Part shown: positions 1 to 64,000 of the stretch, one piece after another | How positions within the stretch are numbered: the first letter of the stretch is position 1 | How the letters are laid out: each line of letters starts with the position of its first letter | Source of the DNA: Cyanidioschyzon merolae | Lineage: Eukaryota | Length of the DNA: 64,000 nucleotides | Direction: 5' to 3' (one strand) | NCBI GenBank assembly: GCA_000091205.1 | Contig: AP006490.2 | Notes under the pieces: model-generated | Databases searched by the model: none | What the model saw: only the letters and a program-made list of their open reading frames with translations | Told to the model about the DNA's origin: nothing | Made by a program: the position numbers and the translations under genes

Positions 1-316
1 AGAGCGTCTACATCGCAAATTTCTGGAAGCACAGGCTTCGGGCCTCTTGTCCAAACTTGGCATGGAGCCTTGACACCCATCTGATCAATATGCTTCTCGC
101 ACCGAGACTGGTTTCATTCGCGAAGATGTAGACGTCGGGCTTACGATCTATCACGTACCATGAAAGTCTCCAGCGAGCGCTTGCTACGAAACAGCAGCGA
201 ATTTGGCGCCGCCGGTTACGTTCGCAGACAATCGCTCAGCGCCAAGGCCAGCAACGTTATCGATACCCAAACGCATTCGGCCCGACAAGCGAGCTGTCGC
301 GAAGGAACTGTACGTT

Positions 317-1237
317 TCAAAGCGAGCGGAAACGTTTCTGACTTGGCGTACGGCGCCGAGTGCGCAACCACTGCCAGTCCAGCGTTGGCAGAAGCGTGCA
401 CAAGGCATCTTCTAGTCGCGGTTGATGACCATGATCTAAACGCCACCAGTACTCGACGACGTTCCAAAACACGAGTGGTGACACCTGTGCCATTTTCGCT
501 GGTCGCAAATTCTCTCTATGTTCAGGAGGCATGCCGTAGACCTCCCGAATGATTTCCCGCAGCACATCCACAGGCAGACTGCGCACATGGGTGTCTTCGT
601 GCATTGCCGTGCGTGCGCCCATCTTGGGATACTGCACGATCCAAAAGCGAGACGCATTCCCGGAAGCACCAGTGTCAGCGTGGTCGGACTCCTCGCGTAC
701 CACGTGATATGAGCGTGCGAGTGCCGCTCGGTACCGATCCGCCGCTCGTACCTCCTGGTCGTGTTCAGTGCGCGCTTCACGCAGCGCTCTGCGAAACGCC
801 TGTGCTTCCCGAGCACTCCCCGCTGAGCCCGATAACGCGTTTACGAGTTGCGTTCCCAGTGCAGCAGTCGCCTCAGCGGGTTGAATCGCTGCATCCGTTG
901 CCAGTTGTTTCGCACCCCGGGTGCCAACAGGTCGCTTTCTATTTCTGGACGCAGTGTTCGTGTTCGTGCTCGGTCTTCGTCGATGGTGTGGCGTCTCAGG
1001 CACAGTGCTTTCCAGCAGAATCGTATCCAGGGGCTGAATATCCGCCGCAGTCTCCACTAACCGCGGTGGAACGCCAGCCCGCAGACGCTGACATGCAACG
1101 GGTACAGCGAACACCTGCTCAAGCCGCTGTCGCAGAGCCTCCAGACCGTGCTCGCCGGTCAAGTCGACCTCGTCGAGCACCTCCGCACGACCGGTACCCA
1201 CGTGCCGCACACATACACGAGCACAGTTGCGAGACAT
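317..1237 (-). CDS. hypothetical protein (306 aa ORF, no recognisable domain)
   Basis: Long GC-rich ORF on the minus strand. The overlapping plus-strand ORF is Pro/Arg-rich and looks spurious. No motif recognised. Confidence 0.3.
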   Translation of the reverse strand: MSRNCARVCVRHVGTGRAEVLDEVDLTGEHGLEALRQRLEQVFAVPVACQRLRAGVPPRLVETAADIQPLDTILLESTVPETPHHRRRPSTNTNTASRNRKRPVGTRGAKQLATDAAIQPAEATAALGTQLVNALSGSAGSAREAQAFRRALREARTEHDQEVRAADRYRAALARSYHVVREESDHADTGASGNASRFWIVQYPKMGARTAMHEDTHVRSLPVDVLREIIREVYGMPPEHRENLRPAKMAQVSPLVFWNVVEYWWRLDHGHQPRLEDALCTLLPTLDWQWLRTRRRTPSQKRFRSL

Positions 1238-1482
1238 AGACTAAGAAATGAGTGGCGATACGGAGTAGCCGGTCAGGGCGCCACACGGACCATTGGTGCG
1301 TCAGCGTGTGGTCGATTTGCGGCCGCGTTCGTATCGCTGGTGTTGCGCTATGCGCCGACTCCAGGCTTTCGCTCGCTCCTTACTGGGCATTGTCGATACC
1401 TACATACGTACAGACGTACGAACAAATCGTAGACTCGGTGGAGTTGACGCGTTGACGGACTGGCGAACGACGGACGAGACGT

Positions 1483-2100
1483 ATGGCCTGTGCGCAAACC
1501 ATGTCTCTTTTGGTTGAAGACGAGGAGACCGGCCACGCTGACAAGGAAGGTCAAATCAGCGGGGCGCGTGTTCGGAAGGTGGTGCCAGCGCCCTGGTGTC
1601 GCAACCCGTTGGTCGAGATTCTGGTGATTTACAACGCCGACTCGACACTCGTGGGAGAGGTTCGATATTTTTTGCAAAAGGTGCTATTTCATAACTACTG
1701 CGCTGCTTGTGTGCTGACGCACGGACGGCGTAGCGAGAAGCCCGAGTGGGTCGCGCTCAAGTCCGGGCAGCACGACTGGGGTTCCAGGGTTCGCCTCCGG
1801 AACGTCCACCGAGACGAGATAGGACCAGAGGCCCGAAAGGTCGCCGGCAAACATCTGCCTTGTGTGCTGGGACGACTGGAGAACGGGTCGTACTTGTTGC
1901 TGCTCACGCGCGAGGAGCTCGAGCTCTGTAACGGCCACGTGGGCGGGTTCCGGGAGCGCCTCAGCGAAACCCTGGTCCGGCACGGTCTCTTTGTCTGGCT
2001 GGATGGCACTACAGGGGACGCGACCTTAACCAATGGTGCCTGCAAGATGGTCGCGGAGCACCTCGAGAATACGAATGCGACTGTAACGCATTCTCGATAG
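1483..2100 (+). CDS. hypothetical protein (205 aa)
   Basis: Uninterrupted ORF with plausible composition. No family recognised by eye. Confidence 0.3.
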   Translation: MACAQTMSLLVEDEETGHADKEGQISGARVRKVVPAPWCRNPLVEILVIYNADSTLVGEVRYFLQKVLFHNYCAACVLTHGRRSEKPEWVALKSGQHDWGSRVRLRNVHRDEIGPEARKVAGKHLPCVLGRLENGSYLLLLTREELELCNGHVGGFRERLSETLVRHGLFVWLDGTTGDATLTNGACKMVAEHLENTNATVTHSR

Positions 2101-2982
2101 GGATGCTAGTCTGTGGTATATTGGTTGTGTGTTTGAATTTCACTGCATCCGAGCAGAAGCTCCCGGATGCGTCCGTGTTACGGGCAACCAGGACAAAAAC
2201 CCGGATTCTTCCTCGAATGCTTCCACTGTTGACGGGCCCAGTAGAGTTTTCCGGTAAGGAGCAGACAGCGGCGACATGCCGGCACCGTCCGCGTGCCGGC
2301 CTGAGCGCAAAACTCGCATCCAGACCGAACCGTTTTTGGCGGTAAGATGCGGATGTTTGCCCGATGCAAGGTACGGTTGCATGCCCCTTGAAGTGCTTTC
2401 TCGTGCGAATGCCACATTTATGTTCGTGAACACGATTGCTCATCATGTTGTTGGATACGGAGATCGATATAGCAATCAGACAGGAAGGATCCATACGAAC
2501 GGCCTGCGCGGTGCATTTGAAATCTCTTTTTTCAATCCATTATCGGCGTTGTTTGAACGCCGCCCCATACCACGCTGATTTAGCTGCTCCTTAAACCCCA
2601 GAGTACCTCAATTGTGGACCCGCTCTTGCAGTGAACGCTGGCGCACCTATTCTTGCGGTAGTCATTCGACCGCGGCGCTGAACAACGTTCCGAATGGCGC
2701 AGCGTGCCACGCCCGTGATAACTCCCGCTTCTGGGGTTCTGTGCAGTCCTGGGGCTCCCAGACTCGTAGCGTATTATTCTTGTCTATGCACGGCGGGTCC
2801 GGGTTCCCGTGCGCATCCCAGGATATTGCACTGGTTTGACGCTTGGGAACGTGTGCTCCCGACGCAAGGCGCCTCAGACTCGCATCGACTCGGTTTACGG
2901 CAGGGGCTCCTGCGCAAAGCCTTCATGCTTCGATACGCAACGATCTTGACACTTCGAAGCGCTATGATGAGCGAAGCACCCG

Positions 2983-3309
2983 TTGTACGCAGTTTTGCTG
3001 CGTCGTTCCGTGCAGGCCTCTGACGCACCTGTTTGCGTAGCAGCGGTCAAACGTGGAACGTCAGCAGACGAAAACTGCCCTGACGCATCGATTATACGCA
3101 GTTTTGCTGCGTCGTTCCGTGCAGGCCTCTGACGCACCTGTTTGCATAGCAGCGGTCAAACGTGGAACGTCAGCAGACGAAAACTGCCCTGACGCATCCA
3201 TTGTACGCAGTTTTGCTGCGTCGTTCCGTGCAGGCCTCTGACGCACCTGTTTGCATAGCAGCGGTCAAACGTGGAACGTCAGCAAACGAAAACTGCCCAG
3301 TATCAAGCC
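2983..3309. repeat. Tandem repeat, 109-bp unit x3 (copies start 2983, 3092, 3201)
   Basis: Direct inspection shows the unit ttgtacgcagttttgctgcgtcgttccgtgcaggcctctgacgcacctgtttgc(g/a)tagcagcggtcaaacgtggaacgtcagcagacgaaaactgccctgacgcatc repeated with only a few substitutions. The six-frame ORFs repeat the peptide RSFAASFRAGL. Confidence 0.9.
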
Positions 3310-3438
3310 TCGCCACCCCGCGAGCCAGGCCATCGGCGCAGTGGGCAAGCGCGCAGCAGCGGCAACTGGAACGATCGGCATGGCGCAGTGAAGTCTTTAT
3401 ATACAAATTTTGTGGAACGTTCATAGCGAGTTCCTGTT

Positions 3439-3571
3439 TCTCGCGTGGTCTAGTGACCGCATCGAGCGACTAGATGTTAGCGTCAAATCGCGTCTGCCTG
3501 AAGCAGACCTTGACAACTCAGATGCCTGGCTTTCACCCAGGAGATCGCGGGTTCGAACCCCGCCGCGAGAA
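3439..3571 (+). tRNA. tRNA-Glu(TTC)-like gene with an approximately 60-nt insertion in the D-loop (non-canonical intron position)
   Basis: The 5' part TCTCGCG-TG-GTCT-AGTGAC matches a eukaryotic tRNA-Glu acceptor stem and D-stem start. After about 62 nt comes AGAT-G, which closes the D-stem. Then follow the anticodon arm CCTGG-CTTTCAC-CCAGG (anticodon TTC), variable loop AGATC, T-arm GCGGG-TTCGAAC-CCCGC, and the 3' acceptor strand CGCGAGA, which pairs perfectly with the 5' TCTCGCG, plus discriminator A. Apart from the oversized D-loop all arms are canonical. Confidence 0.55.
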
Positions 3572-4515
3572 ACCCCTTTTGACATCTTTTCGAATTGGCA
3601 GCGTACTGAGCAAGCGGCTCCCGCGCCGCGTTGGACGTGAAAACGCGTCACCTAAAGAGGCTGCCATCTGTTGTGCATAGTGCAGACTCGTGTTTTGCGT
3701 CGATCTTGCTTTTTGATGCCTATGGATGTGTGGGCATGAGGCCAGCATCATCAACGCTTTACCGTTCCATGCGCGCAAGTTCACGAGATCTGTCCGGGGC
3801 CCAGACGTTGCGTCGCACAGGTACGGTGTGCGAACGGGTATTCGACACTGAATGTGCCGCAGCGACGAAGCGGGTATTGTCGGGCGGGTACCCGGCGAGC
3901 GCTCTACCTACCAGCGCAAGCGCACGAGGGGTGCAAGGAGCAGTGAGCGGGCCCGGCGTCACGTCAGTAACGACGTTGTACGCGAGCATTTGGGGTACAG
4001 GTGTGCCAGGCTGGTACCCGGAGGACGTGTTGTTAGCACGCTCACAATGCGTCCATGCGGAGAATCCGGGGAATCCTTTTCTGCCGCGCAGTGCTTTCAA
4101 TATGCGGGGTCATGCAACCGAGTCAGCGCGTGCATGTTTTCGATCGCGACGCGGGTGCGATTCACGCTGCTGTACCCAGTGGGACGCTCAGTTGCGGAAA
4201 TAGCGTGGAGTTGGTGTGCAATGCTGGGGCCTGGTTGCTCGTGATCCGTTTCGCTGCAACCTGATCATGGGTTCTCGCATGGGGTGGCGGATGGCATTGG
4301 TAGTGCCGTTTGTCGGCTGTGCGCTTGAGCGGGCAAAAAAAGAGCCGGTTGAGAGCGCTGTATGATAGCCGTTACACCACGCCGGATGTGGACGGGGCGA
4401 TTTCCGGCGCCGGGATGTTCGAGGTGTCCGATCGAACCCGGATCTCAGCGGCGCTTTGCCGGAGCTGTCAAGTATAAGCGTGAAATCCGTATATAAAGCC
4501 TTGTGAGGCTTTGGA

Positions 4516-5532
4516 TTGATCGATGCCAGTCGGCTGATGCCTTGGGCGCTACGGGGTGCTGCAGCTTGCCGGTGTCGAGGATTCCAGCCCAGTATTGCAG
4601 TCTTTATGTGGGTCACGAGTGCGTATGCTCGTGGAAACCGGTTTGCAAGGTTCTTCGGCAGGCCCCGTTCTGCAGGAACGTGCGTCAGCGGGAGAATGTG
4701 TTCCATGGAGGTGCCCGCTCCAGCACACTATTCCGGGAACGTCAGCGACGACTTGGTCGCTCTCGCGCGAAGGATCGCTTCGGCCGGGTCTCAGGTGGTT
4801 GCTCGGCACTTTCGCCGAAAGGATTCCTACGTATCTTATACGAAAAAGGACCGCAGTCCTGTAACTGAGATTGACCGACAGGCCGAAGAGGCCATGCGTG
4901 CGGTTATTCGACGTGACGCGCCCGCAGCGCTGCAGGGGGTTCTCGGCGAGGAGCTGTCCGACTCGGACGTCAACCCACGCACTGGAGGCTTTCTCTGGGT
5001 GCTGGATCCGATTGATGGAACCAAAGCTTTCATGTGTGGAAAACCGACTTTTGCTACCCTGGTGGCCCTGCTGCGAGACGGCGAGCCCGTTCTCGGTATC
5101 ATTGAGCAGCCGTTTCTTGGCGAGTGCTGGCTTGGTGTCCACGGGCGACCGACGCTATGGAACACCCAAGTTGCGCATACTAACCAAACAAATACTGAGT
5201 TGTCAGCTGCAATTCTAAGCGCAACAACACCGGCTATGTTCCAGCACGCAAACCGCGAACGTTTCTTCGAGGGACTGGCAGCAAAAGTTTGGCAGGTGGT
5301 TTATGGCTGTGATAGCTACGCGTATGGCCTGCTCGCTGCCGGGTTCATCGACATCGTTGCTGAGGCAGATTTGAAACCCTGGGACTACATGGCCTTGGTT
5401 CCGATCGTTACTGGTGCTGGAGGTATCATCACTGACTGGAATGGTCAGGCGTTAACAGTGGAAAGCGACGGCCGAGTGTTAGCAGCTGCAAACCCCGAAC
5501 TTCACCGAAAAGCGCTCACAGCATTGCAGTAA
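4516..5532 (+). CDS. Inositol monophosphatase-family protein (IMPase / histidinol-phosphatase-like). The likely true start is an internal Met near 4696 to 4705.
   Basis: IMPase-family motifs are present: EIDRQAEEAMRAVI, WVLDPIDGTKAF, YGCDSYAYGLLAAGFIDIVAEADLKPWDYMALVPIVTGAGGIITDWNG. The first 60 residues of the ORF are Cys/Arg-rich and unlike the family. Confidence 0.8.
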   Translation: MIDASRLMPWALRGAAACRCRGFQPSIAVFMWVTSAYARGNRFARFFGRPRSAGTCVSGRMCSMEVPAPAHYSGNVSDDLVALARRIASAGSQVVARHFRRKDSYVSYTKKDRSPVTEIDRQAEEAMRAVIRRDAPAALQGVLGEELSDSDVNPRTGGFLWVLDPIDGTKAFMCGKPTFATLVALLRDGEPVLGIIEQPFLGECWLGVHGRPTLWNTQVAHTNQTNTELSAAILSATTPAMFQHANRERFFEGLAAKVWQVVYGCDSYAYGLLAAGFIDIVAEADLKPWDYMALVPIVTGAGGIITDWNGQALTVESDGRVLAAANPELHRKALTALQ

Positions 5533-6299
5533 TCGTGGACGAGATGATCAGGCTGTTTGCAGTAATGCCCGCGTATTTCCTCAGGGCGCTCCGTACCGAT
5601 GGTGGCACCAATACAGGTACCTTGGAACCAGCATTCCACCTGCGTATCGGGGCGATTCCTGCTCGCTTTCAGAGTGCATTCTTTCGGTCGGTGTGCCTGC
5701 GTCGACGTGGTGCGGAAAAGCTGCGGTAGAGTTTGTTTTTGCGCGTGGTTCCGCTTGGTAGCATCGATTTATCCAGCCCCGGCAACTGAGCCGAGCTTAG
5801 CACGACAAGAGCATGCGCTCGCGCTTGTTCAGGGATATTCTGTGTACGCTCTAGGCGCTCTTTTTTTCTACATGGTAGAAACTCGAGTCCATGCGCCTCC
5901 AGCTGGTCGAGGTATCGCATGCACCTGCTGGTCTTGTTTTTGACCGCGAACCCGCCTCGCGCATCATTCGTACCGGTTTTATTCGGCTGTTGCTGCGCTT
6001 TGCAGAGAATTCCGGAACACCTGTACTAGCACGCCATTTTCTCTGGTAGGTATTCTATAGAAGAAATGTCTCTTGTAGATCGCGGGAAGATCGCGGAGAG
6101 ACTTGATGCATTCAACACATGCTCGAGACAAAAGGCCTTCATTCGATAGGTCTATGATTCTAACATCTGCAAGAGGATGAACCACGCTTGTCGTAGTCCT
6201 CATCCTGAACATCATGCACTAAAAGCAGGACTTGTGGCACTCTACGTATCAGAGCGTCTGCTCATTCATGCATTCCACACCGTAAGTAGTCTAAAAAGT

Positions 6300-6318
6300 C
6301 CCCCCCCCCCCCACCCCC
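6300..6318. repeat. poly(C) homopolymer tract (C11 A C5)
   Basis: Direct reading of the sequence. Confidence 0.9.
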
Positions 6319-8332
6319 AAAGAATCCATAAGATATAAAGTTTCCATACATTTGATTCGAAGGCTGACCAAGAGATGCGCATGGACATAGAATCATGTAC
6401 GCTTCTAACTGCGAATGTCGTGCGCTCAACAAAAATTCTGTCCATTCCGTACGGAAACCCGAACGCTCATTCCATTAGGAATTGATTTCGTCTCAGTCAG
6501 TGAAAGCCCATCCAGGAGAAACGATTCATCTCTAAATGGATACTATAAGAATACCCATGCAACGATGCTGGTGAAGAAGAGCTAAACGAGCACGACGAAG
6601 ATGCCATGCCAAGCAGCGGTACGGTCATGTGCTCGCCAACAAATCGGCAATCGGACAGAACGGATCTGCATTTCATCCTCTTTAAAAAAAGCTCTCTTCG
6701 CGGCTTCTCAATCCCGAATGCTTTTGGCCTGCACTCAGAAAACGTCGCTTTCCACCACACAAAAGCGATCAAGGAGTGCCTGGTTGAGACTGTGATTGAG
6801 CTGCTCTCCGTGGGAGCCCGGGTTCCGAGGTTCAGTCGAGTCAACGGCGTCTCCGCTGTTGACGAAAGCTCTGTTTCGGCTCACGGCTCATTCGACGAGT
6901 CGTTCGCATTCATGGCACCGAGAGCTGCCGGACGGCATTCGGGATGGTGTCGGTTCTTGCTCATGGGAGGCTCGGCGAGCTTCTCCCGCACTCCTGCAGC
7001 GTTTCGAGCATCCGAGGGTAGTAGTTCCGGAAGCGGTGATGTCAGTTGTCCGCATTCCTGTAGCATTTTTTCATCAAAACTTGGTGCAACAAGACAGCTG
7101 ATACTCGGGATCCAAGTCTAACACGGCCTCATCTTAGGATCAGAGATATGCACACACGCTTTCCGAAACCTCAAGAGAAGTAGCTGTACGTGGGTAATCA
7201 GAACGTCTACAGAGCAGGCGCCTGAAAGTATCCAACGAAACATTAAACCCGTATGCGGGTCAATGTCAATTGCTTCATGAAGCGCACCCTGTGGGCGTAG
7301 TACCCCCAACGTACCGGTCTTCGAAAAGCGAGTACTCATCACACAGGGGCCTTGGAATGTCCATGATGGCAAATGACGCGAGCGAGCATCGCCTCGGATC
7401 GTCCAGACCCATCGTGTAGCGCTTGGCTTCGGATCGACGAACGTTGTATCCAACGGATGGTGGGCGCGTCATGCCTGTCCTGCTTGCATCGTACGCTCCT
7501 ACGCTCTGCTGATTAGAGCTCTCCAGCACAGAGCAGACTCCATCCACGAATAGAAGAGGATAATCAATTAGAAACTGATACACAATATGACGGACGACAA
7601 GCCGCCCGGACTTGCGTTATCGAGACAATCGAATGCGAGATTCTCTCTACAGCGTGATCCTAGCAGCAAGCATGCGCACAAGCATTTCCTGAATCGAGAC
7701 TTGGGCGCCTCCAGCTGCATCTCAAAAAGCGTCGTGCTTCCGGAACGTGCAGCGGTATTGTTTCGAGCGAGCATCCCATGTAATGGTGTGGTACGCAGTG
7801 CGGGCAGCATCTGGAAACGCTCAAGACCTCCGTTTCGACCTAACCATTGGCCAGGAGTGCGGGTATTGGATTCTCGCCCGAAGCAAGGCACTCGTATGGC
7901 ACGGTCAGCGATCTAGCAAGGCTGCGATACCGTCCATATGGATCGTAAATAACTTTCCTGGGCTATTGGTGAACGATCGTGAAAGCCCATGATTCGATGC
8001 TACTTGGCATACTGCGCAGCCTCTGATGCGCGGCTCCCGGATCACTGGTGGAAAGATGGGTAGTAACGTCCATCGTTGCACATCCACAGGCATCTCTCTG
8101 TGTCTCTCTAATGCAAGACTCTTGGATTCCTGTTGAAAAAAAGGGCGTTGGCGTCTGTCGCTGTACAAAAACCGGCATCTCAGTGCGAGTGCCGCTGCCC
8201 TCAGACTGCTGCGACCGCGAGTCATCGCAGCGCCGCTCTGAACCTTGATCAGATGCTTTCACCAAGCGAACCCAGTGCTCTTTGCATCCGCCTTGTTAAA
8301 AAAAGGTCATCAGGGTTGGCACAACAAGTTCG

Positions 8333-9019
8333 TCACTCACCAAATGTGTTGGTTGCAGGGTGCGCGCTTCGCCACTGCTCGGCCCGCGGTGCGCTGAAAC
8401 ACGACGCGTTGCCCTCGACTTCCCCCAGGATACAACAACGCACGGCTATCCAGTCAGAAACTCGGTTATAATGGATCCAGCGAGCCTCCGAGGCGCCCTG
8501 TCCCGCCGCCTCAATAAGAACTGCCGCCAGTAGGTGCTTACATAACGATATGTCCGCACAGCTACACGAACAGCGTAGAGGGCACGATTCACACAGGTAG
8601 GGCGCCCCTGAAAGCGGTCGACCTGGTCGAACAAGCGCAAACCACTGAGCCTTAGTACAGTGCAGCGTGATGCGTTTTGATTCGCTCGCAGCGAGTTCCA
8701 GTGCTGCATCCAAGGTTGCCGCGTTGCAGCCACTCAGAACATAGAGCGCAACAAGCTGGTCGTTGGTTAGCGTGCCGCGACTTGCTCGAAGCTCTTCAAC
8801 GAGTCGATTGAAAAGCTCTTCCGTCCATAGTTCTGCTAAACGAGCTGCTGCGTCGTCGTCCAACCTGCTGTCTACGTCCATGACAACACAACAGAAAGGT
8901 GTGGGATTTTGAGATCTGACGTCAACGCGACGCGGTCTAGGCACCTCACCGTTGCAGCGAACGCGGCGCTTCCAGTCGTCAGAAGCAGCGTCTCGGAGCT
9001 CTATTTCTGAAACAAGCAA
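8333..9019 (-). CDS. SWIM-type zinc-finger protein, possibly SWS1/ZSWIM7-like (228 aa)
   Basis: CxCxnCxH signature: CPLRCSCSCADISLCKHLLAAV near the C-terminus. Small size fits ZSWIM7-like proteins. The rest is unrecognised. Confidence 0.45.
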   Translation of the reverse strand: MLVSEIELRDAASDDWKRRVRCNGEVPRPRRVDVRSQNPTPFCCVVMDVDSRLDDDAAARLAELWTEELFNRLVEELRASRGTLTNDQLVALYVLSGCNAATLDAALELAASESKRITLHCTKAQWFALVRPGRPLSGAPYLCESCPLRCSCSCADISLCKHLLAAVLIEAAGQGASEARWIHYNRVSDWIAVRCCILGEVEGNASCFSAPRAEQWRSAHPATNTFGE

Positions 9020-9523
9020 CGCAAGAGCTTTTAACTTTATTTAAAAACACTATCCGCCAGACAAATACGATGGTGTCAGCGAAGAACGCTGTACGCAGAT
9101 CATACAACGAGCGGTGGAGCCGGACGAAGCACACGAACGACACCGTCGTGAATCCAAGCAGGGGCACTGGTGCCGTTCGAGCCCCCGTGGATACCATCGA
9201 GGCTCCAACGCGTTGACGCGAAGCACGAAAGGTTGCGGAACGCGCTATGCCGCAAATATGGCACTGCCGTGTCTGCTGGCTTTCGATCAGCAAACAAAAG
9301 GTTCAGTTGTGTGCTCTGAGACGCAACTCATCAATCCAGTGCATCGGTTTTGGAACCTTTGATGTGCAGCGCAAAGCATATCGTAATGCAGAGCGGGTGT
9401 TTCAGAAACACGCTTGGCCTCGCCCGCGGCATCAATGGCCGGTGCGGACGCTTGTGATCCTTCCGTGCACATGTGCAACATTCCCAGAGATGCCCGCCAT
9501 ATACTGATGCCCATGAGCGTCGT

Positions 9524-9550
9524 AGCAGCAGCAGCAGCAGCAGCAGCAGC
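9524..9550. repeat. (AGC)9 trinucleotide microsatellite
   Basis: agcagcagcagcagcagcagcagcagc read directly. Confidence 0.85.
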
Positions 9551-10011
9551 TTCTACGCAAATGCCCCGATAACCTGCCAACACCGCCGTATTCGCAAGCG
9601 ATCATCGTCTGAACGAACAGTGATCTCCAAAGGCAAGTCTCGATGGTGGCGATGGTGATGCCGATGGCATTCGCGTACCCAAAGATCCCTGCTTCAGTGC
9701 TAGAATCTCGCACACCATAAGAAAAGCGAGCGAACATGATGCTCCACTGACGTCTCATGGCGAGCGCATACCGGTGTCGATCGCCGTGCACGAGCAGCAT
9801 CGGCCCCGGCAAGCGCACAACACGACGCACGACAAGCAAAGTCGCAGGCGTGCAAAAATGTAACGCAAAGGCGAACTCGCTCGTTCATCTGGGAGCATCT
9901 GGTTGCTCGCTTCAGCTCTAGACCATAAATAAAGCGCGAACACAAACACATAACGTACCCTTGATCATATCCAGTGAATCCGGGCAGGGCACACCACAAC
10001 AGCCTTCGACA

Positions 10012-11370
10012 TCAACCAAACGTATCATAGTCACGGTTTGCATTACGGTTCGATGACCAGAAGGGTGCGCGTTGCAGAGGTCGCCACCGCGTGCCAGCGG
10101 CTGCTTGTCGCACTGGTGATATCGCTCCTGCTGGTGTGTCGAGAAGCAGAGGCTCGCTCAGAATCGGACCGACGGCAACGTTCGCGCTCGCTTCGTGATC
10201 GCGCTCCAGCGCCTGACTCGCCTCAGTGGCAGCTTCGTTTTCAGTTCGATGAGCGGCCCGCTCTTCCCAGCGGTAAATACACAGGCCAATGAGGATCACG
10301 ACAAGGCCAACGAGGTCATACCAGTCGACGGGTTGCGCCTCATCGCCCATGAAAAATGACATGCAGAATGCAAAGCTCACCAGAGGGAGACGGAGCGTCA
10401 TCAGCATCGTATAGAGCGTTGCACCCCCGTGTTTGATCACCAGGATGCCGAATACATTATACAAGATGTTCGCAATCATATACAGAAGAACTGGGAGCCA
10501 TGCCCCCCGACAATGGTCGCACGGCGGCAGGGATGTGCCGTCGTCCCCGCGCTCTATTATGCAGTCGGTGCGAAGGACATCTTGACCGAGTAAGCACTTG
10601 ATTCCGTTCAGAAGAAGGCTAGGCAAGTCATGCAGTGGGACGCGGGCCGGTCCAAAAAGCCGCAGGGAATTCACCGGAATCAAAGAGAGCCCGATCAAGG
10701 ACTGATACCAGGCGATGTAGAACATGACTATGAACACGCTCATCTCTTGGCCGCGAAGGGCGTATTCCTTGTACACATGGGCTAGAGATTGCGGCAGTTG
10801 TGCAGCGAGAAACACCAAATTGAAGAACAGGAGGTCAACAGTGCCTGTGCTTGTGCTCCCGCTGCTGTGGATACCAATGAGCCGTGGCGTTAACACGACA
10901 AGTGCCCCTCCGATGATGACGCCCGCCGCAACAAACTGATGTACGACGTATCGCGTCCCGAGAATGCAAGCGGACCAAAACATGGTCATGGGGATGCTGG
11001 CCTGGACGAGGATCATTTGTGTTGTGCCGCGAGTGTAGACACCTCCGAGGACGGTGCAGATTCCTGCGATTGCCTCTAGGAGACCGACAAAAGCGAGCTT
11101 GAGCTGCGGCAGCTCCTCATCTTCCAATGGCGACGGCCGATCGAAAACGCGCTTGAAGAGCAGCACGAGGCCCAGGACTGGCAAGTAAATCCAGCTCGTG
11201 ACCTGCGATAGAAAATAGGGATAATTTGGCATGGTATTTGTCATACGCTTGAAGAACACAGCATTCCAAACCGAGAAAAAAAGCAGTGCCGATGCATAAA
11301 CGCCCAGAACGCTCTGCTTTAGCCATCGGTCCGCAGGCTGGGACGGTTTCCAACTCGAAGCGCTGCTCAT
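10012..11370 (-). CDS. CRT-like (chloroquine-resistance-transporter-like / CLT) drug-metabolite transporter superfamily membrane protein, 452 aa
   Basis: Several blocks align to PfCRT/CLT: FKRMTNTMPNYPYFLSQVTSWIY (compare [23 protein letters not shown]), ILVQASIPMTMFWSACILGTRYVVHQFVAAGVIIGGALV (compare VLQLSIPINMFF..ILRYRY...GAVIIVVTIALV), and CDHCRGAW (compare CDDCDGAW). Many hydrophobic helices. Confidence 0.85.
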   Translation of the reverse strand: MSSASSWKPSQPADRWLKQSVLGVYASALLFFSVWNAVFFKRMTNTMPNYPYFLSQVTSWIYLPVLGLVLLFKRVFDRPSPLEDEELPQLKLAFVGLLEAIAGICTVLGGVYTRGTTQMILVQASIPMTMFWSACILGTRYVVHQFVAAGVIIGGALVVLTPRLIGIHSSGSTSTGTVDLLFFNLVFLAAQLPQSLAHVYKEYALRGQEMSVFIVMFYIAWYQSLIGLSLIPVNSLRLFGPARVPLHDLPSLLLNGIKCLLGQDVLRTDCIIERGDDGTSLPPCDHCRGAWLPVLLYMIANILYNVFGILVIKHGGATLYTMLMTLRLPLVSFAFCMSFFMGDEAQPVDWYDLVGLVVILIGLCIYRWEERAAHRTENEAATEASQALERDHEASANVAVGPILSEPLLLDTPAGAISPVRQAAAGTRWRPLQRAPFWSSNRNANRDYDTFG

Positions 11371-11562
11371 ATTGCTCGCTTATCGCGTGCGCTACGCTGT
11401 CGACGGACAACGTACCAGGTTTTTTCGTCGTTCCAAACAGGTTCTGGATCTCGATGTGGTAACGCAATATCTTTGCCAGAATAAATACAGGACGCGTGTC
11501 CACGCAGCGCCTCCAGCTAAACGAAAGCGAGTTCCGGGCCCAGGTGCGTACGCCGCAGACGG

Positions 11563-11722
11563 ACCGGAATCCTTCTACGAGGACTCGAAACTCGCAAGTG
11601 ACTGTTTGATGGAGCTTCTCGGTGATCCGCGGCGGAGTGAGCTCTTCATCGCCTTGACTGCAGCAGCGGAAAGCGGATGGGACTTTGTCGCGCTGGCTGC
11701 GCGATCGGCGAAGCCTGTGCTC
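11563..11722 (+). repeat. Dispersed duplicate (about 95% identity, 160 bp) of an internal trehalase coding segment (trehalase nt 17330-17491)
   Basis: Direct DNA comparison: accggaatccttctacgaggactcgaaact(c/t)gcaagtgactgtt(t/c)gatgga(g/a)cttctcggtgatccgcggcggagtgagctcttcatcgccttgactgcagcagcggaaagcggatgggactttt(c)gtcgcgctggctgcgcga(t/c)cggcgaagc(c/a)tgtgctc. It encodes the trehalase AESGWDF motif. It is not part of an intact gene here. Confidence 0.85.
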
Positions 11723-11819
11723 ACACACCAACAACGCCGCTCTAAAGTCGAACGACGTCGGGCGTGTACAGTAGTGGCAGCAACCGCGCCCTCGACAAGA
11801 CGTCTCCAACTGACGCGCA

Positions 11820-14270
11820 GACGCCTCCCCGTCTTATTGGACCGGCCACCGATTACTGCTTCCAACTTTTTCTCATATAGTTCCACTTTGAGAGGTTGCC
11901 GCACAAAATTCTCTCTTGTCAGCGCTGGAGGTCTTCTTTCCAGCACCGCACATCTCCTGATATTGATAGTGGCATTAAAGTCTCGATTCACAAACTCCAT
12001 ACGCCTCTTGCCATCATTGGTTGTACTTACTAGTGCAAGTGGCCCTCACACTTTTGCCCTCCTTTCCATTTGCTCCTCCGTCAGCGGTCTATACTTCTTT
12101 ACATCTTCAGGGCTCCTCTGGCACTTTTCCATCTCGACCCTCTGAAGTGTACAACCCAGCTCGTGGTGTGTATAAGATGTTCGGAACTCATCTATCGGTA
12201 TTGTAACGAAACGCCGTGCGCACTCCTTGTACACCCTCGTCGTTGGAGCTGGCGTAGCTCCTTTCTTGGGCGCTCAGCGCCCTGCTCCGTACGCTACTAC
12301 CAGCCTTTGGCTCTCGTCCTCCTTCAGGGCGTTCAACTCATTGAAAAAGTTCGCGAGCACGCGCTGCCTCCCACCGTATAGACTCATTCGCAGACGAGCC
12401 CGCCGGGGCTTTGTATACTCCTCCCGTAGCGCCTCCCGATGAGGAACACGAACTTCCATGACTTTCCGAGAAGCTTGAAAGTGTGCTCCGCGGCCCGTCA
12501 CCTCGCTCAAAGCTTCCAGGTGATCCTTCATTCCTGCATCCCATGCAGGAATTTTCTTCCTCGCATTCATGACTCCCGATTCTCGATAGTATCTTGCTCT
12601 CGGGAACCTCAAAAGACGCATGTCTTTCTGACGCAAGGAACCGTCAGTACTATCTTCCGCACGCTACGCTGCGCGATGGTTATGATACTCGTATTCTCAG
12701 GGTCCGCGCCAACGACAAAGTCGTTACCCTGCACTTTCTGCGTCGCAGGACCCGCCTCCTTCTCATCTTCCTGCTTCACCGCGTCAACGACAAGATCGTT
12801 ATCCTCCACCTCCTGCGTCGCAGGATCCGCCGCTTTGTTTTCTGCATCCTTCGTCACGGGCGAAGCCGAGAGCGGGACTGAACGATCTTTCTTCAACCGC
12901 CGATAGTGTACACACAAGGCTACTCCATCGGTTTCGATCAACCCAGTGAATACCTTTTGTTTGCTCATTTTGAGCCGTTTGAAATTGAAGATGTTCTTCC
13001 AGTACGTCTCCAGGTTTTCACCGATGAACTCTTCCCTGTTAACATCGAACTCGGGAATGATCTCCCTCATGATGCCATAAAGGATTCTGGAGTCGATAGT
13101 CACAAAATGTGACTTGAAGTTGCACAACGGAACGACACTGAAGCGCTTACCCACTAGGGCAGCCTTCCGTCTCTCCCACTCTTCATTTTTCTCTCACTCA
13201 GCTTCATCTCTGCCTTGCGTTTGAGTTCTCGGTCCAAAATCACGAAATACCGCAGGACGAGGCGATAGTATCTTTCCTTATCTTTTTCAACTCTGATATC
13301 TTTTCTGTTGGATTAACCAACCCCAGTACCGCACGATGCTCTTGTATAACCGCGCGGATGACGGAATCCTCATTCGTGCTCTTGTTTGACGCCTTCTTGT
13401 CGACGACTTCGACCTCATCTTCATGCTTACGATCTTTCGTGATGCCATTGATAATCGCCCATTTTCCATTGCGAGATAGGCTCTGGTAGAGTGCAACCAC
13501 GGCGCGTATCATGAAACGTTCGAGGTTCGCTGTCAAATGGTTTTTCAGATTCGTGAGGTACTTCATCGCCCCATATGTGTAAATATCCCCGTCACCCTTG
13601 TATCGAGTACCATTGAAGCTGTAAAAGGGATGTTTTTCGTGGAGGGCATGCATTCGCTCGTTTTCCCTCCGCGCTTCCCCTGTAACAAGCATCAGCTGAC
13701 GAATAAAGGTCATGTCGAAAAACTCGTCCGGAATTTCGACTGTTTCCATATGCGTCACGTCGCGATACATCTACCTCGCCAAATGCATCAGTCCTGACGA
13801 CGCCTTGACAATACTCTCGGAGTCTGACGCAACACGTTTTTCGATAGCGTCTCGCAACGTTTCCCTGTTGGGATCCTTGATATGTTTAAGAAGACAGCCT
13901 TTAACCACCATCTCGTCGTACAGTTGTCTTTTTTGCCGGCTTCGACGTAGGACCTCACCTTTTGCTTCTTTTTCTCTTCCTTTTCTTCTGGAATCGGCAC
14001 TGTTTTTTGTTTTTTTTTCTGGCAGCCGGCGACACTGGGCCTCCAAGATCGTGGACTTGCTTTTTCATATCTTTCCTTTTTTTGTTTTTTTTGAAAAGGA
14101 ACGCTCTTTGGACGCTTGTGGTATATGCTGCGAAAAAACACTTGACTAGACTTGTTTGAAGTTTTAAACAAAAATGAGCTGAAAGACTGTACTTTGCTAC
14201 GAACTGAACGGAAATCCAACTTTTTACAGCTGAACAACACGCTTCTGATCGAGATCACGTTTCCCTTCAA
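11820..14270 (-). mobile_element. Degenerate Fanzor/TnpB-like (IS605 OrfB-family RuvC nuclease) gene, about 2.4 kb. It has a Lys/Arg-rich N-terminus, is broken by in-frame stops and frame changes, and carries a conserved 3' noncoding block.
   Basis: The minus-strand pieces are co-linear with TnpB. (i) K/R-rich N-terminal pieces (13788-14270 and 13771-14046). (ii) 13240-13770, in frame with the preceding piece but separated from it by one TAG. (iii) 12609-13154 in another frame, containing [15 protein letters not shown] (a possible RuvC-I). (iv) 12274-12636, 12046-12234 and 11575-12000, all in one frame and separated only by TGA codons. Together these read LYGGRQRV...MYKECARRFVTIPIDEFRTSYTHHELGCTL, which matches the TnpB consensus YKaewyGr.vv.vdP.yTSq.Cs.CG. 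Then comes EFVNRDFNATINIRRCAVL, which matches RuvC-III DRDxNAAxNIxRR. I checked ATG GAG TTT GTG AAT CGA GAC TTT AAT GCC ACT ATC AAT ATC AGG AGA by reverse-complementing 11953-12000. The 3' end at 11820-11829 is revcomp GGGAGGCGTC, shared with the other copies. Confidence 0.5.
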
Positions 14271-16235
14271 CGGCGAGATACATGTCGTGTCTCATGTCTG
14301 CCTGATCTCCCAGGTGCGCTCACCGATCGATGAAGGTCACGTGTCCGACACCCCGCCTTGGCACTTGCGTGTTCGCATCGCGCAGCAGCAAAAATCAGGT
14401 GTCCTAAATCGAAAACTCACGTGGAGTAGTCTCGTGCTATAGGCTATGTCGCTGGTGCTGACGCTACTGCCCATCGCATTACCGCCCTGACAGACATGGA
14501 GCTGTTGGGGCCTGGCACGATACCTCTCGACGCTTCTATCAAATGCGTAGCGTTCTCTGCGGCTTACGCTTGTGTGGATAAGATACGCATCACTCTACTC
14601 AATAGGAATTTTGTTAGTTTTATTGATCGTAAACAAACAAGGTACGGTAGGATTCCTGAACACGGATACAAGTTTATTTCCTATGCTTGTAATGCATGCT
14701 GCACGGACGCTGGAATAAGGAACTGACATGAATTTTGCTTCTTTCCGGCGTCATGGGCTGGTACTGATGACCGTTCAAGTCATTTTCCATGCTATCGTCA
14801 TTGCCCAAGTTATGGTGCCTGCTACTGTCTCGGACCCGGTGATCTTGACAGAGGCATAGCACACAGGTAGCGTCCATATCTGCCACGACGTTTGAGCCTT
14901 GCATCTCGCCTGGCACGATCGAGGAACCCGATAAAAGCACATACTGTATTCTTATCTACTCTATAAGATTAGTTTCAAGAGCCTAACCTGTATGTAGTTG
15001 TGCAAGCACCAAACCGTAAACTTATCTGCACCCCCTACGCCCCCCGCCATTCCTTAAGCAAGCGGATGTTCGTTAGCCACCTGCTGATTTTTCCCTTCCA
15101 GTAGTAAAACTGCTCAAGAGACGGATTTTTTCTCTATCCCTTACCGTTCAATGGAAAGAAAACGTTTCACGACCATGTAGGGTAAATTAATATCCAATCA
15201 CAGACGTCTCCTAGCCTTTTCCACCGGCCCCCTGCTATCGGTTGCAGCTTCTCTTTGTACAATTCGACCCTGAGAGGATGTCCCAGAAAGGTGGACCGCG
15301 TCAGCTCCGCCGGTCGCGCCTCCATCACCATTCGTCTTCTGATATTGATGAGGTTTTGTCGAAAACGCTAGTGATAGAGCTGAGGTCAAGAAACGATCCA
15401 TCTTGACTGGCGCTATCAAACGATCGGTACCAGAAGCTGGAGGCTGCAGCCGGCACCAGGTGCTCTGGTGACGGCATGCTGGCCGTGAATAGTGCGCGAC
15501 GAAGCCGCACAGCATGCTACGGTTTCCTAGTACGTAGGTAAAACAAGCGCGTACCCTAAACGTTCATATTCAGGGCGATGACTAGTCGCCGCCACGGTAT
15601 CCTGGGAAAAATATGCGAGTGCACTTTGGTTGCTCGACTATCGAGCACCATCACGAGTATGGGTGCACTTCACTACACGGTTTCCAACGATCATTGAATC
15701 CACCATCATCCAAAAGTGACGAAAAGTCACAAGCGCACCGGCCTCGTACCTCCAAGTCAGGACTTGCCCATCAGCACGCACACAAATTTCGTGACCCGCT
15801 GCGCATTCACCAAACGAAAGGAAGCACGCGTTTCTTCATCCAGGGATAGAGGGTTCCAAATTCCTTCAGAGACTGCCGATGCTTCGCCCGAACCCAGACC
15901 ATCAGCTGCGGTATGCCCACGAGCATAAACCGGATGCCTGCGATTATCTGCGTCATCAATGTAAATCCTGCCCACACCAGTACCTCAAATGTGTGTCGTT
16001 CGGACACGACACAAGCTCGAAAACCAAGCCGTATGGGGCCTGTCGCAAGCGCCAGTGGCACACCAGGTTGCCAAGCTCACAAATGCCAAAGCACACCACG
16101 CCTATCCAAAAAAAGGCGGCAGCGTCAGCAGCGGAAAGCACCAGCTCTATTGATCAAGAAGCGCATCGATGCGCTTCTCGATCGACGAAACGCGAGCTCC
16201 GCGAGACGCATTCGCCATCAGTTGACGTATAGAAC

Positions 16236-18332
16236 GTGTGGTACTATGCAACTGTTCAGTACCGTAACCTGAGCACCATGACATTGAAAGTCATAGAAGC
16301 GTATGTGCATATGGCTTTTCGTCTGGGCGCGTTGGCGCCTGCATTTCCGAGTTCGGTTGTATACTGTGCCGCCAACTGCGCTGAAACTAGTGCCGGCTGT
16401 GAAAAGTCGCTGCTCGCAGTCGTTCAGCGACTCCGCATTTTCGCTGACTCAAAACACTTTGTGGATCTGCCTCTGCTACCTGGGCGAATACCGGAGCGGA
16501 TCATAGAGTACTGGGACGCTGAGTTCGGTCGCCGCGTTGTTGAGGAGCCGCTGGCGGGCCCAGGCGAAGCAACCAGCGGGCTCCGCGAGGCCGAGCGCGA
16601 GCCCCCTGTGCCCACCTTTCGGCTAGCACGTGTCGAGGGACCTGACACCGACTTCGAGGAGGTACGTCGCTTTCTGTTAGAGCACTTTGACTACGCGCCT
16701 GGTGGCGACTTGCTTGCCTGGATCCCGCGGGACTTGCCGCAGTTGGAGCTGGACCCTGAACCTGGAACGACAGCGACTGGTTCGCCACCGTTGCTGCACC
16801 AGATCTGGCGCTGGATGAAAGCACAGGATGTCGATGCGGGAAACTGGCTCATGGATATGGTCGCACGCTGGCGAAAACTCGGTCGCGAGACCTCGCCGAT
16901 GGTGTTCAGAGAACCTGAACGCTTCAGTCTGCTGCCCCTGAAACATCCATTCATCGTGGCTGGTGGTCGATTCCGCGAGTGCTACTACTGGGATACCTAC
17001 TTCATCGTTCGCGGCCTTCTGGTCTGCGGTATGTGGGAGACTGCGCGCTGCTGCGTTGAGAATCTTCTCGATCTGGTAGAGCAGTTCGGCTTTGTGCCCA
17101 ACGGTGCCCGCATCTACTATCTGAATCGTACCCAACCACCACTACTTTCGGATATGGTGCGCTGCATTGCAGAGCATGCACATGCCGGATGGGACGTGAT
17201 GACATTTTTGGGGCGAGCGTTGCCGCTTCTGGAGCGTGAATACAACTTCATGATGGAGCAACGGGCGGTAAAGATGCGCGCAGGGGGAACCCTAAATCGT
17301 TACCATGCGCCCGCAGCCGAAGGACCGCGACCGGAATCCTTCTACGAGGACTCGAAACTTGCAAGTGACTGTTCGATGGAACTTCTCGGTGATCCGCGGC
17401 GGAGTGAGCTCTTCATCGCCTTGACTGCAGCAGCGGAAAGCGGATGGGACTTTTCGTCGCGCTGGCTGCGCGACCGGCGAAGCATGTGCTCCATCCGAAC
17501 GCAGTTGATTATCCCTGTGTGTTTCAACAGTTTCATGCTTCGCATGGAACGCAATCTCGCTTTTCTCTACCAATGGTATATCAGCGGTAGCCGACCGGAA
17601 ACGGAAAAAGGTAGCATTTTCGAACAGCGGTTACCTGGAAATGAGGAGGTCCCCAATGACCCAGTGACAAGAGACTTGCTTGATCGAGTCCAACAGCGGG
17701 TCTCTACGATGCAAAAGTATTTATACGTACCAAGCCGGGATCAATGGATCGACTACGACCTGGAGGCCGATACAACGACCCTGCAAACGGTTGCAGATTG
17801 GCGGCAGACGGTGAGTTCGAGCAACTTTTTCCCGCTCTGGAGCGGCATCCTCGAGCATATCGAATCGGAACAAGCGGCTTCCATCGCGCGTGGCGTGCTC
17901 CAGTCGTTCGAGGAGAGTGGTCTCCTGCAAAACGGAGGCGTTGTTGCAACATTGGTGACCGATTCGGGTCAACAGTGGGATTACCCGAACGCGTGGCCAC
18001 CCGTGCAACTCCTGCTGCACGAAGCGTTTGCGTCGCTAGCGACGCAGTTTTCCGCGAATGAGCAAATCTCCAACCGAGCTCGCGAACTTTCTTTGCAGAT
18101 AGCCATCCGATTTCTGCGTTCTGTATACCAGGGCTGGCTTCGGAGTGGTGATCTTTTCGAGAAGTATCACGCGGAAAAGGTCGGAGAGAGTGGCAACGGC
18201 GGTGAATACGTTCCCCAGGTTGGATTCGGATGGACAATTGGGGTGAGCCTTGCGCTCTTGTCCAGTGTATGGCAGCTTGATCGAAGCCTGCTCGCACAAG
18301 TCTGGCAGAGGGTATCCGATGAAGCCACATAA
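16236..18332 (+). CDS. Neutral trehalase (glycoside hydrolase family 37), 698 aa from the first ATG. The probable start is the signal-like Met at about 16311 (MAFRLGALAPAFPSS).
   Basis: GH37 signatures: YCAANCA...LLAVVQRLRIFADSKHFVD, GGRFRECYYWDTYF, GPRPESFYEDSKLA, AESGWDFSSRW, QWDYPNAWPP. One continuous ORF with no introns. Confidence 0.9.
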   Translation: MWYYATVQYRNLSTMTLKVIEAYVHMAFRLGALAPAFPSSVVYCAANCAETSAGCEKSLLAVVQRLRIFADSKHFVDLPLLPGRIPERIIEYWDAEFGRRVVEEPLAGPGEATSGLREAEREPPVPTFRLARVEGPDTDFEEVRRFLLEHFDYAPGGDLLAWIPRDLPQLELDPEPGTTATGSPPLLHQIWRWMKAQDVDAGNWLMDMVARWRKLGRETSPMVFREPERFSLLPLKHPFIVAGGRFRECYYWDTYFIVRGLLVCGMWETARCCVENLLDLVEQFGFVPNGARIYYLNRTQPPLLSDMVRCIAEHAHAGWDVMTFLGRALPLLEREYNFMMEQRAVKMRAGGTLNRYHAPAAEGPRPESFYEDSKLASDCSMELLGDPRRSELFIALTAAAESGWDFSSRWLRDRRSMCSIRTQLIIPVCFNSFMLRMERNLAFLYQWYISGSRPETEKGSIFEQRLPGNEEVPNDPVTRDLLDRVQQRVSTMQKYLYVPSRDQWIDYDLEADTTTLQTVADWRQTVSSSNFFPLWSGILEHIESEQAASIARGVLQSFEESGLLQNGGVVATLVTDSGQQWDYPNAWPPVQLLLHEAFASLATQFSANEQISNRARELSLQIAIRFLRSVYQGWLRSGDLFEKYHAEKVGESGNGGEYVPQVGFGWTIGVSLALLSSVWQLDRSLLAQVWQRVSDEAT

Positions 18333-18974
18333 ACCGTGCGGGTCCTGATGCTGTCATGACCTCTGCGTTTACCTCAGCGTAGATTGGCGCTCGACGATAG
18401 ATTTTTGTTTATGAATGCATGTTTATTTATGTGTATGTGCTCCAAGTTTCCCGCGCTGTTCATTCGCGAGCCCGCGATAAACACAGCCTCCAACGAGCGA
18501 CAAGAATCTTGATTTTATTCGAGACGATTGGCGTATCGCATATTTGATCGATTTGAGGCACTTGAAGACTGCAGAAGTTTTCCATCAGCCGAATACATGC
18601 ATAAATAGATGTATTGTCTCAAGGGAAGGGCAGTATCCCTTTCTCAATGATCCGCAGCTGGCTAGCTCGCTTTTTCTGAACGAGGTACCCAAAATCAGTC
18701 ACCGAACAACGTATCACCGGGTCAGGCTCGAAGCGTCTACGCTGCGTCCGGCGTGAACGTGCCTAGACTTGCTCTGTCCCGGATGCTGGACCCTGATAGG
18801 CCGTTGAAAGCACTCGAACCGTGCATTCCGCCTCGGATACGCGTTCAACAACGGAGTCGTATGTCGTTTCATCAATCTGCCGTCAGCAAGAAGGCAGCGG
18901 CAGCTGCGCTCGTACAGACTCGGCATAGCGAGGTCGATCTCGCATCGAGTTCGCCCGAGTATTCACGATTCGCA

Positions 18975-21743
18975 TCAGTTGCTGTCGTGGACAGTTGCGA
19001 GCACACAATGTTCACCAGTCAGTCGGTAGAGGAGGCGAGCGCGCTCCTCATTGTCTTCGGTTCGCGCTTCCAAGACATATTCCCGCATGTGCGGGGTTTC
19101 CAGAACAGCCGCCTCATCGAGGTCAAAGATCGAGCGCGTCAAGTACTCCAGAAGTGCTGTTTGCACCGGTGCTGCTGTTGGCGAAGCATACGGCCCCGGA
19201 AGCGTCAGCTGCCCATGTTGAAGCAATTCATCTAAAAGCTCCATACGATCCTGGAAGACTCGTCGCAAAAGTTGCACGTGCACCCAAAGCGTCAGCAGTT
19301 GATCGATCTCGTCCATGCTGTGCTGCAGGTGCGCACCCAGAACACCAGTCTCTGGCACAGAGGACTGGAAAAGCGCAGCACACGCAGCCGCTGTGGACTC
19401 GAAACAGCGACGAAAGCCCGTTACATACTGGCGTTCGATGCTAGACTGGCAGCAGATCGCTTGCCAGAGCGCTCTCACACACTGCATAGCCCCGAACTCG
19501 AGCAGTCTCTGCCATTGCTGTCGACTTGGTTCCGAGTCATCCGGAAAGAAAGATGCCTCAGCTTTGGCAGTCGCGTTGCCCGTGGGTGTCCCATTGGCCC
19601 CTGGATTTGCGTCGTACAGGGATGCGCACCGGTGTGGATCGTTTTCAACAGAAAAGATGCCTTCCGTCGAGGTGTCATCCGCGGCAACCGGCATTTGCGC
19701 ATCAGAATCCACTTCAGCCTGGCCTAGCGCCTCAGGATCCGACTTTACAGCATGCTCGCTTGCCGCACCATGCAGTTGCTTTCGTGTGCCGGCCGTCTGC
19801 AGGTGGCCCGGTCTACTGGGTACAGGCGCTGGCTCAGGTGACGGGAGCGAAGCTGAAGCAACCCCTTGCCCAGGGCTGACGGAGCCCAAAGCGCGTCCCG
19901 GCACCCGTACTGTGTATGCCTGCGATCCGAATGCATCGGACGCAAACGCTACTGCCGTTTGCTCAAGAGCTACCGCACCGGCCTCTCCGCGAATTCCAGC
20001 GTTCAGCGCATACACAGGCGTAGCAGAGGGAGCCTGTGCTCCAGCGCTCTTTTCAGATGCGACGGCTCCTCGATTCCTGGCAGCTGGGCATGTGCTTTCC
20101 ACTGGAACCCGTTGAGATTCTACGCTAGCCGCTGCGGCGTCAAGAGGTGTCGCCTCCGGTGTTGATTTCTGCAGATTCGCACTCGCCAGTCTATTCAAGC
20201 TCTCTAGTGTCACACGAAGTTCTGCCGCAACCGTCCCGTCGTTCTCGCTGTGCAGCCCTTTTGGCCATGAATTTGCAATCAAGGCGTCGTCGACGCACGC
20301 TCTCAACGCTTCCAAGAGCGGACAAATCAGGTGCCTTGACGTGAACACCCTGCTGGGCTGCTCTGGATCCAGGGACTGCTCAGTATCACTGATCGATACG
20401 GAGCGGAGGATGCGAATCAGTTGCACAAGTCGTCTGACGAGTTGTCTCAACAGTCGCATCTGTGTCCAGTGTGGCACCGGCATTACTTTCCGTGGCATGC
20501 TGGACATGGGTTCGGCGTCCAGGCTTTCGCTCGGTAACCAGAGGATCCACTCTGGTGCATCCAGCAGATCCATGCTTTCGTAGGCAGCGAGCGACCTCAG
20601 TGGCCATCGCAGCATCAACGCAAGCCGCAGGGCATCCGCATCTACAAGAGGCGATGTGACTAAGCCCTCGGACTCGACCGCTTCGGGTTCCAGCACTACC
20701 TCATAGGTCAGGGCAATCTCAAGCCGCTCTTGTGTGATGCTCCTGTTCGTCTCCGTGGCGCCTGGCGAGAGCGAAGGTGTTACGATATGCTGGCGAAAGA
20801 ATGCCAACAAGGATTCCAGATCCTCGATATTCGCAGGAGGTGTAGATAGCACGCGCATTTCGTAATGCCGCAATGCAAACCCATCACCAATCCCTAGTCC
20901 GCGGTACTCGGTTGCAGCTTCCGTCATCGTAGCGCTTGTTTCAACGAAAACTGTCGTGGGCATCATTGTCATCGAGACGCTGGTGCAGTGCTTACGGTCC
21001 TGGGGCTCAGTCGACTCTACAGAGTGTGTGCTTCCGTTTCGCTTGTTGAGCGTCGTGCACTTCCTCCTGGGACCAGTCTCGACGTCTGAGGTACAGTCGG
21101 GTGTCATACACTGGCGCCCCGCTCCGCGAGACTGCCATAGAACGCACGCGCTTTCACCAGGCTGGTCTTGATCGGTCTGTAGACAGGTCGTGGCAACGAA
21201 GAAAAGTGCGCCAACTGCAGCTTGAACCCAGTCACGATATGACGATAGTGCTGGCGTCAAACGGAGTAGCCAGTACGCAGGAACGCCAAAGAGTCTCACG
21301 AGCCCCAGAGGTTGCGCCACCTGCCAGGTTTCATCGCATACGAGGAAGAGCTCTGCAGACACACGAGTGCTTGTCGATGCGTCTTCCCTGCAGGTCGTCC
21401 AAGGTGTCCAGGGTGTCCGGTCCAGTGCTGGTGGCAGTGCGACCGTCAACGACTGTCGTACGGCTCCGGGTACGGTATTACGAGTTGCCACCTGCGTAAC
21501 CAAGGCCTTTGCGGCTTCTTCTAAAGCGTACACGAGGTCCTCCCAGGGCGTGTTCCGACTGAAGTCTTGCGTGACGCTGGATTCTCTTGGTAATAGCAGG
21601 CGGAAGCCCGGGATACGCAGGTTTGGCCACCGGAAGTCTGCTGGCGTGCCACCGCTGGGCACTTGTTGCTCCTCAGCGTCGGAGCGGCCTGCCATAGGCA
21701 CCTGACAGCCTTGAGGCTGGGCCCGGAATGGACGCCTACGCAC
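18975..21743 (-). CDS. hypothetical protein, 922 aa, no recognised domain
   Basis: Very long uninterrupted ORF with coding-like composition and both acidic and Ser/Ala-rich stretches. Its length argues it is real. No family identified by eye. Confidence 0.55.
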   Translation of the reverse strand: MRRRPFRAQPQGCQVPMAGRSDAEEQQVPSGGTPADFRWPNLRIPGFRLLLPRESSVTQDFSRNTPWEDLVYALEEAAKALVTQVATRNTVPGAVRQSLTVALPPALDRTPWTPWTTCREDASTSTRVSAELFLVCDETWQVAQPLGLVRLFGVPAYWLLRLTPALSSYRDWVQAAVGALFFVATTCLQTDQDQPGESACVLWQSRGAGRQCMTPDCTSDVETGPRRKCTTLNKRNGSTHSVESTEPQDRKHCTSVSMTMMPTTVFVETSATMTEAATEYRGLGIGDGFALRHYEMRVLSTPPANIEDLESLLAFFRQHIVTPSLSPGATETNRSITQERLEIALTYEVVLEPEAVESEGLVTSPLVDADALRLALMLRWPLRSLAAYESMDLLDAPEWILWLPSESLDAEPMSSMPRKVMPVPHWTQMRLLRQLVRRLVQLIRILRSVSISDTEQSLDPEQPSRVFTSRHLICPLLEALRACVDDALIANSWPKGLHSENDGTVAAELRVTLESLNRLASANLQKSTPEATPLDAAAASVESQRVPVESTCPAARNRGAVASEKSAGAQAPSATPVYALNAGIRGEAGAVALEQTAVAFASDAFGSQAYTVRVPGRALGSVSPGQGVASASLPSPEPAPVPSRPGHLQTAGTRKQLHGAASEHAVKSDPEALGQAEVDSDAQMPVAADDTSTEGIFSVENDPHRCASLYDANPGANGTPTGNATAKAEASFFPDDSEPSRQQWQRLLEFGAMQCVRALWQAICCQSSIERQYVTGFRRCFESTAAACAALFQSSVPETGVLGAHLQHSMDEIDQLLTLWVHVQLLRRVFQDRMELLDELLQHGQLTLPGPYASPTAAPVQTALLEYLTRSIFDLDEAAVLETPHMREYVLEARTEDNEERARLLYRLTGEHCVLATVHDSN

Positions 21744-22231
21744 TCAAAAACCGGCTAGGTGCCGTCGAGTGCAAGCTCTGCCGCACCGTCCACCCCAGCG
21801 AGGCGAACTACCTCGTACACACTCGGGGGCGTCGTCACCGTCAGGCTGTGAAGCGTCGCGAAGAGCGCGACACCCTGCGACGACGCTTTCCCGAAACAGG
21901 AGTCGTCTCTGGGTCGGTTGTAAACACAAAACTCGAAAGCAGACGCTCGGAAGGAACCGAAGCAAGCCCGCATACACCAAAAGTCGAGTGCTGGCGTCTT
22001 CCGGGGAACGCGGGGTTTCGGATAGCCACAGAGCTGTCAGCAAGCGCGGACGTTGAGGTGCTGGTTACCCCGCAACCCAGACGTCTGGGTCAAGAGATCT
22101 GGCTGATTCCCGATGTCGCTTGTATGCGGCTTGAGCAGGGGAGTTTTGTGACACGCGTACGGACACGTAGGTTCCCGGTTTGCTCTGGTGCTGTGCGTTT
22201 CGAGGTGGATCTGTATGTGCGAAGAGACTAG
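21728..22231 (+). CDS. U1/matrin-type C2H2 zinc-finger protein with an SF3A2/Prp11-like N-terminus (167 aa)
   Basis: The N-terminus MDAYALKNRLGAVECKLCRTVHPSEANYLVHTRGRRHRQAVKRRE closely parallels the SF3A2 segment PYFMKNHLGSYECKLCLTLHNNEGSYLAHTQGKKHQ. The downstream part is divergent. Confidence 0.5.
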   Translation: MDAYALKNRLGAVECKLCRTVHPSEANYLVHTRGRRHRQAVKRREERDTLRRRFPETGVVSGSVVNTKLESRRSEGTEASPHTPKVECWRLPGNAGFRIATELSASADVEVLVTPQPRRLGQEIWLIPDVACMRLEQGSFVTRVRTRRFPVCSGAVRFEVDLYVRRD

Positions 22232-23294
22232 CGCGTGTTCCGTTCACTGCGCCTTGGGGTATGCATCGAGCGCATTCAGTATCGAAACGATGAGTTAAGC
22301 CAGCGAAAACGGCTTTTGTTTCGATGCGGAGGCATCTTACGTGCATACAACAGTGATTGCACCCAGGAGGGAATGAAGCATGGAGCGCTACAGCAGCAAC
22401 ATCTCCGATCATGCGACTGCTGTATGAGCTAGTTAGCGAAGGACGGACGCTCGCGTCTGCTGCACTGCTGTGGTTGTCGCTGACGTTGAGCCTTCAAAGG
22501 TGATGATGAGGCGGGAAGCGTTTCGGGTCCAGCGTTCGATAATGCGCTGGAGGTTGCGGGTACCTCGTCGCCTGTTTCCATGCTGTATGGAGTGGGCATC
22601 AGCTCAGAGGCTTCCAGTGGAGGCGCGTCATGGTTGCCTCTCCACTGCCACCTGTGGTTTTGTATGTATCGTAAGCATCGGCAACGAATGCAAACGAGTA
22701 CAACATGTCATAGAGTGTTTATGAGCATGCTCGCACCAAGAAGCAAGCAGGCCGTCCGACGCTGCGTTGCCTATAGCGATTGTCGGTGGCTGCGAACCAG
22801 TCCTCGCTGACGGATGCCTCGCGACTCTTGAATCCTGTTCTTCTACATCTCCGTTACAGAGCTGGCGTTTAGCTTGCCGAGTGCATATCCATTAGCACGT
22901 TTATCAGCTCCGTATCTCGAAAATGGAGAACGCAGTCATCTGGACTATGGACACCTGAGCGAAGGATACACAGCGGAACTCGGTACTGAGGAGAGCTCAG
23001 GCGCTTCAAAGGCTGCTGGTGACGATTGCCGCGCTCTGCAACCGAATCAAGGTTCGATTATCCCCGTTTGTCGTTCGTATCTGGAGGTATCCGGGTGAGC
23101 ACATTGAAAAGAGCGCAGCGCTTTGTAGATAAACACCTGCTATACCAGTTGCCAGGCGCGATGCTCCAGCGCGATCACTGCACATGTTTCGATGTGAAGG
23201 CGCACGAGGCTTTGATACCTGACCCAGCGATCTCGACCTGTGCACTACGTTCGAGATGCTAGCTTGCGCATTCCAGTGCATGCTTCAGCAAACC

Positions 23295-24245
23295 TCATAA
23301 TTTGGACGGTGCTAGCGAGACACCAGGTGGTAGCGCTCTGGGGTCCTTCGCGGTTGATGCCCACGGTTTGCGTGGAGGCCAGGCTCGCTCTGGCTCCACA
23401 TCTGGATCGCAGCGGTACTGGGAAAAGTCTCGGACACCGCGGGAGCGCAGGTAGTCTTCGTCGATGAGCGCACGACCGCTCAATGCGTTGCGCTCAGGGT
23501 CATGGAGAAGCATGTGGACGCAATCAGCGATAATGCTGGCTTTTCGCCATTGCGAGCGATCTCCGAGCTGGAAGTTCTTCGTCGCGAAAGACTCTACCAT
23601 CGTAGCTGGCCAAAGAGCCACCGAGGTGACGCCAGTGCCGGCAAGCTCGCCACCAAGCCCGTGAACCAGCATGGTCATTCCGAACTTGCTTATCAAATAC
23701 CCGGTCATTCCGGGAAGCGCGTCAAGCTCTACCGGCGGCGACATCGTTATAATGAGGCCGTTCTTTTGACGCACCATAGCGGGCAGAACTGCGCGGGCAC
23801 AGGCAAACGAGCCTCGGGCGTTGACACCATGGACGAGATCGAAGCGCTCGAGGGGCGTCTCGGCCACCGGTTTCCACCATAAAGCACCAGCGTTGCACAC
23901 CAGCACGTCGATTCGACCGAATCGCTGTAGCGTCTCGTGCACCATTCGCTCGATCCCTTGGTCGTCACGGACGTCAAGCGGGAACGGGAGAACCGCAGCA
24001 GCACCACGAGCCAGGCACTCGTCAGCGACGCTCTGCACTGTTCCAGGCAGGTTTGCACGAGACACCCGGCTCTTAGCCGCGAGTACGAGAACCATGCGGT
24101 CCCTCTCGGCAAGGGTCAAGGCGATAGCCCGACCTATCCCCCGGGATGCACCCGTTATGATAGCTACCGGCTGGCTCGAGCCGAACGATGCCTCTTTGGC
24201 TTGGAGCATCGCGCTGTTACGACTGTTGCGGGAGCTGTAAAACAA
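23295..24245 (-). CDS. Short-chain dehydrogenase/reductase, HSDL2-like, with a C-terminal SKL (peroxisomal PTS1)
   Basis: AIITGASRGIGRAIAL (TGxxxGxG), NAGALWW, and a catalytic YxxxK-like context (YLISKFGM). The ORF ends ...LAPSKL. Confidence 0.85.
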   Translation of the reverse strand: MFYSSRNSRNSAMLQAKEASFGSSQPVAIITGASRGIGRAIALTLAERDRMVLVLAAKSRVSRANLPGTVQSVADECLARGAAAVLPFPLDVRDDQGIERMVHETLQRFGRIDVLVCNAGALWWKPVAETPLERFDLVHGVNARGSFACARAVLPAMVRQKNGLIITMSPPVELDALPGMTGYLISKFGMTMLVHGLGGELAGTGVTSVALWPATMVESFATKNFQLGDRSQWRKASIIADCVHMLLHDPERNALSGRALIDEDYLRSRGVRDFSQYRCDPDVEPERAWPPRKPWASTAKDPRALPPGVSLAPSKL

Positions 24246-26554
24246 GGATTGTCGCCGACTTGCGTCTCCACTTCCGGAAACACACGAACGTCGTCCAGTC
24301 CCGACTTGGACGAAGCGCTCTTTCGAACCGAACGTGATACGTATGAAAGCGCTTTTGAACGGTATCCGGTGCCTGCACTTGCTTCAAGCCACGAACGGAA
24401 GCTGTTTTGGGATGCTTTGCACCCGTTCCGCCACGTCGGGAGATGTAGCTCGCCCAGCGCCACGCTTCTCGACGGGCTGCTTCCCACACGTGTACCCAGC
24501 TGACTGCGTTCGGTATGCTCCAGCATATCCTGGACAGTGGTGAAGCGGGTTCGCCAATGGACCCTGACGGTGAGGTGCGGAACAAGCGACACGCTCTCGG
24601 ATACCAGTGAGCGTCGTGCAGTGGGGAATCCCTGGTCATGGTAAACGATCCTCTATTCTCGGGAAAGATTCTAGCTGGTAGGCATTTAACCATGGCGCTT
24701 GCCATCGATGGGTGCAGTGAGAAAAACATCGAATCCTGCGAGTGAAGTCTTCTTTGCAGGCACGATACGCGTGTTCTGTGCTGAGATGCCCGCGTTTGCT
24801 GGTGCTATGTCCGGTGCTGGACTAGGATTCAACGCTTGGAAGCTCGTTTGGTGAATGAAACGCTCATTCTCGATAGTCAGACTGGAGCGTGATTCACGTG
24901 ACCCAGAGGTCTCCGAAGCACATGAGGGCTCGCTTCCCTGGGTATAGGCAGCGGTTGTATATCCCGGGCATTGCTGGTCAGATTCGTGGATCAATCATCA
25001 AAAGATATCTCGCCTTGACGCTATTTGGAAGCAGTGCTTCGCGCGGCTACCCGCACAGCATCGCGCCTGTGTTTTTGATCGACGGAACCCCCAGAGGAAC
25101 CGACGACGCGCTATTGTACGCGAAAGGTATCGACATAAGTGAAAACGCCCATCATGCCGCATCCGACCTCCAAGTTAAGCTAGTCACTGAACATGCTTCC
25201 CTTCGGAGTGCATGCCCAGTTCATATGTCACTCGGGGTGCTGTGTGCCTGCTGCTGTGCCCGGCAATGCACGGAGAGAAGACGCAGCGGCGGGTAGAATC
25301 GTGTGCATGAGCAATCTCGAAGAAACGAAATGCGCACTAGCAACTCGAGAACCTGGTGTTTGAATGGATATGGTGAGCGATGAAAGGGGAAAACATTCCC
25401 TGTATATTCGACCATTTACGTCTAAGAGGCAGGTCCTGCGAGCCGGATGAGTGTTCTGGGCCAGCGCTTTGTGTGCTTCTGCACTGGCGGGTGCTGAGCC
25501 AATACATGGCTGCTTGTCCGAAACGCATTTCATTCTGGGAATCGTAGCTGGTAAGCTGCGTAGGGGCGTCGCTATGGTCGCAGTGGACTCCTAGCACATC
25601 GCTTCGCGCCTCCACAGGCAGTGCTTCCGTATGCGCAGGATTCAGGCTCCCAGAATGATAATGCATCCCGATTTTGTGACTAGTGAAGCGTGCCTCGAGC
25701 CGACGCTCCCGAGAGTATTTCGAAGCCGTTTCGTCTCCGTACTGAATCCGCACCGGTTGTATGGGCGTTATTGCGGGTGCTCAAGACAGCCTCGGCAGTT
25801 TTTTGTCGCAGGAAATGACCAGAATCTCCGAGAACGAGTATAAATAATCTAACGTGGATGTAGCGTCAAGAATGATCTGCGCGTTCCTGGATGTCACTAT
25901 CCATCGCGGAATCTAGCATCCCTAGTCCATACAAGCATTCTGTCCAATAAACGATAATCTTCGATCAGCGCCGAGTACCCGCCTTGCGGAACCCGCAATA
26001 GCGCCTAATTCGCTGATGCAGGTGCATCATAGAGACAGGACGGCTTTGCCGTACCACAGAGGGCGTCGGCTCAAGCAATGCTTCACCTGAAACGGAGTCG
26101 GAGTACCTGATCATTCTGGGAGCCTCCAAATTGTACAGACAGACCGACTGCCTGCGGCAGCGCGAGGCGATGTATACTAGGAGAGCACCACGACCAGGAC
26201 GACGTCGAGACGGATTCTCCCCAATGCGAGCCCCAGAATATACTGCGTATCGGAGAGTCTGCTCAGATTTCACTACAACACCAGGCACTGGTGGCGGAGG
26301 CACATGAAGCACAAGTCTAGCAGAAACGTGCGGCTCGCGGCAACTTCCACCTAGACGGTAATCGTTCACCAATATGAAAACCTTTACCCCCTTTCAACGC
26401 TTATCATACAAGCCGAACGACATTGTTATCTCGTCACTAGTTAGCGCTTGCCTTCTCTTCTACCATGTATTCGAGCCTGCTTATCGATCCGGATGCTTCT
26501 GTGCTGTAGTAGCGCTGCATCCTTCGTCGCCGCTTCGCGGCGATCCTTCAAGCT

Positions 26555-28375
26555 TTGCAGCGAGCTTTGCAGGTACGGCGTGGCGTTGCGCTCGAGTATT
26601 TTGGTATCGTGACGATGTTTGTGGTGTCTGGACACACTACAGTAAAGAGCTTTCGAAAACCCTTGGTAGGTAGTCGCTATGCTGGTGCTCCCCTAGAAAG
26701 AAGACTCTGGAACAAACGAAAGTGCGCTCGGCTCTGGATGCAACAAACGAGTAGCGCGGGAACTGCCGGAACTGGAACGGCGGACGCTTCATCCACGGAC
26801 TCGAAACCAACCGCAGGGGTAGGTACGGTTGCCGTTTTTGGGGCAAGCGGTCGGACCGGTAAGCAGCTTCTGCGGCAACTCTGTTCACAGCGGGCTTGCC
26901 GCCAGGTACGAGCCATTGTACGTGACGCGAGTCGACTGCGGAGCGAGCTTGCATCCTGGAAGCAAGACCCGTCCCTCAGTGGTGTGCATGTTGACGTCAG
27001 GGCCGTTGGTGACTTAACCAGACTTGACTCCAATGCGTTGAGTGAACTCGTACGAAGTGCCGACGCGATCATATGGAGTGCGGGAGCTTCCGGTGGTCGT
27101 GACGGGTTCCAGACGTCGCCAGCTGCGCTCGATGAGGCCACGCTACAGCGTTTATGTAGTGTGCTCGCCACGGAGTCGACCGCAAACGGTGTGACATTCC
27201 GTTCTCCGGATGAAATGGTACGCGTGCTGGACTTTGGACGCGGGCCGCTAGTACCTGCAGCCTTCACAGCAGTTGACGACGTCATTATGGGTGGCCAGTC
27301 GAAAAGCAGCTTTCACTTCGACAGCAACGACTCGGTAGGGCTTTTCACAGGGCTCGTGACGACCGATGGAGGTGGTGGCTTCTGCCACGTTCGCTGCGAC
27401 GCGTCTGCGGTGATGCCAGCGGAGCGCTTCGGAGACGCACCTCTGGTCAACGTTGACGAAAACGGTCGAAGCGTCCCTCACTGGGACTTGGCGGCATACG
27501 ATGGTATCGCGCTAGTCGTACGCGGCGATGGACGTCGCTACAAAGTCAACCTCAAGACATCATCTGAGCCAGAATTGGTTTTCCAACAGGAGTTTGTGAC
27601 AAGTGATGACTTACCGCCGGGCACCTTCGAAACGCATTTCCTCCCGTTCGCGGACTTTGTTCCCGTACGACGCGGAGAGCCCGTGTACAGCACCGGCAGT
27701 GCGCAGTTATACGCCATGAAGCTTGATCCGAATCGTATCCGTTCTGTGGGGCTCGTCTACTCGAAAGTAGCCATCGGTGGTGGACCCGCCATCGACTTTA
27801 GACCCGGAAGGTTCCATCTGGCCTGTCGTCGCATCTGCGCATATCGTCAGGTGCCGCCACGCTTCCTTGCGTTGTCGTCGGCAGCGGTCACCCGTCCGTA
27901 CTGGCCACCGTTGAAACGCCAAGCGTACCCGGAGCTCGCGCAGGTACCGATTGTGAAGCTCAACCCCGCCGGAGTTCTTGGTCACAAACTCGCTGGCGAA
28001 GACGCTGTACGGACACTGGTGAGTCATCGCTCGAGTTTGGGAGCACCCTACGCTATCGTGCGGGCAGTGGGACTCAACGACGGCGATGATCCTGATTTTC
28101 CGGGAGCTGCCCAGGGCGAGCTACGGTTCGGCCAAGGTGATCTTATGGTTGGGAAAATCTCGCGGACGGTTCTGGCGGAGCTTCTTGTGAACCTGTTGAA
28201 TGAACCCGAAGGTTTCTGCAAGACCTTTGAAGTGAAGCAGGAACCCAAGACGATGTCGCGTAATGGCACAGGGGCATCCGCTGCAACGCTTTCGCTCGCG
28301 GAGAAACTGCGACAACTGCGTACCGACGTGGCGCGTGCCCTGAAGCCCTGGAACCCGCCTCCCTCGCTATCATGA
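26555..28375 (+). CDS. NAD(P)-binding (NmrA/TIC62-like) protein with an inserted CIA30 (complex I intermediate-associated protein 30-like) domain, 606 aa
   Basis: Rossmann motif VAVFGASGRTGKQLLRQL. CIA30-like segment FTAVDDVIMGGQSKSSFHF...GLFTGLVTTDGGGGFCHVRC. A second NAD-binding-domain half follows (AIVRAVGLNDGD...GELRFGQGDLMVGKISRTVLAELLV). The first 50 or so residues may lie upstream of the true start. Confidence 0.7.
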   Translation: MQRALQVRRGVALEYFGIVTMFVVSGHTTVKSFRKPLVGSRYAGAPLERRLWNKRKCARLWMQQTSSAGTAGTGTADASSTDSKPTAGVGTVAVFGASGRTGKQLLRQLCSQRACRQVRAIVRDASRLRSELASWKQDPSLSGVHVDVRAVGDLTRLDSNALSELVRSADAIIWSAGASGGRDGFQTSPAALDEATLQRLCSVLATESTANGVTFRSPDEMVRVLDFGRGPLVPAAFTAVDDVIMGGQSKSSFHFDSNDSVGLFTGLVTTDGGGGFCHVRCDASAVMPAERFGDAPLVNVDENGRSVPHWDLAAYDGIALVVRGDGRRYKVNLKTSSEPELVFQQEFVTSDDLPPGTFETHFLPFADFVPVRRGEPVYSTGSAQLYAMKLDPNRIRSVGLVYSKVAIGGGPAIDFRPGRFHLACRRICAYRQVPPRFLALSSAAVTRPYWPPLKRQAYPELAQVPIVKLNPAGVLGHKLAGEDAVRTLVSHRSSLGAPYAIVRAVGLNDGDDPDFPGAAQGELRFGQGDLMVGKISRTVLAELLVNLLNEPEGFCKTFEVKQEPKTMSRNGTGASAATLSLAEKLRQLRTDVARALKPWNPPPSLS

Positions 28376-28539
28376 GCGCAACTTTCGGGGGGCGCAGTAA
28401 AAACGCAGTTGCGTGTGGTGTGGTTTCTTTCCTCGGCGGCGGGTTTATGTCGGTGTAGAGCATTGTAAAGGTTTGGTAAGCATGAAGCGATAGGGCATCG
28501 AGTTGGCCTCGAAATGCGATCGTGAAAAGTCGTGAGACG

Positions 28540-28690
28540 TGTCGGCAAACGCTGTGGCGCCAGCGTAGCACGCGTGGTGACGAGAGCGAACCTAGTGGGG
28601 CAACCGCTCCTGATCGAGGTGTGCCAGGAGAAGCTGAAACCGATAGCATGCGGTCGGTCGAAAAACAAAAGGCTGGGAGGCGTCTCCATG
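28540..28690 (+). mobile_element. Solo fragment homologous to the 3' end / 3' noncoding block of the Fanzor-like element family
   Basis: ggggcaaccgctcctgatcgaggtgtgccaggagaagctgaaaccgatagcatgcggtcggtcgaaaaacaaaaggctgggaggcgtc aligns with the blocks at 34880-34976, 47590-47671 and revcomp 11820-11900. It ends in the shared GGGAGGCGTC. It lies in a convergent intergenic spacer. Confidence 0.5.
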
Positions 28691-29157
28691 TCGGTGCAGA
28701 GACGTGCACTCTATGGGTGTCACAGGGAGCGCATGCTGCTCGAAGGAGGCCGCTGTAGCGGAAAGCAACGCGTAACACCGGCAGTACGCGTGGTGCTTGA
28801 CGATGCAGGGATACACACACGGGGGCATGCTTGTGTCGAGGCCGCTTCGCATCCGAAAGCTAAGACAAAGACTGGTGCTGCGCTAGCGGACTAGGAAGAG
28901 AGAGACGGATTACCGCATCCGCGCGCTCCGAAAGGCAAACGTATTGCCGCAGAGACCTGCTGTCGTTCAAATCTCGCAAAGCAGGAAAGCCAGTATAGCG
29001 TATGGAAACAATGCTTGATCTGTGCGGTGAGTGTGCATCTCGACGCTGACCGCCGCAAAGGGGACTCGTGTACGACTCGTTGGGTGCAGCTGGCGCCGGC
29101 AACGGCATCACGCGACAGGTACCGTCACCAACACGGCCAAATCATTCGTCGAGCTGC

Positions 29158-32100
29158 TCAGCCGGGCTCAGATACGTTCGAGCGAAAGAATGCCCCCTTC
29201 GAGATCCAGGCTTTGACGCGTGCCCGCCGTCGCTCCCGGCACCGTCGGAGCAAATGACCCAACGCCTGCCCGTGTGCTATGCGGCTCGCTATACAGGCGA
29301 TATCCTCAAATGCAACGCATGCAGCGCAGGCGTCTGCATCGTTCTCTGGACTGGCGTGCCAAGTGGTGTAGGGCGTCGCGTCGACGACATGCGCATCCAG
29401 TGCGCTCTCGTAGCATCGATACTGGCAATGTTCAAAGTGAATGAGCGGATACACCGGGCTAATGCGTGCATCGGTGCCATTCGATGACCGCGAATCTAGT
29501 GCCAGACAACGAGGTGGATGCACTGCGTCCTCGTAGCGCAGCCTGATGACAAGGAGCGGTCCGTCCGGGTCGTCGGCAGCGTATGCGTACCGCTGCGCCT
29601 GGCGTATATCGCCGCCGCGCAGCGCACCCACGTACAGCAGGCGCAAGCCAGGTGCTGCGTCAAACGTATCGAACGGGGTTAGCGTTTCCAGCCCCGATAC
29701 CCGGATGCGTTGCCGAGGCCAGTGGACATATACGCGACGCGTGAACACACGAGCACCCAACTTGCCGTCAGTCTCGAGTGGAACGATATTCACACCGAAT
29801 TTGGCGGAGCCTAGTAGCCGCCACACCCCGGGCTGTGCAGATACCGGCACGACACAACAGAGACGCACGAGCGAGCCCTCGTATTTGGTTCGCAGGAGCT
29901 GTGCTAGGTCCAGTGGACAATCCCAAACCTCTACCTTGGCTAAATGTTTGCCCAGCGGGTCCGCCACGCCAAGCGTTAACAAGGAGCCTATTTTTGGCGG
30001 GAATTTGTCTACGTGTCCTGATGCGTGCACCGCATCCGTGCACGCATCGCTTTCGAGATGCTCAGGGTGCCCGCACGCAGACCAGGCGCCAGGCGTACGA
30101 GGCGCCGCATCTGGGCTCCACGAAAATATGGGTACAGGGCAGGCATGGAGTTGCCCGTGTTCAGCATCTGCGACGATCTGTGCGGTGTAGGTTGCGCTCA
30201 GAAGGTATCTTGGCTTTCCGGGGAGAGTTCCCGGCTGACGGGGTGAAACATAGGCCCCATTTTTGTCCAACTGTCGTTGTTGTTGGTGGTGGTGTAGCGT
30301 TTCCGCGACGAACCTTAGTGGATGGACTCGGTGCAGGACGACGTCCAGGGCGGGAACGGTGCCGCCCAAGGGATCGGTCTGTGGCAGGGTCACCGCCATC
30401 AATGCGGATTGCACACGACCTATTGCCTGATGAACGGAATCGCCGATACGTTTCATCGACCAGCGCTGCTTCTGGAACAGTGGCGCTGGATGGACGCTGT
30501 TCAGGGACAGGGTTAAAGAGATTCGCTCGATCTGTGCAGCCGCTGTACGGATGGAGCGCCTGCTGGCATGGTGCGGTGCCGCAGCGCTGCACTCTACCCG
30601 AGCCGCACCGATGTAAAGACAACCTGCCCTGGTCCATAGGCGATGAGGTGCAGAAACCGATCTGTAGCCAATCTGCGGTCGATATTGTAACGCTCGCTCC
30701 GTTGCTGCGAATACGCGCAGGTGATGCAGCCACGCTTCAACGGGCTGGGTACCTTTCGCAAAAACCAAGTAATGCCCGTCGCAAAGCAATAAGCATACAT
30801 GCTCAGTCTCGATGCTCGTTTCGCAATCGTAGCCTGGAACGAGGAGGAGTCTCATCGGGGGCAGATAACTAAAAGCGTCTGGAGCTCGAGCAATCGCTTC
30901 AAACATGGAACTAGAGCGTTGCTGTTCCATGCGACGATGGCAACGCCAGAAGCGCCCGATGAGTTGATACAGCACTTGCCATACGGTTAAGACGCGACCG
31001 AATAGTGCTTGCGGCACAGCGAGCTCTATGAGACTCATCTCGTAAATAATCAAGCACCAGTAACGACGAAACCAAGCAAGGGAACCTACTCGATTGACAA
31101 CCTGGGAGGCATTAACAGTCGGCTCGAAATCTTGCTGAGACACCAGCCAAAAGGTGTCCGTTGGATCCGGCTTTGGGTTTTCTTGAACGGTATCGTCAAC
31201 GCAGAAGAAACAGAAGAAATCCCACGCATCTAGGACTGCACCTTGGGCACGCAGTTTTGTAACAAGGCGCTCAGTGGCAGTGTCGTCGCGCCCAGTCGCA
31301 TGCAGCGACTCGAGTTTCGTGATCAGGGCATCCGCATCGTTGCGAGAGCACTTGAACCGGAAACGTATGCTTTCCCAGGGCGCAAACGCCGCACGAATCG
31401 CATGCACGGAAGGATGTTCCAGGTCGATATCACATGGAGGGCGCGGAAAACACTTTGGAACCAAAGCTGGCGACCAGTATCCCGTGCGGCGTGCCGCATC
31501 GCCGCGGAAGGCAGCATGTGCACCAGCCTTTGGGTCATGTTCAGGGCAGACAGGCAGTGACTGGATCTCTGGTGCATCCCCTGCTCCATGAGCATCGGTA
31601 CTTGTCTTGCTTCGATGGATGCTTGTCATTGGTGCCTCAGCCTTTGACGGTGGCGTGAAGCGTCGGGCCCGCGAACTGAGCGGTCTTGCAGGCGCTTCTA
31701 CCGAAGTCACGTCTGCAAACGGTGGTCGAGCGTGACAAACGGATATTCCATTGTCTTGATCGTTGATGTTTCCCGCCCGTTTCGAATTGTCCATGGAGCA
31801 CGGCGGCCTTTTTCGTGGAAGATTACTATTTGAAGCGGGCCAGATGCATCGCTTGCTGGGAGCTGCGTATGCATTGACGCACGAGCTCGGGCCCATATGC
31901 GCTACTTGTGGCTCATTCATTCCACAATCAATAGACATAGATGAAGCGTCTTGGTTGCGGAACTCGCATGGAAAAGCTCGCGAATTTGCAAACTCTTGCC
32001 GTATGTGACAATCCTCTATGGATTTGATCTCCGAAAACGGCGATGCATCACAAGCGACTGGTGGACGATTCTCTGCCTCCTCGCTAAAGAGTCGCGCGAC

Positions 32101-33144
32101 TCGGGCGAGAGAAGCGCTCGATGCGACTTGCAGCTGCTGACCGTGACCCGTTGAGAAACCAGTTGCAGCGGCTGTAGCTCGATGTGATGCAGCTCGGGCA
32201 TCCTTGTCTGCGCCACCTGGAGCGGGATCTTCATGAAAGAGTCGCGCGACTCGGGCGAGAGAAGCGCTCGATGCGACTTGCAGCTGCTGACCGTGACCCG
32301 TTGAGAAACCAGTTGCAGCGGCTGTAGCTCGATGTGATGCAGCTCGGGCATCCTTGTCTGCGCCACCTGGAGCGGGATCTTCATGAAAGAGTCGCGCGAC
32401 TCGGGCGAGAGAAGCGCTCGATGCGACTCGCAGCTGCTGACCGTGACCCGTTGAGAAACCAGTCCTCATTGCAGACTTTGCTTTGTCAAAGTTCATTGCC
32501 TCTGCCCGTGTCCCCATGTGCTGTAAATCACCGACACGTTCGACTCCGGTTGCTTCTGTTGATCGGGTAAACACGCGCAACAGTTTCTCATTAGCAGGGC
32601 ACGTACCCGTCGCTTTGTCATCGATGCGAGCGCGCCCTGGAGACGCGTTCGGTGCGTGAACTAGCGATAATGCTGCACAACCAGCACCATATCGTTCCTT
32701 ATCTCCTAAGGGTGTGTCAAAAATAGCACTAGTTTCTAGGAACCTGGTCGGTTTTCTACCAAACGCGACATCCGCTGTACTGCCTTCATTATCGGATACT
32801 TGCGACTTGAAGTCACAGTGGTTGGGTTCCACGTTCCAGCTGTGTATTCCTTCGTGTCGGAGATCAGCGTCGCTCCGACCGAGTTCCTGCGTTATGCTCG
32901 TCGGTGTGCAGGTATCTACGCGGTCGACGATAAGCGACTGGGGCGGGTTTTCCATAGGCGCCGACCCAGCCCCCGTTTGCGCCGCTGCGTGCGGGAAACG
33001 GCTATGTTCTCCCAAGGCGACAAGATAGCAAGCCAACAAACCACTATTCAGGGCACTTTCGCTCTTCTTGAGACGTTCCGCTCGAGTCTCACACCGCAGT
33101 CGAAGCAGACAACCGACGTTCTGCTGGCCTTCAGCGCGACACAC
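29158..33144 (-). CDS. BRCA2-like protein with three near-identical BRC repeats, 1328 aa
   Basis: TGFSTGHGQQLQVASSASLARVARLFHE occurs three times, with a degenerate fourth. It matches the BRC consensus F-x-T-A-S-G-K-x-i-x-v-S-x-x-s-L-x-k-a-x-x-l-F. About 1000 further residues could hold a DNA-binding domain. I could not verify the OB folds by eye. Confidence 0.55.
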   Translation of the reverse strand: MCRAEGQQNVGCLLRLRCETRAERLKKSESALNSGLLACYLVALGEHSRFPHAAAQTGAGSAPMENPPQSLIVDRVDTCTPTSITQELGRSDADLRHEGIHSWNVEPNHCDFKSQVSDNEGSTADVAFGRKPTRFLETSAIFDTPLGDKERYGAGCAALSLVHAPNASPGRARIDDKATGTCPANEKLLRVFTRSTEATGVERVGDLQHMGTRAEAMNFDKAKSAMRTGFSTGHGQQLRVASSASLARVARLFHEDPAPGGADKDARAASHRATAAATGFSTGHGQQLQVASSASLARVARLFHEDPAPGGADKDARAASHRATAAATGFSTGHGQQLQVASSASLARVARLFSEEAENRPPVACDASPFSEIKSIEDCHIRQEFANSRAFPCEFRNQDASSMSIDCGMNEPQVAHMGPSSCVNAYAAPSKRCIWPASNSNLPRKRPPCSMDNSKRAGNINDQDNGISVCHARPPFADVTSVEAPARPLSSRARRFTPPSKAEAPMTSIHRSKTSTDAHGAGDAPEIQSLPVCPEHDPKAGAHAAFRGDAARRTGYWSPALVPKCFPRPPCDIDLEHPSVHAIRAAFAPWESIRFRFKCSRNDADALITKLESLHATGRDDTATERLVTKLRAQGAVLDAWDFFCFFCVDDTVQENPKPDPTDTFWLVSQQDFEPTVNASQVVNRVGSLAWFRRYWCLIIYEMSLIELAVPQALFGRVLTVWQVLYQLIGRFWRCHRRMEQQRSSSMFEAIARAPDAFSYLPPMRLLLVPGYDCETSIETEHVCLLLCDGHYLVFAKGTQPVEAWLHHLRVFAATERALQYRPQIGYRSVSAPHRLWTRAGCLYIGAARVECSAAAPHHASRRSIRTAAAQIERISLTLSLNSVHPAPLFQKQRWSMKRIGDSVHQAIGRVQSALMAVTLPQTDPLGGTVPALDVVLHRVHPLRFVAETLHHHQQQRQLDKNGAYVSPRQPGTLPGKPRYLLSATYTAQIVADAEHGQLHACPVPIFSWSPDAAPRTPGAWSACGHPEHLESDACTDAVHASGHVDKFPPKIGSLLTLGVADPLGKHLAKVEVWDCPLDLAQLLRTKYEGSLVRLCCVVPVSAQPGVWRLLGSAKFGVNIVPLETDGKLGARVFTRRVYVHWPRQRIRVSGLETLTPFDTFDAAPGLRLLYVGALRGGDIRQAQRYAYAADDPDGPLLVIRLRYEDAVHPPRCLALDSRSSNGTDARISPVYPLIHFEHCQYRCYESALDAHVVDATPYTTWHASPENDADACAACVAFEDIACIASRIAHGQALGHLLRRCRERRRARVKAWISKGAFFRSNVSEPG
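32087..32462. repeat. Tandem repeat, 150-bp unit x2.5, coding the BRC repeats (near-identical at DNA level)
   Basis: Units start at about 32101, 32251 and 32401 and are almost identical (tcgggcgagagaagcgctcgatgcgacttgcagctgctgaccgtgacccgttgagaaacc...). The period of 150 is a multiple of 3 and in frame with the BRCA2-like ORF. Confidence 0.9.
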
Positions 33145-33277
33145 CGTTTCTCAGCCACGGGGATTCGAACGAGAGCGCCGAGCGCCAGGCGTAGCGCGGG
33201 GGTGGCCCTGGGCGCCGCACACGCATCGGCATGCATTCTGAATGGGCAGAATTATATAATAATGATTCATAAGGTGC

Positions 33278-34210
33278 ATGATGCATGCATGCCCCATTCT
33301 GATCACGACTCGTCTACGGACGCCACAACATGAAAACATCATCGATTCATATGATCCTTGCAATAGGCAGTGTGCGTACCCTATGGCGTTCTACAGCTCT
33401 TTATCGCGTCCGCATTGGTATCGACTACTACGGGTGCAGGTGCTGAGGCTTTCGATCGAAAATCGACAGGAAACGTGCAGGTTGGCGTTTCATGAGCAGA
33501 AAAGGAACTGGCGGCAGTTTGCGTCTGCAAACGGCAATGCTGCTGGTGCTGCTGACGGGAACGCTGTACCCAACGTAGAGCCTTCGGGAACGGAGCAGAG
33601 CTCGAAGGAACCTAATGATCTTTGTACGCTAGAATCTCAGAGGAAAGCGGTTCTAGATCGGATGATTCGTGTAGATCACGCAGGCGAGATCGGTGCTCGC
33701 CGCATCTACGACGGGCAGTTACGCGTCCTCGGAGGTACGCCCGCAGCCCCAATCATACACCACATGGCGGAGCAGGAACGACGGCACGCAGAAGTCTTCG
33801 ATGAGCTCGTAAAGCGGTACCGGGTGCGGCCGACAGCGCTACTACCGCTTTGGAACTTGGCCGGCTTCTTACTGGGTGCTGGTACAGCGTTATTGGGGCG
33901 CGAGTCCGCCATGGCCTGCACCGTTGCCGTCGAAGAGGTCGTGGCACAACACTACGATGATCAGCTGCGGGAGCTCATTGCTTTGGAGAAACAGCACGCC
34001 TCGGTAGACGGAGATGTTGGACCCGCAGGAGCAGCCAAATCGCCTGAAGCGCAGCTGCGTCACTACATCCGACAGTTTCGTGACGAGGAGCTAGAACACA
34101 AGGATACTGGTCTGGAACACGGCGCCGAGCTGGCTCCGGCATATCGTTTACTTTCTTTCGCTGTGCGAACAGCATGCCGCGCAGCTATATTCGTTAGCGA
34201 ACGGATCTAA
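33278..34210 (+). CDS. COQ7: COQ7 / CLK-1 (5-demethoxyubiquinone hydroxylase, di-iron carboxylate). The likely start is an internal Met after an N-terminal presequence.
   Basis: RVDHAGEIGARRIYDGQ, HHMAEQERRHAEVFDEL, LRHYIRQFRDEELEHKDTG. These are the COQ7 di-iron ligand repeats (E-x-x-H). Confidence 0.85.
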   Translation: MMHACPILITTRLRTPQHENIIDSYDPCNRQCAYPMAFYSSLSRPHWYRLLRVQVLRLSIENRQETCRLAFHEQKRNWRQFASANGNAAGAADGNAVPNVEPSGTEQSSKEPNDLCTLESQRKAVLDRMIRVDHAGEIGARRIYDGQLRVLGGTPAAPIIHHMAEQERRHAEVFDELVKRYRVRPTALLPLWNLAGFLLGAGTALLGRESAMACTVAVEEVVAQHYDDQLRELIALEKQHASVDGDVGPAGAAKSPEAQLRHYIRQFRDEELEHKDTGLEHGAELAPAYRLLSFAVRTACRAAIFVSERI

Positions 34211-34460
34211 GTACGAAGCGTGTTTCACCAATGCGGGGGCGTGTCGGTCTCGCATGGAGCGCGAGCTGAAGTGCGACTGAGCTCCATGTTTTGACGAAAG
34301 ACCCAGACACGACCGCACGGACTTTATTGTGCATGAGACCCAAACTCACGGCTGTACCGACGTTAACCGCGTGTTCTTTGGAGAGTCACGTTGCACGGAG
34401 CGGAGATGCTGCATGGGCTAGCCAGCCGTCTTTATAGCCTTTTATTTCGGTTGTGTTTCA

Positions 34461-35052
34461 CACCCAGGTGCGAGCAATGAAATGCGATTTCGCGGTTCAT
34501 AGCAGGTACGTTCCAAGTGCGTTCTTTTTCAAGAATAAAAAATCCAAGGGAGAGGTATGCGCATGGAATCGGGGATCTTAGAGGCCTGTCAGCATCGGGT
34601 GACTGAAAAAAGACGAGGAAAAAATCCTCGTCTTGCCGCGCATTGCGCAAGGAAGAGCAAATACGGAAGAAGAAGAGTGGTGATAGTCGAGAAACGGAAT
34701 TCGCCCGACGCTACGTTGCCGAGACTCTAGTGGAAGACAAAGCACGAGTGCTAGCCATTTTCGCAATGGTGCGTTCCACCTGCGTCAATGCATGCAAGGA
34801 GTTCATCAATCGACACTTCAGTGGCACCATCAACATAAGACGATGTGTCGTGCTGAAGACGGGACACGAGAAGCTGATGTGATACAACTTCGTTGGACAG
34901 CCTCTCAGTCTCGAAGCATGCCTGGATAAACTGAAGCCGATAGCAGGCCGCTGGTCAAAATAGGCTGGGAGGCGTCACTGGATGGTTATCGGTTTACCGT
35001 CCATGGTCGTGGGTCAGTTTTTTTGTTTCATCGACATGTACATATAATCTGC
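34461..35052 (+). mobile_element. Internally deleted (non-autonomous) derivative of the Fanzor-like element: 5' end-like block, C-terminal RuvC-III fragment, conserved 3' noncoding block
   Basis: It aligns along its length with the copy at 47174-47745, with the 5' block and the last roughly 75 bp (up to the ATGTACATAT terminus) shared only between these two. The internal ORF 34643-34882 encodes ...RSTCVNACKEFINRHFSGTINIRRCVVL (compare EFVNRDFNATINIRRCAVL of the long copy). GGGAGGCGTC is at 34967-34976. Confidence 0.55.
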
Positions 35053-35518
35053 ATGCAGTATCTGCTGCACCAGACAGATCATCAAGCGAACAGTGGCAGA
35101 TAAATCACTGCTGGACACTCGTGCGAGATTTTGGGGAATATCGGCAACATGCACGTTGCCATGGAAAGGACCTCCCATCATCGGAACTGAAAGACATAGA
35201 AACGCGCCTCAGAAGAACCCTAGACTACCATTTCCGTCTCGGTTTGTAGCCAGACGAACGGTACTTGGTATCATCTCTTCACCGTTACGGAATGGCAATC
35301 CCTATCGCCCAAGCGCTATCCACAAATATGTGTCTCGATCAGCGCCACCGCATCCGCGTGGTTCTTTAGTTCGCTTCTGGTGCCGACTTCTGTCAGTGCG
35401 GCGCCCGAAGAGACTTGATGCATTGTCCACGACCTAAAGGCGTCCGAATCATCGTAGCGACTGACCCAGAATACGACGTCATCGATCTGAGCGTGCAACA
35501 TGTGGTGCAAAATTCGCA

Positions 35519-36502
35519 GTGGAGTTTTCGCATCTGATCCATGCACGTTGTTCCAGCGCACCGTTTGAGACCCCGAACTACACTTACTGTGTGACGTACC
35601 TGATCCACAACACGGAACGAACGCCTATGACCGGCTCTAGGGGTCCCAAAATGCACAAATCTCCAGAACCAGAGGCAGTGCGTTCCATTCTGTGTGAAGA
35701 GGAAGCCGTCTCTCCTGCACGGGATGGAGGCACGAGAGTGCGAGCACCCGCACGCTCATCAGCCGCAGAATCCCATATTGAGCACTGGTCTAGGAAGAGC
35801 GCCGCTTCTATGTGGTCCAGATATGCGCTGAGAAGCACGACACTGAAAATGTACGCGCAGATCCTCGATCAAGGTTGGAACGAGGTTCACCGCGACACTG
35901 CGCATCTACTTGGTGTCGAACGGACATCGCGTGCGAACATCCCTCGGACAGCGTCTCTATCAAAGTCAGCGATCCATTGTGTCTATACAGTTAAGAGCCC
36001 TGTCGTAGCAAGTTCAAGTGGTGCCGCATATCCATTCTTCGCAGAGCACGGAGTTGATCTGTTTAGCAGCAAGGCAGCTGGCGAGACGCAGAGCCTCCCA
36101 GGCACCTGTTCTCTGATTCACGGATACTATACCGAATCTATTTTGAGCGCCGGATGCAGACAAGGTACATATCGTTGGAACGCGAACCATCGACCGGAAA
36201 CGCGACGCGCAAAGTGGCACCAAGCCTGCCCTCGTCTGAAGCGAGGCTCACAAATGCCTTGGAACTGCGGCATCGAAACCATCTACCCACACCTGTCCCG
36301 TATCAAGATCGAAAACACCCTTGAAACCCTTGTCTGTCAAGGGTGCATGCCGGATCCGACCAACTGCCATGTGAGTAGGTCAGTGCATCGCGTCTGTGGT
36401 GAAGAGAGCGTACGGAGGCGTGTAGCGGGCTGGGCGCTCCCCCAGGAGCCATGGCGATATCGGGAGCATCGCGCTTTCAGCATCTCGACGGAAGGGTTGT
36501 AG
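35519..36502 (+). CDS. hypothetical ORF (327 aa); doubtful
   Basis: Long ORF but low-complexity and Cys/Arg-rich, with no recognisable domain. Confidence 0.2.
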   Translation: MEFSHLIHARCSSAPFETPNYTYCVTYLIHNTERTPMTGSRGPKMHKSPEPEAVRSILCEEEAVSPARDGGTRVRAPARSSAAESHIEHWSRKSAASMWSRYALRSTTLKMYAQILDQGWNEVHRDTAHLLGVERTSRANIPRTASLSKSAIHCVYTVKSPVVASSSGAAYPFFAEHGVDLFSSKAAGETQSLPGTCSLIHGYYTESILSAGCRQGTYRWNANHRPETRRAKWHQACPRLKRGSQMPWNCGIETIYPHLSRIKIENTLETLVCQGCMPDPTNCHVSRSVHRVCGEESVRRRVAGWALPQEPWRYREHRAFSISTEGL

Positions 36503-37311
36503 AGAGCTGCCACCGTCCGCTCTAAAGCGTAGATCTTTCTCAACTTCTTCTGGAGCAACGCTCTACAATTTTCTGTGCTGTCTGGAACGAAGATCCATAC
36601 TGCAATCGTCTAGCACGTGCGCTCCGCTCGGGTTGCCGGCAGGTGCATGCACGAGTCTCCATTAGCTGTGCCCCTGTGCTTTGTCATAACGCTATATATG
36701 TACTTTCCCAGTCTGTACAGCGTCGGAGCTACCGCGAATTCGAGTGTAACCGCCAGAGACGCGCAGTTTCGCTCAGTGGCAACGAATAGCTCCTGCCGCG
36801 CAATCTTACCTCTTTTCCCGAGGAATCAGTAGGTACTGCTTCCCGAACTGCTCCTCTGGTTCACATCCCTGTTTTGAGGCGTCAAGGCCCTGCGATTCGC
36901 AAGGCAGTAGCGCCCCCGTCCGTTGCAGAGCTCCACTGGACTGGGTGTACCCAGCGCTTCGGCCTGAAGGCAGATAACTCGACACGTCGGCCTCGTACAG
37001 CGGCCCTGTAGCGCTTATGCACTGCTTAAACCCAGTGGACTGGAGTTATCCAACTCTGACTCCAGAAAGAAGAACAACACTTTACCAGTTGGCGGTAAAA
37101 CAAAAGCCACTCCTGGAACGCTTTTCGGGCAACGATCGCCTGTGCAGCGCGTCAACGCGAACTCGTTGCCGTTTCCCCAGACTGGAGCGCCTTTCCTGCG
37201 TCGTGCGTTGCTAGCTACGAGTCAAGTCGGCACAAAGCCGGACTTTAGCAGAGGTAGTGGTCCAGTCTAGCACGTACGTCGCTATGGCCGTCTTTTTCCA
37301 GGGCAGCAACA

Positions 37312-40300
37312 GTGGCTTCAGTAGCGGTACCGTCTTTTGAGTGTGTAGAGGTCCTCAGCATGCCTTCGTTGGTGTCACGCGTCTCGAGGCTTCCAGTCGA
37401 AAACGACGACGAGCACTTGACGGACGCTAGCAACGATGATGCGCTTACAAATGAAACAAAAAGCGAGTACTCCGAAGCTCTCTCGACAGCTATGAGTGCA
37501 TCTTTGAGTCTCGATACAACCAAGGAGCTTCCCGTGGTGTACGCAGAGCCGTACCGCGCTATGCTCGTGGATCAGTTGCTTCTCGAGTCGACGCGGACCC
37601 GGTCGACTTCCGTCAGCTTCACGAGAGGGATAGGCGCTGAGCTGGACGATTCTATGGGCAACCAAAACGGATCCGTTTGCGAACTTGCAGCGCAGCCGGA
37701 AACCAACCTCACACCGAGCGGCACACCGAACTTGGCCGGCAGTTGGCAACGCCCTAGCCGCTTTGAGACACCGCACGGCTCGTTGGACACCATTGTTCAC
37801 TATTTGGAGAATGTCCGCCAAGATATTCGCGCAGAAAACATATCAGAAAAGTACGTTCCCGGGACGCCAGCGGCAACACTCGAGGTACTGGACCCCACCC
37901 AGATTCTCAAGTCCTGGCGAGTTCGAGATCGATTCAAGACAGCAGCAGTCGCGTTGGTGCTCTGCCTCAATGTAGGCGTGGATCCACCTGATGTCATCAA
38001 ACCGACACCATGTGCTCGGGTCGAGTGCTGGATCGACCCCTTCAGTATGTCACCGCAGAAAGCATTGGACTCGATCGGCAAAGCGCTGCAGCTACAATAC
38101 GAACGATGGCAACCACGTGCTCGGTATCGGGTGCTCACAGATCCGGTCGCGGATGAGGTCAAGAAACTCTGCCTAGGTCTACGTCGAACTGCGCGTGAGG
38201 AGCGGGTGCTGTTCCACTTCAACGGCCACGGGGTACCGAGACCAACCGCCAACGGCGAGATCTGGGTCTTCAATAGAAACTATACGCAGTACATCCCGCT
38301 GAGCCTCTATGACTTGCAGAGTTGGCTGGGAGCTCCAGCGGTCTATGTTTTTGATTGTCCTGCTGCTGGACTGGCGATACGTGCCTACCTCCAGTTTGCC
38401 GAGCAGCGCGAGCATGAACAGCCGTACCAGCAGCACCAGACGGGAGCGTCGCATCCCCATATGGGTGCAGAGGACGTTCCAGTGCAGAGTGCCGCGTTGG
38501 CTAGTAGTAGTAGCGGCGGCGGCGCCAACGCTCGAACAAGTCGTGCTAGTTTGGCAGGCGAGTCACTCGCAGCGGGTGAACGTGCGGCAGCTGCTTCCAG
38601 CGCATCGAGCTATGCCTCCTTCGTGCGTGACTCGTTCCTGCTGGGCGCTTGCCAGGCCGATGAATCGTTACCGACTACCCCGGACTTGCCGGCGGATTTG
38701 TTCACAGCCTGCTTGACGACGCCCATCAAGATTGCACTGCGGTGGCAGGCACTGCGCTCTGCAGGGAGAAGCATCACGATGGACATGATTGATCGCATAC
38801 CTGGACGTTTGAATGATCGAAAAACCATGCTCGGTGAGTTGAACTGGATCTTCACGGCGGTTACCGACACGATAGCGTGGAACACATTCCCACGAGCAAC
38901 GTTCAAGCGACTCTATCGCCAGGATCTGCTGGTTGCGAGCCTTTTCCGCAATTTCCTTCTGGCTGATCGCTTAATGCGGCAGTTTAACTGTACACCGGTG
39001 AGCTATCCCCCGTTACAGGCAACACATCAGCACCCGCTTTGGCAGGCCTGGGATCATGCTGTCGAAGAGTGCTTCGCACGGTTGCCGTCCTTGTTGCAGC
39101 AGGACGCATCGGAAGGTCGCGTTTCGGGAACGGGAGCAACAACTTGCCTGGCAATGCGCACCGTGGCTGCCGCTGGTGCTGGACGAATGGCAACTGCTGG
39201 TCCGTTGCTGAACAACGCGAACCCGCTCCACCAGGGTTACGGCGGCATGGGAGGCGTCGCCGTCCCTGCTGCTGCTGCTGCTGCTGCGAATACGACAGTA
39301 GCGCAGGCGCCTATCCACTTGCTTCCTAATGCACCGACGGATCCTGGCGCTCCACTGACCGCGGCGAATCATCTGATGCGTCCAGAGCCGCGTGGGAATC
39401 TGGAAGTGCTCCACGACCTCTACGACTATCGTGAGGCCGGCACCACCTCGTGCCGAACGCACGACACAGTGCAAGCGCAGACACACCATGTCGGAGGAAT
39501 GCATCGAGTGCAGGGGCCTGGTGTCACCAATCCAGCGGCACAGCCGACGCTGGACCTCTCGGCAGCGACTGGAGCCGGATCGAACGAGACGGGTTTGACG
39601 GCCCCGCTGTACGCTCACTCGCCCAGCGAAGGAGACGTATCGCTGCCGAGTCCGTTCTTTGAGAACCAGATGGCTGCGTTCGAGGTGTGGTTGGACTTGC
39701 CCGCACATCGACGAAGTCCTCCAGAGCAGCTACCAATCGTCCTGCAGGTGCTCTTGTCACAGGCGCATCGTCTACGTGCGCTTCAGCTTCTCTCTCGCTT
39801 CCTGGATACCGGCCCCTGGGCCGTTGACCTGGCGCTCTCGGTAGGCATCTTTCCGTACGTCTTGCGGCTACTCCAGAGTCCAGCTGCAGAGCTTCGCGCG
39901 GAGCTCGTGTTCATCTGGGCGAAGATCTTGGCCGTTGATCCGGCGTGCACAGAGGAACTATTCAAAGAGAGTGGCGAGCGTTACTTTCTCACCAGCTACG
40001 CTGCTGAGGACGCGAGCGCTGTGCACCTGGCTTGTGCGGCCTTCGTGCTCTGCCATGTGTTGAACAAAGCCGTGGACGCATTCGGGGATGCGAATCTCCT
40101 CGCACTCTTCCTTCAGCGCCTGGAGCATGCCTCTGAACCGGTCCGCCGCTGGACGCTCTTCTGCCTAACAGCCTGGATGGAGTCAAGTCGAAAAGTGCCT
40201 TCCACGGGGACCGTCTCGACAGTACTGGAGCTGTTGCGCACGGACCTGTCGCCCAAGGTGCGCGCTGCCGCAGCACAGACGCTAGCAACGATGTTGCGCT

Positions 40301-42618
40301 TCGATTATTGCACCGCTGATATCATCGAGGCGTTCCAGCAGAGCGCATTGAATGAAGTATCTGCAGTGGTGAGAAAGGAGATAGCGCTGGTGACACTGGC
40401 TGCGAACCGGCCGGCACAGACAGTGCTGGTGCGTGACCCACACCCCGTTGTTGCCGCTCTCGCGGAGCACTTTGGGGCAACGCTAGCGGATGCGGGCGCT
40501 GAAACCGCCCCAGTGCACGTGCCAGGATCGCCTCCGAGAGCTGCCCAGATGCCGGCGGCGGCAGCAGCAGCAGCAGCAGCAGCAGCCGATAACGATATTG
40601 ACGACGATGAAGAAGACGCAACAAACGCGGGCGCATCCCAAGTGCCTGCAGTTTCCGAACGATGGACCGCTAGCCGGCCGCCTGAGGCCATGCAGTTGCG
40701 ACCTGCATCCGCGACGGGCACGTCCTCGAGTGATCCAGTGCAACAGCAGCAACAGCAGCAGCATGGACCGAGGCAAATCCTGCGACGTGCCTCGGCCTCG
40801 TGGAGCAACCTAAGGCGATACGCGTGGAGCAGTACTACTGCTGCGGCTGCGGCTGCTACTGCGCTTGCCGCGGAAGCACCGCGCACGACCGGCGACCGCT
40901 CACAAACGTCGTCAGCATTTCCAACGGACGCTCACACTGAAGCAGCCAAAGCCCAGAAGCACATCATGGGCGAAAGAGGTTCCAGTGACGCGGAAACTCG
41001 TACCAGCACCGCAATAGCCGTTCGACTGGCACGTCCACAGAGTCAACCCGAGTTGCGTGCCGCAGCGACCCTGGAGCTGGAGGAGCGTCGTGCGAGTCGC
41101 AGTCGCCACGGTCGACTCGATACTTACCAGCCTCGCGATTTGTTTCGATTCCCGCATGAGGCGTTTACGTTCTCCCGTCGACGTCGCATGATGCATATTC
41201 GCGACTACAGCTACCAGGAAGTGCTGCAGAGCCAGACCCGAGAGCGATGGTCAGGTCACGAGCCCATGGAACCAACCCGGTTGCAGCAGCGGATGGAACG
41301 GCGCTCAGAGGCTGCCGCTGCCGCCGCTGCCTTGACGCGGCTCAGAGAGCGCTGGGTTACGCGTTTGCAGGCAGAGCAGATTTCGGCATTGTGCTTCCAT
41401 CCGTCTCAGCAGCTCGTGCTATCCGGCGATGCCTCTGGCAATGTCGTAGCACTGCAGCAGGAAAACGGTGAACGCTGCTGGCGCCTTGGGGTTGGGTCGA
41501 ACGCCAGCGCTATTGCCGCGCTGCGTGTGGTGAATGCACACACGACCTGGCCTCTGCTGCTCGTTGCGACTGCCGACGGGATTGTACGCTTCTATGAGTC
41601 ACAACAGCAGGTGTTGGCAGCGTTCTCCGCAATATCACAAGCGAGTCGAATGCCTGGCATGACGGACGCGACTCCTGCTAGCCCAGGTACGACAAGCAGG
41701 CGGGTATCTGCGACAACACCGGGTGCCAGCACGCCTCGTGATCGGGAACTCGTATGCTGCACCACCACCACCACCACCACTGCGTATTCGAACACTGCGG
41801 GATCGAGACAATGTCGGTCACCGTCAGCACCAGCGATATCACAGACGCCAAACGCGAACTCGCATGCAACGATGCCTGCAGATGTAGCGGGTCTTGCTTC
41901 TCCTCCATGGCGGGTGTCATCGGCGGGAGGTGCTGGAGAAGCAGCAGCGCTTTCGCCGGTAGATCGAGCGAGATACGACGAAAGCATGGCAACTGGTCGA
42001 GCGTTTGTCTGTGACTGGAGCCCCTGGCACGGTTGGCTGCTAACCGGCGGCCTCGAGCAGGGCACCATTCGACTCTTTGACGCGGAACGCGAGATGTGTA
42101 TCTGGAGCTGTATTGCCTCGTCGTATCGAGTGACGGCGGTAGCGCACCTGGGATCCAGCCTCTTCGCGGCAGGCTGTGCGGATGGTAGTGTCTACACATA
42201 CGATACGCGCACGGGAGCGATTGAAACGGAACTCTTGGAGCACTCCAGTCCGGTTATATCCATTGCCGGTCGATGGAGTCCGACGCCCGCCCTGGTGACT
42301 GCCGCTGCCGCCGGTGACATTCGTGTCTGGCCCTTGGCCGCTGCCTCCAGTTCGGTGTGTGTGGTTGCTCATCGACGCGATCTGACGGCAGCAGCTGCGC
42401 ATCAGGGGATGCCCTGGATCGCCACTGGTTGTGCAAGTCGCTGTATCAAACTCTTTGGCGAACAGGGTCAGTTGTTGCAGTTGATTCGGCACCATGATGG
42501 AGCCGAGAATCCTCGTATTGGTTCGATTAGTTGCCTCGAGTTCGCAGCGCAGGATCTGATGCTAGCAGCCGGAGATGTCGACTCGTCGGTGACACTGTAC
42601 ACCGCAAGCAGCAACTAG
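37312..42618 (+). CDS. RPTOR: Raptor (regulatory-associated protein of TOR), 1768 aa with large low-complexity insertions
   Basis: Conserved Raptor N-terminal caspase-like block: [30 protein letters not shown]...CWIDP...[55 protein letters not shown]. HEAT-like middle region. C-terminal WD40-like repeats ([31 protein letters not shown]). (GCA)n/(CAG)n tracts encode poly-A and poly-Q. Confidence 0.9.
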   Translation: [1768 protein letters not shown]

Positions 42619-43229
42619 CTGGTACCGATGCAAACGTGTCTCTGGATGGATCTGGATCCTGGCTTGCTCTGTTCTGAAGCGCTGCTGTTTCAGCTCGTGT
42701 GACGCGGTGTAAGCGGGTGCTGGTCCTTGGAGATGACGCGTTGGAGGCTGTGGATCAGGGTCCAGGGCTGCTCTGGCATACTTTGCTGTCGGTGCCGTTG
42801 CCGCTGTTTTTGCAGGTAACCAATGGATGCCCCGGATATAGAAACCAGCAGCAGGTATAGTCGTAGGTTTGCTTCATTTGATACTGCTTCACGCGTTTGG
42901 CTCCCCCGTTGACTCGACCATGTCTCTGGGGAGGTCGCTTGCTCGCCTCACTTCATCATCATCCTCATCATCAACCAGTCTAGACTAGACCACGGGATTA
43001 TCCGCGTGCAATACAGTCTGAAACTCGTTGTACCGCGTTCGGTTTTCTGGCGACAAGCATGCTGTTCGCTTGACGTTCCAGCGTTGCATCGGGTACCATG
43101 CCGTGCAACGACTTCATTACAGTGCTCACTCGCAAATGCGCACTTGCGGATTCCACCGCAACACAGACACTGGTCGCATCTCCTCGATGGATCGTTCAAA
43201 TTGCTGCGTCGCGCACCGCAGGGACTCAC

Positions 43230-45548
43230 TCACTGCATACGGCACTCGCGGCGCTGACCGCTGAGCGTACCACCACTACTACTACTACTACTACTCCGAT
43301 AGCGCAGCGCAAACTGCCGAACACAGAGCGCGATCAGATCCCGCTGTTCCGCACTGTTCGCTCGAAAGGCAAAGGTATGTTTCAGGGTGAGGCTGAACGC
43401 ATGCGCATCCGTCTCATCGAGGGCGACTTTGATGAAGGACGTCCAAGACTTCTTCTCTTCCGTAATCCAGTGACCCTCGCGGGGGTCAAAGTCCTCCGTC
43501 GCATGATAAAGGGATTCAGTCCAAGGATCAGCGGCACCAGCACCAGCACCAGCACCGGATGCTTGGTACGACTGCGCCGGGCGCTGAACGCTCAGATAGC
43601 GCTTGTGGACGAGGATACAGCGTGGAGCGCCCGACGCCTCGTCGCGAACCAGAAAAGCAGCGCGACCTTCGAGCATCCACACCGAGAGGCGTTCCTCCAT
43701 GGTCGGATCTACCTCGATTGGTGCAGTGAACGCTTGCAGCGCGGGTAGCCCCGCGGTTGCCTCGGTAACCGCGGCAAGTCGCATACCCACATCATCCGCT
43801 GTCGTTCGATAGCGATAGCCTTCAGCGCGGTAGGCGTATGGTGTAATGGACGCTGTTCGACGCGACAAATGATACCAGCGCACTCTTGGACCGGAACTCG
43901 ATTCGAGACCGTTCATCACTGCTGTCAGCGTACGATTATTGAAACATTCACCCTGGATGACCAGACGGGCATCCGCTTGGATGCGATCACTGGGAATCTC
44001 GGTACGTTCGGAGCGCTCTGGTCGAGTACCCTGCGAATGTTCATGCAACGTTGCTGTTGCTGTTGCTGCTGCTGCTTCTGCTGCAGGTGCTCCGCCTCGC
44101 GCCAAGCTCCCTGCTACGCTTGGTGAGAGATGTTGTGAGGTTTCGTGTCCATGCGGCTGCGCTTGGCATCCTAGTTTGCGAGAAGGAGTTAGCGGCTCAA
44201 TCTGGTCTTCGTGGAGCGTTTCGATGTCCTCGGGAACGCGTTCAGCGCCGCGTCCACCGGGGGTGTCGGCAGCACGCCAGGCACTGAGCCTGGCAGACGA
44301 TGTGGCTGGTTGCGCCTCTACAGCAGCGAGATCAAGCGGTGCGACCGTCTCTATCGATTGTTTGCTCCAGCTCGATGCTAGCCTAGCAGCGGCTGGGCGT
44401 GCCCTTCGAACGGAAGCGCCGCTTTCCAGGCGTGTACTGTGAGAAGCTGACGGTGTCTGTGACAAGCGCATCTCACGAAGCGGCACGCCTGGGGCATCGT
44501 TCTCGGAAAGCTCGCGGGGATGCGTCCAGGGCATCTCTGGTATTTGGGCGTTATTCTTCAAGGAGACGGATCCCGAGGTGCGTTCTGGGGAAACACCACT
44601 GGCAACCGCGCAGATGCTGAGGTCCGAAGTACCACCGGACGACCCTGGCACGGATTCCGGTACCGCAGGTTCAGCACCCGCACGTGAAACGATGCCTATC
44701 GGGTGTCGCTGTGCTGGTGCAGTGGCATCGGGACTTGCAGGTAACGCACTGGTAACGAGTGCTTGTTTTTGTGCACGCAAAACCTGAACCAAGTCTGCCT
44801 GGATCGCATTCTCCTCATCAAGGCCCTGGAGACGTTGCAGCTGTTGATCTCGCTGAGTTTTCAGCTTGTGAAACTCCTGCTCTCCTGCTTGAATTTCATT
44901 TTCTAAAGAAGAAAGTTCGGCAGCCAGACGTGTCTTCTCGCTTTCGCCGGCGGCAATCTGAGCAGTTCGTTCAGCGTTCTCTCGACGCAGTCGCTCGATC
45001 TCAGACTGAAGATGCTCCAGTCTTCGGCGCAGTGGTTCAGTCATTCGCGTGACCTGTTGCCAGGCTCCAATACGCGTCTGGAGGAGTTCGCGTTCGCGCA
45101 GGTATCGTTGCCGCATAGCCTCGCGCTCGCTGAGCTGGTGTAACAGCGCTCGTAGCGTTTCATCTTCGCGTGGTTCCTCACCACCAGCTAGCTCTAAACG
45201 CTGCCGTGTCAGGTCCAAAACCTCTTCATACGCTGCATTGAGTCGCTCTAAAGCAGCGTTTGTATTCTGGAGGAGACGAAGCACCGAGCTCTCCAGAGCG
45301 CGTTTTGTTGTTGCCGCTGATCCTAGAGAGCTTGTTCGACGCTGGTTCACTGCAACCTGCACTTGAGACAGACTTCGTTCCCGTTCCGTCAAAAGTTGTT
45401 CCAAGTTCGCTAGACGTGTACGCTCCGCGGCGATTTGGGGCTCCAGGGTTTCTACGCTCGGGTCGAGAAGGCGACTGGGCTCCGCGCTCGTCTCTGCTTC
45501 TGAGCGCAGCGGCGGATGCTTCAAGGAAGCGTCCCAGCTTGCATCCAT
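43230..45548 (-). CDS. hypothetical coiled-coil protein, 772 aa
   Basis: Long ORF. The N-terminal half is heptad-like and Glu/Arg/Leu/Gln-rich. The C-terminal part is globular and unrecognised. Confidence 0.55.
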   Translation of the reverse strand: MDASWDASLKHPPLRSEAETSAEPSRLLDPSVETLEPQIAAERTRLANLEQLLTERERSLSQVQVAVNQRRTSSLGSAATTKRALESSVLRLLQNTNAALERLNAAYEEVLDLTRQRLELAGGEEPREDETLRALLHQLSEREAMRQRYLRERELLQTRIGAWQQVTRMTEPLRRRLEHLQSEIERLRRENAERTAQIAAGESEKTRLAAELSSLENEIQAGEQEFHKLKTQRDQQLQRLQGLDEENAIQADLVQVLRAQKQALVTSALPASPDATAPAQRHPIGIVSRAGAEPAVPESVPGSSGGTSDLSICAVASGVSPERTSGSVSLKNNAQIPEMPWTHPRELSENDAPGVPLREMRLSQTPSASHSTRLESGASVRRARPAAARLASSWSKQSIETVAPLDLAAVEAQPATSSARLSAWRAADTPGGRGAERVPEDIETLHEDQIEPLTPSRKLGCQAQPHGHETSQHLSPSVAGSLARGGAPAAEAAAATATATLHEHSQGTRPERSERTEIPSDRIQADARLVIQGECFNNRTLTAVMNGLESSSGPRVRWYHLSRRTASITPYAYRAEGYRYRTTADDVGMRLAAVTEATAGLPALQAFTAPIEVDPTMEERLSVWMLEGRAAFLVRDEASGAPRCILVHKRYLSVQRPAQSYQASGAGAGAGAADPWTESLYHATEDFDPREGHWITEEKKSWTSFIKVALDETDAHAFSLTLKHTFAFRANSAEQRDLIALCVRQFALRYRSSSSSSSGGTLSGQRRECRMQ

Positions 45549-45737
45549 GCAACTTGTGGCTGTCGTTGCCTATCGTCTATTCTTCTACTCTCAAATTGAT
45601 GTGGCAAAGCGTGCCAGTAGCCGCAAGTCGCGCAGCACCACAGAAACCTATCAGAAGGAGAAAAAAGCTTCAGCCCGCCGGCGAGATACCGACACGGCAG
45701 TCGTACCCGCAGCAGGGCAACGCGTAACGGTCGCTTC

Positions 45738-46538
45738 TTGTTTGGCGTTCGGCATTCGCTGAGCGAGGGAGCTCCACAGAGACTAGGCTGGCGGTGTGTA
45801 AACAAGTTTTATAGGATGTTTGTTAGTGGTTGCAAGTTTTGGTGGTGTTCCTTGACGGATGCGCGCGCCAGGTCAACAACAGAGTGGTCGATGCCGGTGC
45901 GCTGGCGAGCGTCTACGTCGGAGCGGACCCGCAGCCGCACCTCAGCCGGGGACCTGAATGCTATAGAGCGACGACGCTTTTTCACCCCTGTGTGGTCTTT
46001 TAGGACAGCTGTTACCTCGTGTATGGCTTTGGACGAAACAACACCTACCCAGAGGGAACGACGCGAGAGCAGCGGAGCGCATCGACTGGACGGCTGGTTT
46101 GCGCTGCGGAAACGGGTACTGCCTCGGGACACGGACTACGCTGGTGTGGTATGGCACGGTCGTTACGTGGACTGGTTAGAGGAGGCGCGAGTGGAGTTTC
46201 TAGCTGCGCGCGGCTTTACATACGAACAGCTGGTGCGGGAGTGTCAGTGCGAAACACCTGTGATTCAGCTGTCGCTGAGCTACAAACGGCCAGTGCGGTT
46301 TGGTGAAGTCGCCGACGTTCTTCTCCGAGTCTGCCCGAGACAGCGAACGAGTGTGCGTATTATTTTCGAGTGCCGCATCGTTGCGGCAGCGGCGACAGTT
46401 GTCTTACCTGAAAACGAACAAACGCCTGTCGGCACCGTTTATGTTGACGGACGCGTCGAACTGACGATCGTGGATCGCAACACCGGGCGGGTATTACGGA
46501 AACTCCCGCCCCAGCTGGAGAAGTCGCTTTACGGCTAG
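45738..46538 (+). CDS. 4HBT-family (hotdog-fold, YbgC-like) acyl-CoA thioesterase. The likely start is the internal Met near 46023.
   Basis: RKRVLPRDTDYAGVVWHGRYVDWLEEARVEFLAARGFTYEQL... matches the 4-hydroxybenzoyl-CoA thioesterase signature (D..G.V.H..Y..wlE.AR). The N-terminal 95 residues are unlike the family. Confidence 0.7.
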   Translation: MFGVRHSLSEGAPQRLGWRCVNKFYRMFVSGCKFWWCSLTDARARSTTEWSMPVRWRASTSERTRSRTSAGDLNAIERRRFFTPVWSFRTAVTSCMALDETTPTQRERRESSGAHRLDGWFALRKRVLPRDTDYAGVVWHGRYVDWLEEARVEFLAARGFTYEQLVRECQCETPVIQLSLSYKRPVRFGEVADVLLRVCPRQRTSVRIIFECRIVAAAATVVLPENEQTPVGTVYVDGRVELTIVDRNTGRVLRKLPPQLEKSLYG

Positions 46539-47173
46539 GTGCTGTGGCTGTCCTGCGCGTGTACTGGCTCTGGGTGCGTTTCTTCCGTGTTTCCGGGACA
46601 GGACGCCGTGGAAGATACATCCATGAACATTCGTTTGAGGCAATGCGCGAAGCAGACCGGTTCTTTCGCCTGCTATACAAGCTGCCTCGAACACAGATGC
46701 ATGGTATTGCTGGCAACGCAAATGCATTGCGAGAACGTTTGTATTCCGTGCTCGAGGATGGGCGAGATGTCCACGTTCACAGCAGTCCGGGTTGTTTCTG
46801 GTGCAGCTTTCCATGCGCACGCTTGTGCGGGACTCGAAACGTACCCTGTATTTTCTACATTATCCAAATAATTGTCAGCCTGCTCTGGTCTAGCTGGCAC
46901 GGAGACGTGTTCTGCTCTGCACTCGAGGCTGTTGCGATCATCTCCAATGAAATATTCGAGATCCTACGTGCTTGCTTCAAATGGCGCGCGGATAATGCAC
47001 TACGGAAAAAAAAGTCACGGTTTTATACCATGCGCATCGTGGTGTAAAAGCAAGTGCTTGGTGCACGTTTTTGCGCACACGCGTTTGCCGCTGGATAGTC
47101 ATAGGACAAGTGTGGGCGAGCCCCAGCGCATGCGATATTCCTCTCGTTATGATCCTGCACGTCGACGGTGCTT

Positions 47174-47745
47174 CACCTCTAGGTGCACGTCATCAAATGC
47201 GTTTTCGCGGTATATAGGAGATGCATTCGAAGTGCGTTCATTTGAACAAATAAAAAATCCAAGGGAAAGGTAAACGCATAAAAGTTAGGGAACCTGGAGG
47301 GCCGGTGTCGTTGGGTCCCACAAAAAACACGAATAAAATCCCCGTCTCGTGGACGATGGAGAGACGAAGAGCGGAGATAGGCGGGGAGAGGGCATTCGCC
47401 TGACGGGACGATGACGAGACTGTGGTGGCCTAGAGGGCACGAGCTCCAGCAATTCTTGTATTGATGAGTTCCGCCAGATGCAATAAAAGTACGGCGTTCG
47501 TGAACGGAGAATTCAACGCCTCCATCGATACAAGATGATGTGCTGTGCCGAAGACGAGACCCGGGGAGCTAACACGAGCTACCTTTATGGGGCAGCCTCT
47601 CAGGCTCGTACTCTGCCTGGATAAACGGAAACCAGGAGCAGTCGGCCGGTTAAAAAAGGCCGGGAGGCGTCTGTGCATGGGTATGTACTTACGATCCGTG
47701 GTCGTGGGACATTTTTTGTTTCATTGACATGTACATATTCTAAGA
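47174..47745 (+). mobile_element. Second non-autonomous / degenerate copy of the Fanzor-like element (5' block, degenerate RuvC-III region with a stop, 3' noncoding block)
   Basis: Shares cacc.c.aggtgc...aaatgcg.tttcgcgg...aataaaaaatccaaggga.aggta with the 34461 copy. 47497-47535 encodes FVNGEFNASIDTR*C, a decayed EFVNRDFNATINIRRC. GGGAGGCGTC is at 47662-47671. Terminus ...tggtcgtgggacattttttgtttcattgacatgtacatat. Confidence 0.5.
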
Positions 47746-50700
47746 ACTGTGAGTTCCGGAACACCTGTACTATCACACTCTTATGTTTTTGTTTGATTTT
47801 CTGCAGGTATGCAAAGAAAGGGTTTGTATCCCGTAAATTGGAGAAATGTTGCGTCAAATCCTGGTGCTGGCACTGCTTGCTTGGGAAGAGCAGCTCAAGT
47901 CGTAAATGCAAGTCCTTCTCCGGTGAGGAGGTGGATGAACCATCGTTCTTATTGCGTTTGCCCGAAACGTCTTGCACCCAAAACATAACTTCATCACGGC
48001 TTTTTTCACGATCTTCGTATCGTCAATCCACTCCACTCCATATGCTCTATTAGAGAGGCGATCAAGCAAGCCGTAGGATGCGAGAATTCCGCCTCATTGA
48101 CACCAACGGTCGTGAAGCGACATGGATGGACGAGGTACAAAGCGCGAGTATGCGCTAAAAAACGCCGAGCGCTCGACAACACACTCTCGATTTCGAAGTG
48201 AAACACAAACTCGGACTATAGAAGAGACTTTCGCTCATAGAGGAAGAAATGGTAGACCTGTATATAGGTTCTCAAAGAGTGAGGGTAAATCGGTGTTCGT
48301 AAAGAAGGGACAAGCGAGTATTCCGACAAAATCTGCGCTGAAGGCGATGCTACCTTGTGGTCGCCTAGGTCACCAGAACGGACGGGTTCGTCAGTATTTC
48401 ATCCTCCGTCAAAGCAAATTTCATGGATTCTCCATCTGACATTTTTCTGTCCCGGTCGTAGACGATGACGCTTTCCGTCACACAAAAAAGCAGTGACGGA
48501 GTACGCAGTTGAGATTGTCGTTGAGCTCGTGCTCGTGCCGGCCTAGGCTGCCTGGTTCAACCCAGTCGATGGCGTCTTATCTGATGTAAAACTCTGTATT
48601 TACGTTTACGGGCCCATAGACGGGTCGTTCGCATCAGCGACACCGTTCTCTGACAAACTGTTCCTCGACAAGTCGTTCTCTACTTTCATCGGCACTCCAC
48701 TAATGTGATGCTCCTCTGTTCTTGCGCTTGAGCGAGTGAACAGGTGTGCTACAGTTCGTGAGGATTCTCGCGGTGGAAAGGTGACGAAAAAGTGCTTAAA
48801 TGATGATCGATGCGCTCATGGAAAAGGCGAATTCGAGCCCCACAGTCCACCCGGTACGAGTGCAACACGTAAAAAAGTAGGTATATCGAGTATAGCGAGC
48901 ATATTCGCGCCGTCCAGTCTGATAAAGAACAAGGAGAAGGAACGCCAGACTAAGAGGAAGAAAATTTCCCCAGAAAGTCGACGAGGGACCATAACGTAAA
49001 ACCGTCGAAGAGGGACAATCTGCCTGAAACGATGATCAGGTGCTTCGCTTTGAACCACGCCGTCGGGAAGAATTTTCCGAAACGCAAGTTTCAGGAAATC
49101 GTTAGGTGTTGCATAGCTTCTTCCAAGAACCGGGTTTCGCTCACGTTGCCCTCGAGTTTCAAGCACTTGGTTACGCAAATGTTTGTACGGGTCCCAGACG
49201 CACTGCTGCTAGATATCCACATTCCTCTGGAATTTTTCGATCAAACCCGAGTACGACCATATACCTGATACTCAGGACAGAAGATGAAATGCGGCCAGAT
49301 CGTAGTATCCACGCTTTGCATACTCGCGTTCCAGAATGCCTTGATGCTTCGCCACTCCTAGGCACTGATCGGAGCATCCACAGCACAGGTACGAACCTGA
49401 GTCTAGCAATCTCAAGAACTGTGTGCGTGCCAATGCCGAGCGTTTCATGGGGCACCTCCTGTGGGCGTTGTGCGCTCACCGCACTGGTCCAGAAAAACGG
49501 GTACTTACGGTAGGGATTCTCGGGATACGCGTGCGAGAAAAAAACGAATCCTTGGCGGCGGAAGCGATCCAGGCGGTCAGGCGCTCGGACTCGATGTCGC
49601 ATTGATCGCGAGATTCGCTTCAGATCGCCCGAGCTCATTGCGTAGCTCTGGGCCTCAGACCGGAGCACATCGTATCCAAATGATGCTGGAAACGTGACCC
49701 ATGCAGCGCTTTCATCTTGCGCATCTATGTGTTCCAGAATAGAGCCCTCTAGCGCAAAGCGAATCGTCTTTACGAATACGTCCGCGATAGCCTCCCCGAC
49801 GATCTATCCAAAGGTGTCCCGACTGGTCTGATCGATGTCCATCATTTCCTAGAAGAAGCTTCTGTTCTGTAGAGGATTTCTGAATCAGTGAGCTACGGCT
49901 GGTCTCTGCGAGCGACTCTGAAGCAAGCGAACAACTTGGCGAAGAGCATTGGCAGAGCGCGTCCAAGAGCTCTCGTTTACGGGGAGGAAATGAGACGCAA
50001 TTTACAGTGACGATCGATATAGACGGCGTATCAAGCAGCATGAACTGGTGGAAACGTTTATCTGCGTCGATCAACGAGGCTCATTTCCAGTCTTTCTAGA
50101 CAGATGACGAGAATGATTCTATGGTGTGTATGGATGCAGTGCTGGAGGTTTCCAGGTCCATCGCAACCCCTCCAAGTCAAGAGGATAGAGTCAAAGATTC
50201 CAACGGGTAGCAGATGAAGCTGCTCAATTTTTCAAAATGCTCTGTATGCTAGGGAGTCGGACGTGATGGACACCAGCAGACACACCAGCAAATAGAATAA
50301 CGGCTGCAGGGCCCATGTCGAAGCTCCAACCACCATACCGAGTAGAGGCGCATCCTTGATACGCCTCGTTCAGAGCGTACATGAGCGTCCAAATGATGCA
50401 TGCGGACGACCATTCGCAGGTGTATGTGACACCGCGCTGGATCGCCGACAGTGTTGTTTTTTTTTTGCTGAAGCCAGCATCGTCCTTTGGTCAATTTTTT
50501 TCCAACGAATTCGAGTACGGAATACCCGATATGTCGCATGGTTTCATGGCGGCCAATGGCACTAAACGTGCCGTACACCACAAATACCTCATTCCTGCAC
50601 CTTCGACGAGCGTGTCCAACGAGCGCATCAATCGGATCTGTTGGATACCTATCGATGCATTCGGAATGGCGTACGCGTATCATGAGCACGGGCACACGCT

Positions 50701-51648
50701 GGACCCGGTACAGAGGGAGAAGCAAGTGGAATAGACGCATATGTACGAGGTGGTGTCCGGGAAGCGGACCGCCCTTCACCTGGCGAGGAAATCCATGGAA
50801 TGTGAGACTCGCTCTGGTTTGATGCCAGCAGCGGCTATCCGCGGAATCAGTCTCTGCACCGAGACTTGAACGCCTCGATCAACGTTCGGAAGTGTCTTGG
50901 GCTCCTCGACTTCGAGCGGTTTTGTCGAGCGAACATTCGACGGAATCCTTTCGTACTCAACAGGGGCTTGTGCTCCTATGCAGAAGCGTTGCGATTCGAG
51001 AAATCAGTGGCCGAGACAGAGGGCATCGGGTTCTCCTAAGCGCCACGGCACTGGCATGGTACGGCGCAGCAATCAACAAGTCCGAAACGCCGTCTCAGTT
51101 CACGGGGAACGCTTTTCGTGGGCTAAAATATCCGGGTTACGCCTTGCACTCCTAGATGCGGATCGTTACCATGACAGAAATTGCATCCAGAGGCGCGTAT
51201 GCCTCTGATATGACCGCCACGTCCTCGTCATGATACACGCTCGCGCAGACACTCGAGTCGACACTGCTTCACGCGGCCCTAGGATTGGCTTCCTTCTGCT
51301 TGACGTGATCAAGTGCGCGGGAGCAATTACATCCTGACGCCTTTTAACGATGAAAGAGTCGCACCATGCAGTGCGCAGTTGCTCCATGTTGTTCCTGGCA
51401 AGGGTACTCTCGAGTTCCCAGTGTCCATACAACGTCCAGTACAACTGCTGCAGCGAGCTCTGTGTGCTCGAAGCACTGTCGTGGGCACTTGCGACGTCTA
51501 CCTCGTTGGGCACGGCTCCACCGTACCCACACCGCACTACGAAACGCGTTTCATTTTTCCTCGGACACTGTCTTGACCAGTCGCTAGATCCACCTCTAAT
51601 CTTTACACTTGAAACCAGTCTTTAGTCCTGGCATGGAGCGACCCCACT

Positions 51649-53052
51649 TTGCCCCTCGACGTCCAGGAAGCGTCTCGTGTGAGCAGAGCCTCAGCGGAGC
51701 GCGGCGTCAGCGGCCCGCAACTAGAAACGCCTGCCCCAGTCAAGCGTCGACGCAGCGTTTTTTCCTTGAAGCGCTGCTTTGCGGTGTTCGTTTCACGAAA
51801 CGTTCCGACAGCAATGTTCGGCATAGTTCGGGTCGCTTTCTCAATTCACACGAGCGCCAGCTTCAAGGCCGGTAGCAGTGCTTTCAAGTCGCACAACTGC
51901 ACCGACGTTCGTTTCCAGCACAAGCCGCTGCCTCGGGCAGCGGTTGCTCGGCGTCGGCTATGGCGTTCGCCTCTGGTACTGTGCGATCAGAGGCGTAAAG
52001 ACGCTTCGTCGAAGGCGGAGACTTTCGGAAGCGCAAATTCAAATGAAAGCACAACGAACGCTGACGCAACCGTGAACCTCGAACGAGGTCAGAGTGCAGA
52101 GGCAGCAAACCCGGGGGTGCCAACGTCCGGCGGACCGCGGCGACGTTCCCCGTTTGAGGACTTGGTCGACGGAGCTTCCGATGGTTTCGGGGGACCCACA
52201 TCCCCAGGGCTTCCTCGACGACGCTCCAACCTATCCGAGCAGAACGAGAGGATTCGAGCACTCCTGGGCCTCGAGAAACGTGACACCTCGGAGCGTACCC
52301 AGCAGCGGCCAGCGGCGCCCGTTCCCGAGCGCCCAGCAACCACGGTGACGAGCACGGAGAACGCACCAGGCCTGATCGACCTAACAGGGGACGGTGGTGT
52401 GCTCCGCGAGTTGCTCTCCCGAGGGGCACCAGAGAAAGCGGCGAACAAACAGACGCCGGTGCAAAGTACGTCGGGCAGTCGCCTTCGGGTGCACTATGTT
52501 GGCAAACTAGCGGAGACTGGCCAGATATTCGATGCATCTCGCGAGCGACAGGAACCTTTTGAGTTTATCCTGGGTGAAGGGAGTGTGATTAAGGGTTGGG
52601 AGGCCGGTCTGGTTGGTCTAGCGGCCGGCGATGTCGTGCGTCTGGTATGTGCTCCCGCTTATGCCTATGGACTGCGCGGAGTGCCGCCGGTGATCCCGCC
52701 TCGCGCGAAACTTGAGTTCGAGGTTGAGGTGCTGGAGGTGTTACCGGCCGCACCGGGCAACAGCGAAGCCCAGAGCAAATCATCTTTGCGTGCTCTCGAC
52801 GAAGATGACGTTCCACGTACCCCAGAAGATATTTCTCGCGCCTATATCAAACGTCTCGAGGAGCGCGCCGCGAATCCAAAGAAGGAATCGAAATGGTTTA
52901 TCATCTCGCCTTTTGCGAGTGCGACTGGAGAGCGACCGCCGTGGTGGTTGAATCCTAACATCACTTTCCTGATCATATTTTCCGTGCTCGGTCTGGCGAC
53001 GTATGCCGTATATGTGTCGGGTGGCATTCGTCAGGGGTTTCCGCCCTCGTAG
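51649..53052 (+). CDS. FKBP-type peptidyl-prolyl cis-trans isomerase with a C-terminal transmembrane anchor. The true start may be an internal Met.
   Basis: FKBP domain: RVHYVGKLAETGQIFDASRERQEPFEFILGEGSVIKGWEAGLVGLAAGDVVRLVCAPAYAYGLRGVPPVIPPRAKLEFEVEVLEV. Hydrophobic C-terminal segment ITFLIIFSVLGLATYAVYV. Confidence 0.8.
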   Translation: MPLDVQEASRVSRASAERGVSGPQLETPAPVKRRRSVFSLKRCFAVFVSRNVPTAMFGIVRVAFSIHTSASFKAGSSAFKSHNCTDVRFQHKPLPRAAVARRRLWRSPLVLCDQRRKDASSKAETFGSANSNESTTNADATVNLERGQSAEAANPGVPTSGGPRRRSPFEDLVDGASDGFGGPTSPGLPRRRSNLSEQNERIRALLGLEKRDTSERTQQRPAAPVPERPATTVTSTENAPGLIDLTGDGGVLRELLSRGAPEKAANKQTPVQSTSGSRLRVHYVGKLAETGQIFDASRERQEPFEFILGEGSVIKGWEAGLVGLAAGDVVRLVCAPAYAYGLRGVPPVIPPRAKLEFEVEVLEVLPAAPGNSEAQSKSSLRALDEDDVPRTPEDISRAYIKRLEERAANPKKESKWFIISPFASATGERPPWWLNPNITFLIIFSVLGLATYAVYVSGGIRQGFPPS

Positions 53053-54083
53053 GGGGCAAGCCACGGCCGCCCAGGTGCAGACACACACACACACTGGGGC
53101 GCGCTTACGCTGTATGCTTATAGAGACGTTGAGCGGCAGACATCGCAGCACCTTGGTGCTGCTTTGGTGACGAGTCGAATGCTACAAACGCGAATACTGG
53201 CGAGCATGATAGCGGTGGTCTCGTCGACAACGGAAAAAGAGCGGCTCTTGGGAGCATTCATGATCCTCAGGTAATCGACTTGGAGGAGGGCGCAAAAGTC
53301 GTTGCGGGTGCCTAGGGTACCGAATCCTGAACCCGAGCGCAATCCGCAAGCGCTACAAGGGCTCGTTCGTTCGTTGGTTCGTTCGTTCGGAGTATTCGAG
53401 AAGCAAATGCGTTCCTAGCATTCGTCTCCTGGCATAAATTGGCATCAATGTATAGAGAAACGGTACCCATGCGCTAAGCAAGGGGCAGGACACACGGCTC
53501 CGTGGGACGCATTTGTATCGACACATGGTCCCTTGTCATGGTTGACGCAGGCGTTTCCGGGTGCTCGTCTCATACCGCAGCCCGACGCGTTGCCATCCCT
53601 TCTGTCTATCCATTGGGATCCGCGCTTTCGATGGACGCAAGTCATGGGCTTTGGGGCATTTGACAGGAAACATAGGCCTAAGGTGAAGTTTTCTAGCGTA
53701 CAACAGCGCCCTGCGGACCGCTTGCAATCTTGTGCATTGCACTGCATTGCACTGCACTGCGCATACGCATCCATCACGACTCAGGTTTTTCTCGGCAAAC
53801 CGTTCCTTTCCGCAGCAAAACCAACGCAGCACCTCCTGTAGGCACCAACACCAACCTCAACATCAAGAGATGCACCATTAGCCGTCACTTCGCCTTGGGA
53901 TACCTCATTCGCGCTGCAGCGCGCGACGTTGTTCCAAAGTAGCCGATGCCGCAGCCGCAAACCCCATAGTCGTTTCCAGTGACGCTCAGATCGCCTTGGT
54001 GGTCCGATGACGGCCCCTACAGCCTTTTCAAACACTGGCCACGATGAGTCTATTGTACAGCTCGCAAAGAAACGGCACGTCGA

Positions 54084-55349
54084 TCAGATATTCTCACATT
54101 CCGGATGCGTTCCCTCGATGGCGATCCCGTTCATTTTGCAGCGCTCTCGAATAATCATTTCTGCGAGAATCATATCTTCCGGGGTCGTGATTTTGATATT
54201 CGCGTATTCGCCCATAGTAATTTTCACAGGATAATGCTTGTCGTCGAGCAACTCCACGACGCTCACGTCGTCTGTTACGCGTAGGCCCCGGCGCATGGCG
54301 TTCTCGAAGCCCTGACGCAGAAGACGAGCCCGAACCACTTGTGGTGTTTGGATCTCCCACAACCTGCTGCGATCGATAGTCCGCCTGACAAACTGTCCAT
54401 CCTCGCTCTCCTTAATCGTCGCTTTCACTGGCACGCCAATTGCTGCGGCCCCGTAGATCGAGGCGTCCCGCAGGCACGACCGTATGCAGGAGCGTGAAAC
54501 AAGTGGTCGCGCCGCGTCGTGAACACACACGAGGATGTCGTCTGTTTCATCTTTTTCACGATCCACCGTATCTGGGACGAGGGCGAGTCCAGAGCGAACT
54601 GAGTCTTGCCGCTCTAAGCCCGGGTCCGCGAATAAAATCCGCTTGTCGCGCAAAACATAGTTTCCAAAATACGCTTCACGATATCGTTTTTCAACGACGA
54701 TAATTATCTGAGTCACCTCGGGCAAGCCCAGAAAGAGCAACAGAGAACGTTCGGATACAGTCTTGCCACAGAGCTGCAGAAACTGCTTTGGCCGGTCGGC
54801 ACGCATGCGGCTGCCCAGGCCCCCCGCCAGCAGAATCACCGACACCGGCTGCCGAACCGGCGGCGGCACCAATCCGTTTCCCAAGTCATCCATCGGCCCG
54901 AACGCCGGCAGTATAGACTCTCCATTTTCTAGAAGAGTCATAAACTGCAGACGCTCGCTTGTAAAGTTCCGACGCCGAACAGATCCAACCTGGGTGCACC
55001 AGCCTTGCCGTGGTGGCCGTGAGCGCCGCTCTGCGAACGCGCCACTGCTCACTGCGGACGTTGCCACTGAGGCGCGACAACTGCAACGCCCGGGAGCTCT
55101 AACTGGTGCCTGCAGACCGTGTACTACGAAGTTCAACGGTGTCATCAACGTAACTTGTGAAATGTGGAGCTTTTCGTCGGTCAAGTCCCCGAGGGAACCC
55201 GCGGGACCTCTACCTAACAGCCGGAGCGTGCGTGGCGCATTAATGTGTGCGCTCCGCCGGTCGGAGCGCGCGCGCACGCGTACACCATCCAGGAGGCTGC
55301 GATTGGTGCAGGTGCTGGTGCAACGCATTCTGTAGGCGCGGATGCACAT
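54084..55349 (-). CDS. ispD: 2-C-methyl-D-erythritol 4-phosphate cytidylyltransferase (IspD, MEP pathway) with a roughly 130-aa N-terminal extension (candidate plastid transit peptide). The annotated first ATG lies inside the 120-bp satellite.
   Basis: VSVILLAGGLGSRMRADRPKQFLQL..., ILVCVHDAARPLVS, LWEIQTPQVVR, HYPVKITMGEYANIKITTPEDM. These are the IspD family blocks. The first 27 or so codons of the ORF merely translate the tandem-repeat unit (MCIRAYRMRCTSTCTNRSLLDGVRVRA), so the real start is probably downstream, for example the Met at MRCTSTC or later. Confidence 0.85.
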   Translation of the reverse strand: MCIRAYRMRCTSTCTNRSLLDGVRVRARSDRRSAHINAPRTLRLLGRGPAGSLGDLTDEKLHISQVTLMTPLNFVVHGLQAPVRAPGRCSCRASVATSAVSSGAFAERRSRPPRQGWCTQVGSVRRRNFTSERLQFMTLLENGESILPAFGPMDDLGNGLVPPPVRQPVSVILLAGGLGSRMRADRPKQFLQLCGKTVSERSLLLFLGLPEVTQIIIVVEKRYREAYFGNYVLRDKRILFADPGLERQDSVRSGLALVPDTVDREKDETDDILVCVHDAARPLVSRSCIRSCLRDASIYGAAAIGVPVKATIKESEDGQFVRRTIDRSRLWEIQTPQVVRARLLRQGFENAMRRGLRVTDDVSVVELLDDKHYPVKITMGEYANIKITTPEDMILAEMIIRERCKMNGIAIEGTHPECENI

Positions 55350-56345
55350 GTCCTTTATGTATAGGAAGGATCAGTTTGGGTGCATGGGTGCGCGCACGCG
55401 TACACCATCCAGGAGGCTGCGATTGGTGCAGGTGCTGGTGCAACGCATTCTGCAGGCGCGGATGCACATGTCCTTTATGTATAGGAAGGATCAGTTTGGG
55501 TGCATGGGTGCGCGCACGCGTACACCATCCAGGAGGCTGCGATTGGTGCAGGTGCTGGTGCAACGCTTTCTGTAGGCGCGGATGCACATGTCCTTTATGT
55601 ATAGGAAGGATCCGTTTGGGTGCATGGGTGCGCGCACGCGTACACCATCCAGGAGGCTGCGATTGGTGCAGGTGCTGGTGCAACGCATTCTGTAGGCGCG
55701 GATGCACATGTCCTTTATGTATAGGAAGGATCAGTTTGGGTGCATGGGTGCGCGCACGCGTACACCATCCAGGAGGCTGCGATTGGTGCAGGTGCTGGTG
55801 CAACGCATTCTGCAGGCGCGGATGCACATGTCCTTTATGTATAGGAAGGATCAGTTTGGGTGCATGGGTGCGCTCACGCGTACACCATCCAGGAGGCTGC
55901 GATTGGTGCAGGTGCTGGTGCAACGCATTCTGCAGGCGCGGATGCACATGTCCTTTATGTATAGGAAGGATCAGTTTGGGTGCATGGGTGCGCGCACGCG
56001 TACACCATCCAGGAGGCTGCGATTGGTGCAGGTGCTGGTGCAACGCATTCTGCAGGCGCGGATGCACATGTCCTTTATGTATAGGAAGGATCCGTTTGGG
56101 TGCATGGGTGCGCGCACGCGTACACCATCCAGGAGGCTGCGATTGGTGCAGGTGCTGGTGCAACGCATTCTGTAGGCGCGGATGCACATGTCCTTTATGT
56201 ATAGGAAGGATCAGTTTGGGTGCATGGGTGCGCGCACGCGTACACCATCCAGGAGGCTGCGATTGGTGCAGGTGCTGGTGCAACGCATTCTGCAGGCGCG
56301 GATGCACATGTCCTTTATGTATAGGAAGGATCAGTTTGGGTGCAT
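55262..56345. repeat. Satellite-like tandem array, 120-bp unit x about 9
   Basis: Unit tgcatgggtgcgcgcacgcgtacaccatccaggaggctgcgattggtgcaggtgctggtgcaacgcattctg(c/t)aggcgcggatgcacatgtcctttatgtataggaaggatc(a/c)gtttggg repeats with a 120-bp period (for example 55381 to 55501). Copies differ by single substitutions. Because 120 is a multiple of 3, artefactual ORFs of 390 and 456 aa read through on both strands. Confidence 0.95.
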
Positions 56346-57512
56346 GCGTTTCCCAGCTTGCGGCGAACGCCGGAGTCGCGCTGCTCCTGCACCTACATAC
56401 TCCAAGCAACATGCGTCTATATCACACGACGTGTACCGCCGCGGACGCGCAAATGAGAGGCAGCACTACCAGCCTGTGGGCATTGCCGTCACCGCTATAC
56501 AGCATAGATTCGATTCATGGAAACAGGTTCACGCGGATACGTGAAACGCAGCGGCGATTTGTCGTGATTCTGCGCTCGACTGTATGCATCCCAGGAGTTT
56601 TACTTGCGCAAGCCTAGCATCCTCTTTCGGAATAGAGGTCTGGTTAATCCAAAGACCCAGCAGCTGCGAACCTCTATTGCGCACGCCTTGCTTTACCATG
56701 ACGTGTATCGACTCGATGAGCTCAACAGTGCCGCTCCCGACACAGCTGGGTAGCACAGACAGCGGCAAATGACATAACGCTGGGCGAGCACGGATCCTAC
56801 GGAGGTTTCCGTATCAACACGGCATTGCAGCATTCGTGTTTATAAATCCTGGGAACATCCTGCCTGCTTCTGCAGTTTCCACATTACCGAATTCCCCCAT
56901 AACATGATTCTTCTACAAATCCTGGGGACTAGCGAGGGAGAGCGTCCACCTCTATCACCGTAATCGATCGCCAAGGAGCCTCGAGGCGCGCACAGTGACG
57001 CGCCAACATTGCCTAGGGCAGCGCTTGGTACGGGCGGCAGACACGGGGCGACTGCACCACTTTGCAGAGAAAACCAGAACATTCTCGCTTACACGCCGAC
57101 AGAGAAGGCTGCCGCACCACGGCACTTGTCTGGAATATCTCGTTCAGTGCACATCGCTTCGAATGCATCGCATGTGCAAAGGAAAGCCTCCAGACAAAAC
57201 ACTCTTGAATACAAGCCTCTCTGTTCGAAGCTGCCCGCTCGGCGTATGCTGACGCTCCGGTCTATCACGATGCACCAGAGATGCTTGATCGCTACGAACC
57301 TTTCCGACGCTTGCCATGCATACAATTCCGACTGGTAGCGTTTGCAGCTAGTCTATGGGATCGAAGAGTCCCAGCAGTAATCTAGCTGATCTGTAACGCT
57401 CGTAAACGCTCATGGGGCGATACGGAACTGGTTCAATAGGTCGCACCGGCTACGCAGTGCGTCTTGGTGGCGCAGCCAGTTTCCGCACAAGGTCCAGAAA
57501 AGCTCTGAGCGT

Positions 57513-59882
57513 TTGCCGTGCACCGCTCCCCAGTGGTGTTGCGTCCAAAACATCAGCGGGCATTTGTTAAGCACCATGAGATTGATTTGGAAAGGCTGGC
57601 CAATCGAGCTGTCGGAGCGACTTGCTGCCCAGGCTGACTGGGAGCGACGACGCTGGCGAACTGCTATCGTGGCGCTCGAATCAACCGTGGTTACCCACGG
57701 CTTGCCATACCCGCAGAACTTAGAGCTCGTCGACCAGATCCAGACGAATATTCGTCAAAAGGGTGCACAGCCGGCACTCCTGGCCATCATTGACGGGGTC
57801 ATTACCGTAGATCCCGACTCAGCGGTCAGTCAGCGTTTAGCTGAACAGGGAGCTCGGGTCTTTCGCAAGTGCAACCTACGCGACCTGAGTCTGGCGGTTG
57901 CCGAGCGTTGGAACGGTTCTCTAACAGTCTCGGCAGTGATGGAAGTCGCACACGGCCTTGGTTTCCGGGTGTTTGTGACCGGCGGCATCGGTGGCGTCCA
58001 CCGTGACTTTACACAGAACCACGACGCCTCCGCAGACCTGACTGCACTTGCTCGAATCCCGGTATGCGTTGTCTGCGCGGGCGTGAAAAGCGTTCTTGAC
58101 ATTGGAGCTACCCTAGAACGCCTTGAGACAGATGCAGTGCCCGCCATAGTCTTCAACTCGTCGGAGTTTCCTGCGTTCTGGTGCCGACGCTCCGGGTATG
58201 CAGCACCAGCGCGCCTCGATACCGTGGAACAGGTCGCGACAGTGCTTCGGTTGCACCTGCTACCGCTGCTCTCATCGGCTAGAGTAGACCATGATGGCGA
58301 GTGCACCAACGCAGAAAGACTACCGTGCGGTATGCTGGTAGCTGTGCCGATCCCTGCTGAGGCGGAATGCTCGGAATCCGAGACCGCTATTCAGCAAGCG
58401 CTGGCGGAGGCGACCCAGAGAGGCATTCGCGGCAAAGCGTTGACACCGTTCCTGCTCGAGCGGGTCGCAGCGCTCACCCAAGGAGCCTCAGTGCGTGCGA
58501 ACATGGCCCTGCTGCTTCATAATGCGTCCTTTGGGGCGGCGCTCGCCTCTGTCATGCACCACAGCTGTCACGGGTTGCCGCTGGGCAGTGCCCTTCGACG
58601 ATACCAGCACCAGCAGCACCAGCACCATCAGTTATCGTATGCATCGATCACGGGATCGCGACACACAATCGACGAAGCGCTCAATGGGTGCCCGTCCGAT
58701 GATCCCGAGCAGCGCCTCCTTGCCAGGAACGGCCCCGTACACGACGACAGCTCCGCATCCTTGGAGCCGGCACTGGATGCGGACGCAGCGCAACCTGAGC
58801 TAGCGCAGCACCCGAAGCAGCGCCTGACTGCGGATTGTGGGGCAAGTGCACCGCTCCGCTGGCTCCCGGTGACGGTGCTGGGTCACTGGACACTCGATAT
58901 TTACGCTTTCGCCAGCAGCAATGTGCCATTTTCCTCAAATCTTACTGCGGTACCTGCATCTTATCCTGGTGTGATCCGCAGCGCCTACGGTGGTGTCGGT
59001 TACAATATCGCCTTGACTCTGAGCTACCTCGCAGGCGGCGGCGCCAGCCCGTACTTCACGGCCTCTGAGGTGATGAGGGATGCACACTTGGGACGACTTG
59101 CCGAGTCATCACTCACTATGGCGAACGAACGACGCCTAGGCACGTTCTGGTCGACACGGCACCCTGCGGCAACGTACGTGGCCGTCCACAACGAAGCACG
59201 CGACCTGCTCTTCGCCGTCTTTGACGGAGCCGATATCACGCCCGCGATGCTTGGTCACGTGAACTCGTCTCGCCCGATTGTTTGGGATGCCAACCTGACC
59301 CCGGCAGCAATGGCTGCACTACCACGAGCAAGCAGTTTCTGGTATGAGCCCACGTCACCGGCCAAGGCAGGACGTATTGTCGCTGCGCAGCGGCTCGAGG
59401 CGCTGCCGTGGATGTCGCCCAACGAACTTGAACTCATAGCGATTGCACAGGCTGCTGGATTCTCGTTCCAGGAAGGTGCCATCGCGGATGACGGCTCGAT
59501 ATCCGATGCGCTGATTACCGCAGCAGCCGCGTACCTGGTGAACACACGGGGCGTTCGGAATATCCTGGTCACCCAGGGTGCCCGCGGCGTCACCTGGTTC
59601 TATCCGGATGCTGGTGCACTAGGTGGCATCGCATCCCGCCATTTCGATGCGATTCGTGTAGAAAAGTCTAATGTTCGTTCAACAACAGGTGCTGGCGATG
59701 TCTTCGCTGCGGCGGTCATCTTTGCGTTGTGCGGTTGGGGGCCGGCGCCGCCTCTGGCTCCCGCCCAGGCGATTTCTTTTGGACTCGAGGCGGCAGCGAT
59801 CGCTTGTCAGTATGAGACTGCAGTGCCGCCTGCAGACGCCCTAAGGCCTATTGTACAGCGAATGAGGCGCCACCGGCTCTGA
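57513..59882 (+). CDS. Bifunctional pseudouridine-5'-phosphate glycosidase (PsuG/IndA-like) fused to pseudouridine kinase (PsuK, PfkB family), 789 aa
   Basis: N-terminal half: VALESTVVTHGLPYPQNLE, KCNLRDLS, VFVTGGIGGVHRDF, SADLTALARIPVCVVCAGVKSVLDIGATLERLETDAVP, which is the PsuG signature. C-terminal half: GVGYNIALTLSYLAGGG...TTGAGDVFAAAVIFALCGWG, the PfkB kinase signatures. Comparable fusions are annotated in some eukaryotes, for example fission yeast. Confidence 0.85.
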   Translation: MPCTAPQWCCVQNISGHLLSTMRLIWKGWPIELSERLAAQADWERRRWRTAIVALESTVVTHGLPYPQNLELVDQIQTNIRQKGAQPALLAIIDGVITVDPDSAVSQRLAEQGARVFRKCNLRDLSLAVAERWNGSLTVSAVMEVAHGLGFRVFVTGGIGGVHRDFTQNHDASADLTALARIPVCVVCAGVKSVLDIGATLERLETDAVPAIVFNSSEFPAFWCRRSGYAAPARLDTVEQVATVLRLHLLPLLSSARVDHDGECTNAERLPCGMLVAVPIPAEAECSESETAIQQALAEATQRGIRGKALTPFLLERVAALTQGASVRANMALLLHNASFGAALASVMHHSCHGLPLGSALRRYQHQQHQHHQLSYASITGSRHTIDEALNGCPSDDPEQRLLARNGPVHDDSSASLEPALDADAAQPELAQHPKQRLTADCGASAPLRWLPVTVLGHWTLDIYAFASSNVPFSSNLTAVPASYPGVIRSAYGGVGYNIALTLSYLAGGGASPYFTASEVMRDAHLGRLAESSLTMANERRLGTFWSTRHPAATYVAVHNEARDLLFAVFDGADITPAMLGHVNSSRPIVWDANLTPAAMAALPRASSFWYEPTSPAKAGRIVAAQRLEALPWMSPNELELIAIAQAAGFSFQEGAIADDGSISDALITAAAAYLVNTRGVRNILVTQGARGVTWFYPDAGALGGIASRHFDAIRVEKSNVRSTTGAGDVFAAAVIFALCGWGPAPPLAPAQAISFGLEAAAIACQYETAVPPADALRPIVQRMRRHRL

Positions 59883-60283
59883 GGCGGTGCTTAGCGTGCA
59901 CCGGGCGACGCACTGTTGACGTGGATGATGACGATGTATCCACGATCAAACCGGCACATTGCCGGAACAGATGGGATCGTCTTTGCCGGCTGCTGGCTGG
60001 TCCCCCGGCATGCTATTGGAACTCCGCTGCCGGCTTTCCGGGATACCAATGGAACTCCGTTGCTGAGATCGCTGTGTCTGGCGTCTGTGCTGAACCGCTT
60101 CACTGGACATGAAGCCAGCCTCGCTTTACGGTCGAGGAATGCGTTCTCGCAAAGGCAAGAACTTTTCCGCAAGTCGATGCTTTCAAGGACACCGCTTTTC
60201 AAGTCGGTGGCGGCAAGTCATAGAGGCTGGATCGTCGCAGCCTATGCATTGCCAGGGAAGCGAATGGCATGCAGACGACAACA

Positions 60284-60310
60284 AGCCAGCCAGCCAGCCA
60301 GCCAGCCAGC
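60284..60310. repeat. (AGCC)6-7 tetranucleotide microsatellite
   Basis: agccagccagccagccagccagccagc read directly. Confidence 0.85.
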
Positions 60311-60427
60311 TTGCCTGCCAAGTTTTCCCCGCTCAGAGCGGCCCAATGGATGCTGTGGAGCTCGCGGTGCTGGACCAGCATGCCAAGGCGCGTGCTCAGA
60401 CGCCCGGGATCACCCCGTACGCTCGTG

Positions 60428-63400
60428 CTATTCACCGAGGTCGGTCAGCACCATCCGCGGAGCAATAGCCATGGACATGAGCTCCTGGAACAGTAGTTTG
60501 CAGGCATACGGAATCTCGACGGCGGCAATTCGCGTCTTGTTCTTACATCCCCGGCATTCAAAAATAGAGCGTCGGAGATCAGCGATAGCAATGAGGCCGC
60601 ACCTTTCGCACACATGCACGCGATACTTATCGCTCACGTCGCACATGCGCTCTTTGAGTACTGCTGAGGCGCCGTACGCCACAAATACATCTTTCTCCAT
60701 CTCACCGATTCGTAGGCCACCGCCTCGACTTTTGCCCTCAACGGGCTGACGCGTAAGCACCTGCACGGCACCGCGAGCACGGGCTCCCAATTTTTGGTAG
60801 ACCACATGACGGAGACGTTGGTAGTAGTTCACGCCCATAAAGATGGCCGCATTCATCGGGCGACCCGTTTGACCGTTGAAGAGCAGCTCCCAGCCGCGCG
60901 GATCGTAGCCATGGCGAACAAGCTCCCGTCCAATGGCGTCGACGGTGACTGGTGTGAACGCAGTTGCGTCGCCCTCGACCCCGCTGAGCGCACACACTTT
61001 GCCCAGGAGCGCCTCAATCAAATGTGCAATCGTCATTCGACTGGGTACAGCGTGCGGGTTCATGATAATGTCCGGCCGGATACCGTCCACGTTGAACGGA
61101 AGATCCTCCTCGGGCATGCAGAGGCCCATGGTGCCCTTCTGACCGTGTCGGGATGCAAACTTGTCCCCGACTTGCGGGATGAGCTCCGTTCGAACGCGCA
61201 CTTTCACCATTCGCGTTCCCGCCTCTCCCGTACAGATGAGCACCTTGTCGGTAACACCTCGCTCGGTGCGCTTCATGACCAGAGAGCAGTCTTTGCGCGT
61301 TCGCATACCACTTAGGGCGGCCATACCTGAGGCCGTTTCCTGTTCAGCCGCGTCGACTGCGGCACGGGATGCTCCCAGTGGTGCGGTTTTACCCACGAGC
61401 ACATCACCACCGCGAACACGTTCGCCCACACCGATCAAGCCGTCGGATTCGAGTTTTGAGTAGGCGTGTGCTTCTTTCATGCCCAGGGTGACCGCCGGAT
61501 CCGGTTTGCTGATCGTTTCCTGCTGCCCGAAGAGTTTCTTCTGTTCCTCCTCTTTGAAGGTCTTGTAATAGACAGAGCGAAAGAGACCGCGATCCACTGC
61601 AGCTTGGCTCATGATGAGTGAATCCTCCTGATTGTAACCAGAGTAGCACGCAATAGCCACCACAGCGTTGATACCGGCGGGAAGCGTGCGAAACTGCAAA
61701 TGTTCCATAACGCGCGTCGTTACCAGTGGTTTCTGGGGATAATACAGCACATGCGCCATGGTGTCCATACGCAAATTATAATTCGTCAAGTACATACCCA
61801 TCGCTTGCTTGCCCATGGCCGATTGATAGGTGTTACGCGGTGACTGGTTGTGATCCGGGAAAGGAATAATCGACGCACAGACACCGAAAATCATGGAAGG
61901 ATGGATCTCCATATGCGTATAGGTCGCGTGGTCGCCACTCGTCGCCAAATGCTCTTGGTCCATGGCAATCATTACGGTCTCTTCCTCGTTCACGTCGAGA
62001 TATTCGACCAGACCTTCACGAACAAGTCGCGAAAAGGTATAACCGGTGGTTTCATAGTCTCGAAGCAGGTCGATATGTTGCTTGCGGATCCGCAACAAGT
62101 TCGTTTCCGTATCCACGATGAATAGTGGCCGGCAGACGCGTCCAGCGTCTGTTCCAATACGCAGCTCACCGTGGCTGACATCAAACACAATGCTGACCTC
62201 GTCAGCGATCTCACCGGATCGACGTAGCACCCGCAGCGCGGTGACGAGCTCTTCGGGTCGTGGATGAATGCCCACCCAGGAGCCGTTCAGAAAAACTTTT
62301 GTTTGGCGCTTAATTCGTTCGGCGGTTACTTCGTACAGGGGCTCCATCTCGAAGTTGTACAGCATCTCGAGGATATCTGCCACGGGAGTGCCGACGCTGA
62401 TGTACGCCATGAGCGCGAGGTTTTTCACGAGGCCACAAGACTGACCCTCGGGGGTCTCAGCTGGGCAAATCATGCCCCACTGGGTGTTGTGGAGTTGGCG
62501 AGGTTTCGCGAGTTTGCCCTCTCGTCCAATGGGCGAGTTCAAGCGTCGCAGGTGCGATAACGAGGCCGCATATGTTAGGCGATTCAGAACCTGTGATACA
62601 CCTGTTCGAACCGCTGCTTTGCGGTCTGCACGCCAGTTACCCGTTGCGATTGCGTATTTGAGGTTGTCAGTTATTGTGCGACCTTTCACAGCTAACGCAA
62701 TATTCAACTCCTTGCCCATGTCAAGTTGATGCTGCAGAATCGAACGCGCATCCTTGACGACTTTTTGGAACAGCTGACGAAAGAGCCCCGTGAGCAATGG
62801 ACCCGCTAGATCCAGCCGCTTCAGGCCGTAATGGTCGCGATCATCTTCTTCGCGGCGCCCGAGAACAGTAGCCAACAACTGGTGGGTCATGTACCCCAAA
62901 AACCAGGCCTTGGCAGGTTCGTACGCACCGATACCGATGTGCGGCAGGAACTCGAGCTGCAGAACCTCACGGGCATAGCGAATGCGTCGGTCGCGAGTGG
63001 CACCAACAGAATTGCCTCGCTTGCCAATAAAATCCAGAGCCAAGTTTTGATCAGTAATCACTGAGCCCATATCCAGAGATGGCATCAAAAGCGTCTGCAT
63101 TTCCTCATCATCGGTGTCGTAAATGACACGTTCCATTATCTCCCGATCAGACTCGAGGCCCAGGGCGCGGAAGACGACCGCCAGTGGAATATCGGCACGG
63201 ATATACGGCAAGCTGACCATAATGCATTGACCGCTCTGACCTTTGACGCCACCGCGGGTGATTTTGACCTGAGTTGTTCGCGCAGGCTTATTGCCGCGAT
63301 CGAGAACAGATCGACACTCTGCCACATGTGAGTACGGGGCCGTTGATGCTCGCTTGAAAACGTAGACCGCATTGTTGCCCATACGCTCCTGGGCAATCAG

Positions 63401-63982
63401 CGCTTTCTCCGAGCCATTGATGATGAAATAGCCTCCCTGATCGTAAGGGCATTCGCCGATGTTCTGCAGTTGGTACTCTGTGAGGCCATTCAGATGGCAA
63501 AAATCCGAGTGCAACATCATCGGAACCCGACCGAGGTAGAGATTGCGAGCTGGATGTCGAAACTCGCGCTCCTCCTTGGTAGCGGGATCTATTTCGATGT
63601 CGATGCGCGTGACCTCCACGTAAAGCGGCGACGAGTACGACAGGTTGCGCAACCGCGCCTCGTGTGGGAAAAGCACCGTAGGCGTGCCGTCAACCTCCGT
63701 GAAAGTTGGCTTTCCAGCGCTCAACTGACCAAAGGAAATAATGGTCCTCGTCCCCTCGGGAGGCGCTCTTTTGCCTGGCACGTGCTGCGGCTGGGGACGA
63801 AGAACAATATCCGGCGTCTCGTCTACGATTGTTTGACACGCGTTCCCTATGAACTCGTTGAACGAGTCCAGTTGCTGCTTTACGAGACCCTTCTCTCGAA
63901 AGTGAGCAGATATAACGTCCCAGATGTCATCGGCCGAGAGCTGATCTTCTGCGGAAACGGATGCTCGCTGCGGCTTTGCCAT
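60428..63982 (-). CDS. RPB2: DNA-directed RNA polymerase II second-largest subunit (RPB2), 1184 aa, intronless
   Basis: N-terminus MAKPQRASVSAEDQLSADDIWDVISAHFREKGLVKQQLDSFNEF. Internal blocks GYFIINGSEKALIAQER and GQKGT.G. C-terminal Zn ribbon and tail ERCGLIAIADLRRSIFECRGCKNKTRIAAVEIPYACKLLFQELMSMAIAPR. The window ends 18 nt upstream of the ATG. Confidence 0.95.
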   Translation of the reverse strand: MAKPQRASVSAEDQLSADDIWDVISAHFREKGLVKQQLDSFNEFIGNACQTIVDETPDIVLRPQPQHVPGKRAPPEGTRTIISFGQLSAGKPTFTEVDGTPTVLFPHEARLRNLSYSSPLYVEVTRIDIEIDPATKEEREFRHPARNLYLGRVPMMLHSDFCHLNGLTEYQLQNIGECPYDQGGYFIINGSEKALIAQERMGNNAVYVFKRASTAPYSHVAECRSVLDRGNKPARTTQVKITRGGVKGQSGQCIMVSLPYIRADIPLAVVFRALGLESDREIMERVIYDTDDEEMQTLLMPSLDMGSVITDQNLALDFIGKRGNSVGATRDRRIRYAREVLQLEFLPHIGIGAYEPAKAWFLGYMTHQLLATVLGRREEDDRDHYGLKRLDLAGPLLTGLFRQLFQKVVKDARSILQHQLDMGKELNIALAVKGRTITDNLKYAIATGNWRADRKAAVRTGVSQVLNRLTYAASLSHLRRLNSPIGREGKLAKPRQLHNTQWGMICPAETPEGQSCGLVKNLALMAYISVGTPVADILEMLYNFEMEPLYEVTAERIKRQTKVFLNGSWVGIHPRPEELVTALRVLRRSGEIADEVSIVFDVSHGELRIGTDAGRVCRPLFIVDTETNLLRIRKQHIDLLRDYETTGYTFSRLVREGLVEYLDVNEEETVMIAMDQEHLATSGDHATYTHMEIHPSMIFGVCASIIPFPDHNQSPRNTYQSAMGKQAMGMYLTNYNLRMDTMAHVLYYPQKPLVTTRVMEHLQFRTLPAGINAVVAIACYSGYNQEDSLIMSQAAVDRGLFRSVYYKTFKEEEQKKLFGQQETISKPDPAVTLGMKEAHAYSKLESDGLIGVGERVRGGDVLVGKTAPLGASRAAVDAAEQETASGMAALSGMRTRKDCSLVMKRTERGVTDKVLICTGEAGTRMVKVRVRTELIPQVGDKFASRHGQKGTMGLCMPEEDLPFNVDGIRPDIIMNPHAVPSRMTIAHLIEALLGKVCALSGVEGDATAFTPVTVDAIGRELVRHGYDPRGWELLFNGQTGRPMNAAIFMGVNYYQRLRHVVYQKLGARARGAVQVLTRQPVEGKSRGGGLRIGEMEKDVFVAYGASAVLKERMCDVSDKYRVHVCERCGLIAIADLRRSIFECRGCKNKTRIAAVEIPYACKLLFQELMSMAIAPRMVLTDLGE

Positions 63983-64000
63983 GAACGCCAGCGTTCAAAC

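Follow-up and report, generated by a model that had tools for sequence, protein, structure and literature searches.

The locus and its surroundings

The window analyzed here is a stretch of 64,000 nucleotides from chromosome 8 of Cyanidioschyzon merolae 10D, with a G+C content of 55.8%. An earlier note, made from the letters of this DNA, had pointed to a cyanidialean red alga and to a tRNA-Glu(TTC) gene split by a single insertion. The lineage assignment holds, since three open reading frames of the window, all on a contig of 739,753 bp, are exact matches to C. merolae 10D proteins, including the following:

317-1237, minus strand: CMH091C, exact protein match
43230-45548, minus strand: CMH110C, exact protein match

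The feature at 3439-3571 is a real nuclear tRNA-Glu(UUC) gene of C. merolae 10D. It sits in an intergenic stretch of approximately 2.5 kb (window positions 2100-4600), flanked by a 205-aa open reading frame (1483-2100) on one side and by an inositol-phosphatase-family gene (ending at 5532) on the other. The same interval occupies less than 1 kb in Cyanidium. Short open reading frames that metagenome gene callers place over the C. merolae interval are probably spurious.

Standard scanners pass over the gene. In the whole intact window, ARAGORN reported no tRNA gene in its plain mode and none with its intron options (-i, -io, -if, -ir, and -i0,300), and Rfam gave no match at the gathering score. 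A permissive Rfam search returned a local match to the tRNA model at 3520-3563, covering the anticodon and T arms only, with 23.5 bits (gathering score 29). Once the insert is excised, ARAGORN calls tRNA-Glu(ttc). The 3' two-thirds of the gene occurs a single time in the window, with zero occurrences expected in shuffles, and the only T-arm-like motif in the window is the one in this gene. The CCA end is not encoded at the 3' end of the gene. On the minus strand opposite the introns, the window carries a weak Rfam match to RAGATH-11 (3407-3508; 15.6 bits, gathering score 79.4, E = 1.4), which we took as chance.

Architecture of the gene

The elements of tRNA-Glu that had been recognized earlier are present where the earlier note placed them: the acceptor stem TCTCGCG (3439-3445)/CGCGAGA (3564-3570) followed by the discriminator A3571, the 5' D-stem strand GTCT (3448-3451), the anticodon arm CCTGG-CTTTCAC-CCAGG (3525-3541), and the T arm GCGGG-TTCGAAC-CCCGC (3547-3563). 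Its broader view, of a tRNA-Glu(TTC) gene with non-canonical interruptions of the bulge-helix-bulge (BHB) type in the D-arm, is supported. The split-gene observation is thus confirmed in part: the split, the identity of the tRNA, and the kind of organism stand, and the anatomy does not. Instead of one insertion of roughly 68 nt between the D-stem halves, read as a single D-loop intron of ~60-70 nt, there are a 20-nt intron at 18/19 and a 40-nt intron at 22/23, surrounding the conserved micro-exon GTTAG (3476-3480). Judged from the sequence and its relatives, tRNA-Glu(UUC) is very likely encoded in three exons of 17, 5, and 51 nt with two BHB introns.

Junctions were placed by the BHB rule, in which a 4-bp central helix lies between two 3-nt bulges on opposite strands and the cut falls after the second bulge base. 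The resulting parts are listed below, where BHB 1 and BHB 2 belong to introns 1 and 2, respectively, and a slash inside a bulge marks the predicted cut.

3396-3403, plus strand: TATA-like sequence TTTATATA as a putative Pol III promoter; spans -43 to -36 relative to tRNA position 1
3439-3455, plus strand: exon 1 TCTCGCGTGGTCTAGTG (tRNA positions 1-18), comprising the 5' acceptor strand, U8 and G9, the 5' D-stem strand GTCT, and A14, G15, U16, and G18 of the D-loop; end set by BHB 1
3456-3475, plus strand: intron 1 ACCGCATCGAGCGACTAGAT, 20 nt, in the D-loop between G18 and G19
3450-3453 with 3470-3473: BHB 1 central helix, CTAG with CTAG, 4/4 pairs (CTAG is self-complementary)
3454-3456 (TG/A) and 3474-3476 (AT/G): BHB 1 bulges
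3458-3460 with 3466-3468: BHB 1 inner stem, CGC with GCG
3476-3480, plus strand: exon 2, the micro-exon GTTAG, giving G19, U20, U20a, A21, and G22
3481-3520, plus strand: intron 2, 40 nt, in the D-stem between positions 22 and 23
3455 and 3476-3478 with 3515-3518: BHB 2 central helix, G3455 plus GTT with AACT
3479-3481 (AG/C) and 3519-3521 (CA/G): BHB 2 bulges
3482-3486 with 3510-3514: BHB 2 inner helix, GTCAA with TTGAC
3492-3497 with 3503-3508: apical hairpin of intron 2, GTCTGC with GCAGAC
3521-3571, plus strand: exon 3, comprising GAT (positions 23-25), G26, the anticodon arm, the variable loop AGATC, the T arm, CGCGAGA, and A3571; after GTTAG in the spliced product it begins GATGCCTGG
3532-3534, plus strand: anticodon TTC, within the arm CCTGG-CTTTCAC-CCAGG
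3577-3580 and 3587-3590, plus strand: two T4 runs, 6 and 16 nt downstream; putative Pol III terminator

Exon 1 ends two bases 3' of the helix strand CTAG at 3450-3453, and the micro-exon is the source of both G19 and G22. A cloverleaf judged by RF00005 criteria, with isotype Glu, anticodon UUC, and G18G19, is obtained only once both introns are removed. The doubly spliced product is 73 nt long and has a 7-bp acceptor stem, 5-bp anticodon and T stems, a 7-nt anticodon loop, the T-loop TTCGAAC, and the D-stem GTCT/GGAT. ARAGORN scores it as tRNA-Glu(ttc) at 121.1 with the D-loop AGTGGTTA. This combination of D-stem and D-loop is what we take to be the usual D-arm of eukaryotic tRNA-Glu.

Placement of the splice junctions

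ARAGORN tolerates abnormal D-loops, so its score alone cannot fix the junctions, and in a scan of single excisions many deletions yielded tRNA-Glu. The doubly spliced products score best (121-122, compared to 108-117.5 for the single-excision alternatives), and only the doubly spliced product carries the D-loop AGTGGTTA with G18G19.

A single large D-loop intron of about 56-62 nt would instead draw the mature D-loop from the ends of the insert, for example as AGTGACAACTC, AGACAACTC, or AGTGGACAACTC; we regard this reading as improbable. The many excisions that ARAGORN accepts speak for it, as do the D-loop introns of up to 69 bp given in the text of Soma et al. (2013), and one such product resembles the D-loop AGTGGACAA of an unrelated tRNA-Glu from a metagenomic contig. 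A strict-looking BHB can also be drawn for 3453-3511 (GGTC/GACC, 4/4 pairs, with outer and inner helices of 2 bp each). This candidate, the best match to a strict one-intron BHB, leaves a D-loop without GG and was dropped after the lineage comparison. GG is absent throughout 3454-3519, so a single excision cannot supply G18G19, except for one that leaves a 12-nt D-loop, and the normal T-loop TTCGAAC is the expected contact partner of G18G19. The junctions suggested by the earlier note (3457/3458 and 3519/3520) were checked for a BHB and have only 0-2 of the 4 central-helix pairs, and the scores of single excisions lie below that of the two-intron product. Moreover, a single intron offers no account of why GTTAG is invariant or why a CTAG/CTAG helix ends two bases before it, and the GACAAC motif finds its explanation in BHB 2, where it supplies the 3' sides of the inner and the central helix.

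For the two-intron architecture, BHB geometry predicts cuts at 3455/3456 and 3475/3476 (BHB 1) and at 3480/3481 and 3520/3521 (BHB 2), and these coincide with the exon borders needed for a canonical tRNA in all four lineages compared below. Exactly one double-BHB solution exists in the real sequence, the one with the micro-exon GTTAG. When the 65 nt between exons 1 and 3 were shuffled (n = 5000), any double-BHB solution appeared in 12 of the 5000 sequences and a usable micro-exon in 1 of the 5000.

The central helix of BHB 2 (GGTT/AACT) has 4/4 pairs after removal of intron 1 and 3/4 before. Local energies are -4.4 kcal/mol for BHB 1 and, with intron 1 removed, -8.2 kcal/mol for BHB 2, both inside the range of -11.2 to +1.15 kcal/mol given in the text of Soma et al. 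(2013; PMC3728597). Intron 2 has an inner helix h' of 5 bp and intron 1 one of 3 bp, which in C. merolae follows a C·A mismatch. An outer helix h is missing from BHB 1 and measures only 2 bp in BHB 2, so both motifs are of the relaxed type, fitting the HBh' class as described in the text of Soma et al. (2013). Nearest-neighbor folding of the whole precursor disfavors the BHB fold (-42.3 kcal/mol, compared to -54.1 for the minimum free energy structure), and base-pair probabilities of the BHB helices in the precursor are below 0.1, which is a weakness of the purely computational case.

Several other candidates were rejected. A spliceosomal, group I, or group II intron was set aside on the borders AC..AT (20 nt) and CG..CA (40 nt) and on the absence of a match to any Rfam intron family. 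A BHB at 3452-3487 (central helix 4, outer helix 4) would pair CGCG 3442-3445, part of the acceptor strand, with bases of the intron, and its excision leaves a 32-nt D-loop and no tRNA. A variant with the micro-exon GACTAGATG (introns 3456-3467 and 3477-3524) scores 120.1 but lacks a BHB and is not conserved. Finally, a box C/D guide RNA within the intron was considered; its CUGA (3498-3501) is unconserved in relatives, and a C box is absent.

Comparison across lineages

Four related lineages were compared. Distant relatives of the C. merolae locus were reached through neighboring proteins, namely the inositol-phosphatase-family protein, which led to Cyanidium caldarium (58% identity), and CMH091C, whose homologues (55-57% identity) led to L024 and L025. 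The orthologous tRNA genes are as follows:

L023:9308-9494: Cyanidium caldarium, JANCYW010000019.1
L024:5023-4891: an uncultured lineage from a JGI metagenome
L025:3062-2933: an uncultured lineage from a Logan assembly

At all three loci (3/3) the tRNA-Glu(TTC) gene has the CMH091C homologue on one side and the inositol-phosphatase-family gene on the other, and past that homologue comes a gene for cysteinyl-tRNA synthetase. On the Cyanidium locus, ARAGORN with introns allowed also reports, between the NUDIX and MFS genes, a tRNA-Phe(gaa) interrupted by a 16-nt intron (L023:3056-3147, minus strand); the C. merolae counterpart of that region is past the left edge of the window.

Exon 1 TCTCGCGTGGTCTAGTG, the micro-exon GTTAG, and the exon 3 start GATG are common to all four lineages. 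Across them the exons (73 nt) are 94.5-100% identical, the introns 34-73%, and the flanks 57-67%. Intron lengths vary (20, 20, 22, and 41 nt for intron 1; 40, 37, 38, and 50 nt for intron 2), as do the bases that border the invariant GTTAG, where the two preceding bases are AT, AA, AA, or CG and the following base is C, T, G, or A. The upstream element is also shared: TTTATATA recurs at about -41 in L025 and about -40 in L024, and in Cyanidium the counterpart is TTTATTT at about -35. Downstream of every orthologue there are T-runs (T8 in L024, T4 in L025, and T3 plus T5 in Cyanidium). This arrangement matches the text of Soma et al. (2013; PMC3728597), in which most C. merolae tRNA genes have a TATA-like sequence upstream and a T-stretch nearby, and the A box is often interrupted.

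Of the 68 helix cells, 63 are paired in the proposed register, compared to 17-35 once the 3' strand is moved by 1-3 bases, although conserved pairs in lineages related by ancestry are not independent events. The central helix of BHB 1 has 4/4 Watson-Crick pairs in every lineage, and the inner stem of intron 1 has 13 of 16 cells paired in register versus 3-8 when slid; its sequence differs from lineage to lineage, and a small hairpin is formed in all of them. For intron 2, 16 of 16 cells of the central helix and 18 of 20 cells of the inner helix are paired, the latter having changed on both sides between C. merolae (GTCAA/TTGAC) and Cyanidium (GTCTC/GGGAC). The anticodon-stem pair 27-43 shows a compensatory change from C-G to T-A in Cyanidium, suggesting selection on the tRNA itself.

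Splicing in this way yields a tRNA-Glu(ttc) with a score of 120.3-121.1 in each of the four lineages, and junctions set by the BHB rule give an identical D-arm in 4/4 lineages. A single intron would give mature D-loops that vary by lineage (TCA, TCC, CCT, or TCG before GATG), although the other exon bases are 94.5-100% identical. The same comparison bears on the reading of AGAT (3520-3523) as the 3' half of the D-stem, which has to be given up: all four bases (A, C, T, and G) occur in front of GATG among the lineages, so A3520 is assigned to the intron and G22 comes from the micro-exon.

It also bears on the possibility that there are two introns with one junction shifted, either with intron 2 at 3480-3519, giving A22 (GTCT/AGAT), or with a cut in Cyanidium within the CTAG repeat, giving AGCGGTTA. 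The A22 variant scores slightly higher in ARAGORN (122.0 versus 121.1), and the direct CTAG repeats that flank intron 1 of Cyanidium make an alternative splice conceivable. Against these points, the shifted junction would put A, C, T, or G at position 22, depending on the lineage, rather than the invariant G obtained under the BHB rule, whose cuts two bases 3' of each central-helix strand produce the identical D-arm noted above. We therefore consider a shifted junction very improbable.

The locus might also be a tRNA pseudogene or a tRNA-derived repeat with an insertion that is not expressed as a functional tRNA, an alternative raised by the earlier note and favored by the silence of standard tRNA finders and of Rfam at the gathering score. 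We give it hardly any weight and regard the gene as functional. Exons that are 94.5-100% identical over four lineages are difficult to reconcile with it when the introns and flanks are only 34-73% identical and the neighboring protein only 38-57%. The compensatory anticodon-stem change, the conserved synteny, TATA-like box, and T-runs, and the single copy within the window argue in the same direction, as does the minimal set of 43 tRNA genes, the anticodon repertoire of which, according to the text of Soma et al. (2013; PMC3728597), is sufficient only once disrupted genes are counted.

Closer relatives were also found. Metagenomic contigs that encode the same CMH091C protein are 97-98% identical at the locus and carry the same tRNA gene, and the apical loop of intron 2 holds their only in-gene substitutions (3499 and 3500); as a guide to the junctions they were rejected as too similar. 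Two of them (L003 and L004) have several substitutions and an indel in the leader (3415-3431), with an invariant TATA-like box and invariant exons. A pattern scan of metagenomes recovered only three near-identical Cyanidioschyzon contigs and unrelated tRNA-Glu genes. The unrelated gene mentioned above (L013:~840-920, minus strand; Ga0114919_10165851, 40% G+C) is an uninterrupted tRNA-Glu(UUC) whose anticodon arm and variable loop (AGATC) match those of C. merolae.

The Cyanidium orthologue contains a third intron of 23 nt at the canonical 37/38 position (L023:9436-9458), and its intron 1 is enlarged to 41 nt with a G+C-rich hairpin. The 37/38 intron is absent from the orthologues of C. merolae, L024, and L025, pointing to a gain or a loss of this intron somewhere in the Cyanidium-Cyanidioschyzon group compared here.

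Proposed splicing pathway

Following Soma et al. (2013), RNA polymerase III would make one linear precursor that extends from the TATA-like element to the T-runs. Each junction pair then folds into its BHB motif, as the sequence and the lineage comparison show. The tRNA-splicing endonuclease, for which the catalytic subunits cmSen2 and cmSen34 are named in the literature for C. merolae, would cleave each 3-nt bulge behind its second base, with the exons then joined by a ligase. The expected outcome is the 73-nt tRNA UCUCGCGUGGUCUAGUGGUUAGGAUGCCUGGCUUUCACCCAGGAGAUCGCGGGUUCGAACCCCGCCGCGAGAA, to which CCA would be added. With two introns removed, the mature tRNA would read ...GGUCUAGUGGUUAGGAUGCC... 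rather than carrying another D-loop, such as AGUGACAACUC.

The two motifs overlap at G3476, which belongs to a bulge of BHB 1 and to the central helix of BHB 2. Because G3476 serves both BHBs and the 4/4 central helix of BHB 2 needs G3455 (G18) beside G3476 (G19), intron 1 is probably removed before intron 2 in C. merolae. In L025 and Cyanidium, the unspliced transcript already offers the first central-helix pair of BHB 2, so dependence on the removal of intron 1 would not be universal.

Relation to known systems

[quoted passage not shown] Disrupted genes are likewise familiar in this organism: the text of Soma et al. (2013; Sci Rep 3:2321; PMC3728597) reports introns in 27 of the 43 nuclear tRNA genes, 12 of which have several; the D-loop holds 14 of the introns and the D-stem 5, they measure 11-69 bp, and their BHB motifs are strict or relaxed. 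In the same study, RT-PCR showed that other C. merolae tRNAs (Asn, Phe, Ile, and Gly) are spliced. Later reviews and PlantRNA 2.0 repeat these intron findings. The gene studied here shares with those genes the genome, the ectopic and multiple introns of the D-loop and D-stem, and the BHB or relaxed BHB motifs, and we find no difference in kind as far as the text of that study describes them. It belongs to the disrupted-gene class defined there and fits it in every tested respect. Glu is not named in the text of Soma et al. (2013); the reviews examined do not mention a C. merolae tRNA-Glu, and a literature search with its exon sequences gave no match. Since the 43-gene set as described there is minimal with a sufficient anticodon repertoire, Glu(UUC) is almost certainly among the genes that these authors listed. 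The feature is thus already known as a kind, and very probably as this very gene. One contrast concerns the motifs themselves: most pre-tRNA introns form their BHBs independently and un-nested according to the text of Soma et al. (2013), whereas the BHBs of tRNA-Glu share G3476.

Several non-canonical, BHB-defined introns per gene are also found in Crenarchaeota and other archaea (Sugahara et al., 2008, 2009; Marck and Grosjean, 2003; as cited in later papers), and in both cases recognition relies on the BHB motif and not on the distance from the mature domain. C. merolae differs in that the host is eukaryotic, the gene nuclear, and the endonuclease of the Sen2/Sen34/Sen54 type, and the text of Soma et al. 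(2013) states that its disrupted tRNA genes have no sequence similarity to those of archaea. Within the red-algal lineage, introns of the D-loop and T-loop are described for Chondrus crispus (PlantRNA 2.0; Cognat et al., 2022) and the nucleomorph of Guillardia theta (Kawach et al., 2005), and splicing of the non-canonical introns of C. crispus was confirmed by RT-PCR (Cognat et al., 2022). The D-loop introns of C. crispus are always at 20/21, whereas those of C. merolae tRNA-Glu are at 18/19 and 22/23, and many introns of the G. theta nucleomorph lack a BHB. The canonical 37/38 intron presumably shares the enzyme family and cleavage chemistry; the C. merolae gene is without it, and both of its introns lie in the D-arm, out of reach of the yeast ruler mechanism for positioning the cuts.

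Implications

As a discovery the gene is minor, since such introns of C. merolae have been textbook material for specialists in tRNA processing since 2013. The residual novelty is small and lies in two points: cyanidialean lineages share both intron positions and the 5-nt micro-exon, and the two BHBs overlap. Our literature search turned up no published study that compares where nuclear tRNA introns lie across Cyanidiophyceae. In practical terms, an essential gene that decodes GAA escapes ARAGORN and Rfam at default thresholds, and a naive single-intron repair of the locus yields a wrong mature sequence.

Taken together, we tentatively propose, with somewhat less than even confidence, a reading in two parts. 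The D-arm introns and the micro-exon would be older than the split between Cyanidioschyzon and Cyanidium, with positions that stayed fixed despite sequence turnover and the gain or loss of the 37/38 intron. At the same time, the BHBs with their shared base would constitute a partly nested, ordered pathway in C. merolae, undescribed by Soma et al. (2013) for this organism, in which intron 2 becomes a full substrate only after intron 1 has been removed. The base shared by two adjacent BHBs offers a testable prediction on splicing order, and the cross-lineage comparison supplies evidence from beyond C. merolae 10D that the introns may be old and fixed in position, with constraint confined to the BHB cores.

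Follow-up and report, generated by a model that had tools for sequence, protein, structure and literature searches.

A trehalase gene fragment flush with the 3' terminus of a degenerate Fanzor1 element in Cyanidioschyzon merolae

The trehalase fragment and its surroundings

The window, that is, the whole stretch of 64,000 nucleotides analysed here, was traced by exact protein look-ups to chromosome 8 (739,753 bp) of Cyanidioschyzon merolae 10D, and its open reading frame at 43230-45548 was found in the same way to be CMH110C. The features on which the argument turns are as follows.

10012-11370, minus strand: CRT-like/EamA transporter gene (BAM79780.1), co-oriented with the CMe-1A copy
11541-11561, plus strand: trehalase homology perhaps continuing weakly across the distal junction of the fragment (12 of 21 bases match)
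11562-11722, plus strand: trehalase-derived fragment, found by local alignment, blastn, a repeat search (family D5) and tblastn (amino acids 344-405)
11723-11829, minus strand: 3'-terminal region of CMe-1A, from the GRRL codons (GGGAGGCGTC) to the terminus ...GGCGTTGTTGGTGTGT, from an anchored alignment
11732-11760, minus strand: conserved subterminal hairpin, with an 11-bp stem and -16.5 kcal/mol in the window copy
11723-14992, minus strand: degenerate CMe-1A (Fanzor1) element, delimited by the coverage of 78 loci; family from Bao & Jurka 2013
15220-16037, minus strand: short relative of the element, similar in its 3' part to the Fanzor1 C-terminal/3' module, 84% identical to L027:101-914
16199-22258, plus strand: segment of ~6 kb (trehalase, a 922-aa gene and a zf-met gene) with a nearly identical duplicate on another chromosome
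16278-18332, plus strand: trehalase gene ('probable trehalase', BAM79781.1), intact, 684 aa from the first ATG
17329-17491, plus strand: source segment within the intact trehalase gene (local alignment, blastn)

The fragment aligns with its source, 5.6 kb away in cis and in the same orientation, with 156 of 161 bases identical; five substitutions and one 2-nt deletion separate the two (95.7% over 163 columns, blastn E=7e-71). An earlier, sequence-only reading of this DNA had reported a co-oriented duplicate of about 95% identity at this distance and an undisturbed trehalase reading frame, and our alignment bears out both statements. Codons about 350-405 of trehalase are copied, in sense orientation, and the 2-nt deletion shifts the reading frame. 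Because independent metagenome contigs (L001-L004, L092, L093, L095 and L096) have the fragment in the identical position, an assembly artefact is ruled out. C. merolae-like strains are 99.2-99.6% identical across the region, with only two polymorphic sites inside the fragment among close-strain contigs, and all ten contigs from close strains have both fragment and element, none of them showing an empty or intermediate site. The duplicate is real and is fixed in the C. merolae lineage.

Both edges of the fragment, at 11562 and 11722, are sharp; the alignment that the earlier reading had proposed places the breakpoints there and gives the following matches at the junctions. Microhomology at the transposon-side junction amounts to 0-1 nt; to the right of the fragment 9 of 21 bases match trehalase, and the sequence there is transposon. 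At the distal junction, the 12/21 match follows a 6-nt offset at a GACCG-C-GACCG repeat, with a P of about 0.002 in a fixed register and of about 0.03 when 13 registers are allowed. Elsewhere in the spacer, blastn (word size 7) and tblastn over its whole length found no trehalase homology past 11546-11723, and tblastn of the protein against 1-16000 and 18401-64000 found no other repeat better than E=0.16. One tblastn match at 15759-15878 (E=2.1) was considered as a trehalase remnant and rejected, as it lies inside another transposon (15220-16037). The same reading had named, as the finding that would tell against it, a larger decayed trehalase paralog extending on both sides; what lies there is transposon on the right and, on the left, the 12/21 match and then nothing, and such a paralog is disfavoured.

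The trehalase gene has a second copy, BAM81219.1, on the other chromosome, whose full-length protein is identical to BAM79781.1 at 681 of 684 aa, the trehalase proteins of the two 10D segments thus differing by 3 aa; the window gene is likewise uninterrupted. The 6-kb segment is found in two genomic contexts, contig L005 diverging from the window at 22258. Since L005 has no private differences over 6021 nt when compared with L006-L014 from metagenome strains, we infer that the two 6-kb copies undergo concerted evolution. Identity between the two gene copies is at least 99.8%; the fragment differs from the gene by ~3%. In eight assemblies there is a break at 16166-16227. In addition, metagenome contig L097 opens (1-86) with trehalase 17475-17560 joined to 17220; as a real truncated variant this was rejected, being an assembly oddity, probably a misassembly loop near the duplicated segment.

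Fragment, element and trehalase gene all lie in a lineage-specific block. In Cyanidiococcus yangmingshanensis (L098, VWRR01000014.1), the transporter ortholog (67% identical) and a CIA30/NAD-binding gene are divergent neighbours only 926 nt apart; in the window the latter gene lies at 26555-28375, and the gene order past it (a 1328-aa gene, COQ7 and Raptor) is shared, synteny being kept on both flanks apart from this interval. The intervening ~11.4-26.8 kb of the window (11371-26822, about 15 kb) has no counterpart at the Cyanidiococcus locus and holds the fragment, CMe-1A and, close upstream of its 5' end, the short related element; it also contains the trehalase segment, additional genes and two TE-N2-like repeats in inverted arrangement. 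This pair (25350-25900 and 25950-26449, about 470-550 bp) is situated just upstream of the CIA30 gene, matches the region directly 5' of the CMe-1A body in 21-25 loci and is probably of TE-N2_CMe type. Tandem repeats occur elsewhere in the window at 55150-56409 (period 120 nt, at least nine copies, 98-99% identical), at 32086-32535 (period 150 nt, within the 1328-aa ORF) and at 2973-3298 (period 109 nt).

It would be tempting to see in the fragment a relic: the element would have inserted into an earlier trehalase copy at this place, the rest of that copy would have been deleted, and the intact gene would have been re-created or re-inserted to the right. The lineage-specific and transposon-rich nature of the block, missing at the syntenic Cyanidiococcus locus, fits this idea, as do the origin of the fragment from directly 5' of the presumed insertion site, in the correct orientation, and a divergence (3%) that exceeds that of the gene copies and suits an older origin. 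However, no trehalase remnant is present past the element's 5' end or elsewhere in 11371-16200, the fragment stops abruptly on its left, three or more additional rearrangements would be required, and insertion inside a coding sequence is atypical for CMe-1A, as shown below. We therefore hold a relic to be rather improbable.

Decay and 3' terminus of the CMe-1A copy

One Fanzor1 family has been described in C. merolae, namely CMe-1A, with about 150 copies that are about 80% identical to a consensus of ~3 kb; it lacks TIRs, neither its TSDs nor its 3' terminus could be established, and a separate element, TE-N2_CMe, corresponds to its 5' 635 bp (Bao & Jurka 2013, PMC3627910). The element studied here resembles this published family (PMC3627910) in organism, in length (about 3 kb), in the lack of TIRs, in its Fanzor1 ORF, in the identity of its copies (about 80-85%) and in the occurrence of its 5' part as separate short elements (window 25350-26449). 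Relatives of the Fanzor1 protein numbered 231, all of them metagenomic, and metagenome contigs contained at least 402 related stretches; 80 of these loci were taken for comparison. Most copies share 11723-14329, over which the window copy is 80-86% identical to the others; the 5' part (14330-14992) is common to seven loci, to which similarity reaches 14742-14992. The 5' regions are heterogeneous, and BLAST boundaries there are not true termini.

The TnpB/Fanzor-like protein is encoded on the minus strand from about 11840 upward and bears the motifs GADPENTS and NRDFNATINI. With the D of ...GADPGNT... and the RD of ...NRDFNAAINI... as the criterion, RuvC-like motifs are present both in the family alignment (GADPGNTNIITIA and FVNRDFNAAINIR) and in the window copy (GADPENTSIITIA and FVNRDFNATINIR). 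For the zinc finger we looked between these motifs for the pattern [TS][TS]-x-x-C4 of Bao & Jurka; the consensus there, DEFRTSYTHHELGCTLQRVEMEKCQRS, has TS, two Cys and two His and no canonical CxxC...CxxC. No Pfam family matched the protein at E<=0.01, a PDB profile search returned no chain except a chance match to angiogenin (E=0.43), and the AlphaFold model (pLDDT 34) was too poor for fold support. The assignment to Fanzor1 is accordingly a putative one, drawn from the motifs and the published C. merolae family. Compared with P0054 and P0115, the frame of the window copy runs in the order -2, -1, -3, -2, with three changes and two in-frame stops: the copy is a pseudogene with no intact nuclease ORF. 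The Fanzor1 ORF also contains an acidic 25-aa tandem repeat (..KDEEKKEAGPATQEVEDNDLVV..; window 12704-12852, columns 230-390 of alignment A2), whose copy number varies widely among element copies.

The sequence-only reading had taken GGGAGGCGTC as the end of the element and had placed the fragment about 100 bp past it. The distance holds, as the fragment starts 97 nt past this motif; the end does not. GGGAGGCGTC (11820-11829, minus strand) encodes G-R-R-L near the Fanzor1 C-terminus, intact relatives' proteins stop about 12 codons past GRRL (...GRRLHVSWRRLL), and homology between the window copy and others continues beyond it, to stop at 11722-11735 in many loci. A further occurrence of GGGAGGCGTC at 39249 was rejected as an element mark, being a chance match within the Raptor ORF. 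Because copy-to-copy homology runs to 11722-11735, the fragment directly adjoins the true 3' end.

In an anchored alignment of 48 distinct 3' ends, the GRRL codons are followed, in conserved order, by about 55 nt, CCACTACTGTACAC, a hairpin, TT and some 8 nt in which GGTG is usually present; past this point the flanks diverge among copies. The hairpin, about 8 nt from the terminus, takes the form CGTCGTTCGA-CTT-TCGAACGGCG or the variant CGTTTTTC-TTTT-GAAAGGCG, and ViennaRNA folds of 47 copies keep the stem in both sequence variants; RNAalifold on a MAFFT alignment, in which the hairpin variants do not fall into register, finds for that reason only a 3-bp helix. This conserved structured module overlaps the end of the Fanzor1 ORF. 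The window junction reads ...GGCGTTGTTGGTGTGT|GAGCACAGGC..., where the bar is followed by the fragment in reverse complement, beginning at 11722. Judged by the aligned ends, the fragment is flush with the canonical 3' terminus (~11723), to within 0-3 nt, and the tie to the guide-proximal end of the transposon is closer than had been claimed. The terminus, the hairpin and the placement upstream of genes described below go beyond the available part of the Bao & Jurka account (PMC3627910).

Several other sequences in the window and beyond call these ends to mind. The elements at 34450-35050, 47170-47750, 28384-28780 and 15220-16037, which are short and 65-78% alike, retain nothing but the 3' module and the coding part for the Fanzor1 C-terminus, and may be non-autonomous derivatives with an omega-RNA-like end. 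The 5' end of the long form (14993-15020, and in the 5' flanks of L032 and L086) lies 14-30 nt downstream of a sequence resembling the 3' terminus of another element (..GGTTTGGTG / ..TTGTTGTTGG), and elements may insert just past existing 3' ends. In Cyanidiococcus, a hairpin-plus-GGTG motif, CGTTTTTGAAAGAAACGCTGCGGTG, occurs about 150 nt upstream of the transporter ATG (L098:9850-9890); as an element 3' end it was rejected, alignment having given no support for homology.

The flush fragment occupies the position at which the guide of a TnpB/Fanzor omega-RNA would start, the 3'-flanking sequence of the Fanzor omega-RNA being known to act as guide (Saito et al. 2023, PMC10432273). The locus is like these systems (PMC10432273) in that the fragment lies at the exact guide position beside a structured 3' module, and unlike them in that the flank is a copy of a host gene and not a native insertion target, and in that the nuclease gene is degenerate. 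One could thus speculate that the flank might serve as an omega-RNA guide by which a Fanzor1 supplied in trans would be directed against trehalase, or that read-through from the element might yield an antisense trehalase RNA, a role that the start of the fragment at the terminus and its retention in all strains examined would suit. Retention is nevertheless no sign of selection, since the strains are too close (99.2-99.6%). The ORF of the window copy is dead; the first 20 nt of the putative guide mismatch trehalase at positions 8 and 18 (the trehalase target being GAGCACATGCTTCGCCGGTC, with GGATG before it); the bases at the TAM position differ, GTGT at the locus against GATG at the gene; and C. 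merolae is reported to lack RNA interference machinery (PMC11376382). No Rfam family matched 11400-12400. Because the element is a pseudogene and two of 20 guide positions mismatch, an active guide role is unlikely, and we give a functional guide or antisense role very little credence.

The junction might also be a trace left by Fanzor acting, under RNA guidance, on a host gene. In a first version, the flank would have been a natural omega-RNA guide against the two trehalase genes, the two mismatches being escape changes; in another, the patch would have been copied during repair of a Fanzor-induced break. If true, this would be the first natural case of a eukaryotic transposon nuclease engaging a host gene, but we consider either version a very long shot.

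Placement of CMe-1A upstream of host genes

The 3' flanks of loci L015-L094, in which ORFs of at least 150 aa were counted, reveal a strong regularity. At 24 of the 43 distinct CMe-1A copies, the first ATG of a co-oriented ORF lies -3 to +135 nt from the 3' terminus, as against 6.9% at control positions (binomial p=3e-17); only five copies face the 3' end of a convergent gene. ORFs flanking these 43 copies either start or stop at the 3' terminus, and none of the copies was seen to interrupt a coding sequence. In the window, the ATG of the transporter BAM79780.1 lies 352 nt past the element terminus, or 191 nt if the fragment is left out, and the window copy thus matches the family placement, with the transporter downstream, if the fragment is taken as an extra insert. 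This pattern suggests targeted insertion at gene 5' ends, or promoter activity of the element end.

That other copies of the element might carry gene fragments at the same position, as the earlier reading had asked, found no support in a screen of limited sensitivity. None of the 78 other loci carries trehalase sequence, which argues that the fragment is not part of the mobile unit, and self-BLAST of the CMe-1A flanks returned other repeats only. RPL37A, at L017, L018 and L020, was considered as a captured gene fragment and rejected, since it is a complete gene ~40 nt past the element, its ATG following about 40 nt after the hairpin. Transduplication of the Pack-MULE or Helitron type was rejected as well, the fragment being outside the canonical terminus and present at 0 of 78 other loci.

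A different route by which host DNA can come to adjoin a transposon is local 3' transduction. L1 elements perform 3' transduction, and Helitrons capture genes by end-bypass. Under this explanation, CMe-1A would once have lain antisense in trehalase at 17491/17492 and would have hopped 5.6 kb with read-through, carrying 161 nt of flank, the donor gene being restored by conversion from the paralog on the other chromosome. The junction is flush with the canonical terminus; a local hop would fit the proximity; repair of a disrupted copy is plausible, given that both trehalase copies evolve in concert; and the new site, upstream of a co-oriented ATG, is usual for CMe-1A. The locus is also like L1 and Helitron transduction in that the host DNA is contiguous with the 3' terminus, and like Helitrons in its subterminal 3' hairpin about 10 nt from the end; Helitron2 elements carrying Fanzor1 have been described (Bao & Jurka 2013, PMC3627910). 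However, no donor site was found, the window trehalase being uninterrupted and the protein of the second paralog full-length, and the fragment is absent from other CMe-1A copies, no sibling with a trehalase flank occurring among 78 loci. Unlike Helitrons, CMe-1A is unclassified and lacks TIRs, and no RepHel protein was seen. Moreover, 0 of 43 distinct copies interrupt a coding sequence, the distal end of the fragment lacks, on inspection of its sequence, the hairpin-plus-GGTG terminus signal, and three events are required. For these reasons we regard transduction as unlikely, though it deserves to be kept in view.

Origin of the fragment and its significance

Among the three origins offered by the sequence-only reading, a repair footprint and transduction are both possible, while an old paralog remnant is disfavoured for want of continuing homology. 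The explanation we prefer, to which we give a little less than an even chance, is that a break at the 3' terminus of CMe-1A was mended by copying in a patch of the trehalase gene, which lies 5.6 kb away. CMe-1A would first have inserted just upstream of the co-oriented CRT-like transporter, as is usual for the family. A break would then have occurred exactly at the 3' terminus, for example during an abortive excision or transposition attempt; the free end would have copied a short stretch of trehalase by template switching, as filler DNA, and rejoined the original flank, with the source gene left untouched. The patch would subsequently have drifted, or would have been copied with errors, to give the five substitutions and the 2-nt deletion. 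On this view, the fragment itself is a copy made at the level of DNA and has no function: 161 bp out of the middle of trehalase, joined directly to the terminus of a dead CMe-1A.

Several points favour local templated repair. By our own arithmetic, an unrelated 161-bp insertion would fall within 3 nt of the terminus at only ~0.1% of positions in the 4.9-kb spacer; the flush junction points to a join made by the element's own end chemistry. Since the source is only 5.6 kb away in a genome of over 16 Mb (PMC11050394), a local mechanism seems indicated. The two sharp edges, the usual placement of the family and the lack of trehalase sequence at the 78 other loci also speak for the patch. It is this proximity, together with parsimony (two events only), that leads us to favour a local templated repair patch. 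Furthermore, ectopic recombination of trehalase segments in this lineage, as suggested by the 6-kb paralogs without private differences, supports the patch model.

The patch model also has its difficulties. A break specific to the terminus is assumed. Template switching usually leaves junction microhomology, and none is clear at the transposon-side junction (0-1 nt). In addition, the ~3% divergence of the fragment, set against gene copies at least 99.8% alike, requires that conversion acted on the long copies only, or that copying was error-prone. Finally, close strains offer no empty or intermediate site, and in Cyanidiococcus the 15-kb block is missing altogether.

Filler DNA and templated insertions at double-strand breaks or transposon-excision sites are known from plant Ac/Ds and Mu footprints, from polymerase-theta end joining and from MMBIR/FoSTeS. 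The C. merolae fragment is like them in its small size (~160 bp), its sharp edges, its intact source nearby in cis and its position exactly at a transposon end, and unlike them in having no clear junction microhomology. To our knowledge, an event of this kind has not been described for Fanzor or TnpB elements. The fragment is ordinary in kind, whether filler DNA or transduction, and new for Fanzor elements.

Taken alone, the fragment is a small structural scar. It fixes the 3' terminus of the C. merolae Fanzor1 element, which comprises the hairpin plus about 10 nt and lies ~97 nt past the GRRL codons, and it marks this terminus as a place where DNA has been joined to the sequence of a host gene. 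Should such copies give rise to omega-RNAs, replacement of the flank would be a simple route to a guide against a host gene. The placement of the family upstream of co-oriented ATGs is probably a more useful lead than the fragment, and points either to targeted insertion at the 5' ends of genes or to a promoter role of the element end, in a genome that is very compact.

Follow-up and report, generated by a model that had tools for sequence, protein, structure and literature searches.

The minus-strand interval 11735–14332 of the window, the whole 64,000-nt stretch of DNA analysed here, is very probably a dead copy of the Fanzor1 transposon CMe-1A, with a nearly full-length but destroyed ORF from which no nuclease can be encoded and a sequence left to neutral decay. 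CMe-1A has been described as a Fanzor1 element of Cyanidioschyzon merolae present in ~150 copies, ~80% identical to their consensus and devoid of terminal inverted repeats (TIRs) (Bao & Jurka 2013, Mob DNA 4:12, PMC3627910). Against the published consensus (PMC3627910, Additional file 2), the copy showed 85.9% nucleotide identity over consensus positions 641–3169 (of 3169; 2518 aligned columns; blastn and global alignment), with 87.7% in the 3′ 1 kb and 84.7% elsewhere. Identity is therefore at least 80% over most of the consensus length, as defines the family, and the divergence lies within the published range. Its protein pieces run in the same order as the published CMe-1 protein (734 aa), and the stitched protein matched 45 database proteins (best E=0, 68% identity across 95% of its length), a similarity that, judged from these comparisons, is far above chance.

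Homology to 71 metagenomic copies ends at ~14319–14332 and ~11722–11770, and the homologous unit (~11735–14332) is slightly wider than the interval first reported (11820–14270). Because both boundaries are shared by 71 related loci in metagenomic contigs, the CMe-1A family is, on this comparison, a repeat. A repeat search detected no inverted repeat shared by the ends of the copy, in agreement with the TIR-less structure of CMe-1A; a search of the ends found no target-site duplications (TSDs), and the 2.6-kb unit contains no second ORF. The element comprises:

11735–14332, minus strand: degenerate CMe-1A Fanzor1 element core (consensus 641–3169), without the 635-bp TE-N2_CMe-like 5′ part (blastn, global alignment, homology limits)
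14069–14332, minus strand: 5′ untranslated/promoter stretch of the core, aligned to consensus 641–905 and conserved among copies
11791–14068, minus strand: what is left of the 734-codon Fanzor1 ORF, between the ATG still present at 14066–14068 and the ancestral stop site (codon alignment; tblastn with P0001 and the CMe-1 protein)

Ten lesions break up the ORF of the copy relative to its 734-codon consensus: five indels that shift the frame, four premature stops and loss of the natural stop. Two of the indels fall in the N-terminal region (+2 at ~14018 and −1 at ~13958, by alignment to the consensus), and the ancestral TAG at 11791–11793 has become GAG. The remaining lesions are:

13771–13773, minus strand: premature stop at codon 99, GAG to TAG (codon alignment to consensus)
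13193–13287, minus strand: two single-base deletions (~13287 and ~13193) that shift the 32 intervening codons to another frame (alignment to consensus)
12664–12672, minus strand: single-base deletion (~12672) with an adjacent TAG (12664–12666), just downstream of RuvC-I (alignment to consensus)
12274–12276, minus strand: premature stop at codon 574, TGG to TGA (codon alignment to consensus)
12046–12048, minus strand: premature stop at codon 650, CGA to TGA, within the conserved RGLL motif (codon alignment to consensus)

These lesions, together with the family match, bear out the central proposal of the sequence-only reading, namely a decaying Fanzor1 (TnpB-like RuvC nuclease) pseudogene among eukaryotic nuclear genes. 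The in-frame stops it placed between reading-frame pieces were recovered at 13771–13773 (TAG), 12274–12276 (TGA) and 12046–12048 (TGA), with a fourth at 12664–12666; its frame changes were located at ~13193 and ~12672, although its total of two falls short of the five found, which also include those at ~14018, ~13958 and ~13287. Codon differences from the consensus comprised 96 synonymous and 150 non-synonymous changes, a ratio that we read as suggestive of earlier divergence under selection mixed with later neutral decay. Across the 72 related loci, a full ORF with all motifs is kept in only one.

Three-frame translation recovered all of the minus-strand peptides quoted in the sequence-only reading, and alignment to the consensus and to solved Fanzor1 proteins placed the following features:

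13950–14068, minus strand: Lys/Arg-rich, NLS-like N-terminus MKKQVHDLGGPVSPAARKKNKKQCRFQKKRKRKRSKR from the ATG at 14068, with two indels inside (three-frame translation, consensus alignment)
12921–12938, minus strand: IETDGV (TDGV at 12921–12932), the Fanzor1 WED-domain TDG motif, aligned to LETDGVGV of PpFz1 and ITTDGASV of SpuFz1
12704–12852, minus strand: two tandem 75-bp units (25-aa acidic repeat) within the ORF (repeat search, consensus alignment)
12693–12710, minus strand: RuvC-I, GADPEN, aligned to MDPGRRD of PpFz1; catalytic Asp kept, DPG mutated to DPE (Gly to Glu)
12175–12195, minus strand: IDEFRTS, alternative RuvC-II glutamate (Ealt), aligned to IDEFRTS of PpFz1 and LDEYKTS of SpuFz1; Glu kept
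11968–11988, minus strand: RuvC-III, NRDFNAT, aligned to NRDQAA of PpFz1 and NRDMLS of SpuFz1; Asp kept

The basic N-terminus corresponds to GKKRKTVPSPEEQEKTKKQKREARRQRLQERRQ in the consensus and agrees with the NLS-like segment proposed earlier; the quoted block YKECARRFVTIPIDEFRTS was located at 12175–12234, and RDFNATINIRR, at ~11953–11985, was rightly assigned to RuvC-III, its NRDFNAT aligning with that of Fanzor1. A different assignment is required for IETDGV, which had been taken as RuvC-I: alignment to LETDGVGV of the Parasitella Fanzor1 identifies it as the TDG motif of the WED domain, a characteristic of Fanzor1 (PMC10711439), and RuvC-I is instead GADPEN. Both the DPG signature and Ealt of Fanzors were defined in the same work (PMC10711439). 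In the copy, the relocated Ealt stands in a D-E-[FY]-x-T-[ST] motif immediately before the zinc-finger position, and the catalytic Asp, Glu and Asp codons all survive. At the family level, TDG, DPG, E(FRT) and RD are invariant or nearly so: in the 45-sequence alignment (A3), D303 and G304 of the TDG motif are invariant and the R and D of RuvC-III nearly invariant, and the D, P and G of RuvC-I are invariant or nearly so across the family. The number of 75-bp units varies, the copy having one in-frame unit more than the consensus and P0001 still more.

Assignment to Fanzor1 rests on comparisons with solved Fanzor structures, by profile and by fold, rather than on Pfam. A profile built from the 45 family sequences matched the PDB sequences of PpFz1 (9.1e-20), SpuFz1 (1e-12) and GtFz1 (1.6e-5), with no other convincing PDB match; a 5-sequence profile gave 4.3e-14 against the PDB. 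The matches to the solved Fanzor1 proteins span more than 300 residues, including WED, RuvC-I and RuvC-II/III, and 4849 cluster representatives in public data match the profile at E≤1e-3. For fold comparison, P0043 was modelled with AF2 as a family representative that shares 34% identity with the stitched protein of the window; a 5-sequence alignment gave too poor a model (pLDDT 57.9), and the run repeated with 45 sequences reached pLDDT 90.9. The best structural matches of this predicted fold were all Fanzor1, led by SpuFz (9ceu and 8gkh, TM 0.69–0.71, E ~1e-18; 9ceu, TM 0.71, E 1.9e-18) and followed by PpFz and GtFz, whereas Cas12f and TnpB were reached only at Foldseek E ~1e-4 to 1e-3 with TM <0.35. 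Phylogeny had already placed CMe-1 in Fanzor1 (Bao & Jurka, PMC3627910). The choice between Fanzor1 and Fanzor2, for which the sequence-only reading had proposed BLASTP of the stitched pieces, falls on Fanzor1; of the Fanzor2 hallmarks, neither the compact TnpB-like size nor an IS607 serine-recombinase TnpA was found, the ORF having 734 codons with REC insertions and no second ORF beside it.

Domain databases gave a different picture. The Pfam search suggested with the initial reading (PF01385 and PF07282) returned no hits on the pieces or the stitched protein; more broadly, nothing exceeded the threshold for the six ORF pieces in Pfam and NCBIfam, or for the stitched and consensus proteins in Pfam. 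The consensus protein reached E=0.51 at best against PF07282, and members of the clade stay below the cut-off (E 0.09–0.5; best P0045, 23.4 bits versus 26.3). Classical definitions of Fanzor/TnpB include a CxxC..CxxC zinc ribbon. Between RuvC-II and RuvC-III, CMe-1 and the wider clade lack this C4 ribbon (CxxC...CxxC) and share a single conserved Cys.

The Pfam silence and the missing ribbon, together with a phmmer search in which the stitched protein retrieved no PDB sequence where profiles alone succeeded, could be taken to mean that the Fanzor similarity is spurious and that the locus holds an unrelated eukaryotic repeat protein sharing just an RDxNA motif. Such a coincidence is extremely improbable given profile matches over more than 300 residues to three independent solved Fanzor1 proteins, the full-length fold match of the predicted structure and the assignment of the family to the Fanzor1 clade by Bao & Jurka. 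An equally negligible likelihood attaches to an intact gene that still makes a functional Fanzor1 by way of small unusual introns, the less favoured option of the sequence-only reading, or of programmed frameshifting. The pieces are indeed long and collinear, and their catalytic codons are preserved; however, each stop is one base from a codon that is sense in both the consensus and P0001, and the residues flanking every stop align gap-free. Introns are excluded because the stops replace consensus sense codons and the frame changes are 1–2-nt indels relative to the consensus, leaving no removable segments. In addition, the family ORF was published as a single exon (‘734 (1)’ in Additional file 1), and the neighbouring genes are uninterrupted ORFs. 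A decaying Fanzor1 copy accounts for these observations.

Beyond the features already given, the copy resembles CMe-1A in its single ORF and 3′ end and in the coexistence of TE-N2_CMe-like repeats in the same window (25383–26444). It differs from CMe-1A in its disrupted ORF, its extra 75-bp in-frame unit and its 5′ side, where the 635-bp TE-N2_CMe-like part is replaced by a different module:

14319–14992, minus strand: ~675-bp upstream repeat module adjoining the Fanzor core where the consensus has its TE-N2_CMe module (83–90% identity among loci)

Consensus positions 1–650 did not match this module, and nothing upstream of the copy matched consensus positions 1–640, the 5′ 635 bp of which are identical to TE-N2_CMe in the published family. 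The same junction between Fanzor core and 675-bp module occurs in loci L005, L036, L058, L070 and L073, and other CMe-1A copies show similar modular variation of their 5′ part, three 5′ modules being counted for the core. At least six further Fanzor1 remnants lie in the window, in line with the family of Fanzors anticipated there; a second large copy (48987–51058) was considered as an intact element and discarded, since it holds no ORF longer than 180 aa. Judging from the flanking intron-less ORFs, which encode a CRT-like transporter, a trehalase, Raptor, a BRCA2-repeat protein, Rpb2 and IspD, the locus lies in a eukaryotic nuclear context.

Comparison with characterized systems places the family close to, and distinct from, the solved Fanzor1 proteins SpuFz1 (Spizellomyces punctatus; 8GKH, 9CEU–9CEZ), PpFz1 (Parasitella parasitica; 9CF0–3) and GtFz1 (Guillardia theta; 9CER–T). 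All three cleave dsDNA under RNA guidance and carry an omega-RNA in their solved complexes; CMe-1 would be a putative counterpart. Shared features include the predicted fold (TM 0.63–0.71 for P0043), the WED TDG, the RuvC-I DPG, the glutamate in D-E-[FY]-x-T-[ST] and the RuvC-III RD. In contrast, sequence identity is just 14–17%, the CMe-1 clade is without the zinc ribbon, and the 33-bp TIRs and TA TSDs of the SpuFz1 element have no recognisable counterpart in CMe-1A. Bacterial TnpB (IS200/IS605, IS607) and Cas12f have in common with the family the RuvC fold, the order RuvC-I/RuvC-II/RuvC-III and a guide RNA specified by the element's 3′ end, for which CMe-1A has a candidate; they differ in their weak structural match and bacterial setting, and TnpB further in its D-hydrophobic-G motif, canonical Glu position and lack of TDG, NLS and large REC insertions. 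Fanzor1 has also been listed in the literature for Phytophthora and Pythium; an oomycete source, considered for that reason, was discarded once the description and sequence of CMe-1A proved to fit. Attribution to a Cyanidioschyzon-type alga is deduced from the transposon family and the style of the genome, exact-protein matches having come only from metagenome and SRA assemblies.

The candidate RNA region lies at the right end of the element:

11733–11850, minus strand: hairpin-rich 3′ terminus overlapping the ORF end, with stems at 11797–11827 and 11733–11760; candidate omega-RNA scaffold and right end (minimum free energy, MFE; pairing across copies)

An omega-RNA function of this region is suggested by analogy and leaves room for a reading in which the coding part is dead while the 3′ end is transcribed as an omega-RNA and used in trans by the Fanzor1 of one of the few intact copies, with a guide that would match the flank of the dead copy. 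In its favour, the 3′ kilobase is closer to the consensus than the rest of the copy, and the terminal hairpins are kept (MFE −52 kcal/mol) with their pairing register retained across 40 copies (77.8% of cells in register versus 40–59% with partners slid, a measure biased by the derivation of the tested structure from one copy); in another system, moreover, non-autonomous elements yield abundant small Fanzor1 reRNAs (PMC10711439). However, conservation among copies is not higher at the 3′ end than in the ORF, covariation in the hairpins is weak and not significant (19/500 shuffles), and most family copies are dead. For an alignment of 40 3′ ends RNAalifold returned an empty consensus structure, an outcome that a direct ViennaRNA run repeated; an Rfam scan of the window had no match and a tRNA scan found none. 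We therefore regard an RNA role in trans as very unlikely, and a dead copy under neutral decay as the preferred reading. At its 3′ end the copy is joined to a 161-bp trehalase-gene fragment, an example of a flank that such a guide could match.

Fanzors were reportedly demonstrated to be RNA-guided nucleases in 2023. CMe-1A is an old transposable element that occurs in many copies in a red alga of Cyanidioschyzon merolae type; it lacks TIRs, and its single ORF encodes a Fanzor1 protein that, in the ancestral state, would have acted as an omega-RNA-guided RuvC endonuclease. The putative catalytic triad of this protein consists of Asp431 (DPG, RuvC-I), Glu603 (VDEFRTS, the relocated alternative RuvC-II Glu) and Asp672 (NRD, RuvC-III), and the Lys/Arg-rich segment would have served nuclear localisation. 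By analogy with the solved Fanzor1 complexes and reRNA work (PMC10711439), the guide RNA would have been transcribed from the structured 3′ end and run into flanking DNA.

The Fanzor family was initially ranked as the most notable content of the window, a ranking that finds no support, since the family was already in print in 2013 as CMe-1A (PMC3627910); Fanzor1 elements of C. merolae, including the exact consensus, have been known since then. Annotation of the window should mask 11735–14332, together with at least six further intervals, as repeats of Fanzor1/CMe-1 type and call no genes there. The zinc ribbon on which the Pfam model is based is lost in the CMe-1 clade, and HMM-based annotation therefore misses this clade. 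Specialist interest may lie in a clade without a zinc ribbon and in a Fanzor core whose 5′ modules are interchangeable from copy to copy. It is very improbable that a zinc-ribbon-less Fanzor1 branch is still active in the thermo-acidophilic red alga, intact copies supplying the nuclease and dead ones omega-RNAs with guides from their own flanks; were this so, the omega-RNAs of dead copies would affect genome stability around their flanks.

The Fanzor1 locus, on the minus strand at about 11735-14332, is a copy of the CMe-1A repeat. Aligned to the published consensus (Additional file 2 of Bao & Jurka 2013, PMC3627910), window 11735-14340 is 85.9% identical to consensus positions 641-3169 over 2518 columns, and in this alignment the TE-N2-like 5' part was not found at the locus. 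The family comprises ~150 copies, ~80% identical to a 3169-bp consensus without TIRs and with an undetermined TSD; its single-exon ORF encodes a Fanzor1 of 734 aa, and its 5' 635 bp are common to another repeat, TE-N2_CMe (PMC3627910). The protein stitched from the minus-strand ORF pieces matched 45 proteins in a large protein collection, the best being P0001 (752 aa; 68% identity over 95% of the query), and scanning metagenome contigs with P0001 yielded 71 loci encoding relatives. Their DNA is 79-85% identical to the window, and this homology is confined between ~14319-14332 and ~11722-11770; the unit is therefore a ~2.6-kb repeat with one ORF. Family, host and consensus have been in print since 2013, and what Fanzors do biochemically has been known since 2023; the locus adds nothing new.

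The gene in this copy is a pseudogene, unable to encode the Fanzor1 protein. ORF listing gave six collinear pieces (62-181 aa) split by stops or frame changes. All peptides quoted in the sequence-only reading were recovered by three-frame minus-strand translation of 11500-14300, namely a K/R-rich N-terminus, MKKQVHDLGGPVSPAARKKNKKQCRFQKKRKRKRSKR, starting from the ATG at 14068, together with IETDGV, YKECARRFVTIPIDEFRTS and RDFNATINIRR. Read codon by codon against the consensus ORF (734 codons), and in agreement with a comparison to P0001, the copy shows the following.

Start and lesions of the window copy (all minus strand)
14066-14068: start codon, ATG retained
~14018: indel, +2
~13958: indel, -1
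13771-13773: premature stop, codon 99, GAG to TAG
~13287: indel, -1
~13193: indel, -1
12704-12852: in-frame insertion, one additional 75-bp repeat unit
~12672: indel, -1
12664-12666: premature stop, codon 444, AAG to TAG, adjoining the frameshift
12274-12276: premature stop, codon 574, TGG to TGA
12046-12048: premature stop, codon 650, CGA to TGA
11791-11793: natural stop lost, TAG to GAG

Codon differences from the consensus comprised 96 synonymous and 150 non-synonymous changes. Introns or recoding are not tenable: each stop stands in place of an aligned sense codon, and every change of frame is an indel of 1-2 nt; the sequence-only reading had likewise favoured decay over small introns. A full ORF (≥680 aa) with all motifs occurs in only one of 72 related loci, and decay is the rule across the CMe-1A family.

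The repeat at 12704-12852 encodes a 25-aa acidic unit just upstream of RuvC-I, with a consensus of roughly ...EADPATQEVQDNDLVVDA..; it is present once in the CMe-1A consensus, twice in the window copy and about four times in P0001 (residues ~385-480). A 257-aa plus-strand ORF (11372-12145), antisense to the 3' end of the pseudogene and its flank and without family support, most likely arose by chance, the DNA being rich in G+C. The other genes in the window are long uninterrupted ORFs encoding eukaryotic proteins (CRT-like transporter, trehalase, CIA30, BRCA2-repeat protein, Raptor, FKBP, IspD and Rpb2) and G+C is ~55%, consistent with the intron-poor C. merolae nuclear genome.

Membership of Fanzor1 emerged from profiles and fold. 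No Pfam or NCBIfam family was recognised in the ORF pieces, nor any Pfam family in the stitched or consensus protein; PF07282, proposed earlier as a check, stayed below cut-off even for the consensus protein (E=0.51) and reached at best 23.4 bits among relatives (cut-off 26.3). Phmmer with the stitched protein found no match among PDB sequences. A profile of five diverse intact relatives matched Parasitella parasitica Fanzor1 (PpFz1; 9cf0) at 4.3e-14, and the 45-sequence profile matched PpFz1 at 9.1e-20, Spizellomyces punctatus Fanzor1 (SpuFz1; 8gkh) at 1e-12 and Guillardia theta Fanzor1 (GtFz1; 9cer) at 1.6e-5. The relative P0043 was modelled with AlphaFold2 (45-sequence alignment; pLDDT 90.9, pTM 0.87), and a Foldseek search of the PDB with this model returned SpuFz first (TM 0.69-0.71, E ~1e-18), followed by PpFz and GtFz, whereas Cas12f, other Cas12 and TnpB matched more weakly (E 1e-4 to 1e-3, TM <0.35). 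Fanzor signatures include DPG in RuvC-I and a relocated RuvC-II glutamate (Ealt) just before the zinc-finger position, and a WED-domain TDG motif marks Fanzor1 (Yoon et al. 2023, PMC10711439); all three are conserved across CMe-1 family alignments. IETDGV, earlier taken for RuvC-I, is instead this TDG motif, aligning to LETDGVGV of PpFz1.

Motifs in the window copy (all minus strand)
12921-12932: TDGV (WED), retained
12693-12710: GADPEN (RuvC-I), Asp retained, DPG mutated to DPE
12175-12195: IDEFRTS (Ealt), Glu retained
11968-11988: NRDFNAT (RuvC-III), Asp retained

The CMe-1A family has the catalytic motifs of Fanzor1 and, as modelled for P0043, its fold.

The 5' side is modular, each copy carrying one of three modules: TE-N2-like, 675-bp or an A-rich third module. 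Across copies, the 2.5-kb Fanzor core is joined to at least three different 5' modules, each itself repeated.

5' modules in the window and related metagenomic-contig loci
14319-14992, minus strand: 675-bp module, also in L005, L036, L058, L070 and L073
L015, L018, L039, L041, L046, L049 and L071: TE-N2-type module

Immediately upstream of the 675-bp module, L058, L070 and the window all have a 3' fragment of another Fanzor, which means that the arrangement as a whole recurs. Two TE-N2_CMe-like repeats, 25383-25944(-) and 25968-26444(+), stand inverted, head to head and only 24 bp apart; they share 73-79% identity with positions 5-617 of the CMe-1A consensus. Six further Fanzor1 remnants, 3' fragments among them, lie at 7127-7820(+), 15209-15349(-), 28577-28663(+), 34433-34976(+), 47433-47685(+) and 48987-51058(+). 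That at 34433-34976 is internally deleted (consensus 786-965 plus 2903-3081), and that at 48987-51058 is near full-length and very divergent (~30% aa identity, no ORF >180 aa). The density, ~1 per 9 kb, is much above the average expected from 150 copies in a 16.5-Mb genome.

The element has no transposase of its own and no recognisable TIR or TSD; a repeat search found no inverted repeats linking its two ends, in agreement with published CMe-1A. Its 3' end is well defined, copies agreeing through '...GACTTTCGAACGGCG(TT)' and then diverging (window 11733-11735). The last ~120 nt overlap the ORF end and fold into strong hairpins (MFE -52 kcal/mol; stems at 11797-11827 and 11733-11760 in the window copy). 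With the structure derived from one copy, 77.8% of cells were paired across 40 copies, versus 40-59% with partners slid by 1-3 columns. Counting against an RNA gene are weak covariation (0.144 versus 0.134 in shuffles, 19/500), an empty RNAalifold consensus for the aligned 3' ends, the lack of an Rfam match and a 3' end not better conserved than the ORF across copies. Solved Fanzor1-omega-RNA complexes (8gkh) and reRNA mapping (PMC10711439) would, by analogy, lead one to expect a putative omega-RNA at the 3' end. On the same precedents (SpuFz1, PpFz1 and GtFz1 structures; PMC10711439), the ancestral CMe-1A protein would have acted in the nucleus as an omega-RNA-guided RuvC endonuclease, with a guide derived from DNA flanking the element 3' end.

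That dead copies supply omega-RNAs in trans is improbable. Adjoining the 3' end, 161 bp (11562-11722) are 96% identical, on the same strand, to 17329-17491, a stretch inside the trehalase gene (ORF 16236-18332); similarity ends exactly at 11722, 12 nt past the element's consensus end. Break repair could have left this segment as filler DNA, or it could be a small segmental duplication; we consider it unlikely that the junction is a scar of such activity.

The CMe-1 clade has lost a classical feature: between RuvC-II and RuvC-III, alignments A1 and A3 of the relatives lack the CxxC...CxxC zinc ribbon. The clade's sole conserved Cys is that of RGLLWC; CMe-1 itself reads RGLLAL, without it (window 12046-12195, protein level). 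That CMe-1 represents a zinc-ribbon-less Fanzor1 branch still active has a low probability. Absence of the ribbon is probably why PF07282 misses CMe-1-clade proteins. Among 1.84 billion cluster representatives, 4849 matched the profile at E≤1e-3 (543 at E≤1e-30), and PF07282 overlooks CMe-1-type proteins despite this number of relatives in public data.

Follow-up and report, generated by a model that had tools for sequence, protein, structure and literature searches.

The block at 11820-11960 of the 64,000-nucleotide stretch of Cyanidioschyzon merolae DNA analysed here (the window) is almost certainly the C-terminal coding tail of a known element, a Fanzor1 transposon of the CMe-1A family. The reading that best explains the observations as a whole, to which we assign a probability of about 0.6, combines this coding tail with a downstream module that would be the omega-RNA scaffold. 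Taken by itself, the flagged block is ordinary, for it encodes the C-terminus of a transposon protein whose gene was published in 2013 and of which the window has dead copies. The useful by-product of the analysis is a concrete candidate for the omega-RNA of CMe-1A, a red-algal Fanzor1 family, that lends itself to testing.

The flagged block is coding

The block had been described as a noncoding segment shared by several copies immediately after the RuvC-III codons. Its translation, however, runs on from RuvC-III in the same frame (...RPPALTRENFVRQPLKVELYEKKLEAVIGGRSNKTGRR), and the string GGGAGGCGT consists of Gly-Arg-Arg codons. The relevant features are as follows.

11959-11988, minus strand: RuvC-III codons NRDFNATINI, from the translation; the catalytic Asp lies at 11982-11980 and aligns to the NRD of solved Fanzor1 proteins
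11794-11940, minus strand: C-terminal coding tail ERRPPALTRENFVRQPLKVELYEKKLEAVIGGRSNKTGRRLRVSWRRLV, in frame with RuvC-III and making up most of the flagged block
11820-11829, minus strand: GGGAGGCGTC, encoding Gly-Arg-Arg(-Leu), where the long- and short-type 3' modules part; predicted 5' arm of SL-A
11791-11793, minus strand: site of the family's TAG stop codon, GAG here (family consensus ...TTTGTCTAGGGCG, window CTTGTCGAGGGCG)

In tblastn alignments, a single reading frame spans block and RuvC-III in every copy in the window. Among predicted homologous proteins, 36 have a RuvC-III motif and most of these extend through the tail, with a consensus end of ...GRRLHVSWRRFV*, and the published CMe-1A protein has a C-terminal end identical to it (Bao & Jurka 2013); the tail consensus from 71 copies is likewise the C-terminus of that protein. 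A noncoding block is incompatible with these observations. The tail is about 49 residues long and starts with RP..L.R, a protein motif conserved across Fanzor1 that the C-terminal ends of the solved PpFz1 and SpuFz1 carry as well, followed by a family-specific extension. Upstream of the block, diversity at codon positions 1, 2, and 3 is 0.11, 0.085, and 0.27, respectively, a periodicity that shows a protein under selection in the active lineage. The tail is common to the copies because all descend from one coding sequence.

The sharing of the block was correctly perceived. The sequences originally quoted are present in the window, and GGGAGGCGTC recurs exactly at 11820-11829(-), 28675-28684(+), 34967-34976(+), and 47662-47671(+). 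Homology after the RuvC-III codons is well beyond chance: in tblastn searches, the tail of the long copy matches the three strongest other copies at E=1e-12 to 4e-12 and the solo fragment at 1e-4, and in blastn the long copy is 66% identical to short copy 2 across 188 nt. The 10-mer GGGAGGCGTC alone is not significant, with seven matches in the window against 5.0 expected when one mismatch is allowed, and a fifth exact match at 39249 lies within an unrelated Raptor-like ORF. All four copies originally counted are related, but a fifth, at 15349-15130(-), had been overlooked.

Assignment to Fanzor1

CMe-1A was classed as Fanzor1 by Bao & Jurka 2013. Searching PDB sequences with one protein or a shallow profile gave no match, nor did a Pfam search with the window ORF pieces and close homologues; a deep profile alone succeeded. 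This profile, A7, comprises 35 diverse relatives and was run against PDB chains, where it matches PpFz1 (9cf0, E=2.2e-21), SpuFz1 (8gkh, 1.3e-15), and GtFz1 (9cer, 4.2e-11) in alignments that take in the RP..L.R tail. The catalytic triad was defined as D...E...D in the motifs GxDPG, DEFRT[ST], and RDxNAAxNI. Across the 35-sequence alignment A7 (P0006 numbering), no sequence departs from the RuvC-I Asp D484 or the RuvC-II Glu E656, and at least 90% have the RuvC-III Asp D725; the Asn/Ala/Asn beside the RuvC-III Asp are likewise invariant in the 35-sequence superfamily alignment. The corresponding motifs in the window read GADPEN, IDEFRTS, and NRDFNATINI, although the ORF of the window copy is broken all the same. 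Between RuvC-II and RuvC-III, the sequence ...TSYTHHELGCTLQRVEMEKCQ... contains two His and two Cys, as against the CxxC...CxxC of the described C4 zinc finger (Bao & Jurka 2013). Distant relatives gave sub-threshold matches to PF07282 (TNB/Zn-ribbon), at E=0.03-0.09, and an AlphaFold2 model from a 49-sequence alignment had a pLDDT of 37, too poor to judge the zinc finger.

Copies in the window and their relation to CMe-1A

At least five related copies lie in the window, as listed below; the 5' limit of the long copy is taken from related loci, and its 3' limit from a covariance-model match and flank analysis.

11733-14992, minus strand: long copy, a decayed CMe-1A-family Fanzor1; core 14319-11764 corresponds to published consensus 660-3137, preceded by an alternative 5' module at 14992-14320
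34433-35045, plus strand: short copy 1, internally deleted and ORF-less; consensus 786-965 plus tail, with tail pseudo-codons at 34799-34976 and a distinct 3' module of ~70 nt to ATGTACATAT
47168-47738, plus strand: short copy 2, of the same type as short copy 1; tail pseudo-codons 47497-47673, 3' module 47674-47738
15130-15349, minus strand: remnant of a short-type tail and 3' module, with AGGAGACGTC at the position of GGGAGGCGTC; the 5' end of the long copy lies ~140 nt downstream
28578-28716, plus strand: solo fragment; tail plus ~30 nt beyond GGGAGGCGTC, into the long-type stop-codon region

Without exception, these are pseudogenes. The long copy carries two in-frame TGA codons, one frameshift, and a stop codon changed to GAG, and the short copies contain in-frame stops. 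The long copy is a decayed copy of a known element; since it is dead, any function is that of the family and not of the locus.

CMe-1A is a C. merolae Fanzor1 element with a 3169 bp consensus, ~150 copies, and a 734-aa single-exon protein (Bao & Jurka 2013, Mob DNA 4:12). It was reported to lack terminal inverted repeats, with target-site duplications not determinable and class unknown (Bao & Jurka 2013). The long copy is 85-88% identical to consensus 660-3137 over 2.5 kb (blastn), and terminal inverted repeats are absent from its ends as read here, too. The published 3' terminus, ...GAAAGGCG, falls within a terminal hairpin, 2 nt before the boundary found in this analysis. Three differences stand beside these likenesses. 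The window copy is a pseudogene; its terminal hairpin is of the CGTCGTTCGA/TCGAACGGCG version, whereas the consensus has GCGTTTTTC/GAAAGGCG; and it lacks the published 5' 635-660 bp, the part in which CMe-1A has 635 bp identical to TE-N2_CMe. In their place it has a 5' module of its own, ~670 bp long (14992-14320) and common to loci L007, L052, L053, L017, L016, and L003. As this module differs from TE-N2_CMe, the window copy represents a subfamily variant of CMe-1A. TE-N2-like sequence occurs elsewhere in the window, at 25383-26444. A left-flank motif (TAM) was not callable, as too few full-length copies have independent left flanks.

Homology beyond the block

The preliminary description placed the end of homology in the long copy and the solo fragment at GGGAGGCGTC, which is not the scaffold/guide junction. 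In the long copy, homology ends there only relative to the two short copies; comparison with 80 related metagenomic loci and the CMe-1A consensus carries it to 11733. In the solo fragment, too, the alignment reaches ~30 nt beyond GGGAGGCGTC, to ~28716. Across the 80 loci, the family extends ~97 nt past GGGAGGCGTC to ...GGCGTT (window 11733), a segment composed of 10 further codons, the stop codon, and ~58 nt of 3' UTR, which a 12-bp hairpin closes exactly at the end of family homology. Beyond GGCGTT lie 42 distinct, unrelated flanks, in which positions +1 to +7 hold a weak TGGTG motif and information is near zero from +8. At the very end of the element, diversity climbs from ~0.3 to 0.66. The parts of this module are the following.

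11733-11833, minus strand: conserved 3' terminal module of 101 nt, the omega-RNA scaffold candidate, comprising SL-A, SL-B, a single-stranded motif, and the terminal hairpin
~11833-11794, minus strand: SL-A, predicted by RNAalifold on the model-based alignment; weak covariation
11793-11772, minus strand: SL-B around GGCG/CGCC, from structure prediction
11771-11764, minus strand: conserved single-stranded motif CTGTACAC, from per-column diversity
11733-11759, minus strand: terminal 12-bp hairpin (5' arm 11759-11748, loop 11747-11745, 3' arm 11744-11733)
11713-11732, minus strand: 3' flank, the putative guide-encoding segment; its first 7 nt, GTTGGTG, match the weak family-wide motif

A covariance model of the module, R1, scores 110 bits at 11833-11733, its sole match in the window, and gives 86 matches at E<=0.01 over the 80 loci and the window. 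The terminal hairpin shows changes on both sides in 9 of its 12 pairs, and its observed covariation was reached by none of 500 shuffles, in an alignment that is fitted to the model and among copies that are kin by descent, which inflates shuffle tests. Its stem contains 135 G-U cells and 16 A-C cells, canonical pairing amounts to 86% on the sense strand versus 68.5% on the antisense strand, and the hairpin exists in two sequence variants, each of which folds. The segment 11724-11870 of the window folds at -66.7 kcal/mol (z=-4.1). Covariation support within the module is confined to this hairpin: SL-B is 95% paired but free of double changes, and in many copies SL-A and H1 are disrupted. Sequence conservation in the 3' UTR is no higher than at synonymous sites, the motif CCACTACTGTACAC excepted. 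RNAalifold on a plain MAFFT alignment of 64 copies returned an empty structure, and in an Rfam 15 scan covering 11000-15500, with a cutoff of E=10, only three matches came up, all at chance level. Three further pairings, a GAGGCGTCT/AGACGTYTY hairpin, a small AGAC/GTCT hairpin, and a longer SL-B that takes in the stop codon (TAG/CTA), were tried and rejected, as covariation gives them no support.

The null explanation, already raised in the preliminary description, is that the conservation reflects mere recent transposition of a terminal sequence, that is, descent without function. Every window copy is indeed a decayed pseudogene, and a good part of the variation among copies is neutral decay. 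The copies are old, however, at ~80% identity to the consensus and 66-71% DNA identity between long and short types; the ratio of position-3 to position-1/2 diversity, 2.8, reflects protein-level selection; and the hairpin has kept its pairing across double substitutions and two sequence versions, next to a diversity step that falls precisely at the element end. Descent alone is therefore a very improbable account.

The short copies bear a different 3' module of ~70 nt, which begins at the same point, GGGAGGCGTC, as the long-type module; it is represented by four distinct copies, too few for covariation. This change of module between long and short types, located exactly at GGGAGGCGTC, suggests that the 3' module is exchangeable between subfamilies.

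The block as a possible scaffold

The block might itself form all of the omega-RNA scaffold, or the 5' part of it, in an overlap with the end of the ORF like that of bacterial TnpB. We consider this unlikely. Its strict version, in which the guide directly follows GGGAGGCGTC, is excluded: more than 60 distinct copies are conserved for 97 nt beyond this point, so the flank does not begin there. Synonymous-site diversity does dip weakly in the tail, to 0.209 versus 0.280 upstream (p=0.011) and 0.206 versus 0.252 for the whole ORF (p=0.019), yet it is as low as the tail's in 6 of 109 ORF windows, and the N-terminal half, too, has weak codon periodicity. The 30-nt GAACTATATGAGAAAAAGTTGGAAGCAGTA ranks among the most conserved stretches, the block is retained in ORF-less, internally deleted copies, and the omega-RNAs of GtFz1 and ISDra2 overlap their ORFs (Saito 2023, PMC10432273). 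Against this, the block's helices show double changes in two pairs only, a number equalled by 216 of 500 shuffles, and an unbiased helix scan of the sequence alignment gave equal noise in sense and antisense. Helix candidates in the block are without excess double changes, with the antisense control alike. The tail's GCAGTAGT can pair with the UTR motif ACTACTGT; this long-range helix was rejected, covariation giving no support.

A possible DNA role for the terminal hairpin

A second alternative, also improbable though not negligible, is that the 3' terminal hairpin works as DNA, serving the transposition machinery as a subterminal single-strand hairpin comparable to those of Helitrons, IS91, and IS200/IS605. 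The hairpin lies 0-8 nt from the element end, and CMe-1A, as noted above, has neither terminal inverted repeats nor determinable target-site duplications. In L007, L052, and L053, copies are arranged head to tail, so that 31-35 nt separate the right-end hairpin from the 5' module that follows it, and in L023 the right-end tip is tandemly duplicated; both recall rolling-circle or one-ended transposition, and Helitrons are known to contain Fanzor1 genes. The element, however, lacks a CTRR end and carries neither a Rep/helicase nor a Y1 gene. The stem also has far more G-U than A-C cells, which points to RNA, even though G-T is tolerated in single-stranded DNA of the top strand. The two roles are in any case compatible, since the IS200/IS605 right end performs both.

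A candidate omega-RNA scaffold downstream

That the downstream module 11833-11733 is the omega-RNA scaffold appears to us somewhat better than an even bet, and, by analogy with the solved Fanzor1 omega-RNAs, it would be a better candidate than the flagged block. The premise that a guide RNA is encoded at the 3'/right end holds for Fanzor1 omega-RNAs (Saito 2023, PMC10432273), and the element here is a Fanzor1. The original proposal of a scaffold in the block had the right idea, the 3'/right end of a Fanzor1, and the wrong segment, a coding tail without covariation. The template of the scaffold would be the ~100-nt module from about GGGAGGCGTC to GGCGTT, with two weaker hairpins, the conserved single-stranded motif, and the terminal hairpin as its predicted parts, and the transcript would reach 15-20 nt into the unique flank, which would supply the guide. 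The 5' end of such an omega-RNA might overlap the tail, in keeping with the tail's modestly lower synonymous diversity and its retention in ORF-less copies.

A fuller proposal, which we hold tentatively and rate at rather less than even odds, is that intact CMe-1A copies encode an active RNA-guided Fanzor1 whose omega-RNA is the ~100-nt module running from GGGAGGCGTC over the last ~13 codons to the covarying hairpin, with the 3' module exchangeable. The upstream coding tail could then be needed in cis, because it is kept in ORF-less derivatives. Among the papers of the library searched, none ties a Fanzor omega-RNA to C. merolae; Bao & Jurka 2013 predates omega-RNAs and makes no mention of an RNA.

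The candidate offers a defined right-end boundary, a hairpin with compensatory changes, 42 distinct natural flanks as would-be guides, and a point at which subfamilies swap modules. A check would be quick, because C. merolae, a thermoacidophile, is genetically tractable and its public RNA-seq data are abundant. If true, the prediction would yield a eukaryotic OMEGA system natively tolerant of heat and acid, with natural guide/scaffold variants in the hundreds, and a heat-tolerant Fanzor1 with its guide RNA would join a family relevant for genome editing. The CMe-1A omega-RNA would be one more of a known type, and the understanding of OMEGA/Fanzor systems would be unchanged.

Comparison with known omega-RNA systems

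The preliminary description was modelled on the ISDra2 TnpB omega-RNA (IS200/IS605), whose scaffold spans the right end and overlaps the nuclease ORF at its 3' end, with the guide taken from the flank. Unlike ISDra2, the element here is eukaryotic and lacks TnpA, a long ORF overlap is unsupported, and the structured, covarying part comes after the stop codon. A further comparison is with the omega-RNAs of SpuFz1, PpFz1, and GtFz1 (Saito 2023, PMC10432273; Xu 2024, PMC11423790), which occupy the same strand and the 3'/right end, as does the module here. In those systems the scaffold stops at the element boundary and is followed by copy-specific flank; here, the conserved module also sits on the nuclease strand at the right end, stops where the element ends, and gives way to copy-specific sequence in the 42 flanks. 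Their omega-RNAs measure 75-150 nt including the guide, versus ~100 nt here, a comparison made by architecture, and they contain stem-loops, one of them adjoining the guide, where the present module has predicted stem-loops and overlaps ~13 codons. The 7-bp SL1 of the solved Fanzor1 omega-RNAs has no confident counterpart in the module. The RNAs of those systems are known, whereas the present one is a candidate predicted from sequence, and SpuFz1 has 30-nt inverted repeats, whereas the ends here have none. ORF-less "ghost" derivatives that have kept the 3' region occur both in S. punctatus and here.

The flagged block is the end of a Fanzor1 protein

The block that directly follows the RuvC-III codons of the long element copy, proposed in the preliminary description as a noncoding omega-RNA scaffold, is coding sequence. 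The features concerned are:

11820-11960(-): flagged block
11733-14992(-): long copy, a decayed CMe-1A-family Fanzor1 element
34433-35045(+): short copy
47168-47738(+): short copy
28578-28716(+): solo fragment
15130-15349(-): short-type remnant
11833-11733(-): 3′-terminal downstream module, including the terminal hairpin 11759-11733

All sequences quoted in that description were found in the window, and homology of the block among the element copies was borne out by blastn and tblastn. The long copy aligns with the 47xxx copy over 188 nt at 66% identity (blastn), while its tail matches 34799-34975, 47497-47673 and a further, previously overlooked copy at 15349-15209(-) with E=1e-12 to 4e-12, and the solo fragment with E=1e-4 (tblastn). 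Exact matches to the 10-mer GGGAGGCGTC lie in the window at 11820(-), 28675(+), 34967(+) and 47662(+), and a fifth at 39249(+), within an unrelated Raptor-like ORF; by itself the 10-mer carries no weight, since seven matches with one mismatch were observed against 5.0 expected.

The minus strand of the long copy reads ...MEFVNRDFNATINIRRCAVLERRPPALTRENFVRQPLKVELYEKKLEAVIGGRSNKTGRRLRVSWRRLV..., so that GGGAGGCGT represents Gly-Arg-Arg codons. The remaining copies all retain this frame, broken by stop codons, and the same tail ends the proteins of relatives. A protein search gave 172 relatives, 60-80% identical and every one metagenomic; 36 of them bear the RuvC-III motif, most of these extend through the tail, and their C-terminal consensus is ...RPPEWTRENFVGQPLKVELYEKKLEAVVGGRSKKTGRRLHVSWRRFV*. 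The long copy is itself pseudogenized, with one frameshift and two in-frame TGA codons, its family TAG stop having become GAG at 11793-11791. Premature stops in the Fanzor relics (11950-12280(-), 34880, 47540) are mostly TGA for consensus CGA (Arg), a signature of CpG-to-TpG decay.

Neither a Pfam search with the gene's protein pieces and close homologues nor a single-sequence PDB search gave a match. The superfamily comprises 1753 relatives in a search of cluster representatives, and a profile of 35 diverse relatives matches the solved Fanzor1 proteins of Parasitella parasitica (PpFz1, E=2e-21), Spizellomyces punctatus (SpuFz1, E=1e-15) and Guillardia theta (E=4e-11). All 35 have the RuvC-I Asp and the RuvC-II Glu, and nearly all have the RuvC-III Asp. 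In the profile alignments, RP..L.R, directly after RuvC-III, is the extreme C-terminus of both PpFz1 and SpuFz1; the first third of the block therefore codes for a conserved Fanzor1 protein motif, and the remainder is a family-specific extension. Two far more diverged Fanzor1 relics, with 25-45% amino-acid identity to family members, lie at 49405-50940(+) and 7049-7820(+), the former spanning most of the protein, RuvC-III included (LHRDLNASINVRKC).

CMe-1A was described from Cyanidioschyzon merolae as a Fanzor1 element of ~150 copies, each ~80% identical to a ~3 kb consensus without terminal inverted repeats (Bao & Jurka, 2013). The C-terminus of its supplementary protein exactly equals the consensus tail derived here; the flagged feature is thus already explained by an element and protein, tail included, published in 2013.

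Diversity at codon positions 1, 2 and 3
121 codons upstream of tail: 0.112, 0.085, 0.274
Tail: 0.180, 0.157, 0.212

At positions 1 and 2, the tail is more variable than the upstream codons (p=1e-5), and at degenerate third positions it is somewhat less so (0.209 vs. 0.280, p=0.011). Synonymous diversity is 0.206 in the tail against 0.252 in the whole ORF (p=0.019), a value as low being reached by 6 of 109 same-sized ORF windows, and periodicity is weak in the ORF's N-terminal half too. This pattern is at most a hint of overlapping nucleotide-level constraint.

The right end and modular derivatives

The right end was analyzed in 80 related loci, taken from 520 matching stretches. Beyond the 10-mer, the family consensus continues as GGGAGGCGTCTGCACGTCAGTTGGAGACGTTTTGTC TAG GGCGCGTTTGCCGCCACTACTGTACAC..CGTCGTTCGACTTTCGAACGGCGTT, beyond which alignments collapse and nucleotide diversity, 0.23-0.34 within the UTR, climbs to 0.66 in the flank. 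The 42 distinct flanks carry almost no information from +8 on, the sole signal being a weak TGGTG motif at +1 to +7. The last conserved base in the window is 11733, 2 nt beyond the end of the published consensus. The earlier statement that homology stops at GGGAGGCGTC thus holds between long and short types only; the solo fragment aligns ~30 nt further, and the long copy is conserved to 11733. The short copies are internally deleted, with consensus 786-969 fused to 2840-3083, and carry their own, different 3′ module of ~70 nt with terminus ATGTACATAT; ORF-less "ghost" elements of S. punctatus offer a parallel.

The 3169-bp CMe-1A consensus is 85-88% identical to window 14319-11764, but the long copy's 5′ 670 bp (14320-14992(-)) differs from the published 5′ end. 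This module is common to several loci and the published AT-rich module occurs in others; modules are thus swapped within the family at both the 5′ and the 3′ end. The published consensus begins with 635 bp corresponding to TE-N2_CMe, and two copies 73-79% identical to this part lie in inverted arrangement, ~25 nt apart, at 25383-25944(-) and 25968-26444(+).

In three metagenomic loci (L007:229-362, L052:1-53, L053:1-55), the alternative 5′ module (TACNGGTTAGG...) is preceded at a distance of 31-35 nt by a right-end hairpin of CMe-1A type, and at window 15349-14992(-) this module has a short-type tail and 3′ module remnant ~140 nt upstream. Such placement suggests head-to-tail arrays or preferential insertion beside older right ends. 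In another locus (L023:648-797), the right end's final 43 nt, motif and terminal hairpin, are duplicated in tandem.

A candidate omega-RNA template downstream

Known Fanzor1 omega-RNAs span 75-150 nt and consist of SL1 and at least one further stem-loop, then the guide. The 101-nt module 11833-11733 fits this description and the 11820-11960 block does not; the block is thus coding, and the downstream module is the likely scaffold template, from which a guide would extend into the flank, from 11732 downward.

In nearly all intact-ended copies, folding the 3′ UTR as a single sequence gives a hairpin of 10-12 bp whose end coincides exactly with GGCGTT, in two sequence versions (CGTCGTTCGA-CTT-TCGAACGGCG and GCGTTTTTC-TTTT-GAAAGGCG). 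A covariance model trained on 18 copies matched 86 times at E up to 0.01, almost always at terminal modules of the 80 loci; its one match in the window, 11833-11733(-), scores 110 bits. In the model-based alignment, which is fitted to the model and drawn from transposon copies that share ancestry, 9 of 12 terminal-hairpin pairs changed on both sides; neither the covariation nor the count of double-changed cells was reached in any of 500 shuffles, and pairing was 87.6% against 31-52% in slid controls. The GGCG/CGCC stem is 95% paired with zero double changes, and a small AGAC/GTCT hairpin is frequently broken. RNAalifold on this alignment yields three hairpins and a conserved single-stranded motif, CUGUACAC; the predicted folding energy of window 11724-11870 is -66.7 kcal/mol (z=-4.1), and Rfam gave no match. 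Helices involving the block or the GGGAGGCGTC motif lack excess covariation, their double changes in two pairs being matched by 216 of 500 shuffles, and an unbiased helix scan was equally noisy on sense and antisense strands.

The main rival holds that the terminal hairpin plays a DNA-level role in transposition, as might befit an element without inverted repeats that shows head-to-tail right-end/left-end junctions in three loci and a duplicated right-end tip in one. The hairpin contains 135 G-U cells against 16 A-C cells, and canonical pairing is 86% on the sense strand vs. 68.5% on the antisense; the G-U excess points to RNA, though it is compatible with top-strand single-stranded DNA. Fanzor omega-RNAs were published in 2023, and the downstream candidate would add to these; the searchable literature held no paper linking Fanzor omega-RNA with C. 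merolae.

Genomic surroundings

The window is nuclear, intron-poor and ~56% GC, with genes for Raptor, an RNA polymerase second-largest subunit (Rpb2-family domains), COQ7 and a BRCA2-repeat protein, a character consistent with C. merolae or a near relative. It contains three tandem repeat arrays:

55150-56409: 120-nt unit x 9, 98-99% identity, in overlapping ORFs on both strands
32086-32535: 150-nt unit x 3, within the BRCA2-repeat ORF
2973-3298: 109-nt unit x 3

A 125-nt internal piece of a trehalase-like gene (ORF 16236-18332) has a 98% identical duplicate (11562-11686 vs. 17329-17453). The long CMe-1A copy, whose right end lies ~40 nt short of the duplicate, is thus flanked by the fragment on one side and the parent gene on the other, an arrangement that could reflect capture or repair-associated duplication.

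Follow-up and report, generated by a model that had tools for sequence, protein, structure and literature searches.

As judged from sequence profiles and repeat anatomy, CMH106C, a gene on chromosome 8 of Cyanidioschyzon merolae 10D annotated so far as hypothetical, is the BRCA2 orthologue of this alga. We assign a probability of roughly 0.8 to the reading in which CMH106C is BRCA2, its BRC cores have been homogenised by continuing exchange at the DNA level, and the three-core allele carried by strain 10D arose through one unequal exchange.

The gene lies in a minus-strand open reading frame that appears in the ORF list at 29158-33144 of the window, by which we mean the whole 64-kb stretch of DNA analysed here. 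An earlier note on this DNA had described a BRCA2-like ORF of 1328 aa; the frame stands, while the length has been corrected, since 1328 aa is the mechanical GTG-to-stop frame and both the annotated protein XP_005536072.1 and all relatives begin at M64 (window position 32955), giving 1265 aa (Table 1). A record of the identical protein, BAM79786.1/XP_005536072.1 (“hypothetical protein CYME_CMH106C”), falls within the 90% cluster of the ORF. Members of this cluster that are 823 aa long were considered as a sign of assembly breaks at the repeat, an idea rejected on finding that contig L005 has an intact two-core N-terminus; the shorter length arises because the gene caller picked a downstream Met. 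The gene order COQ7 / CMH106C / NAD_binding_10+CIA30 is kept in C. merolae, Cyanidiococcus, the L003 lineage and Cyanidium, which supports the orthology of the four cyanidialean genes. Among the first three of these lineages, the motif LETSAIFDTPLG stands out in an N-terminus that is otherwise unalignable. A kinetoplastid origin of the window was considered and discarded, since its gene strands alternate and an exact RPB2 match points to C. merolae 10D. Rfam and tRNA scans of its full 64 kb returned no matches.

Table 1. Features of CMH106C and of the SWIM ORF, in window coordinates.
Feature	Position	Strand	Description and basis
CDS CMH106C	29158..32955	(-)	1265 aa + stop; ORF list and protein-record match
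N-terminal motif LETSAIFDTPLG	32704..32739	(-)	conserved in C. merolae, Cyanidiococcus and the L003 lineage
BRC core 1, G variant, TGFSTGHGQQLRVASSASLARVARLF	32386..32463	(-)	unit alignment; Pfam PF00634
Spacer copy 1, HEDPAPGGADKDARAASHRATAAA, 72 nt	32314..32385	(-)	unit alignment
BRC core 2, A variant	32236..32313	(-)	unit alignment; comparison with environmental contigs
Spacer copy 2, identical to spacer copy 1	32164..32235	(-)	unit alignment
BRC core 3, A variant, then unique sequence (SEEAENRPP...)	32086..32163	(-)	unit alignment
Diverged BRCA2 DNA-binding domain	29371..31083	(-)	ORF residues 688-1258; profile A3 vs PDB and hhalign
Signature motif GGTVPALDVVLHRVHPLRF	30310..30366	(-)	aligns with GGNVGCVDIIVQRVYPLQW of mouse BRCA2 (1MIU)
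SWIM ORF	8333-9019	(-)	annotated product starts at 8881, 182 aa, CMH096C

The claim that the BRC repeats are carried on near-identical 150-bp tandem units is borne out by the structure of the array. A single array, spanning window 32086-32463, was detected by Tandem Repeats Finder, with a period of 150, 2.5 copies, 99% matches, no indels and a score of 749. Its BRC-coding cores, three of 78 nt each, show 99-100% identity (77-78/78), and its two spacers of 72 nt are the same in sequence. Between unit 1 (32314-32463) and unit 2 (32164-32313), just 1 of 150 positions varies, a G/A difference at position 35 that changes Arg to Gln, and unit 3 (32086-32163) consists of the first 78 nt only, identical to unit 2 and diverging afterwards. 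The encoded peptide, TGFSTGHGQQL[R/Q]VASSASLARVARLF, occurs three times in the ORF, at residues 229, 279 and 329. Derivation of the 72-nt spacer from the flank on either side of the array was also considered and rejected, its similarity to the upstream and downstream sequence being at the shuffled level (p=0.55, 0.81); a spacer unrelated to either flank implies that the two-core state did not arise simply by a fresh duplication in tandem.

Core 2 and spacer copy 2 of 10D are missing in every one of six conspecific contigs from the environment, whose divergence from 10D is 0.46-0.63%, with a single indel in each, corresponding to one 150-bp unit. These contigs, which come from metagenome assemblies, probably of short reads, in which the collapse of three units would give the same form, uniformly read G-core, spacer, A-core, as compared with G-core, spacer, A-core, spacer, A-core in 10D. 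The order in 10D is the product expected of a crossover 3' of core position 35. Starting from a two-core allele, one unequal exchange in which core 2 recombined with core 1 would thus suffice to generate the three-core allele, and in the 10D line it would have duplicated “spacer plus core” exactly. An assembly artefact, in the form of either a spurious third unit in 10D or environmental arrays of at least three units collapsed by metagenome assemblers, is in our estimation an unlikely source of this difference. Such a collapsed array would be indistinguishable from the two-unit contigs seen, and one Logan contig of the L003 lineage, a one-core form found beside two-core assemblies that could be either a real allele or an assembly collapse, illustrates that such differences arise between assemblies. 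Against an artefact, however, the six contigs come from different samples and agree, the junction diagnostic of three or more units (A-core then spacer) is absent from the whole metagenome-contig collection in which a control junction is present, and outgroup genome-scale contigs carry two cores. The 10D genome, moreover, is a finished assembly of Sanger reads, which would be long enough to cross the 378-nt array. An artefact would in any case bear only on the polymorphism, not on the identity of the gene or on concerted evolution.

Comparison across species places the array in a longer history. The syntenic orthologues of Cyanidiococcus and the L003 lineage carry two BRC cores each, and the start-to-start spacing of cores is exactly 150 nt in C. 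merolae, Cyanidiococcus and L003 alike. Within a gene, the cores of these three lineages are 99-100%, 94% and 97-98% identical in DNA, as against 53-72% between species, and lineage-specific amino-acid changes are common to the cores of one gene. The outgroup Cyanidium has two BRCs in the same place, although these are diverged (58% identical, with a spacing of 126 nt); the presence of two BRCs there as well implies that the duplication predates the split. The earlier note had offered either very recent duplication or ongoing concerted evolution as the explanation for repeat identity. Within a comparison of three or four lineages only, the excess of within-gene identity (94-100%) over that between species appears to favour concerted evolution, with the addition of one recent extra unit in 10D.

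Independent, very recent tandem duplications of a single BRC in each lineage, with no long-term homogenisation, would also leave cores that resemble one another, and we consider this history decidedly unlikely. High within-gene identity does have the look of young duplication, the third 10D unit is truly a very recent duplication, and the array of Trypanosoma brucei was interpreted as a recent expansion by Hartley and McCulloch. Yet three separate events would be needed, each yielding the exact 150-nt phase and each ending the repeated core of 78-84 nt at one and the same 3' boundary (…LF/LL); the spacer copies neither flank, and Cyanidium already has two BRCs at that place. Under continuing homogenisation, the ancestral Cyanidioschyzon/Cyanidiococcus state would have consisted of two cores in a fixed 150-nt (50-aa) phase with a fast-evolving, unrepeated spacer between them, and each lineage would have kept its own two cores alike while drifting from the cores of other lineages. 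Unequal sister-chromatid exchange, replication slippage and/or gene conversion between the 78-84-nt cores may have maintained their near-identity.

The identification of the gene as BRCA2-like, proposed in the earlier note, draws on both halves of the protein. Pfam PF00634 (BRCA2 repeat) matches three stretches of the ORF (E=1.9e-9; 37.2 bits against a whole-protein cut-off of 20.3), and single C. merolae repeats score between E=4.7e-5 and 2.3e-3 (17.8 bits at E=2.3e-3); the repeats of Cyanidiococcus and L003, scored alone, fall short of the Pfam BRC model. The best match of a cyanidialean BRC profile in the PDB is 8C3N_B, a human BRCA2 BRC peptide, at only E=0.17, and a phmmer search of the PDB with the BRC region produced chance WD40 (Ciao1) matches only. 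For the C-terminal half, the outcome depends on the type of search. Pfam BRCA-2_helical against the single CMH106C sequence gives E=0.14, below threshold, the DNA-binding domain being too diverged for single-sequence Pfam models, whereas a profile built from four cyanidialean orthologues (A3) matches 1MIU_A (E=3.4e-11), 1MJE_A (1.5e-9) and 1IYJ_B (8.4e-9) in the PDB, all of them structures of the BRCA2 DNA-binding domain (mouse, rat). These matches fall in two collinear stretches, and nothing else is significant. An hhalign comparison with BRCA2 of the fungus Mortierella, a reference that itself carries Pfam OB1 at 1.5e-32, gives a probability of 87.8% and E=3.3e-6 over 462 collinear columns. 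The remaining residues thus hold a DNA-binding domain of BRCA2 type, and the repeats belong to the BRCA2 family rather than to another.

In these profiles, the matched region takes in the end of the helical domain and the OB folds that follow. AlphaFold2, applied to the C-terminal 773 residues with a four-sequence alignment, returned an unusable model (mean pLDDT 37.4, pTM 0.28), and the OB folds of CMH106C are accordingly those predicted from sequence profiles only. The motif GGTVPALDVVLHRVHPLRF is invariant in all four cyanidialean orthologues, among which the signature pattern GGxVxxLDVxxxRVYPL is conserved; its mouse counterpart, GGNVGCVDIIVQRVYPLQW, adjoins the OB1 domain, lying just after it. 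The UniRef name of the Cyanidium orthologue is “BRCA2 OB1 domain-containing protein”. With the whole ORF as query, phmmer found no match in the PDB and a word-indexed homology search recovered only the ORF's own cluster and a weak match to Mortierella BRCA2, to which repetition with the orthologue profile added nothing; one candidate from an exhaustive search, P0035, a TPR/STAND NTPase, was dropped as a spurious low-complexity match. The weakness of these single-sequence searches, together with the reference annotation as a “hypothetical protein”, is what would be expected if CMH106C were not BRCA2, with an F-x-T-x-G repeat from some other family and a spurious C-terminal similarity. This is highly improbable, however, given that the profile matches three independent BRCA2 structures and nothing else, that the hhalign match is collinear across 462 columns, that the BRC repeats lie N-terminal to the domain as they do in BRCA2, and that the signature is conserved.

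By homology with characterised BRCA2 proteins, the N-terminal half of CMH106C would be disordered, and each of its BRC modules would engage a single RAD51 monomer. In place of the canonical FxxA, the first module of the algal repeat has FxxG; this and its LFxE module would be the counterparts of FxxA and LFDE in human BRC4. The C-terminal helical/OB-fold half would bind single-stranded DNA, enabling the protein to load RAD51 at breaks. The C. merolae genes for RAD51 and for DSS1, a partner expected of a BRCA2 DNA-binding domain, lie outside the window. BRC cores are under functional constraint, and six positions (G, F, G, G, L, L) are invariant across all cyanidialean repeats. Yet purifying selection on a RAD51-binding peptide, however strong, combined with codon preference but without DNA-level exchange, is a vanishingly improbable cause of core identity and is already refuted by the synonymous-site comparison, since codons at conserved amino acids are 92-100% identical between cores of one gene (100% in C. 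merolae) and 17-47% identical between species, an excess that selection at the protein level cannot explain, and since the cores share lineage-specific amino-acid changes and the unconstrained 72-nt spacer was duplicated unchanged in 10D. Homogenisation by exchange remains our preferred reading, and the third repeat may have a functional effect of its own. Strain 10D is noted for efficient homologous gene targeting. A broader scheme, to which we attach only slight credence, would have the BRC modules of Cyanidioschyzon/Cyanidiococcus long homogenised at their 50-residue phase by the very pathway that BRCA2 controls, with a copy number of 1-3 that segregates in natural populations and tunes recombination, and with the three-BRC allele of 10D aiding gene targeting.

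Several of these features have counterparts in other BRCA2 systems. According to the earlier note, the BRC repeats of most lineages diverged from one another in ancient times, a generalisation to which T. brucei and T. congolense (PMC2408642) and Drosophila yakuba (PMC2882388) are published exceptions. Both trypanosomes carry near-identical tandem BRC arrays (Hartley & McCulloch 2008, PMC2408642; Trenaman et al. 2013, PMC3553974), and in T. congolense the copy number is 2 or 3 depending on the strain, for which ongoing expansion and contraction was proposed (PMC2408642). C. merolae may likewise vary between 2 and 3, the environmental figure being derived from metagenome contigs, but its array is far shorter than the 12-15 units of T. 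brucei, and its last unit shares the core only and not the spacer, unlike trypanosome arrays. The retention of phase and homogenisation in at least three diverged algal lineages also argues for long-term concerted evolution and not one recent expansion, and a link to antigenic variation would not be expected in a free-living alga. In dmbrca2 of D. yakuba, unequal crossing-over between BRC repeats, as proposed here for C. merolae, produced a hybrid repeat, and long and short forms segregate (Bennett & Noor 2010, PMC2882388), with the contribution of gene conversion left unresolved by those authors (PMC2882388). The clustered repeats of D. yakuba differ by 17% in amino acids and increased from 3 to 5, whereas the C. 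merolae cores are 99-100% identical and one unit was added. With mammalian BRCA2 (1MIU, 1IYJ; BRC4-RAD51), the algal protein shares N-terminal BRCs and a C-terminal helical/OB DNA-binding domain, the same two-module logic of the repeat (F-x-x-small residue ... L-F-x-E) and a GGxVxxxDVxxQRxYP signature after OB1. It differs in being about one third of the mammalian length, in reading FxxG for FxxA and in having a DNA-binding domain that single-sequence Pfam models miss; in mammals, unlike the alga, the eight BRCs are dispersed and of ancient divergence, each being conserved with its own orthologues.

These results assign a function to a “hypothetical” gene of C. merolae and to its Cyanidiococcus orthologue, and they add a third eukaryotic supergroup to those in which BRC repeats are near-identical in DNA, as in trypanosomes, or vary in number through unequal exchange, as in Drosophila, with cross-species evidence that supports sustained concerted evolution over a one-off expansion. 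Near-identical tandem BRC arrays being already known from T. brucei, T. congolense and D. yakuba, the advance is incremental, within a class of system already described. As a haploid with hardly any introns that is readily modified by homologous recombination, C. merolae would allow alleles with one, two or three BRCs to be built and compared, and such alleles bear on why a BRCA2 protein should retain more than one BRC repeat (compare PMC12803100, PMC3553974). A literature search returned no mention of CMH106C and no description of a red-algal BRCA2, and the supplements of a survey of Fanconi-anaemia genes in C. merolae (PMC2730050) do not name the gene.

A second putative recombination factor, a SWIM-finger ORF, had been placed by the earlier note some 20 kb from CMH106C and likened to Sws1/ZSWIM7. 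A homology search with this ORF recovered cyanidialean relatives only, and PDB searches, a profile search included, yielded nothing relevant; neither provided a link to Sws1/ZSWIM7. Pfam SWIM scores E=0.57 in CMH096C and 0.0087 in its orthologue, both under the cut-off. A distance of 20 kb in a eukaryote implies no functional link between the SWIM ORF and the BRCA2 gene. The SWIM assignment itself probably holds: the CxCx7CxH motif is conserved between the C. merolae and Cyanidiococcus proteins, and the CMH096C product is named “SWIM-type domain-containing protein” in UniRef.

Our analyses support the reading of CMH106C as a BRCA2 orthologue, so far unannotated, with BRC modules under concerted evolution and, in the Cyanidioschyzon merolae reference strain 10D, one additional unit. 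The gene falls in the same cluster as BAM79786.1/XP_005536072.1, “hypothetical protein CYME_CMH106C”, of 1265 aa. The 1328-aa frame proposed in an earlier note does exist, but its upstream GTG start is mechanical, as M64, at window position 32955, is the first residue of the annotated protein and of its relatives from environmental sequence. Many gene calls from metagenome and Logan assemblies in the CMH106C cluster (members P0008-P0016) are 823-aa products beginning at an internal Met, and yet one such contig (L005:1900-6194) holds the complete N-terminus including both BRCs. Gene callers place the start of this eukaryotic gene wrongly, so the length differences among cluster proteins have no biological basis. 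For the Cyanidiococcus orthologue, gene models differ between two assemblies (1184 aa vs 1195 aa), and the gene range L002:3001-6646 has no direct translation to the corresponding protein P0032, a mismatch that points to a predicted intron or to differing models close to the N-terminus and in the region of residue 950.

Features of the CMH106C region and of neighbouring ORFs
Feature	Position	Strand	Remark
CMH096C, SWIM ORF	8333-9019	-	annotated product 182 aa from 8881; UniRef “SWIM-type domain-containing protein”
Long ORF	18975-21743	-	922 aa; no Pfam family at E<=0.001
CMH106C	29158-32955	-	
Proline-rich WSPxxVPRxFPRPPP	31435-31476	-	immediately upstream of DNA-binding domain
BRC repeat array	32086-32463		
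Motif LETSA[IV][FL]DTPLG	32704-32739	-	
Long ORF	43230-45548	-	772 aa; no Pfam family at E<=0.001
IspD ORF	54084-55349	-	MEP-pathway cytidylyltransferase
RPB2 ORF	60428-63982	-	exact match to BAM79794.1, C. merolae strain 10D

The assignment to BRCA2 draws on both ends of the protein. Pfam PF00634 (BRCA2 repeat) matches three stretches (37.2 bits, cut-off 20.3, E=1.9e-9), and any one repeat alone at E=4.7e-5 to 2.3e-3, so that the repeat is a BRC and does not belong to another F-x-T-x-G family. The core motif reads F-S-T-G ... L-F-H/S-E; whereas the two RAD51-contacting modules of human BRC are FxxA and LFDE (PMC9162458), the first module is FxxG in C. merolae and in every cyanidialean repeat. 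Searched as a single sequence, CMH106C yields BRCA-2_helical only at E=0.14, a weak match to a Mortierella BRCA2 and no match in PDB; the Pfam check proposed in the earlier note thus succeeds for the repeats but not for the helical domain. Searched exhaustively with HMMER, 1.8 billion representative sequences yielded three orthologues, at 44, 43 and 34% identity. These come from Cyanidiococcus yangmingshanensis (KAF6001458.1), a third cyanidialean lineage (L003) represented by metagenome and genome-scale contigs, and Cyanidium caldarium (KAK4538662.1, UniRef name “BRCA2 OB1 domain-containing protein”). All four cyanidialean genes are flanked by COQ7 on one side and an NAD_binding_10/CIA30 gene on the other, and they are therefore positional orthologues. 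A C-terminal profile built from the four matches mouse and rat BRCA2 DNA-binding-domain structures in PDB (1MIU_A, E=3.4e-11; 1MJE_A, 1.5e-9; 1IYJ_B, 8.4e-9) over two collinear stretches, the next match being only at E=0.28, and hhalign against the Mortierella BRCA2, itself carrying Pfam OB1 at 1.5e-32, gives a probability of 87.8% (E=3.3e-6) over 462 collinear columns. The invariant motif GGxVPALDVvLHRVyPLRF aligns to GGNVGCVDIIVQRVYPLQW of mouse BRCA2. An AlphaFold2 model from the four-sequence alignment reached pLDDT 37, too poor for use. With high confidence, then, we assign CMH106C as the C. merolae BRCA2 orthologue, its remainder containing a BRCA2-type DNA-binding domain of predicted helical/OB fold.

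Two further motifs lie outside these domains. LETSA[IV][FL]DTPLG is kept in the C. merolae, Cyanidiococcus and L003-lineage proteins, whose N-termini are otherwise unalignable, and could be a candidate partner-binding motif; the proline-rich motif is conserved in three orthologues and partially in that of Cyanidium.

Tandem Repeats Finder reports a single array with a period of 150, 2.5 copies, 99% matches and 0 indels, bearing out the near-identical 150-bp tandem BRC units described earlier from sequence. In each unit, a 78-nt core for TGFSTGHGQQL[R/Q]VASSASLARVARLF is joined to a 72-nt spacer for HEDPAPGGADKDARAASHRATAAA. A single base in 150 separates unit 1 from unit 2 (G/A, Arg to Gln), and unit 3 equals unit 2 over its first 78 nt, with unique sequence thereafter. 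Compared with the 72 nt on either side of the array, the spacer shows no greater similarity than shuffled sequence does.

Relative to the 10D coding sequence, six environmental conspecific contigs (L001, L005-L009) are 0.46-0.63% divergent, and each has just one indel, of one 150-bp unit. With G-core and A-core denoting the variants at core position 35, all six read G-core, spacer, A-core, vs G-core, spacer, A-core, spacer, A-core in 10D. The three-core state is derived, because outgroups have two cores; its layout is what a single unequal exchange or slippage event would be expected to produce if it joined core 2 of a two-core allele to core 1 and the crossover lay 3' of core position 35. No A-core-to-spacer junction (GCTGCAAGTCG...CTCTTTCATGAAGATCC), diagnostic of at least three units, was found in the entire metagenome-contig collection; a control junction was. 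Metagenome assemblers can collapse three-unit arrays, and a collapsed array would look exactly like the two-unit form. BRC copy-number polymorphism is likely but not proven. In the L003 lineage, a 19-kb Logan contig encodes a protein with a single BRC (P0038), in which 50 aa of the two-core P0033 and P0037 are missing, exactly one core and one spacer; two-core assemblies exist alongside it, and the one-core form is either the reciprocal, contracted allele or an array collapsed in k-mer assembly.

The orthologues extend the pattern beyond one species. Cyanidiococcus has two 84-nt cores that are 94% identical to each other, and the L003 lineage two 83-nt cores at 98%; between species, core identity is only 53-72%. 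Core start-to-start spacing is exactly 150 nt in C. merolae, Cyanidiococcus and the L003 lineage, and across orthologues the spacers are constant in length (24 aa) without being conserved in sequence. Cyanidium has two BRCs at the same position, 58% identical to each other and 126 nt apart. These alignments are read most simply as an old two-BRC architecture whose cores have probably been homogenised repeatedly, as DNA and separately in each lineage, i.e. concerted evolution; of the two processes offered in the earlier note, recent duplication and concerted evolution, the orthologue cores favour the latter, the extra unit in 10D being derived. Three independent duplications would also yield near-identical cores within each gene, but they would have to share phase and boundaries, and are unlikely. 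Protein-level selection as the cause of core identity is excluded by synonymous sites: at residues with the same amino acid, codon identity is 92-100% between cores of one gene vs only 17-47% between species.

By homology, the BRC cores would imitate the oligomerisation motif of RAD51 and so bind its monomers, and the helical/OB domain would bind single-stranded DNA and DSS1, the protein thereby bringing RAD51 to breaks that have been resected. How the repeats change we infer from sequence patterns. In the two-core state, the 78-84-nt cores are the sole homology, so that exchanges would start and stop inside them; this confinement would explain the sharp core boundaries. Out-of-register exchange would yield three-core and one-core alleles, and repeated gain and loss of units, whether or not joined by gene conversion, could spread variants among cores.

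The phenomenon has clear precedents. Strains of Trypanosoma congolense carry either two or three units that closely resemble one another, for which ongoing expansion and contraction was proposed (PMC2408642), and the D. yakuba BRC array grew from three to five repeats via unequal crossing-over, with short forms segregating in the population (PMC2882388). The C. merolae case places the same phenomenon in a third eukaryotic supergroup; what cyanidialeans add is phase-locked homogenisation common to at least three diverged lineages. The searchable literature contains no description of a C. merolae or red-algal BRCA2, no use of the tag CMH106C and no paper joining “BRC repeats” with “concerted evolution”; a 2009 Fanconi-anaemia gene survey includes C. 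merolae among the species in one figure, itself unreadable in the accessible version. The annotation of CMH106C is improved, and the effect of BRC copy number becomes tractable to study in this gene.

As to the surroundings, the window consists of long intron-free ORFs on alternating strands at ~56% GC, and Pfam identifies typical eukaryotic proteins among them, including Raptor, RPB2, trehalase, a plastid-type IspD and a CRT-like transporter. The ORF singled out earlier as a possible neighbouring recombination factor keeps its SWIM-type label through its UniRef name and its CxCx7CxH motif, also present in the Cyanidiococcus orthologue. The 20-kb gap to CMH106C, with several genes between, has no functional meaning. 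Pfam SWIM is below threshold (E=0.57 for CMH096C, 0.0087 for the Cyanidiococcus orthologue), neither homology search nor PDB profile search gave a specific link to Sws1/ZSWIM7, and CMH096C may be a candidate Sws1/ZSWIM7-like protein. In the IspD ORF, an N-terminal extension of ~168 residues precedes the catalytic domain and is consistent with a plastid-targeting presequence.
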